Below are positions 1 through 49,001 of a DNA stretch of 49,001 nt, one piece after another (the first letter of the stretch is position 1; each line of letters begins with the position of its first letter). Source of the stretch: Candidatus Omnitrophota bacterium (GTDB lineage: Bacteria > Omnitrophota > Gorgyraeia > Gygaellales > Profunditerraquicolaceae). A program made the translations under genes and the position numbers. The notes below the pieces were generated by a model, which ran no database searches, was not told where the DNA came from, and was given only the letters and a program-made list of their open reading frames with translations. The stretch is from the NCBI GenBank assembly GCA_028710685.1, contig JAQTTQ010000003.1, forward strand, positions 1 through 49,001. The letters are read 5' to 3'.

Positions 1-753
1 CTCAAACTCACACCAATCAGCTACTACATTAACCTTATCCCCTCCCTTTATAGTGCCCACATTGGCTGTCGGAGGTTTCAAATATTTATTCTTCCTGTAA
101 ATAAATCTATGGTTCTTTATATCACGGATAACTTCGGCAGCTATATCTATGGCATTTATCCCCTGCTCAGGATAAGCCCCGTGGGCCTTTTTACCCCTTA
201 AGCTTACCTTTAGATGAATTAACCCTTTTTGCGCAACAATAATCTGGAAATCATCAGCGTCTAGGACTACGGCGGCATCAGGCTTTAATATCCCTTTATC
301 TAAAAGAGGAATGAGGCCTAACTGCGAACCCGATTCTTCATCTGCCGTAGCCGCGAGAATAAGATTATACGGCAAAAATGATTTTTCTTCAACTATGCTA
401 TGAACCGCCTCTATAAGCGCAGCAAGGTTACACTTACAATCTGTAGCCCCTAGGCCGTAAATCCTTCCCTTAACTACCTTTGCCTCAAAGGGATTCATCC
501 TCCAGCTGCTTCCGGAGGGAACCGTATCTAAATGCGGGGTTAGGAGTAGTGAATGACCAGCCTTGCTTCCGTTAAGGCTAGCTACGATATTAGAGCGTCT
601 GGGCTTAAACTCATATATCTTCACCTTTAGCCCTAGACCCTTCAGGTAATTCCTGACAAATAAAGCTATGCCCCGCTCGTTTCCCGGAGGGTTTTGCGAG
701 TCAATGCGTATTAAATCCTGCGTGAGTTTTATTAAGCGTCTTAAGTTTATCAC
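1..753 (-). CDS. M20 family metallopeptidase (ArgE/DapE-like), C-terminus runs off the window
   Basis: Not in the ORF track; translated by hand from GTG at 753 (GTGA overlap with the upstream stop): MINLRRLIKLTQDLIRIDSQNPPGNE...HLDTVP...GATDCK...ADEESG...AHGAYP...TANVGTIKGGDKVNVVADWCEFE. Contains M20 metal-binding and dimerisation motifs; open to base 1. Confidence 0.85.
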   Translation of the reverse strand, partial: MINLRRLIKLTQDLIRIDSQNPPGNERGIALFVRNYLKGLGLKVKIYEFKPRRSNIVASLNGSKAGHSLLLTPHLDTVPSGSSWRMNPFEAKVVKGRIYGLGATDCKCNLAALIEAVHSIVEEKSFLPYNLILAATADEESGSQLGLIPLLDKGILKPDAAVVLDADDFQIIVAQKGLIHLKVSLRGKKAHGAYPEQGINAIDIAAEVIRDIKNHRFIYRKNKYLKPPTANVGTIKGGDKVNVVADWCEFE

Positions 754-1388
754 TTTAATCTAAGCGGACAGGTAAGGCATCTTGGCTTAACCTTCAGGCA
801 AAAATCTTTACCCAGCTTTACTAAAAGCGCGTGGTACTCATTAAATAACCTTGCGTCTTTTTTTAATCCTAACATAAAAAGCTTCTGTACTCCATCATAA
901 TCCATCCCTTCCCCTATTATGCCGTGGCGCGATAGAATCCTCTTTGTATAGGCATCCACAACAAAGACTGGCTTGCCTAAACCGTAAAGAAGGATGGAAT
1001 CTGCGGTTTCAGGCCCAATTCCGTTGACCCCAAGCAGCTCTTGCCGTAAGGCCTTGGCCTCAACTAAGGCCATCTTTCCGACATTCCCTTGATAACGCTG
1101 GATAAAAAATCTTAATAAATTCTTTAAACGCTTTGCCTTTAGATTATAATACCCGGCCGGCCGAATAAGCTTAGCTAATCTTGCGTTCTTTAAACTATAA
1201 AGCTTTTTAGGTTTAAGGAGGCCTTTATCCTTCAGGTTGCCTATTGCCTTTTCCACGTTAGGCCAGCTAGTATTCTGGGTCAGGACCGCCCCAACCATAA
1301 CCTCAAACCGGCTTTGCGCTGGCCACCACTGCTGCGGGCCAAAATAAGAATAAAGCCTGCGGTAAATTCCGGATAAACTCTTTTTCAA
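750..1388 (-). CDS. Endonuclease III-related HhH-GPD DNA glycosylase (COG2231-like)
   Basis: WWP...GAVLTQNTSW N-terminus, HhH GIGPETADSILLY, VVDAY Asp, C-terminal CX6CX2C cluster. Confidence 0.85.
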   Translation of the reverse strand: MKKSLSGIYRRLYSYFGPQQWWPAQSRFEVMVGAVLTQNTSWPNVEKAIGNLKDKGLLKPKKLYSLKNARLAKLIRPAGYYNLKAKRLKNLLRFFIQRYQGNVGKMALVEAKALRQELLGVNGIGPETADSILLYGLGKPVFVVDAYTKRILSRHGIIGEGMDYDGVQKLFMLGLKKDARLFNEYHALLVKLGKDFCLKVKPRCLTCPLRLK

Positions 1389-3337
1389 TCTTTAAATGCC
1401 AGCGGATTATAATTATAGTATGCAAAAATAGTATAAGCTGTCCCGGCAAGAGAGCCCGTAGACCTGCCTTTAGGAGTAAACCATCCATGCCCGGTATCCA
1501 CAAACTCCGAAGTAGCATAAGGAAGACAGCTCTCCCCCTGGCCCGAGGGAGAAGGGCTGGATATTATCATATTCCCCAAAGAAGAAAGGTACTCTTTTGC
1601 TTGGGCCCTGTATGCGCCTGCCCGCTCTAGATTGCCTCTTTTCGAATAAAAACCTTCCATGATCTTGAAAGATATCACCATTTGCGCAGTCCATTCAGAA
1701 GAAACTACTCCGCCACGAGCAACATGTTTTTGCGGGGCAAAATCAAAACCCTTAACCTTGACCCTATTCCCCTCAGGACGCAGGTATTCAACCTCTACCG
1801 CGCAATTCGATACCGCAAAATCCATAATGCCGTCGGGATCCATCCCCAAAACCTCCAGCTTATCCGGGCCTATAGCCGCAATTGACCAGGCATAAGTATC
1901 GGTGGCAATAGTAGAATCACCCCTTCCCCTTTTAATCGGCACATCAACTTTATCGTACGCATGTTTTATCAACCAACTCAATACCAGGCCCCGGGAATCT
2001 GCGTATTTCTTTTTACCGGTAATTTCATAAAGCATATTCAAGAAAGCATAGGCATCAAGGTTATGTTCGGTAGAATACCAGGTAACATGCGGCCCGCCTC
2101 TTAGCCCGCCCTCTCTATCCTGTTTCTGCAGTTGAATAATTGCATCCGCGATACCCTCTGCCAAAGGCAGATATTTCAAGTCTGAAGTCCTGTGGATATA
2201 TTGAGCTGCGGCAATCCCTATCCATATATTCGGTCCGCTATGCAGAATGTATTCGGAGACCTCCCCGTCCAAGGCATAATAGGCATTAAAAAACAGGCCT
2301 TCTTCTTTTTTCGCCTGGTAAAGAAAAAAATCTAGTATTTTTTGCGCGGACCCTAAATCAGAATAATACAAATAAGCCTGTGCAGCCAAAGATTGGTCAT
2401 AAATAAACGACCATCCCTTAATATCGCTGTCCCCCTCAAAGCTTATCACTAAACCTGTCCGCGGATTCTGATGCACCTTTACCCAGCGGTACATCTTATC
2501 TACATTTGCCTTTTCTAAGGTTAGTTTAATCCTGTCCAGGCGCAAGAGCTCCTCTTTAACAAGGCTTTCTTTTGCCCTTGCCAAAGAAAGCGTCTCTTCC
2601 AGGGTATTTTTTTCTTCGCTAAGCTTTTGGATCAGGTTATTTAAACTGTCCAGCTTATTTAAATACTCCTGAGAGCTAACCTTCTCTTTTTCGCTTAACC
2701 TTAATTTTTCCTCTTCGGCGGAATTAATCTGCGATATCAGATTTTCTATATTCTTATGGAGCCCTTCAGCCTCGCCCTGTATCCGGACTATCTCTTTCTT
2801 AGCAACACCTGCCTCCTGTATAACGCTTACTAATTTACGGACAAGCTCCTTATTAGCCTGGGTTAGCCTGAGGTTGATTAAGCCATTCACCCCTAATAGC
2901 AAAGAAAAGATAACTATTAACCCTATGCCCAAAGGTATTAATATTTTCCTGCCCCAGGCATAGCGCATAATCTTATTAATATACTTCTTATCCATATCCT
3001 CGTAGCAGAGTCCAATCAGATACTTATCCTTTCCGCCGCCGGCATTTTGCACCCAGGCTATCCTTGCGCGGGCAGCTACCGGCTTAGGGATAAAAGGAAG
3101 TTCCATCTCTAAAGAAATTAATGCCTGGCGACTCTTAATAATCTCAGCGGAATTCTCTCCTAAATTACCGATAGAAAGACAGAGCCCTCCGCGGCTTACA
3201 TTATTGGTAAAACCCTGGAGCCAACCGGAGAGCAACTGATTGCCTTCGAGACTTACCAACCGTATCTGCACCGGGAATACCGTATCCAAGCGCACATATT
3301 TGCGCTGTTCTTCGTTTAAGTATTTTTGCTTACCCAT
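1385..3337 (-). CDS. PilZ-domain, single-TM, coiled-coil protein with C-terminal putative six-hairpin glycosidase-like domain
   Basis: RKYVR (RxxxR) and NVSRGG (NxSxxG) PilZ motifs; hydrophobic helix ILIPLGIGLIVIFSLLLGV; E/K/L-rich heptad region; helical C-terminal domain with YDQ, GPNIW, STEHN, TDTYAW and SEWT motifs. PilZ is well supported; the C-terminal fold is inferred. Confidence 0.6.
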   Translation of the reverse strand: MGKQKYLNEEQRKYVRLDTVFPVQIRLVSLEGNQLLSGWLQGFTNNVSRGGLCLSIGNLGENSAEIIKSRQALISLEMELPFIPKPVAARARIAWVQNAGGGKDKYLIGLCYEDMDKKYINKIMRYAWGRKILIPLGIGLIVIFSLLLGVNGLINLRLTQANKELVRKLVSVIQEAGVAKKEIVRIQGEAEGLHKNIENLISQINSAEEEKLRLSEKEKVSSQEYLNKLDSLNNLIQKLSEEKNTLEETLSLARAKESLVKEELLRLDRIKLTLEKANVDKMYRWVKVHQNPRTGLVISFEGDSDIKGWSFIYDQSLAAQAYLYYSDLGSAQKILDFFLYQAKKEEGLFFNAYYALDGEVSEYILHSGPNIWIGIAAAQYIHRTSDLKYLPLAEGIADAIIQLQKQDREGGLRGGPHVTWYSTEHNLDAYAFLNMLYEITGKKKYADSRGLVLSWLIKHAYDKVDVPIKRGRGDSTIATDTYAWSIAAIGPDKLEVLGMDPDGIMDFAVSNCAVEVEYLRPEGNRVKVKGFDFAPQKHVARGGVVSSEWTAQMVISFKIMEGFYSKRGNLERAGAYRAQAKEYLSSLGNMIISSPSPSGQGESCLPYATSEFVDTGHGWFTPKGRSTGSLAGTAYTIFAYYNYNPLAFKD

Positions 3338-3338
3338 A

Positions 3339-5714
3339 TTACCTTACCTTCTCTAAGACTATCCTCTGCTTAATGGAACGGGCGAGATTTTCCATAAAAC
3401 CCTTAAACTCCGCATATTCTTCCTGAAGGACTTTATCTTTTTTGCCGTAATTTACCTGCCTTAAAAGTATTCTATTATCTTCAAATGAATATGCCTGGCT
3501 AAAGCTAAGCCAGGGACTTTCAAATTCTATATTATCCGGCATATATTTTACCACAAAATCATCCGGAAGATAAACCTCTAGCAGAAATTCTCTCTTCTCC
3601 AGCAGACCGAAATCAACCGGATATTTACGGCTCTCCTTAGCAGCAAGGGAGGTATCAATACTGGTTAGCTGCGGCATAATCCTTAAAAAACCGGCATTAG
3701 TAAAATATTCCGGGCCCTTAAAACTATAGCTTAATACGACCGGGATATTCAGATTATTCAAATTATCAATTTTATAACTATTAAGCCTTGCCCCTATCGA
3801 AACATTCTGAATTATATTCTTTAGCGTATCCTGGACTAATTCCGGCTGGGTGTAAAGCAGCCAGTAGCGCTGGCCTTGATCATAGACCCCAAAGGTAAAA
3901 TTAATTTTCTCTGCGGATATAGATTCATCGCTATTAACTTTAATCTTTAGCTTTTGCCTGATCAAATTATGCTCCGGTGGGTTAAGCGGTATTTCTTCTA
4001 TGGAATACCCCTCATCCTTAAATACCAAAACCCTGCGCCCCTGGTCTGATGAGGGCAGGTCGCCGAAAGAACAGGTCTCAGCGGTAGGATCAAGAAAAAC
4101 CGGCTTACCCTCCAGATATACGACGGCAATACAGTGATTAAATATACCCGAAGGAAAATCCTCATTCATGTTATAGTAACTCTTAGTAGCAATAAGTACC
4201 GGATAGGCCTTAAGATCGGCCTCCCTGAGCATAGTAACCAATAATATCGACTGATCCTTGCAATCCCCGTACTTATTCCTGAAGATATCTGCGGCTAAAT
4301 GAGGCTCATATCCTGCCTGGCCGTAAGCAACGGCAACATAGCGTATCTCTTTAGCGCAAAAGTTATATATTGCACGGGCCTTCTCCAAATCAGAATCCCT
4401 GCCCTTAATCAACCCCTTTACGGCATTCTTTATCTGGCTATCCGCCTTCATCTTATCTTTTGAGAGGCCCCTCCACCAGCCATACACCTGCTGCCAATCA
4501 GTAAAGGTAGATAAAAGTATCGTGGGGTTAATTTCAACATCCGCAGGCATATTCTGTTCCGGGATGATCTGAGGGATATTCTTAAACTTCCAGGAATAAA
4601 TCTTTTTTTCCTTTTTCCGGGTTTTATCCGGAATAAGGGATGCAGAAAAATTATTATACTCTTGATTAATAAGCTTTAGCCTTAGGTCTTTATCTTGGGG
4701 TAAAACAAGATTAAACTCTGCCGAGATAATCGGCTCGTAACCCTGGAGAGGATAACTTAAAAAGAAATCTTCTCGGTTTACCAGCTGGCTGCGCTTAACC
4801 TTAACCTTATATTCTAAGACTGAGCCGGCTGCTACTTCAGGGAAGGAGATGATAAATACGCGGGCATTACTGTATAAAGGAAAATTGAGGTACTTTGAAA
4901 CATCCCGGATATGCCGCGAGCCGACATAGGCAACGCTTCCGTCGGGCTTAATAGTGCGGGCAAAAATTAACTCTATCTTCTCAAAAGTAGAATCATATTC
5001 AATGGAGGATTCCGCAAAGCTTTCCTTCCCCCGCTCGTTTAAGATCTTAACCAGATAATGCATACTGGAACTGACGGTATTCTCGGCAGTTATCTCTATA
5101 TCTTCCCTTGCCAAAAGTACCAGCGCGCCTGCTTGAGGATAACGCCTTGCATCAGGAGAAGCAGATATAATTTTAGCAATCGCAGGATCTTCTTTTTTTA
5201 TATTTACAACTGCGCCCTTCCTTTCAATCCCCTCCATCCTTAAATTAACCCTATTTACAAACTCACCCCCCTTAATACCCCTGTAGGCCTTAAGCGCCTG
5301 GTCAAAAAGGTTTAGCCGCTCGCAGGTCAGCCCATAGTAATAACGGGATTCATCGTCAGGAAGAGCCATCTTGTTAAAAACTTCTAGGGCATCGGTATAA
5401 TTACCCAAATGATAGAAAGATAAAGCCAGAAACTTGCTTGCCGAAGGATGATCAGACTCTTTTAAGGCCTCCACTGCCAAGCTATATTCTCCCCGGTCAA
5501 AATAAAGCCTGCCTAACCCAAAATAGAGAGGCGCAGCATCCTTTGACTCAAGGATTAATTTTTTATAGAGGGTTTGGGCCTTCCTGAAATAAAAATCTGA
5601 CTGCTTAACATATTCCTGCGGGTCTTCTTGGGCAATAGACAATCCTAAGCCCAGGGCAAGCGTTAAAGCCGAAATGAAAATAATTATCTTATTTCTACCG
5701 CACATAGAGGCCAT
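3339..5714 (-). CDS. Exported TPR + DUF3857 + transglutaminase-like (+ DUF3858-like) protein
   Basis: N-terminal signal/TM segment, TPR-like repeats (YFGLGRLY, YYYGLTCE), FPEVAAGSVLEY (DUF3857), and GDCKDQS, FNHCI, LDPT triad motifs. Confidence 0.8.
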   Translation of the reverse strand: MASMCGRNKIIIFISALTLALGLGLSIAQEDPQEYVKQSDFYFRKAQTLYKKLILESKDAAPLYFGLGRLYFDRGEYSLAVEALKESDHPSASKFLALSFYHLGNYTDALEVFNKMALPDDESRYYYGLTCERLNLFDQALKAYRGIKGGEFVNRVNLRMEGIERKGAVVNIKKEDPAIAKIISASPDARRYPQAGALVLLAREDIEITAENTVSSSMHYLVKILNERGKESFAESSIEYDSTFEKIELIFARTIKPDGSVAYVGSRHIRDVSKYLNFPLYSNARVFIISFPEVAAGSVLEYKVKVKRSQLVNREDFFLSYPLQGYEPIISAEFNLVLPQDKDLRLKLINQEYNNFSASLIPDKTRKKEKKIYSWKFKNIPQIIPEQNMPADVEINPTILLSTFTDWQQVYGWWRGLSKDKMKADSQIKNAVKGLIKGRDSDLEKARAIYNFCAKEIRYVAVAYGQAGYEPHLAADIFRNKYGDCKDQSILLVTMLREADLKAYPVLIATKSYYNMNEDFPSGIFNHCIAVVYLEGKPVFLDPTAETCSFGDLPSSDQGRRVLVFKDEGYSIEEIPLNPPEHNLIRQKLKIKVNSDESISAEKINFTFGVYDQGQRYWLLYTQPELVQDTLKNIIQNVSIGARLNSYKIDNLNNLNIPVVLSYSFKGPEYFTNAGFLRIMPQLTSIDTSLAAKESRKYPVDFGLLEKREFLLEVYLPDDFVVKYMPDNIEFESPWLSFSQAYSFEDNRILLRQVNYGKKDKVLQEEYAEFKGFMENLARSIKQRIVLEKVR

Positions 5715-5718
5715 GAGA

Positions 5719-6327
5719 CTATTTTACATCAATAATACCCATATTAATAATCTTTTCTAAGGTAATCCGGCAGCCTGCCCTTGTTTCTATAATTGCCTTA
5801 AGACGGTTAAAAACCTTAAGGGTAAGCTCCACGTCACAAAGCGCCCTGTGGGATTGTTTGATCTTTATCCCCAGCCTCAAGGCAACAGCTGCGAGAGAAT
5901 AGCTTTCCAGGGCTGGCAGGGCATGACGTGCTATCCGTAGGATATCCAATACTATAATCCCCCTCACCCCTTCTCTACCCAGAAGCCTTAATTCATTATT
6001 TAAAAATCCCAGATCAAACCCGGCATTATAAGAGCAGAGGATACTCTCTTTTATAAAGTCCAGAAAGCCAGGTATTACCTCACCGGGAGGCGGAGCCGAT
6101 AAAAGCATCTCCTCGCTGATTTTATTAACGCTAAATGCCTGAGGGGAAACAGGCCGGCCGGGGTTAACCAAGCTATCAAAAGAGCACAGACTTTCCTCCC
6201 CCTTAAATCTTACCGCGGCCAATTCAACAACCCTATCTCCGGATTTGTAGTCTAAGCCCGTAGTCTCGGTATCAAAAATTGTAAACTCTGCCTTGTCGAT
6301 AGGGTTATCCATTATTTTTTCTCGCAA
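5719..6327 (-). CDS. DEDDh 3'-5' exonuclease (DnaQ/PolC epsilon-like)
   Basis: FDTETTG (ExoI), NAGFD (ExoII), HRALCD (ExoIII). Confidence 0.85.
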   Translation of the reverse strand: MREKIMDNPIDKAEFTIFDTETTGLDYKSGDRVVELAAVRFKGEESLCSFDSLVNPGRPVSPQAFSVNKISEEMLLSAPPPGEVIPGFLDFIKESILCSYNAGFDLGFLNNELRLLGREGVRGIIVLDILRIARHALPALESYSLAAVALRLGIKIKQSHRALCDVELTLKVFNRLKAIIETRAGCRITLEKIINMGIIDVK

Positions 6328-7204
6328 TATAGGCGGGTATCAAATATTCCGGGTGGTAGGATAATTTTACTTTCTTTAAATTCTCTAAACATGAATCATC
6401 CATAATATTTATATACCGATACCCCTTTAATTCGCCGCAGAAACAAGAAAAGATAAACTGGGCCAAACCCTTGTATGTTAAGTCGGTTATTTCATAAAGT
6501 ATACAGAAACTTTCTTTATTTATCTCAAACCCGAAAGTAAAGGCCTTGACCTTATCTTCCACCATAACCAGCACCCCCTTAAAACCCAAGTCAGAATAAT
6601 GATCCAACGCCTCTTCTAAGGCAATGCGGCTGTCCTCAATCAAGGCCTGATAAAAGTGATCTAAGTTGCCTTTTTTACGCTGGCCTGCCCAGAGAGAATA
6701 CAATTCAAGGCATTCTCTGCGGTCCTTTAAAGAAATAGCCCGGTATGAATATTTGAAGTTCTTTTTAAAATAATTACAGCTGGCCCGCTTTGATTTAAAC
6801 CTGTTCCCCTGCAAGGATTCTAATTCAGTGCGCAGGCAGAGGTAATCATGGGATTTCAGGCTGCAATCAAAACCTAGCCCGCGGTAGAACCTTAAATCTT
6901 TTGCTTCAATATTCTCGATGTGTGCAAATCCAGGGTTTAAGTTCAGCTTTATAAGTACCTCAAAAACCTTTTTCACTACCCTAGGGTCGCATTCTACAGC
7001 CAGAGGGGATAAATATAGGAAGGCGCCGATTTTATCCTTAAAAAAAACGCAAAGGCTTTTTCTTATAATTACCCAGCGTATATCAAAGAATTTATTCCAG
7101 ATATAAATATTGGCAAAGGCATAAGCAGATAAGCCGTGGGGTTTTAATCTAAGATATTTATCGAATATCTTTTTATCGCCAATGGATAATTTATTTAGAA
7201 TCAT
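6305..7204 (-). CDS. DUF2156 / aminoacyl-phosphatidylglycerol synthase C-terminal-like (tandem GNAT) soluble protein
   Basis: FQGNRFKSKR-like segment, GLAQFI, YINIMDDSCLENLKKVKLSYHP matching the YINREEDLG...LRKAKLSYHP pattern; no TM domain. Confidence 0.7.
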   Translation of the reverse strand: MILNKLSIGDKKIFDKYLRLKPHGLSAYAFANIYIWNKFFDIRWVIIRKSLCVFFKDKIGAFLYLSPLAVECDPRVVKKVFEVLIKLNLNPGFAHIENIEAKDLRFYRGLGFDCSLKSHDYLCLRTELESLQGNRFKSKRASCNYFKKNFKYSYRAISLKDRRECLELYSLWAGQRKKGNLDHFYQALIEDSRIALEEALDHYSDLGFKGVLVMVEDKVKAFTFGFEINKESFCILYEITDLTYKGLAQFIFSCFCGELKGYRYINIMDDSCLENLKKVKLSYHPEYLIPAYIARKNNG

Positions 7205-7700
7205 CTCCTAATCCCAGCTCTACCACATCCTTGACATCTTCATATGCCTGAAGTATATGCGGGTTATCTCTTAAGGTACACAGCTGCCTGGGGGCATTAA
7301 GGTATTTAGTCAAATAACCGATATACTCGTTAAATGCCGGCGTATTTATATTCTCCTTAATATAAGGGCAGTTTAAATCTACTGTAAGCAGGACCCTTTT
7401 ATTGCGCAGGCTTAAAAGGAAGGGGTAGAGTTGGCATTCAAAAGGCCGCAAATGATAGATGCGGCATTTATTTTCTTGAGGGCTAAGAAAGGGACATAAG
7501 AAACCATCGCCCTCCCCTGAGGGTATTAGCTGCAATTTACGATTCATAGAAAGAGAGGCGGCGGGAATACCCTCTTTATCTATTAAACCTAAAACCTCTT
7601 CGTCTAAGAGGCAGGGAGACCATACTGAATCCGCCTCTTTAAACCTGCAGCAACCCTGGCATTTTAGGCAGGCCTCACTTGGGACAAACTGTTTAATCAT
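7191..7700 (-). CDS. YkgJ family cysteine-cluster (Zn/Fe-S) protein
   Basis: CLKCQGCC, CPFL, CRIYHLRPFECQLYPF. Confidence 0.8.
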   Translation of the reverse strand: MIKQFVPSEACLKCQGCCRFKEADSVWSPCLLDEEVLGLIDKEGIPAASLSMNRKLQLIPSGEGDGFLCPFLSPQENKCRIYHLRPFECQLYPFLLSLRNKRVLLTVDLNCPYIKENINTPAFNEYIGYLTKYLNAPRQLCTLRDNPHILQAYEDVKDVVELGLGDDSK

Positions 7701-8017
7701 TTAACTATGCTTCCTAACCTTAACGGTTTATCGGGGCTAACAATAGCTATCCCCGATTCGTCAGAACCGGCCAGTACCATCCCCTGGCTCTCTACTCCCC
7801 TTATTAATGCAGGCTCCAGGTTATCTACTAATACAACATATTTACCCAGCAGCGTTTCTCTGGTATAGCCGCTTTTTATACCTGCGACAACCTGTTTAAG
7901 TTTATCCCCGGCATCCAAAGTCAACACTAAAAGCTTGTCCGCGTTAGGATGATCATTGACCTCTTTAACTTGAGCCACCCTTAGCTCTATCTTCCTGAAA
8001 TCCTCAATCGTAGCCAT
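7697..8017 (-). CDS. Stand-alone tRNA-binding OB-fold protein (MetRS C-terminal / Trbp111 / CsaA-like)
   Basis: IEDFRKIELRVA, HPNADKLL, QVVAGI, NLEPALIRGVESQGMVLA; SD AGGAGG upstream. Confidence 0.85.
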   Translation of the reverse strand: MATIEDFRKIELRVAQVKEVNDHPNADKLLVLTLDAGDKLKQVVAGIKSGYTRETLLGKYVVLVDNLEPALIRGVESQGMVLAGSDESGIAIVSPDKPLRLGSIVK

Positions 8018-8040
8018 ATTCCCTCCTATTATTTATAAAT

Positions 8041-8049
8041 ATTATATCA
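8041..8049 (-). promoter_or_regulatory. Putative extended -10 promoter for the 8017-to-1 operon
   Basis: Minus strand reads TGATATAAT (TGn + TATAAT) about 24 nt upstream of the ATG at 8017; no clear -35. Confidence 0.5.
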
Positions 8050-8052
8050 CCG

Positions 8053-8085
8053 AAAATAAAAAACGCCGTAAGTTATTTACGGCGT
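8053..8085 (-). terminator. Intrinsic terminator downstream of tRNA-Asp
   Basis: 9-bp stem ACGCCGTAA/TTACGGCGT (8063-8071, 8077-8085) followed on the minus strand by TTTTTATTTT. Confidence 0.8.
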
Positions 8086-8095
8086 CTCAATTTGC

Positions 8096-8174
8096 TGGCG
8101 GGGCCGACGAGATTCGGACTCGCGATCTCCTCCGTGACAGGGAGGCGCTTTAAGCCAGGCTAAGCTACGACCCC
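8096..8174 (-). tRNA. tRNA-Asp(GTC)
   Basis: Cloverleaf GGGGTCG...CGGCCCC-G-CCA with anticodon loop CT-GTC-AC; CCA encoded; T-loop is TCCGAAT. Confidence 0.93.
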
Positions 8175-8186
8175 AAAAGTGAAATA

Positions 8187-8215
8187 ATTATACGGGTTTT
8201 TATTAAAGGCGTCAA
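8187..8215 (-). promoter_or_regulatory. Sigma70-type promoter of tRNA-Asp
   Basis: TTGACG-17 nt-TATAAT, ending 12 nt upstream of the tRNA. Confidence 0.75.
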
Positions 8216-8239
8216 GCCTTTTAAGCCTAACAATAACAG

Positions 8240-8267
8240 TTGCAAAGAATACTTTATCTGATACAAT
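8240..8267 (+). promoter_or_regulatory. Sigma70-type promoter of the TRL lipoprotein gene
   Basis: TTGCAA-16 nt-TACAAT with extended TG; SD AAGGAGG before the ATG at 8288. Confidence 0.65.
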
Positions 8268-8287
8268 ATTGAAGAAAGGAGGAGAAA

Positions 8288-8599
8288 ATGAAGAAAATAG
8301 GTTTATTGGTAGTATTAGTTTCCTTAACAGTAATGCTGGTAGGATGCGCAACGCCGTTTCCATACGGGGCTTTCTACACAGAGATAAAGGCTCCTGTTGC
8401 TGCTACCGGGGGAGTATCTTACAGTAGGGTAGGTACGGCAAAATCTACTTCTATCCTGGGTTTAGTTGCAACCGGTGACTCAAGCATTAAAACTGCTGCG
8501 TCTAACGGCGGGATCAAAACCATCAAATATGTTGATTATGACGCCAAAAATATACTCGGCATCTACGGCGAATATACTACAACTGTATACGGCGACTAA
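8288..8599 (+). CDS. TRL-like family lipoprotein
   Basis: Lipobox LVGC; GTAKSTSILGLVATGDSSIKTAASNGGIKTIKYVDY...ILGIYGEYTTTVYG is the TRL pattern; own promoter, SD and terminator. Confidence 0.75.
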   Translation: MKKIGLLVVLVSLTVMLVGCATPFPYGAFYTEIKAPVAATGGVSYSRVGTAKSTSILGLVATGDSSIKTAASNGGIKTIKYVDYDAKNILGIYGEYTTTVYGD

Positions 8600-8615
8600 T
8601 CCATAGCAGACATTT

Positions 8616-8655
8616 AATAAAAAAGCAGGCACCTAAAAAGGCCTGCTTTTTTATT
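8616..8655. terminator. Bidirectional intrinsic terminator between convergent TRL gene and tRNA-Val
   Basis: 15-bp inverted repeat AATAAAAAAGCAGGC / GCCTGCTTTTTTATT with a 10-nt loop. Confidence 0.85.
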
Positions 8656-8661
8656 TCTAAG

Positions 8662-8735
8662 TGGGCGATAGAGGACTTGAACCCCTGACCCTCTGCGTGT
8701 AAAGCAGATGCTCTAACCAACTGAGCTAATCGCCC
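8662..8735 (-). tRNA. tRNA-Val(TAC)
   Basis: GGGCGAT...ATCGCCC-A, anticodon loop TT-TAC-AC, T-loop TTCAAGT; no encoded CCA. Confidence 0.95.
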
Positions 8736-8753
8736 AAACCGTAAATTTTGTTT

Positions 8754-8782
8754 ATTTTAACTTAAAATACGCGCTATTGCAA
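8754..8782 (-). promoter_or_regulatory. Sigma70-type promoter of tRNA-Val
   Basis: TTGCAA-17 nt-TAAAAT upstream of the tRNA. Confidence 0.65.
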
Positions 8783-8790
8783 GGGTGGAT

Positions 8791-9222
8791 TTAATCAATC
8801 TGCTGCGCCGTCAAGAATACTGACTTAGCTAAGGCGTCGAAGAAATTCTGGTAAGGCCCGGGTGAATTTATAGCCTTAATCCCGTACTGGGCATTTGCCC
8901 TCACTAAAAGCTGCTTACTCCCCTTCTCCCTGGTGATAACCGTCATCTTTAAGACCTGGCTATCGACAAACTTAGTAGCCGTAACTATCCCTAAATCATA
9001 ATCCGCCTTGGTAATTACAAAATCTAAATCCTGTAAAGTGGCCATAATACTGCGCATCATCTTTTCTTTATCGCTGGTATCAAATGCCCGGGTCTGGATA
9101 CTGCGAAGCTTAAGCTGATCTTGGCTTAAGTCAAGGATGCGCTCCTGCGTTGTAGTTGCGCAACCCAATATCAAAAAAACTAACAATGATACCGCTAAAA
9201 ATTTAATTTTTATTCGCTTCAT
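8791..9222 (-). CDS. Uncharacterised lipoprotein, paralog of the 9219-9782 protein
   Basis: Lipobox ILGC; RSIQTRAFDT...LQDLDF...LGIVTATK...YQNFFDALAKSVFLTAQQI. Confidence 0.7.
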   Translation of the reverse strand: MKRIKIKFLAVSLLVFLILGCATTTQERILDLSQDQLKLRSIQTRAFDTSDKEKMMRSIMATLQDLDFVITKADYDLGIVTATKFVDSQVLKMTVITREKGSKQLLVRANAQYGIKAINSPGPYQNFFDALAKSVFLTAQQID

Positions 9223-9782
9223 ATTTTATCTGCCTCCAAAAAGATAGACTTGGATAGTTTATCGAAGAATCCTTCGTATACCTTAGGGTCCTTAATTGTC
9301 TCAAGCCGCGAGACTTGGTTCATCCTGTTAAAAACGACCCTCTGGAAAGTTACCCTTACGGCAACTTTATTCCCCTCCAGGTTCCTTTTTGTGACACAGG
9401 AAACCAGTATGGTCTGAACAGCATCTATTGACTGCATTGCATTTGAAGAAGACCCTCCGGCAGCCCCCAGGATATCTATAAATGCCGCCATAGCAATCTG
9501 TCCGGGGACAGTAGCATCCCTCTCTTTTGAGGCAACGATTAAACCAAGCTTCTTCTCAACCTCGGTTAATGTAAAACCCATATCCTGCAATACAGCCGCA
9601 GTTGCAGAGAGTACCCTTAACTCATCCTTAGTCTCAAACTGCTTCATCTCTACCTGGCGCGCCTGAAGACTGGATACCGCAGGCTTAAGAAGATCAGAAG
9701 AAGTAGCCGCGCACCCGCAGATAAAAAGGGTAGTCATAAAAATCAAGACCGAGAGTATATTCTTACGCATAGATGAAAACAA
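9219..9782 (-). CDS. Uncharacterised lipoprotein (start may be ATG 9770)
   Basis: Lipobox ICGC; RQVEMKQFET...LQDMGF...LGLIVASK...YEGFFDKLSKSIFLEADKI. Confidence 0.7.
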   Translation of the reverse strand: MFSSMRKNILSVLIFMTTLFICGCAATSSDLLKPAVSSLQARQVEMKQFETKDELRVLSATAAVLQDMGFTLTEVEKKLGLIVASKERDATVPGQIAMAAFIDILGAAGGSSSNAMQSIDAVQTILVSCVTKRNLEGNKVAVRVTFQRVVFNRMNQVSRLETIKDPKVYEGFFDKLSKSIFLEADKI

Positions 9783-9784
9783 AA

Positions 9785-10189
9785 TCAGAATTTAGATGAA
9801 TGGTAGCTGAAATCGCGCACCTTGCCATTATCATCAAATTTGATGATAATGGTTAGTGTCCTTTGCGTAGAAGACGCCGCACCGGATGAACCATAGCCCC
9901 CTAACAGAATCAAAGATGCACCGGCCTCGCTTCTTGAGTAACTGACATCCGTAGCCACCTTATCATAAACCCAAACCTCCCGGCGCTCTTCATCCGTACT
10001 TACAATATTGGGCGAACCTAAAATTTCTGCAACCTGCGCAGAAGACATACCAACCTTAATCTCTCTTTGCACCTTACCCACGGTAATCCTATCTCCGCTA
10101 TCATCCTGAGTTAATTGGCGATGCCTGGCTGCTGAAGCGCATCCGGAAATAAATATCACCCCCAGGGCTAAAATAAGAATTCTTTTCAT
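9785..10189 (-). CDS. BamE/SmpA-like outer-membrane lipoprotein
   Basis: Start moved to ATG 10189 (SD AGGAGG); lipobox ISGC; IKVGMSSAQVAEILGSP, VWVY, LTIIIKFDDNGKVRDF. Confidence 0.7.
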   Translation of the reverse strand: MKRILILALGVIFISGCASAARHRQLTQDDSGDRITVGKVQREIKVGMSSAQVAEILGSPNIVSTDEERREVWVYDKVATDVSYSRSEAGASLILLGGYGSSGAASSTQRTLTIIIKFDDNGKVRDFSYHSSKF

Positions 10190-10222
10190 CCTCTCCTCCT
10201 TATTCAATGAAATTAAAAACTT

Positions 10223-10678
10223 TTATTTAGCAAGCTTACCTAAAAGACCAAGGGAAAAAGCCATGACAAAAAGGGCTACTGTTTCAATAATGCCCAAGAC
10301 CACAAGGTAATTCCCAAAACCTTTACCCGTATCCCCCATTGCATCAGCGGCACAAGCCCCTGCCTTACCCTGCATAAAAGCGGAAAACCCCATGGCTAGC
10401 CCGCAAAATAAACCTATATCCCAGGCATAAACCCCTTTAGTTATGGCCTCTGCCATTTTATTCATCAAAATCATCCCGTAAATTGTCTGGGTAAGAGGCG
10501 CGCCTACAAAAACAAGCAACATAAAAGAGGCGGTTTTATTCTGGATAAAAGCCTTTTTCCAGGCACCCACAACCGCCATACCCGCAACCCCTGCGCCCAG
10601 CCCCGAACCAACAGCTGCCAGGCCCAATGCCGCAGCTGCCCCTACGTCCTTAAACTGAGAAAGCACCCCTATCTCCAT
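10223..10678 (-). CDS. atpK: V-type ATP synthase subunit K (rotor, 4 TM)
   Basis: Duplicated proteolipid with PLTQTIYG, MQGKAG and IETVALF (essential Glu); last gene of the V-ATPase cluster. Confidence 0.92.
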   Translation of the reverse strand: MEIGVLSQFKDVGAAAALGLAAVGSGLGAGVAGMAVVGAWKKAFIQNKTASFMLLVFVGAPLTQTIYGMILMNKMAEAITKGVYAWDIGLFCGLAMGFSAFMQGKAGACAADAMGDTGKGFGNYLVVLGIIETVALFVMAFSLGLLGKLAK

Positions 10679-10695
10679 AACTGCTCCTTTTTAAA

Positions 10696-12465
10696 TTATT
10701 TCTCCTCAATAAGAGGCTTATAGTTAAACCCACTCCATTTTATATCCAGATGGCTACAAAATTCAAGCACATTTAATCTCACCCCGTGGACAAGAATAGA
10801 TAAAGGCCCTAAAACAATATTTAAAAAATGGCCTACCAAGAGTATCAGCGAGGTCAACAGCCCCGAGATAAAGTTTCCGAAACCCACCTCCATTGCCATT
10901 TTATTAAATGCATCTGCCACAGCCAGGGTAGCTAATCCTACTGCAAAAAGACGGATATAAGAAACAATGTCTGTAAAATTATTCATGGCGTTAAAAAGCA
11001 GGGCCCCTAATCCGCTGCCTATAGCCTTAAAGATATTTTTCTGAGGGTTACTAAATAAAACAATCAAAAATGCCCCGGGGATCAAGAGATAGAGATAAAA
11101 CCCCGCAAGGGCCTCACCTAAAACAAGCAGCTTAGCGATAAGAAAGGCTGTCCACAATATCAGTATCCATCCTATATCCGCCAGGAAGGAGGGTGCGGGA
11201 AATTTTAAGATCCCCTTCCAGGCATGCGCGATACTCAAATGCAGGGCTCCTAAAAAGAAACAAAATGACTGCATATTTTTATCATTGCGCAAAGAAGGAA
11301 GCAGCGGCTTAACCCAGACAGGAAGCCATTCTTGGCCGAAGAATGTGGCGGTAAGTACTCCCCAGATAATGGCACAACCGCTTAAAAGGTATAAAAGAAT
11401 AAAAACCGACTTATCATTGCATCTAAAACCCCATTTTTTCTCTGCCCAGAAGGTAAGAATTAAATACGCGGACCCGTATCCGGCATCACCGATTAATATA
11501 CCGAAGAATAATGAGAAAAAAACGAGAAACCACAGGCTTATATCCAACTCCTTATATCCCGGGACAACCTCAATTATCCTGAAAACAGGGTTAATTATAC
11601 TCAACCACTTAGGGTTGCGCACCAAGGTCGGGATACTATCGCCTTCTGCGGGGTCAGAGGTTAAAACAGCCCATCCCCAAGACCTGGCAGATTCTTCGAT
11701 CTTATCCTTAGAATCAAATGGTATATATCCTTTAATATACATTAAGGCCCCTTCCTGGGCCATCCCTGCCAATGCCTCATGAAACTGAATCTCCCGGATA
11801 AGCTTATTACGGGTTTCTCTTAAAAGGTCCAGATAAACAACCTGCCTTAAGAAATCAGCCTTCAGTAATTCAGCGGTTTTGATATCTTCGGCAAACCTCT
11901 CCTGCATTCTAATTAGGGAATCCTTTGGCAATTCTACCTCCTTAAAAGGAATCCCTATATCAGCCTGCGTAAAAATAACGCAGTTATGGAGCTTGCCCTT
12001 ACTGCTTACCTTTTCCAGGTAAGCCCCCTTAGGAAGCTGGGCTATCTGCTCATCGGAAAGTTTATAAAAACCCGCGGATATGCCGTTTACACCAAGGCGG
12101 TTAATCTCCTGCGGGTCAAAATCACCCCATTCTCTCAATTTCTCGATTTTAGAAGAAAGGGTTAAAGAATACTCCTGCAGCTGCTGATAGCGCTTGTTTA
12201 AATCGATAATATGGCGCGCTAATACATCCCACTCTGCCGTTTGCTTATTTCCTGTATCAACGATATCCTTTTTATCTATCCCCTCCAATAAAGATATCGC
12301 CTGGACTAAAAGGGATAGGTCCTTGCTCAAGGCAGTAAGCTTTTCCCCTTTAGGGGTATTTAAATGCTCAACATGCAAAATACCTAACTTACGGACCTTC
12401 TCAAGTAAACCCTGGGCATCTTTAGCCTGCATCACCAAAAAAACTTTTTTCATCGGTACAATCAT
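10696..12465 (-). CDS. atpI: V-type ATP synthase subunit I
   Basis: MIVPMKK, FGILIGDAGYG, DIVSYIRLFAVGLA, HGVRLNVLEF. Confidence 0.93.
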   Translation of the reverse strand: MIVPMKKVFLVMQAKDAQGLLEKVRKLGILHVEHLNTPKGEKLTALSKDLSLLVQAISLLEGIDKKDIVDTGNKQTAEWDVLARHIIDLNKRYQQLQEYSLTLSSKIEKLREWGDFDPQEINRLGVNGISAGFYKLSDEQIAQLPKGAYLEKVSSKGKLHNCVIFTQADIGIPFKEVELPKDSLIRMQERFAEDIKTAELLKADFLRQVVYLDLLRETRNKLIREIQFHEALAGMAQEGALMYIKGYIPFDSKDKIEESARSWGWAVLTSDPAEGDSIPTLVRNPKWLSIINPVFRIIEVVPGYKELDISLWFLVFFSLFFGILIGDAGYGSAYLILTFWAEKKWGFRCNDKSVFILLYLLSGCAIIWGVLTATFFGQEWLPVWVKPLLPSLRNDKNMQSFCFFLGALHLSIAHAWKGILKFPAPSFLADIGWILILWTAFLIAKLLVLGEALAGFYLYLLIPGAFLIVLFSNPQKNIFKAIGSGLGALLFNAMNNFTDIVSYIRLFAVGLATLAVADAFNKMAMEVGFGNFISGLLTSLILLVGHFLNIVLGPLSILVHGVRLNVLEFCSHLDIKWSGFNYKPLIEEK

Positions 12466-13079
12466 GCTAAGGATTCCTCCAGGACTAATTCCTCAATTTT
12501 TCTTTTAGCGATCTTGCTGCGTCCTACGGCATTGGCCATCTGATCTCCGATATAGATCTTAATCAGGCGGATATTCTCTTCTGTCTCCGGAATTTTAACC
12601 TTTTCGAAAAGGTTAACCCTTTGCGCAGTCACTTTAAGCTCATGGCGCAATATCGAAATACCCTCTGCGATAATGTCAACCTCCGATTGCAAGGCTAATA
12701 TCCCCCTTAAGGCCTCTACCCCCAAATCCAGCCACAGGGGAGCAGAAAATAAGTCGTAATCCGCCGGCAGAAACGATGCCTCAATAAAAATTGGGATATC
12801 CACACCAGCAATATTTAAGAGCCTGCTCTTAATCTCATTCACGGCAAGCAAGGGTTTAATATCTACGGCCTCCTCACTTAAAAGCCCTGCCCAGGTTTGA
12901 GCCTGCTGAATTTTTTTATCCAAAATACGGCTTTTTTCATCCAGGAGAGAAAGCTGATGCAGGATCTCTAGCTGCAGTTGCTGCTTTTTTAATTGAAGGG
13001 TGGGAAGATAACGCTCATACTGTTTTAAGGAGTCGCGCTGCCGCTTTAATTCACCTTTAGTAAACTTAATCTTTCCCAT
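12462..13079 (-). CDS. atpD: V-type ATP synthase subunit D
   Basis: [31 protein letters not shown]; start placed at ATG 13079 rather than the track's 13097. Confidence 0.9.
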
Positions 13080-14367
13080 TTGGCCAATACGCCTCAATCA
13101 CTGAACGCTTTATCCCTGTCTCCTCGGGGGTGAAACAATCTGCGAGGATACGCCAGCCTAAATCCAGGGCTTTCTCCAGCGGGATATTCACGCTTAAAGA
13201 CATTAACTCTTTCTCAAAAAGACCGCCGTATTTAAGAAGCTTGATATCCCAGGGGCTCATCTTAAAACCCATGGCCTGCTTCTCAAGTGTCAATCGATAA
13301 TTAGCAAAGAGCTGTATCATCGTATCCATCAGCGTCCTGTGGTCTAAGCGGGTTTTACCGTTTACCTGCTGCTTAAGCCTAGAGAGCGAACCAAAGGGCT
13401 CGATAACTCCCCCTTTAAGATAAAACTGCCCTTCAGTAATATACCCGGTGTTATCGGGAACAGGATGGGTAACATCATCTCCGGGCATAGTAGTTGCGGC
13501 TAATATAGTGATTGAACCGGCCCCTTCAAAATCAACGGCCTTTTCATAACGCAAGGCTAGCTGACTGTAGAGGTCTCCGGGATAACCGCGGTTTGAGGGA
13601 ACCTGCTCCATAGTTATGGATATCTCTTTAAGCGCATCACAGAAATTAGTCATATCCGTAAGCAGAACCAAAACGCGCTTGCCTTTTAAGGCAAAATTCT
13701 CGGCGATGGCCAGGCTTATATCGGGGACTAATAAACATTCCACTACGGGGTCAGCGGCAGTATGAATAAATAATATTGAACGGGAGAGAGCCCCTTTTTC
13801 ACTTAGGGTATCGCGGAAAAACAAATAATCATCGTACTTTAACCCCATCCCGCCTAAGATAATAATATCTACCTCGGCTTGAATGGCAATGCGCGCTAAA
13901 AGGTCATTATAGGGCTCCCCGGCAATAGAAAAAATCGGCAGTTTCTGAGACTCCACCAGGGAATTAAAAACATCTATCATTGGTATACCGGTACGGATCA
14001 TTTTATCGGGGATAATCCTTTTTACCGGATTTACTGACGGGCCTCCGGTATCAATAAGATTTTCCGAAAGCTTAGGGCCTTTATCAAGAGGCAGGCCGCT
14101 GGCGCTAAAGATCCGGCCCAAGAGCGCATCCCCGCTTGCCACCTGCATGGGATGATTCAAGAAACGCACCTTATCCTTAGTGGATATACCGCGGCTTCCG
14201 GCAAAAACCTGTAAGGAAACCTTTTTACCGTCGAGACTAATAACCTGCGCCAGGGAAGTCCCGCGGCTTGTGGCAACCTCCGCGATATCCGCATACCCTA
14301 CACCCTCAGCCTCTACAATAATGACATCACCGGCGATCTGTATAATATTTGTATAAACTTTATGCAT
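13066..14367 (-). CDS. atpB: V-type ATP synthase subunit B
   Basis: [49 protein letters not shown]. Confidence 0.95.
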
Positions 14368-14379
14368 TATGCATTCCCC

Positions 14380-16119
14380 TTAAGCACTGCCTTTTTTATT
14401 TCCTTCTATAAGTATATCCAGCTCCTCTTCGATCTTACGAAATTCCTCAAGGTTAAATTCCGTAGAATTCCAGCCCTTAAAGAGCTGTTTCAGTTTTTGA
14501 AAGAATTGCAGTGCCTGATTCTTCTCTTTAAAATCAAAATTACCCTCCAAGATACCGCGGATAAACCCGAAAATATATTCCTGTCTTTCCTGTGAAGTTG
14601 CCTCATCCACAGAATCAAAGGCATTTTGCTGCAGGTATACCGAATCAAAAAATTCACCCTTAAGATAATCAACGTAATCTTGCAGGGATGTCCCTTCCTC
14701 TCCGATCACCTTCATCATCTGCATAATATTATTACTTTTTATTAAAACCTTATGCCCGAGCTGCCTATCGGCTTCCTTAATAAAGCTCTGATATTTACTC
14801 CAACTTATTAAAGGATCTATTGCCGGATATTTTCTTGCGTCTGAACGCTCCCGGGATAAACCGTGAAAGGCACCGACCACCTTTAATGTTGCCTGAGTTA
14901 CCGGTTCCTCAAAATTGCCTCCGGCAGGGCTAACCGTGCCTCCGATAGTAACTGACCCAAGATCTCCGCTATGCAGACGGACAAGCCCGGCCCGTTCATA
15001 AAATGAAGCTATGCGCGATTCAAGATACGCAGGAAAGGCCTCTTCCCCCGGGATCTCCTCAAGCCTGCCGGACATTTCCCGCATTGCCTGTGCCCAGCGG
15101 GAAGTTGAATCCGCCAGCAGCAATACATTCAACCCCATCTGCCTATAATATTCGGCGATCGTAACTGCCGTATATACGCTGGACTCCCTAGCGGCAACAG
15201 GCATAGAGCTGGTATTGCAAATAATTACCGTTCTGTCGCTTAAGGGCTTATTGGTCCTTGGGTCAACAATATTGGGGAATGTCTTTAATGTTTCCACTAC
15301 CTCCCCGGCGCGCTCACCGCATGCAGCAATAATTACGATATCAACCTGCGCATGCCGGCTAGTCAACTGTTGCAATACGGTCTTGCCCGCGCCAAATGGC
15401 CCGGGGATACAATATGTACCTCCCCTTGCCACCGGGAACAATGAGTCTATTAACCGCATTTTTGTCACCAGGGCCTGGGAAGGCTTTAACTTTTCAGCAA
15501 AGGCCTTGATAGGAATTTTTATCGGCCAGAACTGGCGTAGATAAACATCGCAGATCTTACCTTCTTCGTTTTTTAATTGTGCTATTTTTTCTTTTACGGT
15601 GTATTCTCCTGCGGGGACAATATAAACTACTTCCCAAACTCCCTTTAGATTAAAAGGAACCATGCAATAGTGTTTAAATATCTTCTCCGGCACAGAACCC
15701 AGCCTGAATCCGGAAATTACCCGATCCCCTAGCGAGGCCAGAGGCGTAAAGTCCCATTTTACTTTATCGGATAAGGCTTCTAAATATATTCCTCTCTTAA
15801 GAAAAAAACCATATTTTTGTGCTAAGGCAGGAAGCGGATTCTGCAGGCCATCGAATATCTGCCCCAAAAGCCCCGGCCCTAATTCTACAGAGATGAGTTC
15901 ATTCGTAAATTCAACCTTATCGCCTACCCCAAGACCGGAGGTGCTCTCGTAAACCTGCATCTGGGCTAATTGCCCGCGTACCCTGATAACTTCGGATTTT
16001 AAGCGTTCATTCTTATGCAAAATATAGGCAGTCTCATTCTGGACAACTGCGCCCTCAACATTTGCGCTGACCATATTGCCGTTAACCCTAGAGATATATC
16101 CGGTTCTTATATTATTCAT
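14380..16119 (-). CDS. atpA: V-type ATP synthase subunit A
   Basis: Walker A GPFGAGKT, CGERAGE, DSTSRWAQAMREMSGRLEEIPGEEAFPAYL. Confidence 0.96.
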   Translation of the reverse strand: MNNIRTGYISRVNGNMVSANVEGAVVQNETAYILHKNERLKSEVIRVRGQLAQMQVYESTSGLGVGDKVEFTNELISVELGPGLLGQIFDGLQNPLPALAQKYGFFLKRGIYLEALSDKVKWDFTPLASLGDRVISGFRLGSVPEKIFKHYCMVPFNLKGVWEVVYIVPAGEYTVKEKIAQLKNEEGKICDVYLRQFWPIKIPIKAFAEKLKPSQALVTKMRLIDSLFPVARGGTYCIPGPFGAGKTVLQQLTSRHAQVDIVIIAACGERAGEVVETLKTFPNIVDPRTNKPLSDRTVIICNTSSMPVAARESSVYTAVTIAEYYRQMGLNVLLLADSTSRWAQAMREMSGRLEEIPGEEAFPAYLESRIASFYERAGLVRLHSGDLGSVTIGGTVSPAGGNFEEPVTQATLKVVGAFHGLSRERSDARKYPAIDPLISWSKYQSFIKEADRQLGHKVLIKSNNIMQMMKVIGEEGTSLQDYVDYLKGEFFDSVYLQQNAFDSVDEATSQERQEYIFGFIRGILEGNFDFKEKNQALQFFQKLKQLFKGWNSTEFNLEEFRKIEEELDILIEGNKKGSA

Positions 16120-16120
16120 A

Positions 16121-16654
16121 TTAGTTCCTGCCGAGGGCTGCTTTTAAAACCATCTCGCTATTGGTATTGTAGACTTTATCCCAACGGATTAGGATCTTAA
16201 GCTTTAAGGCATAGACAATTAAGCTATCGATATCAAAATAATGCCCTGCGCTTACCTCATCCAAAAAACGCCACCTCTCTAAATCTAAGGATTTTTCAGC
16301 CTCAAGTATATTTTGATTACGGTATGCCGTCATTGCTACGTGCCTTACTGCCGCTGAAAAGTACGCCTCATTGCGCAGGTATTTTAAAGGATCTGCCTTC
16401 ATCCTTGCGGACCGGGCGCGCACTAACTCGTTACGTAAGACAAGATTAAAATGATGCCATTCTCTTAGAAGCGGCGTATCCTTCAAAGAAACCTGATAAT
16501 CAGAAGCAGTTACCGCCTCCTTAACCTTTCTTAAATCAACCTTGGACACAGAATATAAACAGGTATCAAAGAAATCCTCCAGGGAAAAAGGAGGACTTGA
16601 ATTAAAAATGAGATACGGCAGGCTGGAGATTAAATATGTATAATATGAAGGCAT
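16121..16654 (-). CDS. DUF2764 family V-ATPase accessory subunit
   Basis: YYTYLISSLPYL N-terminus and HYFDIDSLIVYALKLKILIRW C-terminus; located between subunits E and A. Confidence 0.75.
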   Translation of the reverse strand: MPSYYTYLISSLPYLIFNSSPPFSLEDFFDTCLYSVSKVDLRKVKEAVTASDYQVSLKDTPLLREWHHFNLVLRNELVRARSARMKADPLKYLRNEAYFSAAVRHVAMTAYRNQNILEAEKSLDLERWRFLDEVSAGHYFDIDSLIVYALKLKILIRWDKVYNTNSEMVLKAALGRN

Positions 16655-17260
16655 CTATTCCAGGTTGAACGCTTTCGTCAATTCCTTATTAAGATACGAA
16701 CTTATATATTCTGCCAGGGACCGGTCTGAAAAATCAAAATGCGACTTGCCGGAATCAAAGCTTATGGTAAAACCTGAGGTTATGTCATCACAAGACTTCA
16801 TTACAATACCGCCCTTGATCTCATCGGACAACTTTCCCAGAAAAACACCTTTCATCTTTTCTAAATCTTCCTTGCTGAATAAAGCTTCAATTGTATCCGG
16901 ACTATTTCCTTTTGCATATTCCTTAATTAAGAGCTTAATCATCCCGGCCATTTCCTGGGGGGTGAGGGCCTGGGAAACCTTCTCCCGGACAATACCTTTA
17001 AGCAAGGCGCTGATTTCTCCGCGCAGAGAAATTAAAAAATCTCTCCCTGCCTGCTTCAATGCGGAATCAGTAGAACCCTTCATCTTTTCAGCCTCTTCCT
17101 TGGCCTTTTGGATAATAAGATCTGCCTCTTGCCTTGCCTTTGCGATAATTTCCGCAGATCTGACCCCGGCCTCATTTATAACCCTGAGAGATTCTTCCTG
17201 GGCCTTTTGAATTCCTTCTTTTTGAATCTTTTCTAATAATCCCTTAATCTCCTCTGGCAT
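16655..17260 (-). CDS. atpE: V-type ATP synthase subunit E
   Basis: LLEKIQKEG N-terminal coiled coil, SGFTIS...FDFSD C-terminus; first gene of the cluster. Confidence 0.88.
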   Translation of the reverse strand: MPEEIKGLLEKIQKEGIQKAQEESLRVINEAGVRSAEIIAKARQEADLIIQKAKEEAEKMKGSTDSALKQAGRDFLISLRGEISALLKGIVREKVSQALTPQEMAGMIKLLIKEYAKGNSPDTIEALFSKEDLEKMKGVFLGKLSDEIKGGIVMKSCDDITSGFTISFDSGKSHFDFSDRSLAEYISSYLNKELTKAFNLE

Positions 17261-17927
17261 ATATCTCTCCTGACATGGCTTTAGCAGTTGCCTTAGGGTC
17301 TTGGGCTTCTAATATCGGCCGGCCTACCACAAGAAAATCGCTCCCCGCGGCTATTGCCTCGCTAACGGTAGCAGTCCTCTTCTGGTCGTTTTTTACCCCT
17401 CCCTCAGGCCTAATGCCGGGGGTTACGATAACAAACTTACTCTTGATATTATCCCTTAACATTTTAGCTTCTTGGGCAGAGCAGACCACCCCATCCAGGC
17501 CAGACTCTATCCCCATACGGGCCAGAGTCAAAACATCGCTAGACTTAGCCTCTTTGCTGGTTAGTACCGTGACTCCTATTAAAAGGGGTTTTTTAATGCG
17601 CAGCTTTCCCGCTTCATCCCTAGCAGCAAAAACAGCCTCCCTAATCATTTCTTCATCGCCTAATATATGTAAAGTTATTATCTTCACCCTATGCCTTACC
17701 GCCATACGCACTGCCTTAGCCACGGTATTGGGTATATCAAAGAATTTCAGGTCCAGAAATACTTCAGAGCCTTTTTTATTGATAACCTCGATGATCTTCG
17801 GCCCGCAGGCAGTAAAAAGCTGCGCCCCGACCTTGAATATTTTTATTACCGGGGAAAGCTTGTTAACAAAATACCTTGCCTTCTCCAGGCTATCCACATC
17901 TAATGCTAAAATTATATCAGCTTTCAT
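17244..17927 (-). CDS. pyrF: Orotidine-5'-phosphate decarboxylase
   Basis: ILALD, FKVG, FLDLKFFDIPNTV, VTPGIRP, VVGRPI. Confidence 0.95.
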   Translation of the reverse strand: MKADIILALDVDSLEKARYFVNKLSPVIKIFKVGAQLFTACGPKIIEVINKKGSEVFLDLKFFDIPNTVAKAVRMAVRHRVKIITLHILGDEEMIREAVFAARDEAGKLRIKKPLLIGVTVLTSKEAKSSDVLTLARMGIESGLDGVVCSAQEAKMLRDNIKSKFVIVTPGIRPEGGVKNDQKRTATVSEAIAAGSDFLVVGRPILEAQDPKATAKAMSGEIYARGD

Positions 17928-18840
17928 AAATTAAGCTTCCGGTGAGGCTGTGTATATCTTTAATTTTTTTCCGTTTAAGATACTTGCCTAAACCGGAAAT
18001 AATCTCAACGCTTACCCGGGGATTGATAAAATTTGCGGTCCCTATGCTTATAGCGGATGCCCCGGCGATAAAGAATTCTAAAGCGCTGGGAGTATCTATT
18101 ATACCACCCATTCCGATAATTGGAATTTTAATCTTATTGTATGCCTCCCAAACCATCTTCAGGGCTACCGGCCTTATTGCCGGTCCGCTTAAACCGCCTA
18201 CCACTGCCGCAAGCCTGGGGCTCTGCCTTTCGGTATTAATACTCATGCCGGATAAAGTATTAATCAGGGCCAGGCAATCACTTCCCGCATCCTCGGCAGC
18301 CTTAGCAAGGTCACTAATACAAGTAACATTAGGGGACAGCTTGGTAATTAATGTTTTTGCCGTTATCCGGCGTATAGATTTTACAATACTATAAGTTGCT
18401 TGGCAGTCCTGGGAGATTAAAGATTCCTGGCCCATAACATTAGGACAGGAGATATTAAGTTCCAGGGCAGATACCGCCTTCAGCTTATTTAATCTTTTAG
18501 CCAATTCAATAAATTCCCTGGAGTCATCTTCAGAGGCAATACTCATAATAATAGGTATACCCAGCTTTTCAAGGAAGGGAAGCTTGTCTTTTAAAAAGGC
18601 CTCTAAACCCGGGTTTTCTAAGCCTATGGAATTAAGCATCCCTGAAGGAGTCTCGCAGGTACGCGCAGGAGGATTGCCACGGCGCGGATTCAAGGTTATA
18701 GTCTTGGTAACAATAGCCCCGAGTTTTTTTAAATTAATAAAGCCCTTGAATTCCTCGGCATAACCGAATGTGCCCGATGCCACCATCACCGGATTCTTTA
18801 ACTTAAGCTTGCCTATTTTAACCGCAAGATTAACTCTCAT
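17917..18840 (-). CDS. pyrD: Dihydroorotate dehydrogenase class 1B catalytic subunit
   Basis: ASGTFG, NSIGLENPG, NISCPN, KLSPN, GGLSGPAIRP. Confidence 0.95.
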   Translation of the reverse strand: MRVNLAVKIGKLKLKNPVMVASGTFGYAEEFKGFINLKKLGAIVTKTITLNPRRGNPPARTCETPSGMLNSIGLENPGLEAFLKDKLPFLEKLGIPIIMSIASEDDSREFIELAKRLNKLKAVSALELNISCPNVMGQESLISQDCQATYSIVKSIRRITAKTLITKLSPNVTCISDLAKAAEDAGSDCLALINTLSGMSINTERQSPRLAAVVGGLSGPAIRPVALKMVWEAYNKIKIPIIGMGGIIDTPSALEFFIAGASAISIGTANFINPRVSVEIISGLGKYLKRKKIKDIHSLTGSLIYES

Positions 18841-18843
18841 CTC

Positions 18844-19617
18844 TTACCAGATTAGCTCCTTGGCATAAAAAACCGGGCCTTCCTTGCATACCCTCTTCAG
18901 GCCATTTTTTGTTTTAACCACACATCCCAAGCAAGCACCTATACCGCAGCCCATATGCTCCTCTAAGGAAACCTGGGCTTGCAGATTATTAGCTATAGCA
19001 ATATTACAGACCTCCTTAAGCATAGGCCCTGGCCCGCAGGCATATAGCTGCATTGCCCCTTTTGCCGCCTTCTCCGTTGCTATAATATTTTTTAATAAAT
19101 CAGTCACCCTGCCGCTAAAACCCCGGGAACCATCATCTGTAGATATCTTAACATCGCTTCCTGAATTCCGAAACTCTTTTTCGCATAAAACCTGATCCCT
19201 TGTCCTTGCACCGATTAAAATAAGCTTATCCCTGGACTTAATTTCTTTGGATAAAAAAAGTAGCGGCGCCACGCCTATCCCCCCTGCGATTAAAATAACC
19301 CTTTTCCCGCGCGCCCCCACGTAATCAAAACCTTTGCCTAAGGGGCCGATAAGATCCAAATAGTCCCCGCTTTTCTTACCTGAAAAAGCCCGCGTCCCTT
19401 CTCCTACAACATTATAGAGAATCTCCAATTTACCGCCAAAGATATTATGTATGCTAAATGGCCGCCGCAGAAAAGGCTTAAGGCCTTCGGATATTCTTAC
19501 GTTTAAAAACTGCCCCGGTTTGGAAGCCCTACAAAGGGAAGGGGCATTAACGATACAATGCCAGCAGCTCCCCTTAAACTTTTTATTGGATGTTATCTTT
19601 GCTTTTATCTGTAACAT
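18844..19617 (-). CDS. pyrK: Dihydroorotate dehydrogenase electron transfer subunit
   Basis: RRPFS, GGIGVAP, MGCGIGACLGC...CKEGPVF [2Fe-2S] motif. Confidence 0.93.
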   Translation of the reverse strand: MLQIKAKITSNKKFKGSCWHCIVNAPSLCRASKPGQFLNVRISEGLKPFLRRPFSIHNIFGGKLEILYNVVGEGTRAFSGKKSGDYLDLIGPLGKGFDYVGARGKRVILIAGGIGVAPLLFLSKEIKSRDKLILIGARTRDQVLCEKEFRNSGSDVKISTDDGSRGFSGRVTDLLKNIIATEKAAKGAMQLYACGPGPMLKEVCNIAIANNLQAQVSLEEHMGCGIGACLGCVVKTKNGLKRVCKEGPVFYAKELIW

Positions 19618-20317
19618 TATCAGGATTAATAAAACGGATTAAATATACGCACAAAAGGACAAATAAAAAAAACACTATAACCAGCCCAAGCAATTCTTTT
19701 AAGAAGAGACCTATTCCTCCGTAGCGCAAATCCTCCCATGATTCAATCAAAAGAATTAAAACTAAAACCGCAATTATCGAGCCGATTTCTTTTTTTACCC
19801 ATTTCAGCTTCAGCGGAAGATACTGCAGCATATCCCTGTTGAAAAGCGCTTCTACCGAAGGAAAGATACGGTTAGGGACATCTTTGCAATAATCCGCATA
19901 TTTCTCAGCGAAGGAGAGTTTTAGTTTTTTCTCCTCCTTATATACAAGTAAAATATACCGTATGTAAAAAAAACATAGGAAAATTATGACTACCCACCAT
20001 TTAAAAAGCATCAGCACGGCCCCGAAACCGATTAAAATTATACCTAAATACATCGGATTGCGCACCAATGAATACGGACCTGTCTTTACTAAATCAAATC
20101 CGTTTTTTGAATTTTCAGACTTAAACCCGCGGGCAGAAACCCTGATGAGCTGACCCAGTAAAATAAAGCCGATACCAAAGATTTCAGCTATAGAGTTATC
20201 CCAGCCAACAGCATTTCTTCGGAAAAAAATCGCCGGGAAGATAGCCAATATAACAACTGCCAAAAACATCACTATACCGTTTATCTTAAGCCTCTTCTTC
20301 ATACTTTTTTCTGGCAT
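19583..20317 (-). CDS. Isoprenylcysteine carboxyl methyltransferase (ICMT/PEMT)-family membrane protein
   Basis: LVKTGPYSLVRNPMYLG, EEKKL...Y..Y...VP, several TM helices. Confidence 0.8.
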   Translation of the reverse strand: MPEKSMKKRLKINGIVMFLAVVILAIFPAIFFRRNAVGWDNSIAEIFGIGFILLGQLIRVSARGFKSENSKNGFDLVKTGPYSLVRNPMYLGIILIGFGAVLMLFKWWVVIIFLCFFYIRYILLVYKEEKKLKLSFAEKYADYCKDVPNRIFPSVEALFNRDMLQYLPLKLKWVKKEIGSIIAVLVLILLIESWEDLRYGGIGLFLKELLGLVIVFFLFVLLCVYLIRFINPDNVTDKSKDNIQ

Positions 20318-21108
20318 TTAGGGCAAAAGTAAGTCCCCCTCCCCCCCAGCGCAGTCCTTTCTATTAAAGATTTACAGACAGGGCATGGCTTATCTTCCCT
20401 TCCGTAAACCTTATGGTATTTCTTATAATCCCCCTTGCCTCCGGATAGCCTAACATAATCATCTACCGAAGAACCGCCGCAACTAACCGCCTCTGCTAAA
20501 ATATCCCGCATAGAATTAAAGAGGGCCTCTTTTTCCCTAGGAGAGAGTTCACAGGCTTTGCGTTGAGGATTTATTTTAGCAGAAAAAAGTATCTCTGCGG
20601 CATAAAGATTTCCTATTCCGCTGATAAATTGCTGGTCCATTAACAAAGGCTTAATCTTAGTTTTCTTACGGGAGAGCATATCCTGAAACTGGGTTAAGGT
20701 CAAGTCCTTTGGTTCAGGCCCCAATCCCTGGATAAATTTTAGATCCCTCCAGTCATCTAAAAGCCTCAGATCCCCAAAAAGCCTTTGATCATTGAAATCC
20801 AGGTCCTTGCCGCTGGAGAGGTGAAAAGTAACCCTAGTGTCTTTTTGCTTCAGGCCGGGATAAATTAATTGACCGGTCATCTTTAGGTGTATAGTAAGAG
20901 ACTTGGCGTTTGATAGCTCCATTATCAAAACCTTCCCCCGTCTCAATACGCGGTTAATTCTTGCCCCCGTCAATCCCTGTTTAAATTTAGAAAGTGAAGG
21001 CTCGCGTATAACCTTGGGGTTGTAAACAGATATCCCCGTAATCTTCTTACCGACAACTATCTGCTCTAAATCCCTCTTAATAGTCTCAACCTCCGGCAGC
21101 TCCGGCAT
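20299..21108 (-). CDS. mutM: Formamidopyrimidine-DNA glycosylase
   Basis: MPELPEVET, RRGK, HLKMTG, GIGNLYAAE, C-terminal CPVC...CPKCQ zinc finger. Confidence 0.95.
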   Translation of the reverse strand: MPELPEVETIKRDLEQIVVGKKITGISVYNPKVIREPSLSKFKQGLTGARINRVLRRGKVLIMELSNAKSLTIHLKMTGQLIYPGLKQKDTRVTFHLSSGKDLDFNDQRLFGDLRLLDDWRDLKFIQGLGPEPKDLTLTQFQDMLSRKKTKIKPLLMDQQFISGIGNLYAAEILFSAKINPQRKACELSPREKEALFNSMRDILAEAVSCGGSSVDDYVRLSGGKGDYKKYHKVYGREDKPCPVCKSLIERTALGGRGTYFCPKCQKKV

Positions 21109-21110
21109 CT

Positions 21111-24100
21111 TTATTTCTTTCTTTTTTTATGATACGACTGCAAAGACTTTACCTCTAAATCTTTTTTCAGCAACGCCTCGATACCGCTTACGGTAGCCTG
21201 GGCAGCGGATATACTGGTGGTATAGGGGATATTATACAAAATTACATGGGAACGAATTTTAACCTCATCCTGACGAGGTATCCTTCCCGAAGGCGTATTA
21301 ATAACCAACTGTATCTTGCCGTCCTTCATCAAGTCCAGGATATTCGGCCTGCCTTCAGCTATCTTCGGCAGGACCTTTACCTTAATCCCGCTTTTATTGA
21401 GGGCATCTGCGGTACCGGTACTGGCATATATATTAAAACCTAAATCCGCCAGCTTCTTTGCGATAAAAATAACCTGTCTCTTATCCCTGTCCCGCACAGA
21501 GATAAAAACATTACCCTTTCGGGGAAGCTTTTGCCCGGCTGCAAGCTGGCTCTTAATATAAGCCCGGCCGAAATCCTTATCAATACCCATAACCTCTCCG
21601 GTAGACTTCATCTCCGGGCCCAATATTACATCCACTCCCGGAAAACGGTTAAAGGGAAATACCGATTCTTTTATCGCTACACACTCTGGTATTATCTCTT
21701 TGGTAAAGCCCAGGTCTTTAAGTTTCTTGCCCAGCAGAACTTTAGTGGCCAGCTCTGCCAGGGGGACTCCGATAACCTTAGATACAAACGGTATAGTCCT
21801 AGAGGCCCGGGGGTTAACCTCTAAAACATAAACCTTCTCATCTTTCACCGCATACTGTATGTTCATTAATCCTACCAGGCTTAATTCTTTAGCCATCTCA
21901 TATGTTGCCTGGCGTATCTTTTGTAATATGCCCTGAGAAAGGGTATAAGTAGGAAGAGACATTGCCGCATCCCCTGAATGTACGCCGGCATATTCAATAT
22001 GCTCTAAGACCCCTCCGATAACAAAGGTCTCGGCATCACCGATTAAATCAACATCCACCTCTATGGCGTCTTCCAAGAACTTATCAATTAAAACCGGATG
22101 TTCACCTGAAACCTCGGCTGCCTCTTTAATGAATTTCTCCAGCGCCTCATCATCATAGGCTATCTCCATAGCCCTGCCCCCTAAAACATAGGAGGGCCTG
22201 ACTAAAACCGGATAACCTATTTTCTTAGCCACGTCTTTAGCTTCATCAAAATTAAAGGCAGTCCCGTTTTCCGGCTGCAACAATTCTAGCTTATGCAGCA
22301 TATGTTTGAAACGTTTTCTATCTTCAGCGATATCGATACTCTCCGCAGAAGTACCTAGGATATTTACCCCTGCCTTACGCAGTGAAACAGCTAAATTCAA
22401 CGGAGTCTGGCCTCCGAATTGCACAATCACCCCCATCGGCTTTTCAAGTTCGATAATATTCATAATATCTTCAAATGTAAGCGGCTCAAAATAGAGCCTA
22501 TCCGATGTATCATAATCAGTAGATACGGTCTCGGGGTTACAATTAACCATAATGCTGTCTACCCCCTCCTCTTTTAAGGCATAGGCGGCATGGCAACAGC
22601 AATAATCAAACTCAATGCCCTGGCCGATCCTGTTAGGGCCTCCACCTAAGATTACCACCTTCTTATTTTTACTCTGCCTTGACTCGTCTGCTGTTTCATA
22701 AGTAGAGTAATAATATGGCTGCTTAGCCGCTACTTCTCCGGCGCAGGTATCTACTAATTTATATACCGCCTTTACGTTTTGTTTTTTCCGTGCTTCCCTC
22801 ACCTTGGCCTCCCTGGAATTTAAAATAAATGCCAATTGATGATCGGAGAAACCGTTTAATTTAGCCACCTTCATTAGCTCAAGGGGTAATTTAATCTCCT
22901 CATCAATCTTATTATTCCTATACTTCATTATCTCCTCTTCTATCTCTACTAATTCTTTCATATTATCAACAAACCAACGGTCCATATCAGAAAGGGCGCA
23001 GATTTCATCTGTTGATATCCCCGCCTTAAACGCGTAGCGGATATAAAAAATCCTTTCATCATTGGGCTGGCGGATTTTGTCGCGTATCAATTGAAGAAGC
23101 CCTTTGTCAGCCTTTTTAAGATCCTCGTCGCTTAACTTATCCTTGCCGTCACAGCCAAAACCAAAGCGCGATATCTCCATAGAACGGATGCCTTTCTGAA
23201 ACGCCTCTTTAAAGTTTCTTCCTATGGACATTACCTCCCCCACTGCCTTCATTGACGTGTTTAAGACCCTCTGTGCATGAGGGAATTTCTCAAAGGTAAA
23301 ACGGCAGATTTTAAATACGCAGTAATCTACCGTTGGCTCAAAAAAGGATGTAGTCTTGCCGGTTATCTGGTTCATCACCTCGGGCAGGGTATAGCCGACC
23401 GCTAGCTTTGTAGCAACGCGGGCAATAGGAAGCCCGGTTGCCTTTGAGGCTAAGGCAGAAGAGCGTGAAAGCCGGGGGTTGACTTCAATAATAACGATAT
23501 CCCCGTTACGCGGATTCTGGCCAAACTGGATATTTGCTCCTCCTGCGGTTATACCGATACGCCGAATAATCCGTTTAGATAAATTTACAAAATTATTATA
23601 CTCTTGAGCAGTCAGCGTCTGGGCAGGGGCCACCACAATGCTATCCCCGGTATGCACCCCCATCGGGTCAACATTTTCCATAGAGGTAACCATAATAACA
23701 TTATCGCAACAATCGCGCATTACCTCAAACTCAATCTCTTTCCACCCCAATACAGACTGCTCAACTAAAACCTGATGCACCGGGCTTGTCTCTAAACCTT
23801 TGGCTAAGAATTTTTCCAACTCTTCCCGGTTATAGGCAATTGATCCGCCGCTGCCGCCTAAGGTATAAGCCGGCCTTAATATGAGCGGAAACCCTATTGA
23901 AAGACCTATCTTCATTCCTGCCTCTACAGAAGTAGCGATTCCGCTCCTAGGGGTATTAACGCCTATCTCCTGCATTGCCTTTTTGAACAGGTTCCTATCC
24001 TCGGCGCAGGATATAGCACTCACTGAGGCACCGATAGACTCAACCCCGTATTTTTTCAAAACTCCCTGCTTCATTAAAAAGAAAGCAAGGTTTAACCCCG

Positions 24101-24380
24101 TCTGACCGCCTAAAGTCGGCAATATAGCATCCGGGCGCTCTTTAGCGATTACCTTTGTAACCATTTCAATAGTCAAAGGCTCTATATAAGTTACATCTGC
24201 CATACCAGGGTCAGTCATTATGGTAGCCGGATTTGAATTAATCAGTATAGTAAAATATCCCTCTTCCCTCAACGCTTTACACGCCTGGGAGCCCGAATAA
24301 TCAAATTCGCAAGCCTGCCCTATAACAATCGGGCCGGAGCCAATCATCAAGACCTTTTTTATATCCTTTCTGCGCGGCAT
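21111..24380 (-). CDS. carB: Carbamoyl-phosphate synthase large subunit
   Basis: [18 protein letters not shown], duplicated ATP-grasp halves, [18 protein letters not shown] domain. Confidence 0.97.
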
Positions 24381-24383
24381 ATC

Positions 24384-25460
24384 TTAATCCCTCCCTAACA
24401 TTTTCATGAATTTAATGAATACTTCGTTAGTTTCATGGAACCCAGGAGAAACAGGCATATACTGTACGCCGATAATCTTAAGCGCCTTACTCTCGATCCC
24501 CTCTACCGTCCGGTCATTCAAATTATAGCCGCTGATCTTTAAACCTTTAATCCCCAACAAAGAATCATGGTCTAAGATATACGCATGGTTTTGCGCAGTA
24601 ATTTCACCCTTAAAGGAGGAAGGGCTTTGTATCGGATAATTAACCCCCCGATGGCCAATCTTTAATTTATTAATCTTTGCGCCTAATGCCATAGCTAAAG
24701 CTAGATTGCCTGAGGCTATACCTAAAATAGGTAACTTGCCGATTAAAGGCCTTATATTCCCCGCTACCTTCTCTAATCCGGGAAGATCCTCCGGGCCGCT
24801 TGAAATAATTAAACCCTTGGTTTTTAATCTAAGGATCTCTTCCCCGCTTGTGCTATGCGGCAAAAGCTTCAAGGAACAGCCCAGAGACTCTATCTGGCGC
24901 ATAATACTTCGGGTTACGCCCAAATCCAGCACCGCCACCCTCTTACCTGCAGATTTTCCCGAATGCACAACTTTTTGCGTTGATACCTTATCAATTAAGG
25001 CTAAAGATTTATCTTTGCCCAGCGCGGCTATCTTTGATAACAGCTCCTTACGGTCAAAGGTTTCTGTGGAAATTACCCCCATCATAGAACCCTTCTGCCT
25101 TAAATGCACGGCTAGAGTACGGGTATCAGCCGAATGCATAAAAAGCAGACCGTTACGCTTTATAAAGCTCCCCAAGCTCTCCCGGGCTTGCCAGTTGGAA
25201 AATATGCGCGAACTTTCTTTGATAACCAATCCCGCCAGCCAAACTGTATCCGATTCGTTAAACTTAGCCGCACATCCGTAGTTGCCAACCAAGGGATATG
25301 TTAAGACTAATATTTTATCAACATTAGCAGGGTCGGTCATCATCTCCTGATAGCCCACCACTGCGGTATTCGTAATAACCTCGCCAACCCTTTCCTTTTG
25401 TAAGGTTTCTGATTCTCCTATAAAGCTTTTTCCGTCTTCTAACATAAGAATTGCTTTCAT
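24384..25460 (-). CDS. carA: Carbamoyl-phosphate synthase small subunit, glutaminase catalytic residues substituted
   Basis: GEVITNT..GYQEMMTDP, TYPLVGNYG, GHRGVNYP, ITAQNH; but GIASGNL replaces GICLGHQ and QYMPV replaces QYHPE. Confidence 0.88.
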   Translation of the reverse strand: MKAILMLEDGKSFIGESETLQKERVGEVITNTAVVGYQEMMTDPANVDKILVLTYPLVGNYGCAAKFNESDTVWLAGLVIKESSRIFSNWQARESLGSFIKRNGLLFMHSADTRTLAVHLRQKGSMMGVISTETFDRKELLSKIAALGKDKSLALIDKVSTQKVVHSGKSAGKRVAVLDLGVTRSIMRQIESLGCSLKLLPHSTSGEEILRLKTKGLIISSGPEDLPGLEKVAGNIRPLIGKLPILGIASGNLALAMALGAKINKLKIGHRGVNYPIQSPSSFKGEITAQNHAYILDHDSLLGIKGLKISGYNLNDRTVEGIESKALKIIGVQYMPVSPGFHETNEVFIKFMKMLGRD

Positions 25461-25933
25461 TTTGACCCTCCGGCCTTGCCTGAATATAATAGTTTTCTTG
25501 CTAAAATTACTGCCCTATCAACTCTTTCTGCCTGTATAACCCCCGGGATATCCCAGGATTTAAGCGATATAACCGGAATGCCAAACTGCAGACAATAGGC
25601 AATCTCTGAAAGGGTACCTGCCTTGCCTGGCAAGGCAATCACAACATCTGCGCTTTTAACCACAAGTACATTTCTTGCCAAACCTAACCCTGTAGGAAGA
25701 ACAATATCGATGTAAGCATTAGCTTCATCTTTATTATAACCAGGTATAATACCTATAGTTAAGCCTCCTCCTGTCCTAAAACCTTTACAAACCGCCTCCA
25801 TCACTCCACTTAATCCCCCACAAACAATCAAATCAACCACTTCTGAGAGTTTTTTGCCTAATTTATAGGCTACATCCTCCACTTTTACATCACAATCATG
25901 ACCACCAATTACCGCAACTATTTTTTTTCTCAT
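25457..25933 (-). CDS. TIGR00725 family (LOG/SMF-like Rossmann fold) protein
   Basis: VAVIGG, CGGLSGVMEAVCKG, TGLGLARN, GTLSEIAY. Confidence 0.82.
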   Translation of the reverse strand: MRKKIVAVIGGHDCDVKVEDVAYKLGKKLSEVVDLIVCGGLSGVMEAVCKGFRTGGGLTIGIIPGYNKDEANAYIDIVLPTGLGLARNVLVVKSADVVIALPGKAGTLSEIAYCLQFGIPVISLKSWDIPGVIQAERVDRAVILARKLLYSGKAGGSK

Positions 25934-25941
25934 CTTATTTG

Positions 25942-26013
25942 TGCGCCTGGCGGGAATCGAACCTGCACATCTAGCTCCGGAGGCTAGCGCCCTATCCTTT
26001 GGGCCACAGGCGC
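25942..26013 (-). tRNA. tRNA-Arg(CCG)
   Basis: GCGCCTG...CAGGCGC-A, anticodon loop CT-CCG-GA, T-loop TTCGATT (one A-C mismatch in the T-stem); no CCA. Confidence 0.9.
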
Positions 26014-26014
26014 A

Positions 26015-26299
26015 TTAATAGGCCGACTCTGCAAATATCTCCTGCGCAGTTATCTCTTTTGCCACAGCATAGGATAATTCGGGAATTCGTACCTCAAAAT
26101 CCTTGGTCTGTGATTTTAAAAAACCCTTAATTGTAAAAACAAAGCTTGAGATGGATACGGTCTTAACATACAAAAGGACCCTAAAGGCAACACAATTATA
26201 ATCCTTCGAAGACTCGTTAGTAACCTCCCCCTGCATAGTGAGACAATCTTCTAGCTTATTTTGCTTGTATTGAATATTACGGAATTTAAACTGAAGCAT
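26015..26299 (-). CDS. Small hypothetical beta-rich protein, FxLYD-like
   Basis: Fills the gap between the EndoQ-like gene and tRNA-Arg; GEVTNESSKDY...FRVLLY...TKDFEV resembles the FxLYD pattern. Confidence 0.5.
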   Translation of the reverse strand: MLQFKFRNIQYKQNKLEDCLTMQGEVTNESSKDYNCVAFRVLLYVKTVSISSFVFTIKGFLKSQTKDFEVRIPELSYAVAKEITAQEIFAESAY

Positions 26300-26309
26300 G
26301 ATCGACCCC

Positions 26310-27548
26310 CTAGAATAAATTTAATTGTTCTTCGTTCTTATCCTGCGCTTGGTTTGTATCAACTATAGAAATAGTACCATATTCTCCATCAAATCCGGCC
26401 TTAATATCCACCTTGCCTTCTCGCACCCTTAAAACCCCTTCTACAGCCTTTGGCGACAAACCTTTCAATAAATCATTTTTTGTAAGGCGCATTAATACTT
26501 CAAATTCTGTACCTAGTTTGGCTAAGGCAGCCTGATACTCCCTGGCTACCGAAATGCTTGTTTTAGCTACTCCCTTTGTATCCGCAATTATTTCATCTAA
26601 AGGGATAAGTCTTTTAAATGGGATCGCGCCTACGGGCTTAAATCCTTCCGGCCTATCCGCTAATTTTTCAACGCGGTTTACAACCCCTACCGTAACCTGC
26701 CTGCCGCACTTAGGGCATCTGCCGTTATGCTCCTTAGTCTCTTGGGGAGACCATCTTATCCCGCACATCCTATGCCCGTCAAAATGGTACTTACCTTCTT
26801 CAGGAAAGAATTCTACCGTATAAAGAAACCTGCTCTTATCCTTTGTCCTTAAAACATCGCGTATAGTTTTATAATCCAGCTCGCAGTTAAATACGTTAGA
26901 CTCACGGCCGATCTTCTGCGGAGAATGCGAATCACTATTTGAAATCAGGGTAAATTTATCTAATGCCGACAGCCTCCAGTTCATCGCCGGATCGCTAGAG
27001 AGCCCTGTCTCTAAGGCAAAGATATTTTTTGTCTGCTCTTCAAAGCAATCCTCTATTTTATCAAATCCTGACATTGAACCGAAAAGAGAAAACCATGGCG
27101 TCCATATGTGCCCGGGGACGATCATACAGTTTTCATCAATATTAAAAACTATCCTTGCCAGCTCTGCGGCATCCAGGCCTAAAATGGGGCGACCATCCGA
27201 AGCCAGATTCCCTATGTGGCTGAGTTTTTCATTAATCTTATCTACCGTCTTAAAAGACGGAGCAAAGATAAGATTATGTATCCTGTACACCTTACCGCGC
27301 TTTGAATAAATACTGCTTACCTCAGAAGTCAGAATAAAATAAATACCGTTATGTTTATACAGCCCGTTTGCGCAATCTTCTAAATTATGCCTTAATTCCT
27401 CCAGCCATAAATGATGGGTAAAATCCCCAGTCCCCATCAAGGTAATCCCCTTAAGCTTTGCCCAATAGGCTAAATTCTTAACATCCATATCCCGGCTGGT
27501 AGCACGGGAATATTTAGAATGAATATGGAAGTCTGCTATGAACTCCAT
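26310..27548 (-). CDS. PHP-domain endonuclease Q family protein (TIGR00375-like)
   Basis: DFHIHSKYS, GTGDFTH, HIWTPWFS, ETGLSSD, NSDSHS, GKYHFDGHRMC...CPKC zinc module, GFDGEYG. Confidence 0.82.
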   Translation of the reverse strand: MEFIADFHIHSKYSRATSRDMDVKNLAYWAKLKGITLMGTGDFTHHLWLEELRHNLEDCANGLYKHNGIYFILTSEVSSIYSKRGKVYRIHNLIFAPSFKTVDKINEKLSHIGNLASDGRPILGLDAAELARIVFNIDENCMIVPGHIWTPWFSLFGSMSGFDKIEDCFEEQTKNIFALETGLSSDPAMNWRLSALDKFTLISNSDSHSPQKIGRESNVFNCELDYKTIRDVLRTKDKSRFLYTVEFFPEEGKYHFDGHRMCGIRWSPQETKEHNGRCPKCGRQVTVGVVNRVEKLADRPEGFKPVGAIPFKRLIPLDEIIADTKGVAKTSISVAREYQAALAKLGTEFEVLMRLTKNDLLKGLSPKAVEGVLRVREGKVDIKAGFDGEYGTISIVDTNQAQDKNEEQLNLF

Positions 27549-28796
27549 TGATGAATTGCCCCCTTATAAATCGTATAAGCAACAACCCCCTTAAGGTCCT
27601 TTCCGATAAAACTAGAGTTCTTGGACTTGGATAAAAACAAATCCTTTGCAACCTGCCATTTTTGCCCCGGTTCAATTATAGCCATATCCGCAACCCGGCC
27701 CTCGCCTAAAGAGCCTTTATCAACCCCTAAAATGCGAGCCGGATTCAAGGACATCTTCTCCACTAACCCAAACCAATCTAAAAACCCTGTATCCACTAAA
27801 ACGGTTATCGCAGCTGAAAGCTCTGTCTCTAAGCCAACCACCCCAAATTCAGCGCGCTCAAACTCAATCTCTTTCTCATTTTCTGTATGCGGGGCATGGT
27901 CCGAGGCAATCACATCAATAATCCCGTTTGCCAAGCCTTCTCTTATCGCCTGTACATCCTCCTTAGAACGCAGGGGTGGGTTCATCTTAAAATTGGTATC
28001 ATACCCTAAAACCGCATCTTCGCTAAAAGTAAAATAATGCGGTGCAGTTTCACAGGTAACCCTTAGACCTTTTTTCTTAGCCCGGGCAATAATCCCTAGA
28101 GATTCTTTACAGCTTACATGCGCGATATGTACCGCTGCCCCTGATTGCGCGGCAAAATCAACATCCCTGGCCACCCTTTTATATTCCGACTCTTGGGAGA
28201 TCCCCTTTAAACCCAGCCTAGTTGAAGTAAACCCTAAATTAACCACTCCAAAATTAGAAAGCGCCTTATCCTCGCTATGGCATATAATAGGAAGTCCGGC
28301 CTTTTTCGCCGACCTTAAAGCTGCCAGCATTATCTCATCTGAATCCACGGAAGATCCGTCATCGGAGAATGCCACTGCCCCTTCCTTTTTAAGCATAGCC
28401 ATATCAACCACCTCTCTACCCTTGCGCCCGGTAGTGATAGCGGCACAGATAAGTACGTCTGCCTGCGCACTTTTACTGATTGCTGTTTTTAAGATTTCTA
28501 TACTGCTTAAAGAGTCAATCGCCGGATCAGTATTAGGCATAGCCAATACCGCAGTAACCCCCCCGTGTAAGGCAGCCTTAGTTGCCGTATAGATAGTCTC
28601 CTTATCCTCCCTGCCGGGCTCCCTTAAATGCACATGCATATCCACTAACCCGGGAATAATAATTTTCCCTGAGGCATCCAACACCTTGGCATCGTCAGCC
28701 TTAATCGCCTTAGACACCTTGGATATCTTGCCGTTCACGATAAAGATATCCAGGGTATCGTCAATTTTATTGGCCGGGTCAATAACCCTGCCGCCC

Positions 28797-28822
<26 letters not shown>
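27536..28822 (-). CDS. pyrC: Dihydroorotase
   Basis: DMHVHLREPG, FSDDG, KMNPPLR, SDHAPH. Confidence 0.95.
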
Positions 28823-30319
<1,497 letters not shown>

Positions 30320-30358
30320 TTAGTATTATTTATCATTATAAGCTGCATTATAATCTCC

Positions 30359-30392
30359 ACCTTACCTGCCTCTCTGGGCGAGGTTTAAAGGT
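30359..30392 (-). promoter_or_regulatory. PyrR-binding RNA element (anti-antiterminator)
   Basis: ACCUU-UAA-ACCU-C-GCC-CAGAGA-GGC-AGGU-AAGGU folds with the CUUUAA and CCAGAGAGG consensus, between promoter and terminator. Confidence 0.85.
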
Positions 30393-30407
30393 TAATTTAT
30401 TGTTTTA

Positions 30408-30435
30408 ATTATAACATAAGAAAAGCTATTGTCAA
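30408..30435 (-). promoter_or_regulatory. pyr operon promoter
   Basis: TTGACA-16 nt-TATAAT with extended TG. Confidence 0.85.
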
Positions 30436-30444
30436 GGTAAAAAT

Positions 30445-31098
30445 CTAAATAATGATTACAAATTCACCGCGGGGTTTTTGTTTTTTCAGCTTCTCAATAA
30501 TACCCCTGGCGCTGCCGCGAATGGCCTCTTCAAATTTTTTCGTTAATTCCCTGGCAACAACAATGGCTTTTTCACCGTAGAGATCACCGATATCTTCCAG
30601 GGAGGCCAAAATTCTATGGCAAGACTCATAACAGACAACCGTACACTTAAATTTAGCTAAAGCCTTAAGCTTGTTCCTTCTGGATGTCTTCTTATTTGGC
30701 AGAAAACCGGCAAAATAAAATTCATGCGCAGGGCTGCCGGATAAAACCAGCGCATTGATAAGGGCAGTCGCCCCTGGTATAACCGTCAACTCAATGGAGT
30801 TTTTAACCACCAGATTTATTAAATTATACCCCGGGTCAAGTATCCCCGGCATCCCGGCATCGCAGACCAAGGCAATATCTTTCCCCTCCTTTAGCAAATT
30901 CAAGATATGCTCTCCCTTGGTGAATCTATTGTGCTGGAAAAAACTGGTCATCGGCTTACGGATATCGTAAGCGTCTAATAGGATTTTGGTGTGACGGGTA
31001 TCCTCGCAAGCAATCAGATCCACTGCCCTTAAAACCTCTATTGCACGCAAGGTGATATCTTTTAAATGACCTATGGGAGTGGCGACAATGTAAAGCAT
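30445..31098 (-). CDS. rsmI: 16S rRNA (cytidine1402-2'-O)-methyltransferase
   Basis: MLYIVATPIGHLKDIT, CEDTRHT, DAGMPGILDPG, RELTKKFEE; start reassigned to ATG 31098. Confidence 0.92.
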   Translation of the reverse strand: MLYIVATPIGHLKDITLRAIEVLRAVDLIACEDTRHTKILLDAYDIRKPMTSFFQHNRFTKGEHILNLLKEGKDIALVCDAGMPGILDPGYNLINLVVKNSIELTVIPGATALINALVLSGSPAHEFYFAGFLPNKKTSRRNKLKALAKFKCTVVCYESCHRILASLEDIGDLYGEKAIVVARELTKKFEEAIRGSARGIIEKLKKQKPRGEFVIII

Positions 31099-31111
31099 AT
31101 GATGCCTCTTT

Positions 31112-32950
31112 CTATTCGACGGTAACAGATTTGGCAAGGTTACGCGGCTGGTCGACATCGCATCCCCTCTTCACAGCCACATGGTAAGCTAACAATTGTA
31201 ATGGCAGGGCGACCAAAAGCGGCGAGAAAATCTCGTCGGACTTAGGGATGTAAACAACCTCGCGGGTTAAGGCTGCAATTTCGTCATTACCTTCAGTAGC
31301 TATAACGATAATCTTGCCCTTACGGGAACGGATCTCTTGTATATTAGAGATCATTTTTTCATATACCTTAGACTGCGGGGCAATACAGACTACTGCCCGG
31401 TATTCGTCAATTAAAGCAATAGGCCCATGCTTCATTTCCCCGGCGGCGTAGCCTTCAGCAGGTATATAAGAAATCTCTTTTAACTTGAGCGCGCCCTCCA
31501 GGGCAGAAGGATAATTTATATTTCGGCCCAAATACAAGAAACAACCGAAATGCGAATGCCGGCGGGCCAGCCGGGCGATATCTTTCTGCCTACGTAAAAT
31601 CTCTTCCACCTTTGCAGGAATTTTACGTAACTCATACAAATATTTATTTATCTTTGTCTGCGGCAGCACCCCACGTATCCCGGAAAGATATAATGCAAAA
31701 AGGTAGAGGGCGGCCAATTGCCCAGTATAGGCCTTTGTTGAAGCTACCCCTATTTCCGGCCCGGCATGGGTATAAATCACCCCCTCTGCCTCGCGGGTTA
31801 AAGTAGAGCCTAAAACATTGCATATAGAAATAACCTTTGCACCGTGTTTTCTGGCCTCCCGGACTCCGGCTAAGGTATCCGCAGTCTCACCGGACTGGCT
31901 TATCGCAATAATCAGTGTTTCCGGGCCGATCAAAAGGTCACGGTAGCGAAATTCGCTGGATACATCGATACGCACTGGTACCGAACATATAGACTCAAAG
32001 ATATATTTTCCTACCAGTCCGGCATGATAAGCGGTACCGCAGGCGACAATAAAAATATCCTTTATCCCTTTTAAAACCTCCTCGCTGATATGTTGCTCCT
32101 GGAAAACAATCTGCCCGGATTCTTTCTTAATCCTGGAATTCAATAAATTATCCAGAATTTTAGGCTGCTCATTGATCTCTTTAAGCATAAAGTGATCAAA
32201 GCCGCACTTTTCTGCCTGGTCCACATTCCAGTTGATACGCGAGGCTTTCTTAAAAACCGTCTTACCGTTAAAATCAGTAACCTTTAGGCTGTCTTTGGAC
32301 AAAATTACCAACTCGTTTTCATCCAGAAAAATAACATCCTTAGTGTAAGCCAATACCGCAGAGACATCCGAGGCTAAGAAATTTTCATTAGCCCCTACCC
32401 CCACGATTAACGGGCTTCCGGACCTAGCCCCCACTAACTTATTGGGTTCACGGCTAGAGATTACCCCTAAGGCAAAAGAGCCGGTTAATAATCTCAATGC
32501 CTTCTGCAGCGCCTCTTCCAAGGGGACTTGTTTGTAGAATTTTTCTATCAGATGCACAACCACCTCTGTGTCGGTTGAACTGCGGAAAGAATGGCCCTCA
32601 TTAATTAACTGGTTTTTAAGGGCTTCGTAATTTTCTATAATTCCGTTGTGTACAATGGCAATCTCTCCTGCGCAATCTTGGTGCGGATGGGCATTTACCT
32701 GGTTAGGCACGCCATGAGTTGCCCAACGGGTATGGGCAATGCCGGTATTGCCAGAAAGGGGAGTAACCTTTAAAATTTTTTCTAACGCCTTGATTTTGCC
32801 TGGGGATTTTTTAATGGAGATTATTTGCTTCTTGAGAGAGATGATGGCCATGCCGCTTGAGTCATAGCCACGGTATTCAAGCCTTTTCAGGCCGGATAAA
32901 AGAATTGACTGTGCCGGCTTTACCCCTATATATCCGATTATTCCACACAT
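31112..32950 (-). CDS. glmS: Glutamine--fructose-6-phosphate aminotransferase
   Basis: MCGIIG (Cys1), HTRWATHG, HNGIIEN, SQSGETAD, DQPRNLAKSVTVE. Confidence 0.97.
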   Translation of the reverse strand: MCGIIGYIGVKPAQSILLSGLKRLEYRGYDSSGMAIISLKKQIISIKKSPGKIKALEKILKVTPLSGNTGIAHTRWATHGVPNQVNAHPHQDCAGEIAIVHNGIIENYEALKNQLINEGHSFRSSTDTEVVVHLIEKFYKQVPLEEALQKALRLLTGSFALGVISSREPNKLVGARSGSPLIVGVGANENFLASDVSAVLAYTKDVIFLDENELVILSKDSLKVTDFNGKTVFKKASRINWNVDQAEKCGFDHFMLKEINEQPKILDNLLNSRIKKESGQIVFQEQHISEEVLKGIKDIFIVACGTAYHAGLVGKYIFESICSVPVRIDVSSEFRYRDLLIGPETLIIAISQSGETADTLAGVREARKHGAKVISICNVLGSTLTREAEGVIYTHAGPEIGVASTKAYTGQLAALYLFALYLSGIRGVLPQTKINKYLYELRKIPAKVEEILRRQKDIARLARRHSHFGCFLYLGRNINYPSALEGALKLKEISYIPAEGYAAGEMKHGPIALIDEYRAVVCIAPQSKVYEKMISNIQEIRSRKGKIIVIATEGNDEIAALTREVVYIPKSDEIFSPLLVALPLQLLAYHVAVKRGCDVDQPRNLAKSVTVE

Positions 32951-32960
32951 AAATTAAAAT

Positions 32961-33035
32961 TGACCCTGACGGGATTTGAACCCGTGTCGAGAGCTTGAAA
33001 AGCTCTTGTCCTAGACCAGGCTAGACGACAGGGTC
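32961..33035 (-). tRNA. tRNA-Glu(TTC)
   Basis: GACCCTG...CAGGGTC-A, anticodon loop TT-TTC-AA, T-loop TTCAAAT; no CCA. Confidence 0.93.
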
Positions 33036-33040
33036 ATAGC

Positions 33041-35473
33041 CTATTCTTCCGCCTCAGCAATGACCGGGGCAACGCAGGAAATATGATCCTTACCCTGCAG
33101 CTTTATTAACCGGACCCCCTGAGAAGAACGTCCGGTCTCGCGAATATCCTTTACCGCACAACGTAAAAATATACCATTTTGGGTAATAACCATTAGCTCA
33201 TCATCATCGCTTACGGTTTTAAGGTTTACGGCTTCGCCGTTTTTATCGGTAACCTTTATATTGATAACCCCCTTGCCTCCGCGCGAGGTGAGCCTGTATT
33301 CATCTACGGTGGTGCGCTTAGCAAAACCCAAGGAGGTAACCGTTAATATAGCTGCTCCTTTTTGAGGGATTACCAGATCTATCACTTCATCTTTTTTATC
33401 TAAAGATACTCCTCTTACCCCGCGCGCGCCCCTGCCCATATCCCTTACCTTGGACTCCAAGAATCTGATCGCCTTACCCCGGCGCGTGCCAATTAAAAGC
33501 TCCTGTTTTCCATCAGTCATCTCAACACCTATTAACGCATCGCCTTTATCAAGGGTAATACCGATAATTCCGCCCTTACGCGGGTTGCCATAAGCATCAA
33601 GCTTAGTCTTTTTGATCTGGCCAAGCCTTGTTGCCATCACCAAATACCTATCGCTTGCAAATTCCTTAACCGGCACAGTAGAGCTGATTTTAGAGCCCTG
33701 TTCCATCTGCAATAAATTGATTATCGCCTTACCCTTAGAGACGCGGCTTGCCTGGGGGATTTCATAAACCTTAAGCCAATGCACCTGACCCTTATCCGTA
33801 AAAATCAGCAGATAATCTTTTGTAGAGGCCACAAAGAGATGCTCAATAAAATCCTCCTCCTTAACCTCGGCGCCGGTAACCCCTTTGCCTCCGCGCTTCT
33901 GCTTGCGATAAGAACTAACCGGAAGGCGCTTAATATAACCTCCGTGGCTAATAGTTACCACCACATCTTCCTCGGCAATCAAATCTTCAACCTCAAGTTC
34001 CTCTACCTCTCCCACGATATCAGTTCTGCGTTCATCGCCATATTTCTTCTTTAACTCTTCCAGCTCATATTTGATAATGCCTTCGATCTTCTTCTCGGAA
34101 GCTAAAATCGAACGGCATAATTCTATTTTCTTAAGAAGCTCGGCATATTCTGCGTCTATTTTATCGCGCTCCAGGGCAGTTAAACGCTGTAGCTGCATCT
34201 CCAAAATTGCCTGAGCCTGTATTTCGGATAAGCCAAACTCCTTCATCAAATTCACCCTGGCTACATCTACGCTCTTGGATGTTTTAATCACCTTAATAAT
34301 CCGGTCTATAAACTTAAGCGCTATCTTTAAGCCCTCTAAGATATGCGCCCTCCTCAGGGCTTTATCCAGTTCAAATTGAGTCCGGCGGCGGATGATAATT
34401 TTCCGGTGCTCGATATAGCAATCGAGAACCTGCTTTAAATTCAAAACCTTAGGCCTATTCTCAACCAAGGCCAGCATGATAATGCCAAAGGTGGTCTCTA
34501 GTTGCGTATGTTTAAAGAGCTGATTTAAGATAATCTGGGCTTCAACGTCGCGCTTCAACTCAACCGCAATACGCATTCCATCTTTGTCCGACTCATCGCG
34601 TATATCTGAGATGCCTTCAATTTTCTTATCGTCAACTAGGCCGGCGATAGCCTCTATGAGGGAAGATTTCTGTACCTGGTAAGGAATCTCGGTTATAATA
34701 ATCAGGTCCTTACCGTTCTTCTGGTGCTCAACGGTTGCCCGGGCGCGCACGGTAAGCTTGCCTCGTCCGGTTGTATAGGCATCCTTAATCCCCCCTTTAC
34801 CGCAGATTACCCCGCCCGTAGGAAAATCCGGGCCCTTGATATAACGCATCAGGTCTTTTATCTCAGCCGAAGGATTATCCAAAAGATACATTATCGCATC
34901 AGCCACCTCATGCAAATTATGCGGAGGAATATTAGTAGCCATGCCTACGGCAATGCCGCTGGACCCGTTTACTAAGAGATTAGGGAGGGCTGCCGGCAAT
35001 AAAAGCGGCTCCTTAAGAGAAGCGTCAAAATTCGGCCCGAAATTTACAGTCTCCTTATCGATATCGCCTAACATCACCTCAGCAATAGCGGCAAGGCGCG
35101 CCTCAGTATACCTCATCGCAGCAGCAGCATCCCCGTCAACTGAACCGAAGTTTCCCTGCCCATCCACTAAGGGATAACGCAGGGAAAAATCCTGTGCCAT
35201 TCTCACCAAGGTATCATAAACCGCCACATCGCCATGGGGATGATATTTACCTAAAACCTCTCCGACAATACGCGCGCATTTTTTATAAGACTTGGAGTGG
35301 TCCAAATTAAGTTCTTGCATAGCATAGAGTATCCTCCTATGCACAGGCTTTAGGCCGTCGCGCACATCAGGCAGGGCGCGCCCTACAATTACGCTCATCG
35401 CGTAATTTAAATACGCATCCTTTACCTCTTCCTCAATATAGATAGGAACTACTTTTTCATTGCGTGTATACAT
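33041..35473 (-). CDS. gyrA: DNA gyrase subunit A
   Basis: [22 protein letters not shown] (catalytic Tyr), GyrA-box QKRGGKG. Confidence 0.97.
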
Positions 35474-35474
35474 T

Positions 35475-36260
35475 TTATGAGCCTGCGGCCTCTTTTAAAT
35501 TTTTATATAATACAACCATAATGCTTACCCAAATACACTGCATAACGATATTGGCACAAAAGAGATAAATATCTGCGGCCACACCCGATGCCGCACCGCT
35601 GCGTACATATTCCGCTACCCATAGCGGAATAAAAAATAAAATAACCATTAAAAGCGCTAAACAATATTCACCTACAACCGCATTGACATAAGGTTTCACT
35701 AGCTGATAGCTGCGCTTTAACGCGGCGAAGGCAAAACTATCTTCCATTATACAAACCACTGCGCATAACGACAGCCGAATAATCCAATAAACCGCGGCTG
35801 CTAAGAATACCGCTACAAAAGGCAAAATAGCCAAGAGGCTTAACAAAATACCTAAGGGCTTAATGAGAAAATAATATAGCCAGACTGAGGAGGTGACACC
35901 TGCAAAAAGTATCCCTGCCACAATAATGCTATAGAGCGCACTGGTCAAAAGGTACGACCAAAAATATTTTTTAGTGGCACATATAGCACCCTTGATAGAC
36001 ACCGCCCCACCTAAAAGCCTCTCTTTTATTGCAATGAGCAAGAAGGTCATTAATAAAGCGCCGGCTAACCAGTTAATGAAGGTATAGAAAAACCATGGGA
36101 GCAGGCTTTGGGAGCTTGGCCCTTTCAGAAAAAAATTAATAATTAAAAGAGGTAAGGCAACTATTAAATAAAGCTTAGCCAGAGACTGCCAATTAGACTT
36201 CCATATACCCAACGCTTCCTTAAAAATTGATACCGGGTGCATCGCTTTTTTATTATCCAT
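35475..36260 (-). CDS. Uncharacterised polytopic membrane protein (about 6 TM)
   Basis: Start moved to ATG 36260, 1 nt after the gyrB stop; about six hydrophobic segments; [13 protein letters not shown] and VVLYKNL amphipathic motifs. Confidence 0.65.
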
Positions 36261-36261
36261 A

Positions 36262-38999
<2,738 letters not shown>

Positions 39000-39004
39000 G
39001 CCGC

Positions 39005-40096
39005 CTAGCTTAACCGCATAGGTAAAACGATATACGTATAACCATTGATCCGAATAACCCCGGGTTTTTCACTATCGGTCAATTCTAAATCCAGAGATTC
39101 TTCGTTCAGGTTTTTTAAAACATCCGCCAGATAAGCCGGATTAAACCCGATAGCCAACTCTTTACCCTGATAACTAATCTGTATCTCTTCGCGCGATTCC
39201 CCTATATCCGGGGTAGACTTAGAAACAACCAGTTTATTTTTAAAAACCTCCAGCTTAACCGCCTGATAATCCGGGGTAGATAATAACGCCGCCCGTTTAA
39301 CTGATAACAAAAACGCTTCCCGGCTAACCCGCATTTTATTATCTGTGGGCGGAGGAATAACCTGTTTATAGTCGGGGAATTCCCCTTCAATTAAACGAGA
39401 AATTACCGTAACGCTGCCCAATTCAAACAACGCCTGATTTCCGCCCAAAACCAACGACAACTCCCCCTCCTCTTGCAGGTTCCGGTTAAGTTCATGAACC
39501 GTTTTAATAGGAACGATTATATTAATATCCTTATTAGAGCCGGTGGTAAGTTTTTTTTCTGCTACCGCCAGCCGCTTACCGTCGGTTGCCACCAAGGTAA
39601 TGGTATTTTTGCCGATCTTAAAAAGAATACCGTTTAATATATACCTGCTTTCATCCATAGACACGGAGAAAGACGTAAGCCGCAACATCTCCTTAAGCTC
39701 GCCCTGGTCTAATTTTACAACCTCTTTATCTTTAAATTCTGGCAGCCGCGGGAACTCTTCTTTAGCCAATCCCATCACCCTAAATTGGCATAGATCAGCT
39801 TCAATACTAACCTGATTATTTTTTTTGGTAGAGATCTGGACTGACTCGCCGGGTAATTCCTTAATGATATCGCTAAATCTTTTAGCCGGTATAGTAACCG
39901 CACCTGCCTCCTGAATATCAACAGGTATTACACAGGTTATACCTATATCTAAATCCGTGGCCGTCAGCCTTAGATTTTCCTGCAGTGTTTCTATTAATAC
40001 GTTGGAAAGTATGGGTAAACTAGCCTTAGAGATAATAACGTTTTGCACTGTTTGTATACCGCTCAAAAGCACACTCTTACTAATTTTAACCTTCAT
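39005..40096 (-). CDS. dnaN: DNA polymerase III beta clamp
   Basis: LPILSN, ATDL, VATDGKRLA, SRLIEGEFPDY, IVLPMR. Confidence 0.96.
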   Translation of the reverse strand: MKVKISKSVLLSGIQTVQNVIISKASLPILSNVLIETLQENLRLTATDLDIGITCVIPVDIQEAGAVTIPAKRFSDIIKELPGESVQISTKKNNQVSIEADLCQFRVMGLAKEEFPRLPEFKDKEVVKLDQGELKEMLRLTSFSVSMDESRYILNGILFKIGKNTITLVATDGKRLAVAEKKLTTGSNKDINIIVPIKTVHELNRNLQEEGELSLVLGGNQALFELGSVTVISRLIEGEFPDYKQVIPPPTDNKMRVSREAFLLSVKRAALLSTPDYQAVKLEVFKNKLVVSKSTPDIGESREEIQISYQGKELAIGFNPAYLADVLKNLNEESLDLELTDSEKPGVIRINGYTYIVLPMRLS

Positions 40097-40110
40097 TTCG
40101 ATCTCCTTAC

Positions 40111-40207
40111 TATTTATTATTTAATATATTAAAATAGCAATAGTAGTAATACGGCGCTAATCTGTGTATAAGGTTACAACCCCCCTGTCGTTATATAGTT
40201 ATACCCA
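40111..40207. other. oriC: oriC unwinding region (DnaA box, GC motif, DnaA-trios, AT cluster)
   Basis: Minus strand TTATACACA (40163-40171)-gatta-GCGCCG-TATTACTACTATTGCTA-AT cluster; second box TTATACCCA at 40199-40207. Confidence 0.75.
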
Positions 40208-40233
40208 AAAAAGGCCTTGGATATTCCTGGGAT

Positions 40234-41595
40234 TTACTGTTTGATTATATGTATAATTCTTTCCACCTTTTCGTGCAGTGAGGGGTTTTTGTTGATCTCC
40301 TCTTTAATTTTATTATAAGAATGCAAGACTGTGGTATGGTCTTTGCCGCCGAAAAATTGCCCTACCTCTGGTAGGGATAAATCAGTTAACTCTCGGCTTA
40401 GGTACATAGCGACTTGCCTGGGCAGAACTATAGTTTTATTTCTGCGGCGCGTTTTTAAATCTCCTAAAGAGACCCCAAATTCTTCCGCGGTGCAGCGTTG
40501 GATAAAATCTATAGTAATAAGCTTCTTGGGTTCTTTTAATAAGTCCCTTAAAACGTCTTTGGCAAGTTCTATGGTAATGGGCTTTTCTTCCATTAAAGAA
40601 TAGGCCATTGTCCGAACCAGCGCTCCCTCTAACTCCCGGATGTTGGTTTTAATAAGTTGGGCAATAAAAAATATAACGTCATCCGGCACTACCACCGGCT
40701 CTCTTTCGATCTTTTTCTTTAATATAGCTACGCGAGTCTCCAAATCAGGCGGCTGGACATCGGTGGTTAACCCCCATCCAAAGCGAGAGACGAGCCTTTC
40801 CTGGAGGTCTGCTATTTCCTTGGGAGGCCTGTCCGAGGAGAGTATAATTTGCTTGTGGGCATCGTAAAGCGCGTTAAAAGTATGGAAAAACTCCTCTTGG
40901 GTAGAGTCCTTCCCCCCGAAGAAATGAACATCATCGATAACTAAAATGTCAGAATTCCTGTATTTTTGCCTAAAGGCCATTGTAGAGTGGCGCTGTATAG
41001 CGTTAATTAATTCATTCGTAAACTGCTCAGAAGGTAAATAGGTAATTTTTAGCTTGGCAGAGGCATTCGCCTTTATTTTATGGCAGATGGCTTGAATTAA
41101 ATGGGTTTTGCCCAGCCCTACCCCTCCGTATATAAATAAAGGATTATAAGCTTTAGCCGGCGCTTCTGACACAGCCATAGAATAGGCGTGTGCATGGCGG
41201 TTGGACGTACCGATAACAAAATTCTCAAAAGTATAACGGCTGTTCAAGCGTACGCCGTATTGATTATCTACTTCTTGCGTAAAAACATGCGGCTGTCTTA
41301 TTTCAATGGCAGCGGCCTGTTGTTGTGCTGCTTCCACGGTAACAGTTGTTGCCGGTGAGCTATGGGATTTAATTGCTTCCTCTAGAACGGAGCCGTAGTT
41401 TTTTTGTACCCAATCCCTAAAAAAGGTATCCGGGGCTTCAAGCACAATGGAGCCTGGGCTTGTTACTTTGGCCTTGAGAGGTAAAATCCAGGTTTCATAG
41501 ACTATTGCCTCGAGGCGCTCTTTCAGTGTGTTACGTGCCTGTTCCCAGGCTATTATCAGGTCATGCATTTTGGGTGTTATCAACAGTTTATTCAC
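40234..41595 (-). CDS. dnaA: Chromosomal replication initiator DnaA (start may be ATG 41568)
   Basis: YNPLFIYGGVGLGKTHL, IDDV, LVSRFGWG, PRQVAMYL, GGKDHTTV. Confidence 0.97.
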   Translation of the reverse strand: MNKLLITPKMHDLIIAWEQARNTLKERLEAIVYETWILPLKAKVTSPGSIVLEAPDTFFRDWVQKNYGSVLEEAIKSHSSPATTVTVEAAQQQAAAIEIRQPHVFTQEVDNQYGVRLNSRYTFENFVIGTSNRHAHAYSMAVSEAPAKAYNPLFIYGGVGLGKTHLIQAICHKIKANASAKLKITYLPSEQFTNELINAIQRHSTMAFRQKYRNSDILVIDDVHFFGGKDSTQEEFFHTFNALYDAHKQIILSSDRPPKEIADLQERLVSRFGWGLTTDVQPPDLETRVAILKKKIEREPVVVPDDVIFFIAQLIKTNIRELEGALVRTMAYSLMEEKPITIELAKDVLRDLLKEPKKLITIDFIQRCTAEEFGVSLGDLKTRRRNKTIVLPRQVAMYLSRELTDLSLPEVGQFFGGKDHTTVLHSYNKIKEEINKNPSLHEKVERIIHIIKQ

Positions 41596-41618
41596 ACCTT
41601 GAATAAATCTGTGGAAAA
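41577..41618. promoter_or_regulatory. Three DnaA boxes at the dnaA 5' end
   Basis: TTATCAACA (41577-85, 1 mismatch), TTATTCACA (41588-96), TGTGGAAAA (41610-18). Confidence 0.75.
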
Positions 41619-41715
41619 TTTTTTTGTTTTAAATATTCAACCAGGCTTATCTGGGACGGAAAAAACACGCTCTTCAATTTACTAAATTGCTTAATTTCAT
41701 TTAAAAGCGTAAAAG

Positions 41716-41793
41716 ATTATAACAGAAACCAAAGCAGTTGCAAGTAAAAAAGATAAGCGTTAGTTATTATACAATGCTTTTGGCAGACGTCAA
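41716..41793 (-). promoter_or_regulatory. Two tandem dnaA promoters
   Basis: TTGCAA-16-TATAAT (41743 to 41716, extended TG) and TTGACG-16-TATAAT (41793 to 41766). Confidence 0.7.
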
Positions 41794-41906
41794 TCAAAAA
41801 TAACTCATCCTTAATTCAGGGGGCTTCTTTTACCAAGGAAGGCCTGCAGTTTTTAGGCTGACCAGGTCCCCGGTTATTCGCCGCCGCCTGAATTTATCGA
41901 CGAGTC

Positions 41907-41936
41907 TGTGGATACCGATGAGGTGCTTGTGTATAA
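41907..41936. promoter_or_regulatory. Two DnaA boxes between dnaA and rpmH
   Basis: TGTGGATAC (41907-15, 1 mismatch) and TGTGTATAA (41928-36, consensus). Confidence 0.7.
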
Positions 41937-41961
41937 CTTGTAGCTTAAGTAAAATTACCCA

Positions 41962-41989
41962 TTGACGAGCTAAGCTTTTGTGTTATAAT
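41962..41989 (+). promoter_or_regulatory. rpmH operon promoter
   Basis: TTGACG-16 nt-TATAAT with extended TG. Confidence 0.75.
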
Positions 41990-42031
41990 TATCAACCATT
42001 ATACGTAAAGGTGCTTTGGGGGGGTTAAAAA

Positions 42032-42169
42032 ATGAAAAAAAATCTTAAGACGCCGACAAATATTGTTGGTAAAAGAAAGTTAGGGTTCCGCAGCAAGATG
42101 GCTACCCGCAGAGGCCGTAAGCTCCTGGCCCGGCGCAGGCGCAAGGGTAGAAAAAAGCTCTGCTTTTAA
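42032..42169 (+). CDS. rpmH: 50S ribosomal protein L34
   Basis: Not in the ORF track. [45 protein letters not shown] (45 aa); GFR..M, RRRxKGR motifs; divergent from dnaA. Confidence 0.9.
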
Positions 42170-42384
42170 TGCTTAAAAGGACAGCCTTATTTTTAGTAAA
42201 AGGGTATCAAGCCCTTTCACGGTGGGCGTTGCCTCCATCCTGTCGCTTTGTACCGAGCTGCTCAGAGTATACAAAGCAGGCAATTGTAAAATACGGATTA
42301 TTAAAAGGTATATTAAAAGGAGTCAGGAGAATATCCTCGTGCCACCCGTTTTCCGGCAGGTTTGGATATGATCCCCTGGATTAA
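42169..42384 (+). CDS. yidD: Membrane protein insertion efficiency factor YidD
   Basis: [21 protein letters not shown]...GYDP. Confidence 0.9.
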
Positions 42385-42385
42385 T

Positions 42386-43912
42386 ATGGAAAAGCGTTTA
42401 ATTGTAGCAATTGCGTTATCCTTGCTGGTTTTATTAAGTTGGTCCGCTTTAATGCCAAAGCCGCAACATGTTGCTATGCAAGATGTTAGCATAAAACAGG
42501 GAGCGCCGAATCTGCCTGCGCTTGAGCCTGCTGTTATAACACCATCATTAGCGCCCCCTCCCTCCGGGCAACTTATAAATTACAAGCAGGATAATTTTGA
42601 GATTACCTTTGATGAATCCATCGCTGCGATCAAGGATGTTACATTTAAGTATTATAATAACTATTTGTTTACCTTAACCTACGGGTGCTTGCTAAAAGAT
42701 CCCCTGCTCAGCTTTCGGCAAGAACGTGTGCAAGATAATATCATTAGCTTTATAGCTGCAGGTCCGGACAAAAAAGTGACAAAAAAATACACTTTCCATA
42801 AGTCAAGTTATACCATAGATTTGGAGATTGAAATTAAGAATACATCTAACTCGCCTATAAGCGTTAATCTCCCGTTAGTGTTAGGGGTTTTAGACTTTTC
42901 ATCAAGTAATCATCAAGCAAGGTTTCAAGATATAACAATATCTACCACGGAAAAAATGCTTCGTAACAATGGGCGCAAAAATACTCAATTTGATAAGGTA
43001 AAATTCTTAGGCTTACGCGATCAGTATTTTACAGCTATTATCGAAGCTGATCAAGAGTATCAGCCTGGCTTTGTCCTTAAGCTAAATAGTCACGCATCAG
43101 AGGTTGGTATAAATGTCCAAAATGAAATTATACAACCAGGCGCCAAGATTGGACATTTATATCATATATATATCGGGCCGCAGGATCTTAAAATTTTTAA
43201 CTCCATTAATCCTACCTGGGCAGGTATTATACACTACGGCACTTTTGATTTTATATCTCAAATACTTTTACAAACCCTAGATTTCCTTCATAAAATAGTG
43301 CGCAACTGGGGAGTAGCGATTATTTTATTGAGTTTACTGGTATATTTGATTTTATACCCGTTATCTATCAAGCAAATGCGTTCGATGAAGGAAATGCAGG
43401 TATTGCAACCTAAGGTTGAAGCCTTGCGAAAGGCTAATAAGGATAACCCGCAAAAGATGAATAAGGAGATTATGGAGCTTTATAAGGAGCACAAAGTGAA
43501 TCCTTTAGGTGGCTGCTTACCATTGCTCTTACAAATGCCTATATTTTTTGCCCTTTACAACGCGCTTATGCGCTCCATAGTATTAAAAGGCGCGGAATTT
43601 CTCTGGATTAAAGATTTATCCGAGCCAGATCGTTTATGGATTTTTCCTTCTTCCTGGCCAAATTTACCGGTTTTAGGTAATGAATTGAATGTATTGCCTA
43701 TAATTATGGCAATAGGTATGTTCGTACAGCAGAAAATATCGTCTGCATCTTCAGGTGGAGCTGCAGCTGAACAGCAAAAAATCATGCTAATTGTTATGCC
43801 GATTATATTTGGCCTGATTTTTTACCGCATGCCTTCAGGGTTAGTCTTGTATTGGTTTGTTAATAGTATGTTAATGTTAATTTTTCAGTTACGTATGAAT
43901 AGGGCAAAATGA
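42386..43912 (+). CDS. yidC: Membrane protein insertase YidC
   Basis: Start likely ATG 42386 (MEKRLIVAIALS); NWGVAII, ELYKEHKVNPLGGCLP, WIKDLSEPD, GLVLYW. Confidence 0.94.
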   Translation: MEKRLIVAIALSLLVLLSWSALMPKPQHVAMQDVSIKQGAPNLPALEPAVITPSLAPPPSGQLINYKQDNFEITFDESIAAIKDVTFKYYNNYLFTLTYGCLLKDPLLSFRQERVQDNIISFIAAGPDKKVTKKYTFHKSSYTIDLEIEIKNTSNSPISVNLPLVLGVLDFSSSNHQARFQDITISTTEKMLRNNGRKNTQFDKVKFLGLRDQYFTAIIEADQEYQPGFVLKLNSHASEVGINVQNEIIQPGAKIGHLYHIYIGPQDLKIFNSINPTWAGIIHYGTFDFISQILLQTLDFLHKIVRNWGVAIILLSLLVYLILYPLSIKQMRSMKEMQVLQPKVEALRKANKDNPQKMNKEIMELYKEHKVNPLGGCLPLLLQMPIFFALYNALMRSIVLKGAEFLWIKDLSEPDRLWIFPSSWPNLPVLGNELNVLPIIMAIGMFVQQKISSASSGGAAAEQQKIMLIVMPIIFGLIFYRMPSGLVLYWFVNSMLMLIFQLRMNRAK

Positions 43913-44109
43913 TAAGCAATAAAGCTATTGAGGTAGAGGGTAAGACAGTAGAAGAGGCTATTAAGCAAGCTCTTCAGCAGTTACATTTACCTCGAAAAAG
44001 GGTTAAGGTAGAGGTTATATCTGAGGAAGCAAAAGGGCTTTTTGGGATGGCTGGAGCAAAGTTGGCCAGGGTGCGCGTAAGTCTTATTAAAGAGTCAAAA
44101 AACACTTGA
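43909..44109 (+). CDS. Stand-alone Jag_N domain protein
   Basis: EVEGKTVEEAIKQALQQL...EVISEEAKGLFG...ARVRV; stops after 66 aa. Confidence 0.8.
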   Translation: MISNKAIEVEGKTVEEAIKQALQQLHLPRKRVKVEVISEEAKGLFGMAGAKLARVRVSLIKESKNT

Positions 44110-44133
44110 CAATTCGAGCTAATTTAAGATAAT
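44106..44133 (+). promoter_or_regulatory. Putative parAB promoter
   Basis: TTGACA-16 nt-GATAAT. Confidence 0.5.
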
Positions 44134-44153
44134 AATTGTAGTAGATCAAGCAA

Positions 44154-44169
44154 TGTTCCGCGTACAACA
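44154..44169. promoter_or_regulatory. Degenerate parS-like site
   Basis: TGTTCCGCGTACAACA versus TGTTNCACGTGAAACA (3 mismatches), 22 nt upstream of parA. Confidence 0.5.
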
Positions 44170-44191
44170 ATTTGTAAACATATAAATATCA

Positions 44192-44989
44192 ATGGGTAAG
44201 GTAATTACAACTTGTAATCAGAAGGGTGGAGTTGGGAAAACTACCACGGCAATTAATATTGCTGTATTTCTTGCTGTTGCCGGTAAGAAGGTTATGCTTA
44301 TAGATTTAGATCCGCAGGCAAATGCTACCAGTGGCATAGGGTTAAATAAACACAATATAGTTAAAAGCACATATCATGTTTTACTGGAAGAATTGGATAT
44401 TATGGATATCCTCCAGCCCGTTAACATCCCCAATCTTTTTGTGGCACCAGCTAATTTAGATTTGACCGGAGCTGAGGTTGAACTCGTTGGTTCTCTCGGC
44501 CGTGAATATCGCCTGAAGAGGGCATTAGAAAAAGTAAAATCAGAGTTTGACTTTTTTATTATCGATTCTCCGCCTTCTTTAGGACTACTTACTATTAACG
44601 GTTTATGTGCTGCAGATTCAGTGTTGATACCGGTGCAGTGTGAGTATTATGCCCTGGAAGGATTGACGCAACTAAATAATACTATTAGACTTGTGAAGGA
44701 TAACATCAATCAGGGCCTGGCTATCGAGGGTGTGCTGCTTACTATGGCAGATTTTAGAACCAATTTGACTAAAGAGGTTATCCAGGAGGCGCGGAATCAT
44801 TTTAAGGATAAGGTTTATAAAACAGTAATTCCCCGTAATATTAGATTGACCGAAGCGCCAAGTTTTGGCAAGCCTATTTTTCTTTATGATAAAGATTCTT
44901 TAGGAGCGCAAAAATACGAAGAACTTTGTAAGGAGATTTTAGGATTGCCTTTAGATGCTAGTATAGTCAAATCAGAAGGAGAGTTATAA
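44192..44989 (+). CDS. parA: Chromosome partitioning ATPase ParA/Soj
   Basis: NQKGGVGKTTT, DLDPQAN, IDSPPSLG, IPRNIRLTEAPSFG. Confidence 0.95.
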   Translation: MGKVITTCNQKGGVGKTTTAINIAVFLAVAGKKVMLIDLDPQANATSGIGLNKHNIVKSTYHVLLEELDIMDILQPVNIPNLFVAPANLDLTGAEVELVGSLGREYRLKRALEKVKSEFDFFIIDSPPSLGLLTINGLCAADSVLIPVQCEYYALEGLTQLNNTIRLVKDNINQGLAIEGVLLTMADFRTNLTKEVIQEARNHFKDKVYKTVIPRNIRLTEAPSFGKPIFLYDKDSLGAQKYEELCKEILGLPLDASIVKSEGEL

Positions 44990-45840
44990 TGGAAAGAAAA
45001 GCTTTGGGAAAAGGAATAGGGGCCTTGATCCCTGAAAGAGAAACAAGCGCGAAAAACGAAATTATTTATGTCCAAACTGAACAGATTCGTCCAAACCCCT
45101 TCCAGCCTCGAGAAGAGTTTAATCAAGAGCATATATCAGAGCTAGCCCAATCCATTAAAGAAAAAGGGGTTATTCAGCCGTTATTAGTCAGGCGCAAAGG
45201 GGATTCCTATGAGCTTATCGCCGGTGAACGAAGGCTACGTGCATCTAAGTCATTGGGACTCAAGGAGTTACCAGTTATAGTGAAAGATGTTGATGATAAA
45301 GATTCTTTGGAATTTGCCTTGATTGAGAATATCCAGCGAGAAAGCTTAAACCCCATTGAAGAGGCTCATGCTTATCAACATCTAATAGATAAATTTCAGG
45401 TTACCCAAGAAAAAATCAGTGAAGGCCTTGGCAAGGCGCGTACAACAATAGCTAATACCTTGAGGCTACTTAAGTTGCCTCATGAGGTTCAGGATGAGAT
45501 GAAGAAGGGCCGCATATCTTTTGCCCATGGCCGCGCCCTGCTGGAGGTTGAAGATGAAAACCGTCAGCGTAAGCTTACTCAGGAGATCATTTCTAAAGGA
45601 TTATCGGTAAGAGAGCTGGAGAATTTAATAAAGGCCCAGCGTCCCAAAGGCATAAGGCGCAGGAGTCTGAATACTGCCCGGGAGCCTTATATTGCAGTCT
45701 TGGAAGAAGAAATGCAGAGCTGCTTATCTACGAAGGTACGAATAACCAAAATGAAAAAACGAGGGCATATTTATATTGAGTTTTATTCCCAGGAAGATCT
45801 GGAAAGAATTTCAGGCGTCATAAGAGGAGGTAGGAGATAA
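44989..45840 (+). CDS. parB: Chromosome partitioning protein ParB/Spo0J
   Basis: NPFQPR, AGERRLRA, ENIQRESLNPIEEA, HTH region. Confidence 0.95.
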   Translation: MERKALGKGIGALIPERETSAKNEIIYVQTEQIRPNPFQPREEFNQEHISELAQSIKEKGVIQPLLVRRKGDSYELIAGERRLRASKSLGLKELPVIVKDVDDKDSLEFALIENIQRESLNPIEEAHAYQHLIDKFQVTQEKISEGLGKARTTIANTLRLLKLPHEVQDEMKKGRISFAHGRALLEVEDENRQRKLTQEIISKGLSVRELENLIKAQRPKGIRRRSLNTAREPYIAVLEEEMQSCLSTKVRITKMKKRGHIYIEFYSQEDLERISGVIRGGRR

Positions 45841-46343
45841 TGAATCAGGCAGCGCTTATACTTATTAAGCCCGACGGACTTAAAAAGTCATTGACCGGCA
45901 ATATTTTAACCCGGCTCTCTGAAACGAAGCTGGAGATCGTTGCCGCAAAGATGGTCCGGGTCTCCAAGGCTTTGGCCGAGGATCACTACCAGCATCTTAA
46001 AGACAAGCCGTTTTTCGGCGATATCATTAAGTACCTGCAGGGGGACCTGCATGACCGAAAAAAGGTAATGGCCTTGGTTTATTGGGGAGAAGGTGCGATT
46101 AGTAAATGCCGTCAACTTGCAGGTGCTACTAATCCCGAAGAGGCAGATCCTACTTCTATACGCGGCTCATATGGCCGCATCACTACATCCGGGGTATATG
46201 AAAATGTTATTCATGTTTCTTCCAATGAGAGCGATGCAGAAAGAGAGATCAAGCTTTGGTTTAATCCCGATGAGATTATCGTAAAATTATATCCTATCAA
46301 GGCCATCGAAGAAGAGAAGGTCAAAAAAAACACCTGGGCATAA
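45840..46343 (+). CDS. ndk: Nucleoside diphosphate kinase
   Basis: LIKPDG, GATNP, SIRG, NVIHVS (catalytic His), EREIKLWF. Confidence 0.88.
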   Translation: MNQAALILIKPDGLKKSLTGNILTRLSETKLEIVAAKMVRVSKALAEDHYQHLKDKPFFGDIIKYLQGDLHDRKKVMALVYWGEGAISKCRQLAGATNPEEADPTSIRGSYGRITTSGVYENVIHVSSNESDAEREIKLWFNPDEIIVKLYPIKAIEEEKVKKNTWA

Positions 46344-46359
46344 CAGAAAGGCACGATGA

Positions 46360-47184
46360 ATGATTAGAAGTATGACCGGTTTTGGGAGTTCTGAAATAAG
46401 CCTGGGGGCGCATAAGGTATCCGTAGAGCTTAGAAGCACAAACCATAAGTTTTTGGAGACTTCGCTGCATCTACCCGAGGGTTCGCTTTCTCTCGAGGAG
46501 AAGATTAAAAAGATTATTGAGGGGCAGATTAAAAGGGGAAGGGTAACCTGTTCGGTAAATATAAGCGGTAAGAAATTCGGCAATGCCTTTATTAATAAGC
46601 AGCTCTTAAAGAGGTATTTGGATAAAATTAATAAGGCTAAGAAAGAATTAGGTCTTTTTGATAGCATCAGCCTGGATACCTTGATTAACCTGCCCGGAGT
46701 GTTGACGTTGGAAGAAGAAAAAATCTCTGCGGAAAGCCTTTGGCCGCGGTTAAAAATAGCCCTATCTATTGCAGTGCATAATTTATCCCGGGCACGTAAA
46801 AAAGAGGGGGCGGCCTTGCAGGGATATTTAAAAAGACAGGCCGGAGAGCTCAGGGGCCGGTTATCAGAGATTAAACGCATATTAAAAGGTTCTTTAAGAA
46901 GCAGGTTAAAGGGTTTTAATAGCGACGAAGAACGAGCTTCTTTTTTGAAGGATACCGATACTACGGAGGAGATAGACAGGTTAGGTTTTCATATCGGAAA
47001 TTTTAAGAGCAAAATTAACTCTAGCGGCGCCATCGGTAAAGAGCTGGATTTTATTGCCCAAGAGATGCAACGAGAAGCTAATACCTTGGCGGCCAAGACT
47101 TTTGATGTAGCCGTTTCAGCGCAGGTTTTGAAAGTCAAAAGTTTAATCGAAAAGATTCGAGAGCAGGTACAGAATATAGAATGA
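46360..47184 (+). CDS. yicC: YicC/YloC family endoribonuclease
   Basis: MIRSMTGFG, ELRSTNHK, EEIDRL, GKELDFIAQEMQREANT, EKIREQVQNIE. Confidence 0.92.
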   Translation: MIRSMTGFGSSEISLGAHKVSVELRSTNHKFLETSLHLPEGSLSLEEKIKKIIEGQIKRGRVTCSVNISGKKFGNAFINKQLLKRYLDKINKAKKELGLFDSISLDTLINLPGVLTLEEEKISAESLWPRLKIALSIAVHNLSRARKKEGAALQGYLKRQAGELRGRLSEIKRILKGSLRSRLKGFNSDEERASFLKDTDTTEEIDRLGFHIGNFKSKINSSGAIGKELDFIAQEMQREANTLAAKTFDVAVSAQVLKVKSLIEKIREQVQNIE

Positions 47185-47747
47185 TTTTTGTCCTCTCCGG
47201 GCCTTCGGGTTCAGGAAAAACTACATTAAGGGATTTACTGCTTAAGGATAAGTCTGTTAAAAATAAATTTGTAAAGTCTGTTTCTTTCTCAACCCGGCCA
47301 AGGCGTCCGGGAGAAAAAGAGGGGAGGGACTATTTTTTTGTAAGCCAGGGAGAATTCTGCAGGCTGAAGCGGGCTAGAAAAATACTTGAGTGGACCAAAT
47401 ATTTAGGATATTATTACGGAACCAAAAAAGAGTTGGTAGAAGATGCCCTTAAAGAAGGCAAGGATGTTTTGCTCTGTCTTGATTTCAAGGGTATGAGGAG
47501 GGTAAAAAAAATATACCCCAAAAAAACGAAAACTATTTTTATAGTTCCTCCTTCGATTCAAGAGCTGCATAAGAGGATTAAGGGGCGGTCTCTTGAGACA
47601 AAAGATGAGGAGGTGGGTGAGCGGGTTAATCTTGCAAAGCGGGAATTAGAGAATATTTCACTTTATGATTTTACTTTGCGCAATGTAAATCTTAAGCAAG
47701 CGGTAAAGGGGTTAAAGGATATAGTTTTAAAAAGATCGGTTGTTTAA
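47181..47747 (+). CDS. gmk: Guanylate kinase
   Basis: SGPSGSGKT, STRPRRPGEKEGRDYFFV, YYGT, IFIVPPS. Confidence 0.94.
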   Translation: MIFVLSGPSGSGKTTLRDLLLKDKSVKNKFVKSVSFSTRPRRPGEKEGRDYFFVSQGEFCRLKRARKILEWTKYLGYYYGTKKELVEDALKEGKDVLLCLDFKGMRRVKKIYPKKTKTIFIVPPSIQELHKRIKGRSLETKDEEVGERVNLAKRELENISLYDFTLRNVNLKQAVKGLKDIVLKRSVV

Positions 47748-47766
47748 TATAATCAAGAGGTGATGC

Positions 47767-47976
47767 ATGGGCTATGTCGAAAGGGATAGGTTATTATCAA
47801 AGTGCGAAGGTTCGATTTATAAGCTTGTGAATTTAGCAGCAAAGAGGGCTCTTGAGATTGCCGAGGGTCAGCCCAAACTAGTTGAAGCAAATGCTGCAGT
47901 TAAGCCTTCTACGGTCGCGTTAATGGAGATTGCCTCCGGAAAGGTACAGACTAAGAAAGCCAAGCAGAAAGAATAA
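47767..47976 (+). CDS. rpoZ: RNA polymerase omega subunit
   Basis: SIYKLVNLAAKRA...KPSTVALMEI; follows gmk. Confidence 0.9.
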   Translation: MGYVERDRLLSKCEGSIYKLVNLAAKRALEIAEGQPKLVEANAAVKPSTVALMEIASGKVQTKKAKQKE

Positions 47977-47980
47977 ACAG

Positions 47981-48517
47981 GTGAAAATAAAAGAGGTTAT
48001 TCTGGGCGTAACCGCCAGCGTAGCAATTTATAAAGCTTGTGACCTGGTGCGCCGGCTTAAAGACAAGGGTTACTCTGTTACGGTAATCCAGACTAGCGAA
48101 TCCGAGCAGTTGATTAGTCCGCTTCTCTTCCAAAGCTTAAGCGGCAGCAAGGTATATCGCGGTCTATTCGATATTCCGCAGGCTTGGGGTATCGAACATA
48201 TTGCTCTGGCAGAGAAGGCGGATTTAATTTTAATCGCTCCGGCAACCGCAAATATTATTGCTAAAATTGCAAACGGTATTTGTGATGACCTGTTAACCTG
48301 TGTCGTGGCAGCTACAAGGTCTGCTGTTTTGATCGCACCGGCGATGAACGAAAATATGTACAAAAATAAGATTATGCAGCTTAACCTAAAAAAGCTAATT
48401 TCTTTAGGTTATAATTTCATCGGGCCCAAGGCTGGAAAACTGGCTTGCGGCAAGCCGGGGATCGGTTGCCTATCCGACATAGAAGAAATTGTTAAAAGGG
48501 TAGGGGATCTCTGTTGA
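47981..48517 (+). CDS. coaC: Phosphopantothenoylcysteine decarboxylase (CoaC flavoprotein only, no CoaB domain)
   Basis: Start likely GTG 47981; GVTASVAIYK, HIALAE, APATANIIAKIANG, PAMNENM, LACG; stops at 178 aa. Confidence 0.85.
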   Translation: MKIKEVILGVTASVAIYKACDLVRRLKDKGYSVTVIQTSESEQLISPLLFQSLSGSKVYRGLFDIPQAWGIEHIALAEKADLILIAPATANIIAKIANGICDDLLTCVVAATRSAVLIAPAMNENMYKNKIMQLNLKKLISLGYNFIGPKAGKLACGKPGIGCLSDIEEIVKRVGDLC

Positions 48518-48532
48518 AATTTATAGTTTAAT

Positions 48533-48604
48533 GGCGTGGTAGCCAAGTGGTAAGGCAACGGTCTGCAAAACCGTTATTCACCGGTCCGAATCCGGTCCAC
48601 GCCT
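48533..48604 (+). tRNA. tRNA-Cys(GCA)
   Basis: GGCGTGG...CCACGCC-T (U73), anticodon loop CT-GCA-AA, T-loop TCCGAAT; no CCA. Confidence 0.93.
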
Positions 48605-48615
48605 TAAAAAATTGC

Positions 48616-48698
48616 GGGCAAGTGGTGGAATGGCATACACGACAGACTTAAAATCTGTTGGCCGCAAGGTCGTAAGGGTTCGACTCCCTTCTTGCCCA
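48616..48698 (+). tRNA. tRNA-Leu(TAA)
   Basis: GGGCAAG...CTTGCCC-A, anticodon loop CT-TAA-AA, long variable arm; no CCA. Confidence 0.93.
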
Positions 48699-48717
48699 TT
48701 AAATTAAAGGAGGATGC

Positions 48718-49001
48718 ATGAAGAAAGGTTTGTTTATCGCCATAGCAGTTTGTTTCCTCTGCGGTTGCGCCACTACCGGATCGCAGCATATTGTTGATGA
48801 TGCAAAGGTAGCCCAGATACAAAAAGGAGCCTCTACCAAAGAAGATGTGCGTTTTTTGCTGGGGGCCCCGACAAAGGTTGATTTTACGGATGCCGGCTTT
48901 GAGGTTTGGGAGTATGTGTATTCTAAATCCCAGACTCGGGCGACATCTTTTCTTCCTTATGTAGGAGGTGTGGTCGGAGGAAGCGATTCAATTACTCACA
49001 C
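48718..49001 (+). CDS. BamE/SmpA-like lipoprotein (runs off the window end)
   Basis: Not in the ORF track. SD AAGGAGG; [17 protein letters not shown] lipobox; [18 protein letters not shown]...EVWEYVY. Confidence 0.7.

Follow-up and report, generated by a model that had tools for sequence, protein, structure and literature searches.

A membrane-spanning PilZ protein of an Omnitrophota bacterium with a putative glycan-active (alpha/alpha)6 toroid in the periplasm

Known effectors of c-di-GMP exert their action on machines of the cytoplasm or within the membrane (BcsA, YcgR and Alg44), and LapD is an effector that holds a separate periplasmic protease. LapG is a transglutaminase-like cysteine protease controlled by LapD, which itself combines degenerate EAL sensing with HAMP and GGDEF modules and has a small, non-enzymatic periplasmic domain. 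Among carbohydrate-active proteins, MmpH is a soluble cytoplasmic enzyme. It is the mycobacterial methylmannose-polysaccharide endo-mannosidase. Its (alpha/alpha)6 barrel has an acidic cavity at the centre, with the catalytic acid close to inner helix 1 (D47/D50) and the base, E262, on a late helix (PMC9883506). In GH76, the catalytic residues are an adjacent Asp pair, D124/D125 in BcGH76 and D136/D137 in ShGH76 (PMC9213526). In the case of Alg44, the alginate co-polymerase of Pseudomonas aeruginosa, the C-terminal helix of the PilZ domain matters for dimerisation (10.1101/814665). Giant Omnitrophota proteins have been reported to contain predicted folds like those of GH76 (4C1S) and cellobiose 2-epimerase, the modules being proposed to act against the walls of prey cells; pilZ genes adjoin the giant genes as separate small genes (West-Roberts et al., 10.1101/2023.11.21.568195).

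The window analysed here is a DNA stretch of 49,001 nucleotides from Candidatus Omnitrophota bacterium (GCA_028710685.1, JAQTTQ010000003.1:1-49001). It contains a gene that joins a PilZ domain to a periplasmic toroid, and the features of this gene and of its upstream neighbour are as follows.

1385..3337, minus strand: whole gene, encoding PilZ domain, transmembrane (TM) helix, helical stalk and (alpha/alpha)6 toroid (ORF list and translation)
2960..3310, minus strand: cytoplasmic PilZ domain, residues 10–126 (Pfam PF07238)
3290..3304, minus strand: RxxxR motif, R12-K-Y-V-R16 (position confirmed)
3185..3202, minus strand: (D/N)xSxxG motif, N46-V-S-R-G-G51 (position confirmed)
2870..2944, minus strand: single TM helix, residues 132–156, continuous with the C-terminal helix of PilZ (hydrophobicity)
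2501..2869, minus strand: periplasmic helical stalk, residues 157–279, about 123 residues (heptad periodicity)
1388..2500, minus strand: periplasmic (alpha/alpha)6 toroid, residues 280–650, 371 aa, of an uncurated family fringing GH76 (AlphaFold2, Foldseek and profile)
2396..2398, minus strand: D314 (Y313-D314-Q315), candidate catalytic or substrate-binding carboxylate in the first turn of inner helix 1
2231..2236, minus strand: G368-P369, at the place of the catalytic Asp-Asp pair of GH76 (profile alignment)
2066..2068, minus strand: E424 (T-E-H-N), first turn of inner helix 3
1898..1900, minus strand: D480 (T-D-T-Y-A-W), first turn of inner helix 4
1694..1696, minus strand: E548 (S-S-E-W-T), first turn of inner helix 5
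3339..5714, minus strand: partner gene, 791 aa, exported protein with TPR, DUF3857 and a transglutaminase-like core (Pfam)

The ORF begins with ATG and encodes 650 aa; its ribosome-binding stretch (GAAGG/AAGG) lies inside the 3′ end of the upstream gene, with a gap of 1 nt between the stop codon of that gene and the ATG. A first-pass annotation of the window had named the ORF and a set of motifs, all of which were found in the translation at the positions given: RKYVR at 12–16, NVSRGG at 46–51, YDQ at 313–315, GPNIW at 368–372, YSTEHN at 421–426, TDTYAW at 479–484 and SSEWT at 546–550. More than 1489 homologues of the protein were found. The toroid is the best conserved part, with a mean identity of 70%, compared to 54% for PilZ and 43% for the stalk. 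In the literature searched, no description of the combination of PilZ, TM helix, stalk and toroid was found, in agreement with the statement of the same annotation that it recognised no characterised protein of this architecture.

The presence of an N-terminal PilZ domain with both ligand motifs intact, as initially proposed, is borne out by the Pfam match of residues 10–126 to PF07238 (E-value, 5.2e-7; 30.4 bits, cut-off 22.5), and a genome-wide PilZ scan returned identical coordinates for this domain. PilZ was matched by Pfam in all of the 32 aligned homologues. Some orthologues score under the cut-off, e.g., 19.9 and 22.1 bits. The family profile also aligns with the PilZ domain of B. subtilis YpfA/MotI (5vx6), with both motifs in register. 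Out of 154 full-length homologues, the RxxxR motif is found in 149, [DN]x[SGA]xxG in 146, and the two motifs together in 142. The homologue alignment shows a conservation of at least 90% for R12 and R16, and no variation at G50 or G51. The genome, 1.24 Mb in size, has five GGDEF and seven PilZ loci. Control of the protein by c-di-GMP is predicted from these data, a prediction that could equally well hold or fail.

The protein has just one hydrophobic segment, residues 132–156 (Kyte-Doolittle 19-residue mean, 2.78), which corresponds to the single TM helix previously placed at about residues 130–155. Its cytoplasmic flank carries six K/R versus one D/E, and P135 within the helix is invariant in the homologue alignment. 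The C-terminal helix of PilZ runs into the TM helix without a linker, which differs from Alg44. The subsequent stalk of about 123 residues, suggested earlier to be a coiled coil of about 125 residues, is heptad-periodic: its hydrophobic periodicity is strongest at 3.5 residues, a value equalled by 0.05% of 2000 shuffles (p = 0.0005). In the homologue alignment, the membrane-proximal core residues L158, N162, L165 and L169 are invariant, and stalk indels are concentrated at about residues 207–222. In the full-length AlphaFold model, an unbroken helix spans residues 117–216 and is followed by a helix (223–288) that runs into the barrel, so that stalk and toroid share one helix, the last of the former and the first of the latter; the stalk of this monomer model folds back on itself as a hairpin, whose tip coincides with the indel hot spot. 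The length differences of the stalk (−12, −8, −7, +6, +7 and +18), considered as multiples of seven in order to separate a continuous coiled coil from a helical hairpin, are mixed.

The location of the C-terminal domain outside the cytoplasm, also proposed beforehand, is indicated by the single TM helix that follows a cytoplasmic PilZ domain and by stand-alone toroid homologues, which carry signal peptides or a lipobox. The genome encodes LpxC and BamA, which implies that a periplasm exists. Architecture and topology taken together, the product is almost certainly a bitopic inner-membrane protein composed of PilZ, TM helix, stalk and toroid.

The first-pass annotation had inferred a six-hairpin (alpha/alpha)6 fold for the C-terminal part and had recommended structure prediction followed by Foldseek. 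The domain-only AlphaFold2 model (pLDDT, 95.2; pTM, 0.94) shows twelve long helices in an inner/outer pattern and agrees with that fold. Among the 50 Foldseek PDB matches listed, all are sugar-active enzymes and apparently all are six-hairpin toroids. The neighbours include MmpH, AGE-type isomerases and GH76 enzymes (TM, 0.60–0.67; identity, 10–18%; rmsd, 5–7 Å), and the AGE-type isomerases/epimerases, which are not glycosidases, match as well as the glycosidases do. The best match among those listed is MmpH (PDB 7QSJ; E-value, 7e-9; TM, 0.65/0.70), with 13% identity, an rmsd of about 5 Å and no sequence-level match. As judged from the model, the likeness of the toroid to six-hairpin sugar enzymes is one of fold only.

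At the level of sequence, the toroid of the window protein matches no Pfam or NCBIfam family, and the barrel family has no curated model. A single-sequence phmmer search against the PDB found nothing under an E-value of 0.1; GH76 was reached by profiles alone. From the PDB, the toroid family profile retrieved GH76 entries and no others (E-values, 1.8e-4 to 8e-3), among them 4mu9 (1.8e-4) and 6u4z (1e-3). The window protein itself has no match to Pfam GH76 (PF03663) at E ≤ 1. Matches at E ≤ 0.1 were found in 23 out of 32 homologues, mostly under the cut-off of 25.9 bits, and two of the six orthologues that were re-scanned passed this cut-off (31.2 and 30.0 bits), with matches covering only positions 26–196 of the 366 in the model. 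The toroid shares the (alpha/alpha)6 fold with GH76 alpha-1,6-mannanases and Dfg5-type transglycosylases, and N-x-W after the catalytic position is common to both; the structural TM, however, is only about 0.6, and the adjacent Asp pair of those enzymes is replaced by Gly-Pro. In the profile alignment, 'YYDDNIW' of 4mu9 lies opposite 'tGpNaW', with D136/D137 of ShGH76 at the same two positions, and at this site 230 of the 234 toroid domains have G and 205 have P. True membership in GH76 was rejected, since the catalytic Asp-Asp pair is Gly368-Pro369 here.

Carboxylates are conserved elsewhere in the barrel. The first-pass annotation had drawn attention to acidic and aromatic motifs, and in a count of 234 divergent toroid domains, copies from giant proteins included, D314, E424, D480 and E548 are each conserved in at least 229: D314 is D in 229, E424 is E in 232, D480 is D in 232 and E548 is E in 233. 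In the model, inner helix 1 begins at domain residue 33, i.e., residue 312, and the helices that carry the other three carboxylates begin at residues 423, 479 and 547, respectively. Y313 (231 of 234 domains), W372 and Y607 are also conserved and are found either in the first turn of an inner helix or in the loop that leads into the last one. Given the toroid topology, the conserved residues are expected to cluster around the cavity, and the barrel funnel may be lined by them, with a putative active site as the result. The placing of D314 and E548 resembles that of D47/D50 and E262 in MmpH, as estimated from chain positions and not from superposition.

A link to glycans had been suggested from the start and is strengthened by the company that the toroid keeps. 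Its relatives occur as signal-peptide proteins, as fusions to CBM30/CBM11-like and GH2-like modules, and as modules of giant Omnitrophota proteins; one further type is a subtilase fusion. In a sister Omnitrophota lineage, the same PilZ-TM-stalk module bears a GH2-like TIM barrel, the nearest structure to which is PDB 9FZ9. In the genomic context of a stand-alone homologue from a deltaproteobacterial MAG, glycan genes are absent. A further copy of the toroid, found in Desulfosarcina cetonica, is apparently split into two frames and was left out of the analysis. Based on the evidence at hand, the putative function of the toroid is probably glycan-directed, and true catalysis by the toroid, likewise putative, is somewhat favoured.

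The phylum-wide architecture search that the first-pass annotation had proposed recovered the full PilZ-TM-stalk-toroid arrangement in 45 out of 201 sampled Omnitrophota genomes. A near-universal, phylum-wide distribution was rejected on this count. The PilZ-fused toroids group together in a clade of their own, consistent with one fusion event, and C512 and C604 do not vary within it. In the small genomes that carry it (1.2–2 Mb), the gene has one copy and is strongly conserved, suggesting an important role in these uncultivated bacteria.

The partner gene located directly upstream encodes a protein with a hydrophobic N-terminus and Pfam matches to DUF3857 (E-value, 2.2e-31), Transglut_core (3.6e-10) and TPR families. 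In about 20 of the 45 genomes with the PilZ-toroid gene, it directly precedes that gene, with the two on the same strand; about half of the 45 lack it, among them those of an entire genus from the same family as the window. The other neighbours form a housekeeping block (tRNA-binding protein, RNase T, endonuclease III-like protein and M20 peptidase), and no polysaccharide locus is found. This housekeeping neighbourhood, as an observation on the locus, counts against a glycan-enzyme explanation.

The resemblance to Alg44 noted in the first-pass annotation stands in part. Both proteins have an N-terminal PilZ domain, one TM helix and a periplasmic domain. However, the periplasmic part of Alg44 is HlyD/membrane-fusion-like, whereas here it is a toroid with enzyme-like conserved carboxylates, and Pfam gave no HlyD-type match in the window protein; the Alg44 gene is part of the alginate operon, whereas no polysaccharide operon is present here. 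The protein also resembles the LapD-LapG system of Pseudomonas fluorescens, in which cytoplasmic c-di-GMP binding is relayed over the inner membrane to a periplasmic output (PMC3032553, PMC3032545); an exported transglutaminase-like protein is often encoded just before the PilZ-toroid gene. In contrast to LapD, the sensor is PilZ and the output a 371-residue enzyme-like toroid; Pfam and NCBIfam detected no HAMP or GGDEF-EAL module in the cytoplasmic part, only PilZ. The giant Omnitrophota proteins differ in that here one 650-aa protein joins PilZ to the toroid across the membrane and belongs to its own clade.

Taken as a whole, the protein is best read, with modest confidence, as a one-protein 'inside-out' c-di-GMP effector with a putative periplasmic glycan-active toroid. 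According to the proposed mechanism, c-di-GMP would bind to PilZ, probably in a dimer, which is suggested by the invariant Asn162 in the membrane-proximal heptad core, and would shift the continuous helix. This shift would switch the activity, oligomeric state or reach of the periplasmic domain, the active site of which would cut or transfer cell-envelope glycan as a hydrolase, transglycosylase or lyase. The protein might work jointly with the exported transglutaminase-like protein encoded upstream in about half of the lineages. A broader version is tentative and rather doubtful: the toroids may constitute an unrecognised CAZy-level six-hairpin family with catalytic carboxylates on other helices than in GH76, which occurs in secreted, giant-mounted and PilZ-fused forms, the fused form being a c-di-GMP-gated envelope cutter that acts in some lineages with a transglutaminase-like peptidase. 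In that version, the fused form would be the first protein in which c-di-GMP gates, directly and on the same chain, an enzyme that cuts glycans in the periplasm, and its continuous helix would serve as a mechanical inside-out switch through which the cell remodels its envelope.

Of the other explanations, an unlikely one is that the toroid has no catalytic role and is a receptor for docking or scaffolding, which holds a glycan or a partner protein without cutting. In a LapD-LapG-like manner, c-di-GMP could decide between holding and releasing the transglutaminase-like protein, or the toroid could serve as an Alg44-like co-polymerase or scaffold. The toroid could be a non-catalytic derivative, since GH76 is the nearest sequence family and its catalytic pair is missing, with Gly-Pro at the site of Asp-Asp. 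The transglutaminase-like gene, 1 nt upstream and present in about 20 of the 45 genomes, is reminiscent of LapG, a transglutaminase-like protease under LapD control. In addition, Alg44, which has the same PilZ-TM-periplasmic layout, is no enzyme (10.1101/814665). However, about half of the PilZ-toroid genomes lack the partner, and where this PilZ-TM-stalk module bears a different output, that output is a GH2-like barrel. Moreover, the carboxylates are equally conserved in secreted stand-alone and giant copies, which have neither PilZ nor the partner, a pattern more in keeping with an activity of the toroid itself than with a docking site peculiar to one lineage.

If the toroid is an enzyme, as the preferred reading has it, it need not be a glycan cutter: it could be an AGE-type isomerase/epimerase acting on periplasmic mono- or oligosaccharides, or have another six-hairpin activity. 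YihS, cellobiose 2-epimerase, mannose isomerase and GlcNAc 2-epimerase match it in Foldseek at TM 0.62–0.67, equal to the glycosidases; weak Pfam GlcNAc_2-epim matches, below the cut-off, are found in some members; and H425 and H617 are fairly conserved (199 and 191 of 234 domains, respectively), AGE enzymes being marked by a pair of catalytic histidines on inner helices. Nevertheless, sequence profiles get to GH76 only, it is the carboxylates and not the histidines that are best conserved, and members of the family are exported and occur in fusions with CBMs, with a GH2-like barrel and with giant surface proteins, so this alternative appears very improbable. AGE enzymes are known as cytoplasmic, soluble proteins. 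Less probable again is that PilZ no longer signals and is a mere cytoplasmic anchor or interaction module on a constitutive periplasmic domain. The modest score of 30.4 bits and the orthologues under the cut-off (19.9 and 22.1) would be compatible with such a loss, as would the existence of stand-alone PilZ proteins known not to bind (10.1101/814665). However, the two motifs persist together in 142 of 154 homologues despite deep divergence, PilZ domains of fusion proteins keep c-di-GMP binding according to the same review (10.1101/814665), and the genome makes c-di-GMP, with five GGDEF loci in 1.24 Mb.

If the preferred reading of a c-di-GMP-controlled glycan-active toroid is true, it would represent a new output class, in which one protein places the processing of envelope glycans under second-messenger control. 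The protein also offers a compact system for studying the passage of signals across the membrane via one helix. In Omnitrophota genomes, the toroid family is also found inside open frames of 3,000 to 57,000 aa. Because the barrel recurs in giant proteins proposed to degrade prey walls, the 371-residue domain is tractable for learning the function of these modules.

The PilZ-toroid gene is an unbroken 650-aa ORF with its ATG at 3337, as seen from the ORF list and the translation, in which all of the motifs reported in the first-pass annotation were found at their assigned residues. The upstream gene stops 1 nt ahead of this ATG and carries a GAAGG/AAGG ribosome-binding stretch within its final codons, and the downstream gene begins immediately beyond the PilZ-toroid stop codon; it is thus the central gene of a closely packed, co-directional block. 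Its neighbourhood consists of housekeeping genes. The two main genes are as follows.

1385-3337, minus strand: PilZ-toroid gene (PilZ, residues 10-126; TM helix, 132-156; stalk, 157-279; toroid, 280-650)
3339-5714, minus strand: exported TPR, DUF3857 and transglutaminase-like protein

In three loci from related genomes (L001, L003, L005), the RNase T gene is separated from the transglutaminase-like or PilZ gene by the hydrogenase-maturation genes hypF-C/hypC/hypD. They are missing from the equivalent place in the window (5719-6327), where the RNase T also lacks the WYL domain of these relatives. Another genome of the genus (G075:C82:3286-5237) has its orthologue broken into two frames, which cover residues 1-93 and 85-650, owing to a frameshift or a misassembly.

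The N-terminal PilZ domain proposed earlier was confirmed by a Pfam match to residues 10-126 (E-value, 5.2e-7; bit score, 30.4; cut-off, 22.5). When a profile was made from 32 homologues, it also picked up the B. subtilis PilZ protein YpfA/MotI (5vx6), and RxxxR and the GG motif are paired in the alignment. Of the 154 full-length homologues, 149 have RxxxR, 146 have [DN]x[SGA]xxG and 142 have both. Five GGDEF and seven PilZ loci were found in the window's genome (1.24 Mb, ~90% complete), so c-di-GMP signalling is present. According to the survey of Galperin and Chou (10.1101/814665), PilZ domains of fusion proteins retain c-di-GMP binding, and dimerisation of Alg44 is mediated by the PilZ C-terminal helix.

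Residues 132-156 constitute the sole hydrophobic segment (19-residue Kyte-Doolittle mean, 2.78), in agreement with the single TM helix assigned previously; its PilZ-side flank contains six K/R and one D/E. In the full-length AlphaFold2 model (pLDDT, 79.7), the PilZ C-terminal helix runs unbroken from 117 across the membrane to 216, and, after a short break, helix 223-288 enters the barrel. In line with the coiled coil read there at first pass, the hydrophobic periodicity of residues 157-279 peaks at 3.5 residues (p = 0.0005 versus shuffles). Stalk residues L158, N162, L165 and L169 are invariant, and the buried Asn in the heptad core suggests a membrane-adjacent parallel dimer. Indels of the homologues are concentrated at ~207-222, the turn of the monomer model, and stalk length differences are not clean multiples of seven; the stalk may be either a ~9 nm hairpin or a ~18 nm continuous coiled coil.

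The window's genome encodes LpxC and a BamA-type Omp85, which means that the cell has a periplasm enclosed by an outer membrane. Stand-alone relatives of the toroid (~370-450 aa) carry an N-terminal signal peptide or lipobox. These genes, the exported relatives and the single TM helix bear out the earlier placement of the toroid outside the cytoplasm. The stand-alone forms occur mainly in Omnitrophota, and also in MAGs labelled Desulfobacterota (Trichloromonas, Desulfuromonas), Elusimicrobia and Brevinematales. The sole cultured organism found with such a homologue is Desulfosarcina cetonica JCM 12296 (L035 5827-7202), where the match extends over two overlapping frames (5827-6768 and 6597-7202), pointing to a frameshift, sequencing error or pseudogene.

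Residues 280-650 of the window protein have no family match in Pfam or NCBIfam. When searched against 1.84 billion cluster representatives, the toroid domain matched 818 clusters at E <= 0.001. The AlphaFold2 toroid model, built from a 24-sequence alignment (27-49% identity to the query), has a pLDDT of 95.2 and a pTM of 0.94, and contains six inner and six outer helices and two beta-hairpins. All 50 of its listed Foldseek matches in the PDB are sugar-active enzymes, apparently all six-hairpin toroids, in support of the (alpha/alpha)6 fold suggested at first pass; they include MmpH (7QSJ), the 5Z3A glycosidase series, YihS, cellobiose/GlcNAc 2-epimerases, GH76 mannanases, beta-1,2-glucanases and GH126. 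The full-length model gave the same picture. With TM-scores of 0.60-0.67, rmsd of 5-7 A and identity of 10-18%, the modelled likeness is at fold level, without a family-level match.

Conservation was counted over 234 toroid domains, each aligned at 300 or more positions, with giant-protein copies included.

Conserved toroid residues (number of the 234 domains)
Y313: 231
D314: 229
W372: 221
E424: 232
D480: 232
E548: 233
Y607: 230

In the toroid model, inner helices 1, 3, 4 and 5 begin with D314, E424, D480 and E548, respectively, or one residue ahead of them; inner helix 2 opens with GPNIW, and Y607 lies in the loop ahead of inner helix 6. In six-hairpin enzymes, positions of this kind line the central funnel on one face. 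Based on this topology, the conserved residues probably cluster at the funnel.

By sequence, the toroid family profile reaches GH76 alone (4mu9, E-value, 1.8e-4; 6u4z, 1e-3; 4c1s, 8e-3), and some orthologues exceed the Pfam GH76 cut-off, spanning model positions 26-196 of 366. In the profile alignment, 'YYDDNIW' of GH76 is aligned with 'tGPNaW' of the toroid family. The GH76 nucleophile and acid/base are adjacent aspartates (BcGH76 D124/D125, ShGH76 D136/D137; PMC9213526), and ShGH76 136/137 fall on the same two profile positions as toroid G368 (230/234) and P369 (205/234). Since the Asp-Asp pair corresponds to G368-P369, the GH76 mechanism is impossible for the toroid family, which is a distant GH76 relative. 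In MmpH, the catalytic acid is close to the first inner helix (D47/D50) and the base is E262 (PMC9883506); these resemble toroid D314 and E548 by position along the chain, which provides a lead.

Further toroid relatives form part of multi-domain and giant proteins, in reading frames 3,000 to 57,000 aa long, and some of these relatives adjoin CBM30/CBM11-like modules, a GH2-like barrel or a subtilase. Giant Omnitrophota proteins with GH76-like and epimerase-like predicted folds have been tied to cell-wall degradation (West-Roberts preprint, 10.1101/2023.11.21.568195). In one Omnitrophota family, the PilZ-TM-coiled-coil module carries a GH2-like TIM barrel in place of the toroid (Pfam Glyco_hydro_2_C, 3e-8; PDB 9fz9, 2.3e-14). 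That one sensor module bears glycosidase folds of two unrelated kinds is, in our view, the strongest indirect argument for a putative glycan-processing output.

The GH2-like form is a 699-aa protein (L007 888-2987, minus strand, in genome G027; also in G049, G029 and G105), closest in the PDB to 9fz9, with a small beta-rich insert. Its gene start overlaps a gene resembling, by sequence, an LpxA-type hexapeptide-repeat acyltransferase. The barrel reads 'WND' at the clan GH-A 'NEP' acid/base position, and therefore Asp may take the acid/base role, or this may have been lost.

Among 201 genomes drawn evenly across the Omnitrophota phylum, 65 had any match and 45, by our own count, the full PilZ-TM-stalk-toroid architecture, which was found in all 16 strong-match genomes of the window's family, in many families of its class and in few elsewhere. 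The gene is thus a core gene of the lineage, not of the whole phylum. In a FastTree of 114 toroid domains, all PilZ-fused forms fall into one clade (local support, 89), outside of which the secreted and giant-protein copies are placed; this fits a single fusion event.

In the proposed working, c-di-GMP would bind the PilZ domain, probably dimeric, the continuous PilZ-helix/TM/stalk element would pass the change to the toroid, directly entered by the last stalk helix, and the toroid would cleave or transfer glycan of an envelope polymer. The main rival is that the PilZ-toroid and transglutaminase-like proteins may work as a pair like LapD-LapG, in which an inside-out c-di-GMP receptor governs a periplasmic, transglutaminase-like protease; the adjacent transglutaminase-like gene recalls this pairing. 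In ~20 of the 45 full-architecture genomes, the next gene upstream, on the same strand, is an exported TPR-DUF3857-transglutaminase-like one (gap < 60 nt in 13 of them). This gene is absent from one genus of the window's family and from many other families, being a frequent but non-obligatory partner.

The architecture, topology logic, fold, conservation pattern and associations of the PilZ-toroid protein are established. It is classed as a putative bitopic PilZ receptor, or inside-out c-di-GMP effector, whose output domain represents a six-hairpin family not recognised before. The full-text literature searched (PilZ and Omnitrophota, PilZ architectures and glycoside hydrolase, c-di-GMP and Omnitrophota, inside-out signalling, and the PilZ survey) describes neither a PilZ-glycosidase-like fusion nor a PilZ-toroid protein, in line with the initial remark that no characterised protein of this architecture was recognised; PilZ-glycosidase-like fusions are unmentioned in the survey itself (10.1101/814665). 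The source databases call the protein only 'PilZ domain-containing protein', 'hypothetical' or 'Lpp', the last wrongly, because of the coiled coil.

Elsewhere, positions 39005-43912 of the window appear to hold the origin of chromosomal replication, with a GC skew sign change and a gene orientation flip at ~40-42 kb; oriC is likely the 766-nt gap at 41596-42361.

33041-35473, minus strand: gyrA
36262-38715, minus strand: gyrB
39005-40096, minus strand: dnaN
40234-41595, minus strand: dnaA
42362-43912, plus strand: yidC

A 589-aa ORF (10696-12465, minus strand), which has no Pfam family at E <= 1e-5, adjoins a gene (14380-16119) whose product carries ATP-synthase alpha/beta-family domains. The N-termini of two small ORFs are lipoprotein-like: 8288-8599 (plus strand; LVGC, residues 17-20) and 8791-9222 (minus strand; ILGC, residues 27-30).

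Follow-up and report, generated by a model that had tools for sequence, protein, structure and literature searches.

All types of carbamoyl-phosphate synthase (CPS) except CPS1 use glutamine (PMC4655335). The type II enzyme of Escherichia coli, CarA-CarB (PDB 1jdb, 1bxr, 1c30), is glutamine-dependent. In its large subunit, where the ammonia tunnel ends, Cys232, Ala251 and Ala314 form a narrow gate in which mutations inhibit the passage of ammonia; Cys232 belongs to this rate-limiting ammonia gate (PMC8674909, PMC6241538). E. coli CPS can also use ammonia without glutamine, and mutants with a blocked or perforated tunnel are still active with ammonia (PMC3017870, PMC4655335). In the blocked mutants G359F/Y, for example, the use of glutamine is lost and ammonia-dependent synthesis is kept (PMC4655335). 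Human CPS1, the vertebrate mitochondrial CPS I (PDB 5DOT/5DOU), is an ammonia-using enzyme with an inactive glutaminase-like domain, in which the catalytic triad has been described as "incomplete". The inability of CPS1 to use glutamine was ascribed to Ser294, corresponding to E. coli Cys269; the adjacent residue, Thr295 in human CPS1 and Leu270 in E. coli, is of importance in frog CPS1. Human Gln318, at the position of E. coli Gly293, obstructs the ancestral tunnel, and ammonia must therefore enter elsewhere (PMC4655335). Our literature search yielded no description of a triad-less bacterial CarA or of a bacterial CPS operating on free ammonia.

Here we examined a window of 49,001 nucleotides, by which we mean the whole stretch of DNA that was analysed, from a Candidatus Omnitrophota genome of 1.24 Mb with a completeness of 90%. 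The window contains carA* (24384..25460, minus strand), which encodes a CarA paralogue of 358 aa without the glutaminase triad, that is, a pseudo-glutaminase small subunit, as identified by profiles, alignment, an AlphaFold2 model and dN/dS. Its partner carB (21111..24380, minus strand) starts 3 nt beyond the carA* stop and encodes a full-length large subunit of 1089 aa. Judging from the sequence comparisons described below, carA*-carB is likely to encode a CPS that depends on ammonia; CarA* would be a conserved subunit without a catalytic role, and the path taken by ammonia would have been re-plumbed.

CarA*-CarB shares with the E. coli enzyme the two-gene layout, the domains and the fold (TM 0.86), as well as Asn311, His312, Gly241 and Gly359 of CarA and the gate residues Ala251 and Ala314 of CarB. 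Unlike E. coli CPS, it lacks CarA Cys269, His353 and Glu355, carries G243E, G293V and P360F in CarA together with C232T and R265V in CarB, and has a large subunit that falls into a separate clade. With human CPS1 it shares an inactive glutaminase-like domain; the use of ammonia, established for CPS1, is for the CarA* lineage suggested by sequence. The initial annotation had drawn a parallel to the Cys-to-Ser replacement in vertebrate CPS1. This parallel is apt and extends to three CarA positions, namely Cys269 replaced by Ser or Ala, Leu270 by Thr or Ser, and Gly293 by a bulky residue, and triad loss is indeed more complete in CarA*, in which all three residues are gone. It does not extend to the mechanism, however, because CPS1 keeps the equivalents of CarB Cys232 and Arg265, both of which are changed in the CarA*-CarB lineage. 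CPS1 is furthermore a single fused polypeptide of about 1500 aa that needs N-acetylglutamate, whereas CarA*-CarB is encoded by two genes. CPS1 and the CarA*-CarB lineage are of independent origin.

The pyrimidine-specific PyrAA/PyrAB of the Bacillus type has the same operon logic and order, pyrR-pyrB-pyrC-carA-carB-pyrK-pyrD-pyrF, and is likewise a second, pathway-dedicated CPS alongside another; Met234 and Val249 of CarB are also shared. By contrast to CarA*-CarB, the sampled Bacillales loci encode a full CarA triad and Cys232 and Arg265 in CarB, and their CarB proteins belong to a different clade.

The pseudo-glutaminase subunit CarA*

CarA* contains the domains PF00988 (4.8e-39) and PF00117 (2.3e-27) and passes the TIGR01368 cutoff only marginally (324 bits; cutoff 307.35). 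Residues were numbered by alignment to E. coli CarA (PDB 1bxr_B). At the position of the nucleophile Cys269, CarA* has Ala249 (GCC, 24714..24716, minus strand), which changes GICLGHQ to GIASGNL. Met335 (ATG, 24456..24458, minus strand) occupies the position of His353, and Glu355 is lost just after it (QGHPE to QYMP-V) by a one-residue deletion in the family alignment. In the oxyanion segment, Gly243 is replaced by Glu224 (GAG, 24789..24791, minus strand; SNGPGDP to SSGPEDL), and according to the family alignment Val273 (GTT, 24642..24644, minus strand) corresponds to Gly293. The motifs GHRGVNYP and ITAQNH, the latter including Asn311 and His312, are retained. The triad and oxyanion substitutions had been reported by the initial annotation and were found to be exact when the DNA was re-checked, as were the full-length reading frame, the preserved structural motifs and the 3-nt distance to an intact carB. 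With regard to membership in the glutamine-hydrolyzing CarA family (TIGR01368 / EC 6.3.5.5), CarA* thus has the domains, fold, score and carB adjacency, but neither the triad nor the oxyanion Gly243.

Orthologues of CarA* with 46-94% identity were found in the same genus, family, order and class, and all of them lack His353 and Glu355, carry Glu243 and have Val, Leu or Met at position 293. A CarA* clade of 138 members shows the same pattern: His353 and Glu355 are absent from 138/138, with the column at 355 always deleted and position 353 hypervariable (Y, I, L, M, C, S) and never His. Position 269 is Ser in 107 members, Ala in 24, Gly in 5 and Cys in 2, and the two Cys-bearing members are without the rest of the triad. 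Glu is found at position 243 in 137 and V/L/M at position 293 in 136 of the 138 proteins, and the clade has Thr or Ser at position 270, Phe at 360 and Asn, Asp or Lys at 361. Among canonical CarA proteins, C269, H353 and E355 are each present in 92/92. As far as can be judged from these residues, it is close to certain that CarA* is unable to hydrolyse glutamine by the class-I mechanism.

CarA* might conceivably have remained a hydrolase that uses a novel catalytic apparatus or acts on a different amide, through Ser269 or through Glu243, Asp245, Glu339 and Glu362. The prevalence of Ser269 in the clade would agree with this, as would several clade-invariant acidic residues, which represent new constraints in or around the old pocket. 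However, CarA* of the window has Ala at position 269 and other members have Gly, and the hypervariable position 353 together with the deletion at 355 leaves CarA* without a general base. An E. coli C269S mutant (structure 1c30) reportedly bound glutamine without hydrolysing it. Human CPS1, moreover, has Ser at the Cys269 position and is inactive (PMC4655335). We therefore regard a new hydrolase activity of CarA* as unlikely.

Replacement of Cys by Ala involves two base changes and replacement of His by Met three, and they are thus not single read errors. These multi-base codon changes, along with the occurrence of the same state in more than 130 independently assembled proteins, rule out a sequencing or assembly error. 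In comparisons with the two closest genomes, dN/dS of carA* was 0.10 and 0.14, with the N-terminal and GATase-like domains alike, which rules out a pseudogene. Values in the same comparison were 0.10-0.12 for pyrC and mutM and 0.03-0.04 for carB. The AlphaFold2 model of CarA* (pLDDT 82.9, pTM 0.86) superimposes on E. coli CarA with a TM of 0.85-0.87 (0.86 for 1a9x_B/1m6v_B); for the N-terminal moiety of human CPS1, the TM is 0.82. Approximately 20 positions are newly fixed in the CarA* clade, for example A47, N48, K51, F69, Q93, T202, E243, D245, Y295, E339, K346, F360 and E362, indicating remodelling instead of drift. The view of the initial annotation that the triad had been lost in a targeted manner and not by decay is borne out by the dN/dS values, the intact fold and the conserved operon. 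The survey of orthologues that it proposed gave the same picture, given that relatives carry the same substitutions under purifying selection; the opposite outcome, with an intact triad in all close relatives and relaxed selection on this copy, was absent.

One observation in favour of CarA* being a decaying or dispensable remnant next to a CarB that works alone is its faster divergence by comparison to intact CarA (50-70% versus 66-79% identity between the same genome pairs), and another is that carA* of one related genome (G018) is broken into two frames. The CarB partner of CarA* is conserved at least as well as canonical CarB. However, carA* is full length in 17/18 related loci and in 9/9 further loci, it has been kept across at least three phyla with its clade-specific residues fixed, and both of its domains show low dN/dS. 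A remnant is thus very unlikely and, in our opinion, already largely refuted.

The large subunit and the ammonia route

CarB of the window scores 1488 bits against TIGR01369 (cutoff 1027), contains all four CarB domains and aligns to E. coli CarB without gaps through residue 341. Based on this gap-free alignment, from which the coordinates were worked out by hand, Thr232 (23685..23687, minus strand) replaces Cys232 and Val265 (23586..23588, minus strand) replaces Arg265, and Ala251 and Ala314 of the gate are retained. Position 265 is presumably a residue of the tunnel wall. Thr232 sets the CarA*-CarB lineage apart from CPS1, in which the Cys-Ala-Ala gate is conserved (human Cys648/Ala667/Ala729; PMC4655335).

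These changes in CarB follow the state of the adjoining CarA. Among the first 40 relatives, 19/19 CarB proteins adjoining a triad-less ("dead") CarA have T232, M234, V249 and V265, and C, I, T and R occupy these four positions in 14/14 that adjoin an intact CarA. The same rule holds for nine further dead-type loci, which represent other families and a second class, and for three additional canonical loci. In a Planctomycetota cluster and a Limnochordia cluster with Cys-less CarA proteins, CarB has T232, M234 and V249, and position 265 is Thr or Ile. CarA is intact in 79 of 80 loci from named genomes, the CarB proteins of which are C-I-T-R or C-M-V-R, the latter seen in Bacillales, Chloroflexi, Armatimonadota and one archaeon; CarB next to the sole dead CarA in this set, from a "Clostridia" MAG, is T-M-V-V. 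Considering all 100 pairs, Thr232 in combination with a residue other than Arg at position 265 (Val, Thr or Ile) was found with 31/31 dead and 0/69 intact CarA proteins, and CarB beside an intact CarA has Cys232 and Arg265 in 69/69. Adjacency of carA* and carB was observed in 31/31 dead-type loci. We had also considered I234M and T249V of CarB as markers of the dead type, which were rejected because C-M-V-R occurs as well with intact or Ser-type CarA. Given that C-M-V-R is found beside intact CarA proteins and is also the signature of human CPS1, specificity for the dead type is confined to C232T and the loss of Arg265.

In a phylogeny of the N-terminal half of CarB (IQ-TREE), the 31 T232 sequences are separated from the C-I-T-R and C-M-V-R groups by a long branch (0.35 substitutions per site; 99% SH-aLRT support). 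The T232 clade covers at least three phyla (Omnitrophota, Planctomycetota, Limnochordia). The grouping of T232 CarB proteins in one clade, together with the pairing between CarA and CarB, identifies a distinct CPS lineage as opposed to a local accident. The length of the T232 stem branch could be taken to mean that these CarB proteins form a product other than carbamoyl phosphate. Yet the T232 proteins are 56-65% identical to canonical CarB, the CarB of the window has the four domains and TIGR01369 score given above, its gene lies between pyrC and pyrK, pyrD and pyrF, and this type is the sole CPS in genomes with ATCase and OTC. A different product consequently appears extremely improbable to us.

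Kim and Raushel, in 2004, reportedly perforated the E. coli tunnel through the substitutions P360A and H361A in the small and R265A in the large subunit, which abolished the use of glutamine, but not of ammonia. These three positions are all substituted in the CarA*-CarB lineage (F360, N/D/K361 and V265). By comparison to such engineered tunnel mutants, CarA*-CarB is natural and contains many more co-adapted substitutions.

In the enzyme that we propose, free ammonia would be the substrate instead of glutamine, and CarA* would have a structural or activating role without taking part in catalysis. Val, Leu or Met at CarA* position 293 would shut the old path from the glutamine pocket in a similar manner as Gln318 in human CPS1. 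Ammonia could then travel to the carboxyphosphate site by way of an entry that would be remodelled by Phe360 and Asn/Asp361 of CarA* and by Val265 and the Thr232 gate of CarB. For the E. coli enzyme, the Km for ammonia is poor. More tentatively, CarA*-CarB might represent a third class of bacterial CPS, natively dependent on ammonia, in which CarA* would be more than a passive scaffold, and Glu243, Asp245, Tyr295, Glu339, Phe360 and Glu362 of CarA* and Thr232 and Val265 of CarB form a dedicated path for the capture and entry of NH4+/NH3 with a physiologically useful affinity for ammonia. We consider this extended proposal possible, although rather doubtful at present. If it were true, anaerobes with small genomes, some of them without glutamine synthetase, would make pyrimidines and arginine while sparing glutamine.

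Distribution, the second CPS and nitrogen supply

Of 301 evenly sampled Omnitrophota genomes, 26 (approximately 9%) contain a dead-type CarA; of these, 18 belong to the family of the source organism and the others to five families, one of these in another class. Most sampled Omnitrophota have canonical CarA only, and the trait is thus not phylum-wide. One borderline match (G045) proved to be canonical. CarA* is not a recent duplicate of the canonical CarA of Omnitrophota, as the two form separate clades in the CarA and CarB trees.

In a search of 1.8 billion cluster representatives, Cys269 is missing, and usually replaced by Gly, in 64 of the best 150 matches. Partner CarB proteins were examined for two of these Cys-less representatives. 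Cys-less CarA proteins occur at several points of the CarA tree, which is weak, and its well-supported branches require at least eight changes. A single origin of all Cys-less CarA proteins is therefore not supported by this tree, although the sampled partner CarB proteins are monophyletic, and some of the losses outside the T232 lineage may be independent. Our search for a cultured carrier among the 80 named-genome loci, conducted with a single peptide pattern, returned 79 canonical loci and that of the "Clostridia" MAG mentioned above. In a second protein search, 5/120 matches were without Cys269 and/or His353, one of them keeping Cys, and 0/5 came from cultured species.

A search of the source genome for a second carA, as suggested by the initial annotation, identified one. 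It is intact (GICLGHQ, QFHPE), is located on contig C43 directly after pyrG and is followed by a gene for only the N-terminal half of CarB (548 aa). A separate gene for the C-terminal half was absent from the source genome and from seven other genomes with both CarA types. Three relatives without carA* (G015, G016, G012) contain a C-half-only gene in the pyr operon, the product of which is 76-90% identical to the C-terminal half of T232 CarB. The presence of two CPS sets is not a binning artefact, considering that both sets are on one contig in G155 and G171. The intact CarA with its CarB N-half may act alone, or it may borrow a full-length CarB.

This arrangement makes cross-talk conceivable, and CarA*-CarB could accordingly be glutamine-dependent through an amidotransferase acting in trans, with the intact CarA encoded after pyrG as the candidate and CarA* as an adaptor only. 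Six genomes, however, contain no intact CarA at all, and the bulky residue at position 293 and the lost residues of the glutamine pocket argue against the passage of ammonia through CarA*. To our knowledge, there is no precedent for a trans-acting glutaminase that feeds a CPS. As the dead type is the only one in these six related genomes, the intact carA does not rescue the use of glutamine for CarA*-CarB, and cross-talk between the two CPS systems cannot explain these genomes. We thus consider a glutaminase in trans improbable. A different glutaminase donor had been offered by the initial annotation as an alternative to direct ammonia use, and it is the less likely half of that reading.

The genomes with the dead type as sole CPS are G001, G006, G010 and G260 (93-96% complete), G042 (96%) and G051 (72%). 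OTC was above the curated cutoff in the three of them that were checked (G001, G006, G010), with an argB-like kinase gene adjoining argF in G001 and G006, and pyrB (ATCase) is also present in the dead-only genomes checked. Carbamate kinase was considered as an alternative source of carbamoyl phosphate and was rejected, since no arcC over the cutoff was found in the five genomes checked (G001, G006, G010, G260 and G042). In the absence of another CPS and of carbamate kinase, and with OTC and pyrB present, CarA*-CarB must supply carbamoyl phosphate to both pathways in these organisms. According to the ammonia-dependent model proposed here, CarA*-CarB would then also feed arginine synthesis in relatives with no other CPS.

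No glutamine synthetase was seen in G001 and G006, and in the genus of the source organism an ORF of approximately 740 aa, GSIII-like, is the only candidate. Missing glutamine synthetase fits a glutamine-sparing rationale; as a correlation, this is suggestive only. An Amt transporter was likewise not seen in G001 and G006 and is present in the source genome. Lacking both Amt and glutamine synthetase, G001 and G006 would need passive entry of NH3 or internally released NH3.

Implications and genomic context

A conserved bacterial lineage with a dead glutaminase that extends across phyla would overturn the rule of glutamine use and would mean that an ammonia-type CPS has arisen a second time, independently. 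The lineage also amounts to a natural experiment on the most-studied of all enzyme tunnels, as the gate residue Cys232 and position 265 have changed alongside the loss of the glutaminase. NCBI and JGI annotate these CarA* proteins as "glutamine-hydrolyzing", and metabolic reconstructions of Omnitrophota and other uncultured anaerobes that build on such labels would assign the wrong nitrogen donor. The lineage is thus relevant to enzymologists working on CPS and to those who model the nitrogen metabolism of uncultured anaerobes.

In the window, carA* and carB are part of a long co-directional minus-strand array located shortly downstream of the replication-origin region. The array comprises, in order, dnaA, dnaN, gyrB, gyrA, glmS and a methylase gene; pyrR, pyrB and pyrC; genes for an EndoQ-like PHP protein, a 94-aa ORF and a SLOG/TIGR00725 protein; carA* and carB; mutM and an ICMT-like gene; and pyrK, pyrD and pyrF. 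Of these, pyrR-pyrB-pyrC (27536..30316, minus strand) form the head of the pyrimidine operon containing carA*-carB, and pyrK-pyrD-pyrF (17244..19617, minus strand) form the tail of the co-directional array. The order pyrR-pyrB-pyrC-EndoQ-(orf94)-SLOG-carA*-carB-mutM-ICMT is kept across the family of the source organism. GlmS encoded in the window starts with MCGI and hence retains its catalytic Cys, as had been pointed out previously. The gene for the SLOG cluster-4/TIGR00725 (LOG-like) protein (25457..25933, minus strand), the stop of which overlaps the start of carA* by 4 nt, is probably not part of the CPS enzyme; it is located immediately upstream of carA* in 14/18 related loci.

Second carA and half-length CarB genes

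Outside the window, an intact carA and the N-terminal half of CarB lie 3' of pyrG (contig C43:30978-33657 of the same genome; locus L064, 3979-6703). On C43, pyrG is followed by the intact carA and then by a CarB gene comprising the N-half only, of 548 aa. No separate CarB C-half was found in this genome or in seven other genomes carrying both types of carbamoyl-phosphate synthase. In three relatives that lack the triad-less carA (G015, G016 and G012), a C-half-only CarB gene is located in the pyr operon, and it shares 76-90% identity with the C-half of T232 CarB, the large subunit with Thr232 that partners the triad-less CarA.

G001 and G006, two genomes of the same genus that are 95-96% complete, retain arginine and pyrimidine synthesis, and their sole carbamoyl-phosphate synthase is of the type formed by triad-less CarA and its partner CarB. 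Neither a glutamine synthetase (PF00120) nor an Amt transporter (PF00909) was seen in these two genomes, which may be glutamine auxotrophs.

NCBI gives the name 'glutamine-hydrolyzing carbamoyl-phosphate synthase small subunit' to members of the triad-less clade, including P0005, P0006, P0045 and P0081. Among the matches of the second protein search, the precomputed PF07722 match was absent from four of the five without Cys269 and/or His353, and also from one possessing both residues. A missing PF07722 match may be usable as a rough flag.

Genes surrounding the triad-less carA

Immediately 5' of the triad-less carA, and overlapping its start by 4 nt, is a SLOG cluster-4/TIGR00725 (LOG-like) gene (25457-25933, minus strand), which occupies this position in 14 of 18 related loci and is missing at the loci from Planctomycetota and Limnochordia. 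Its possible role is a nucleotide-nucleosidase-type function linked to the pyrimidine pool. A 94-aa ORF without a Pfam match (26015-26299, minus strand) is under very strong constraint (dN/dS 0.01), with 97% identity to its counterpart in a genome whose triad-less CarA is just 85% identical.

At the Planctomycetota locus L090, a 311-aa NAD synthase gene (5011-5946) lies directly 5' of a Cys-less carA. This protein looks like the ammonia-dependent NadE type because the Pfam matches listed for it include no glutaminase domain. In one relative (G018:C12:8464-9403; locus L063), the triad-less carA is in two reading frames, reflecting either an assembly frameshift or real loss.

The nucleotide-synthesis operon also carries repair genes for damaged bases, namely mutM/fpg (20299-21108, minus strand) and an EndoQ-like PHP protein gene (26310-27548, minus strand), and the operon position of both is conserved family-wide. 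The EndoQ-like protein has an N-terminal HIHSKYS motif and a zinc-ribbon-like CPKCG motif, and no Pfam match.

Replication origin and V/A-type ATPase region

The GC skew changes sign at about 40000-42400 of the window, with dnaA (40234-41595, minus strand), dnaN, gyrB and gyrA on one side and yidC (42362-43912, plus strand) on the other; this region is therefore probably the chromosomal replication origin. The V/A-type ATPase genes that directly follow pyrF (12462-16654, minus strand) encode a DUF2764-like subunit and subunits A, B and D. Next to them are two ORFs, one of 589 aa (10696-12465) and the other of 201 aa (16655-17260), neither of which has a Pfam match.
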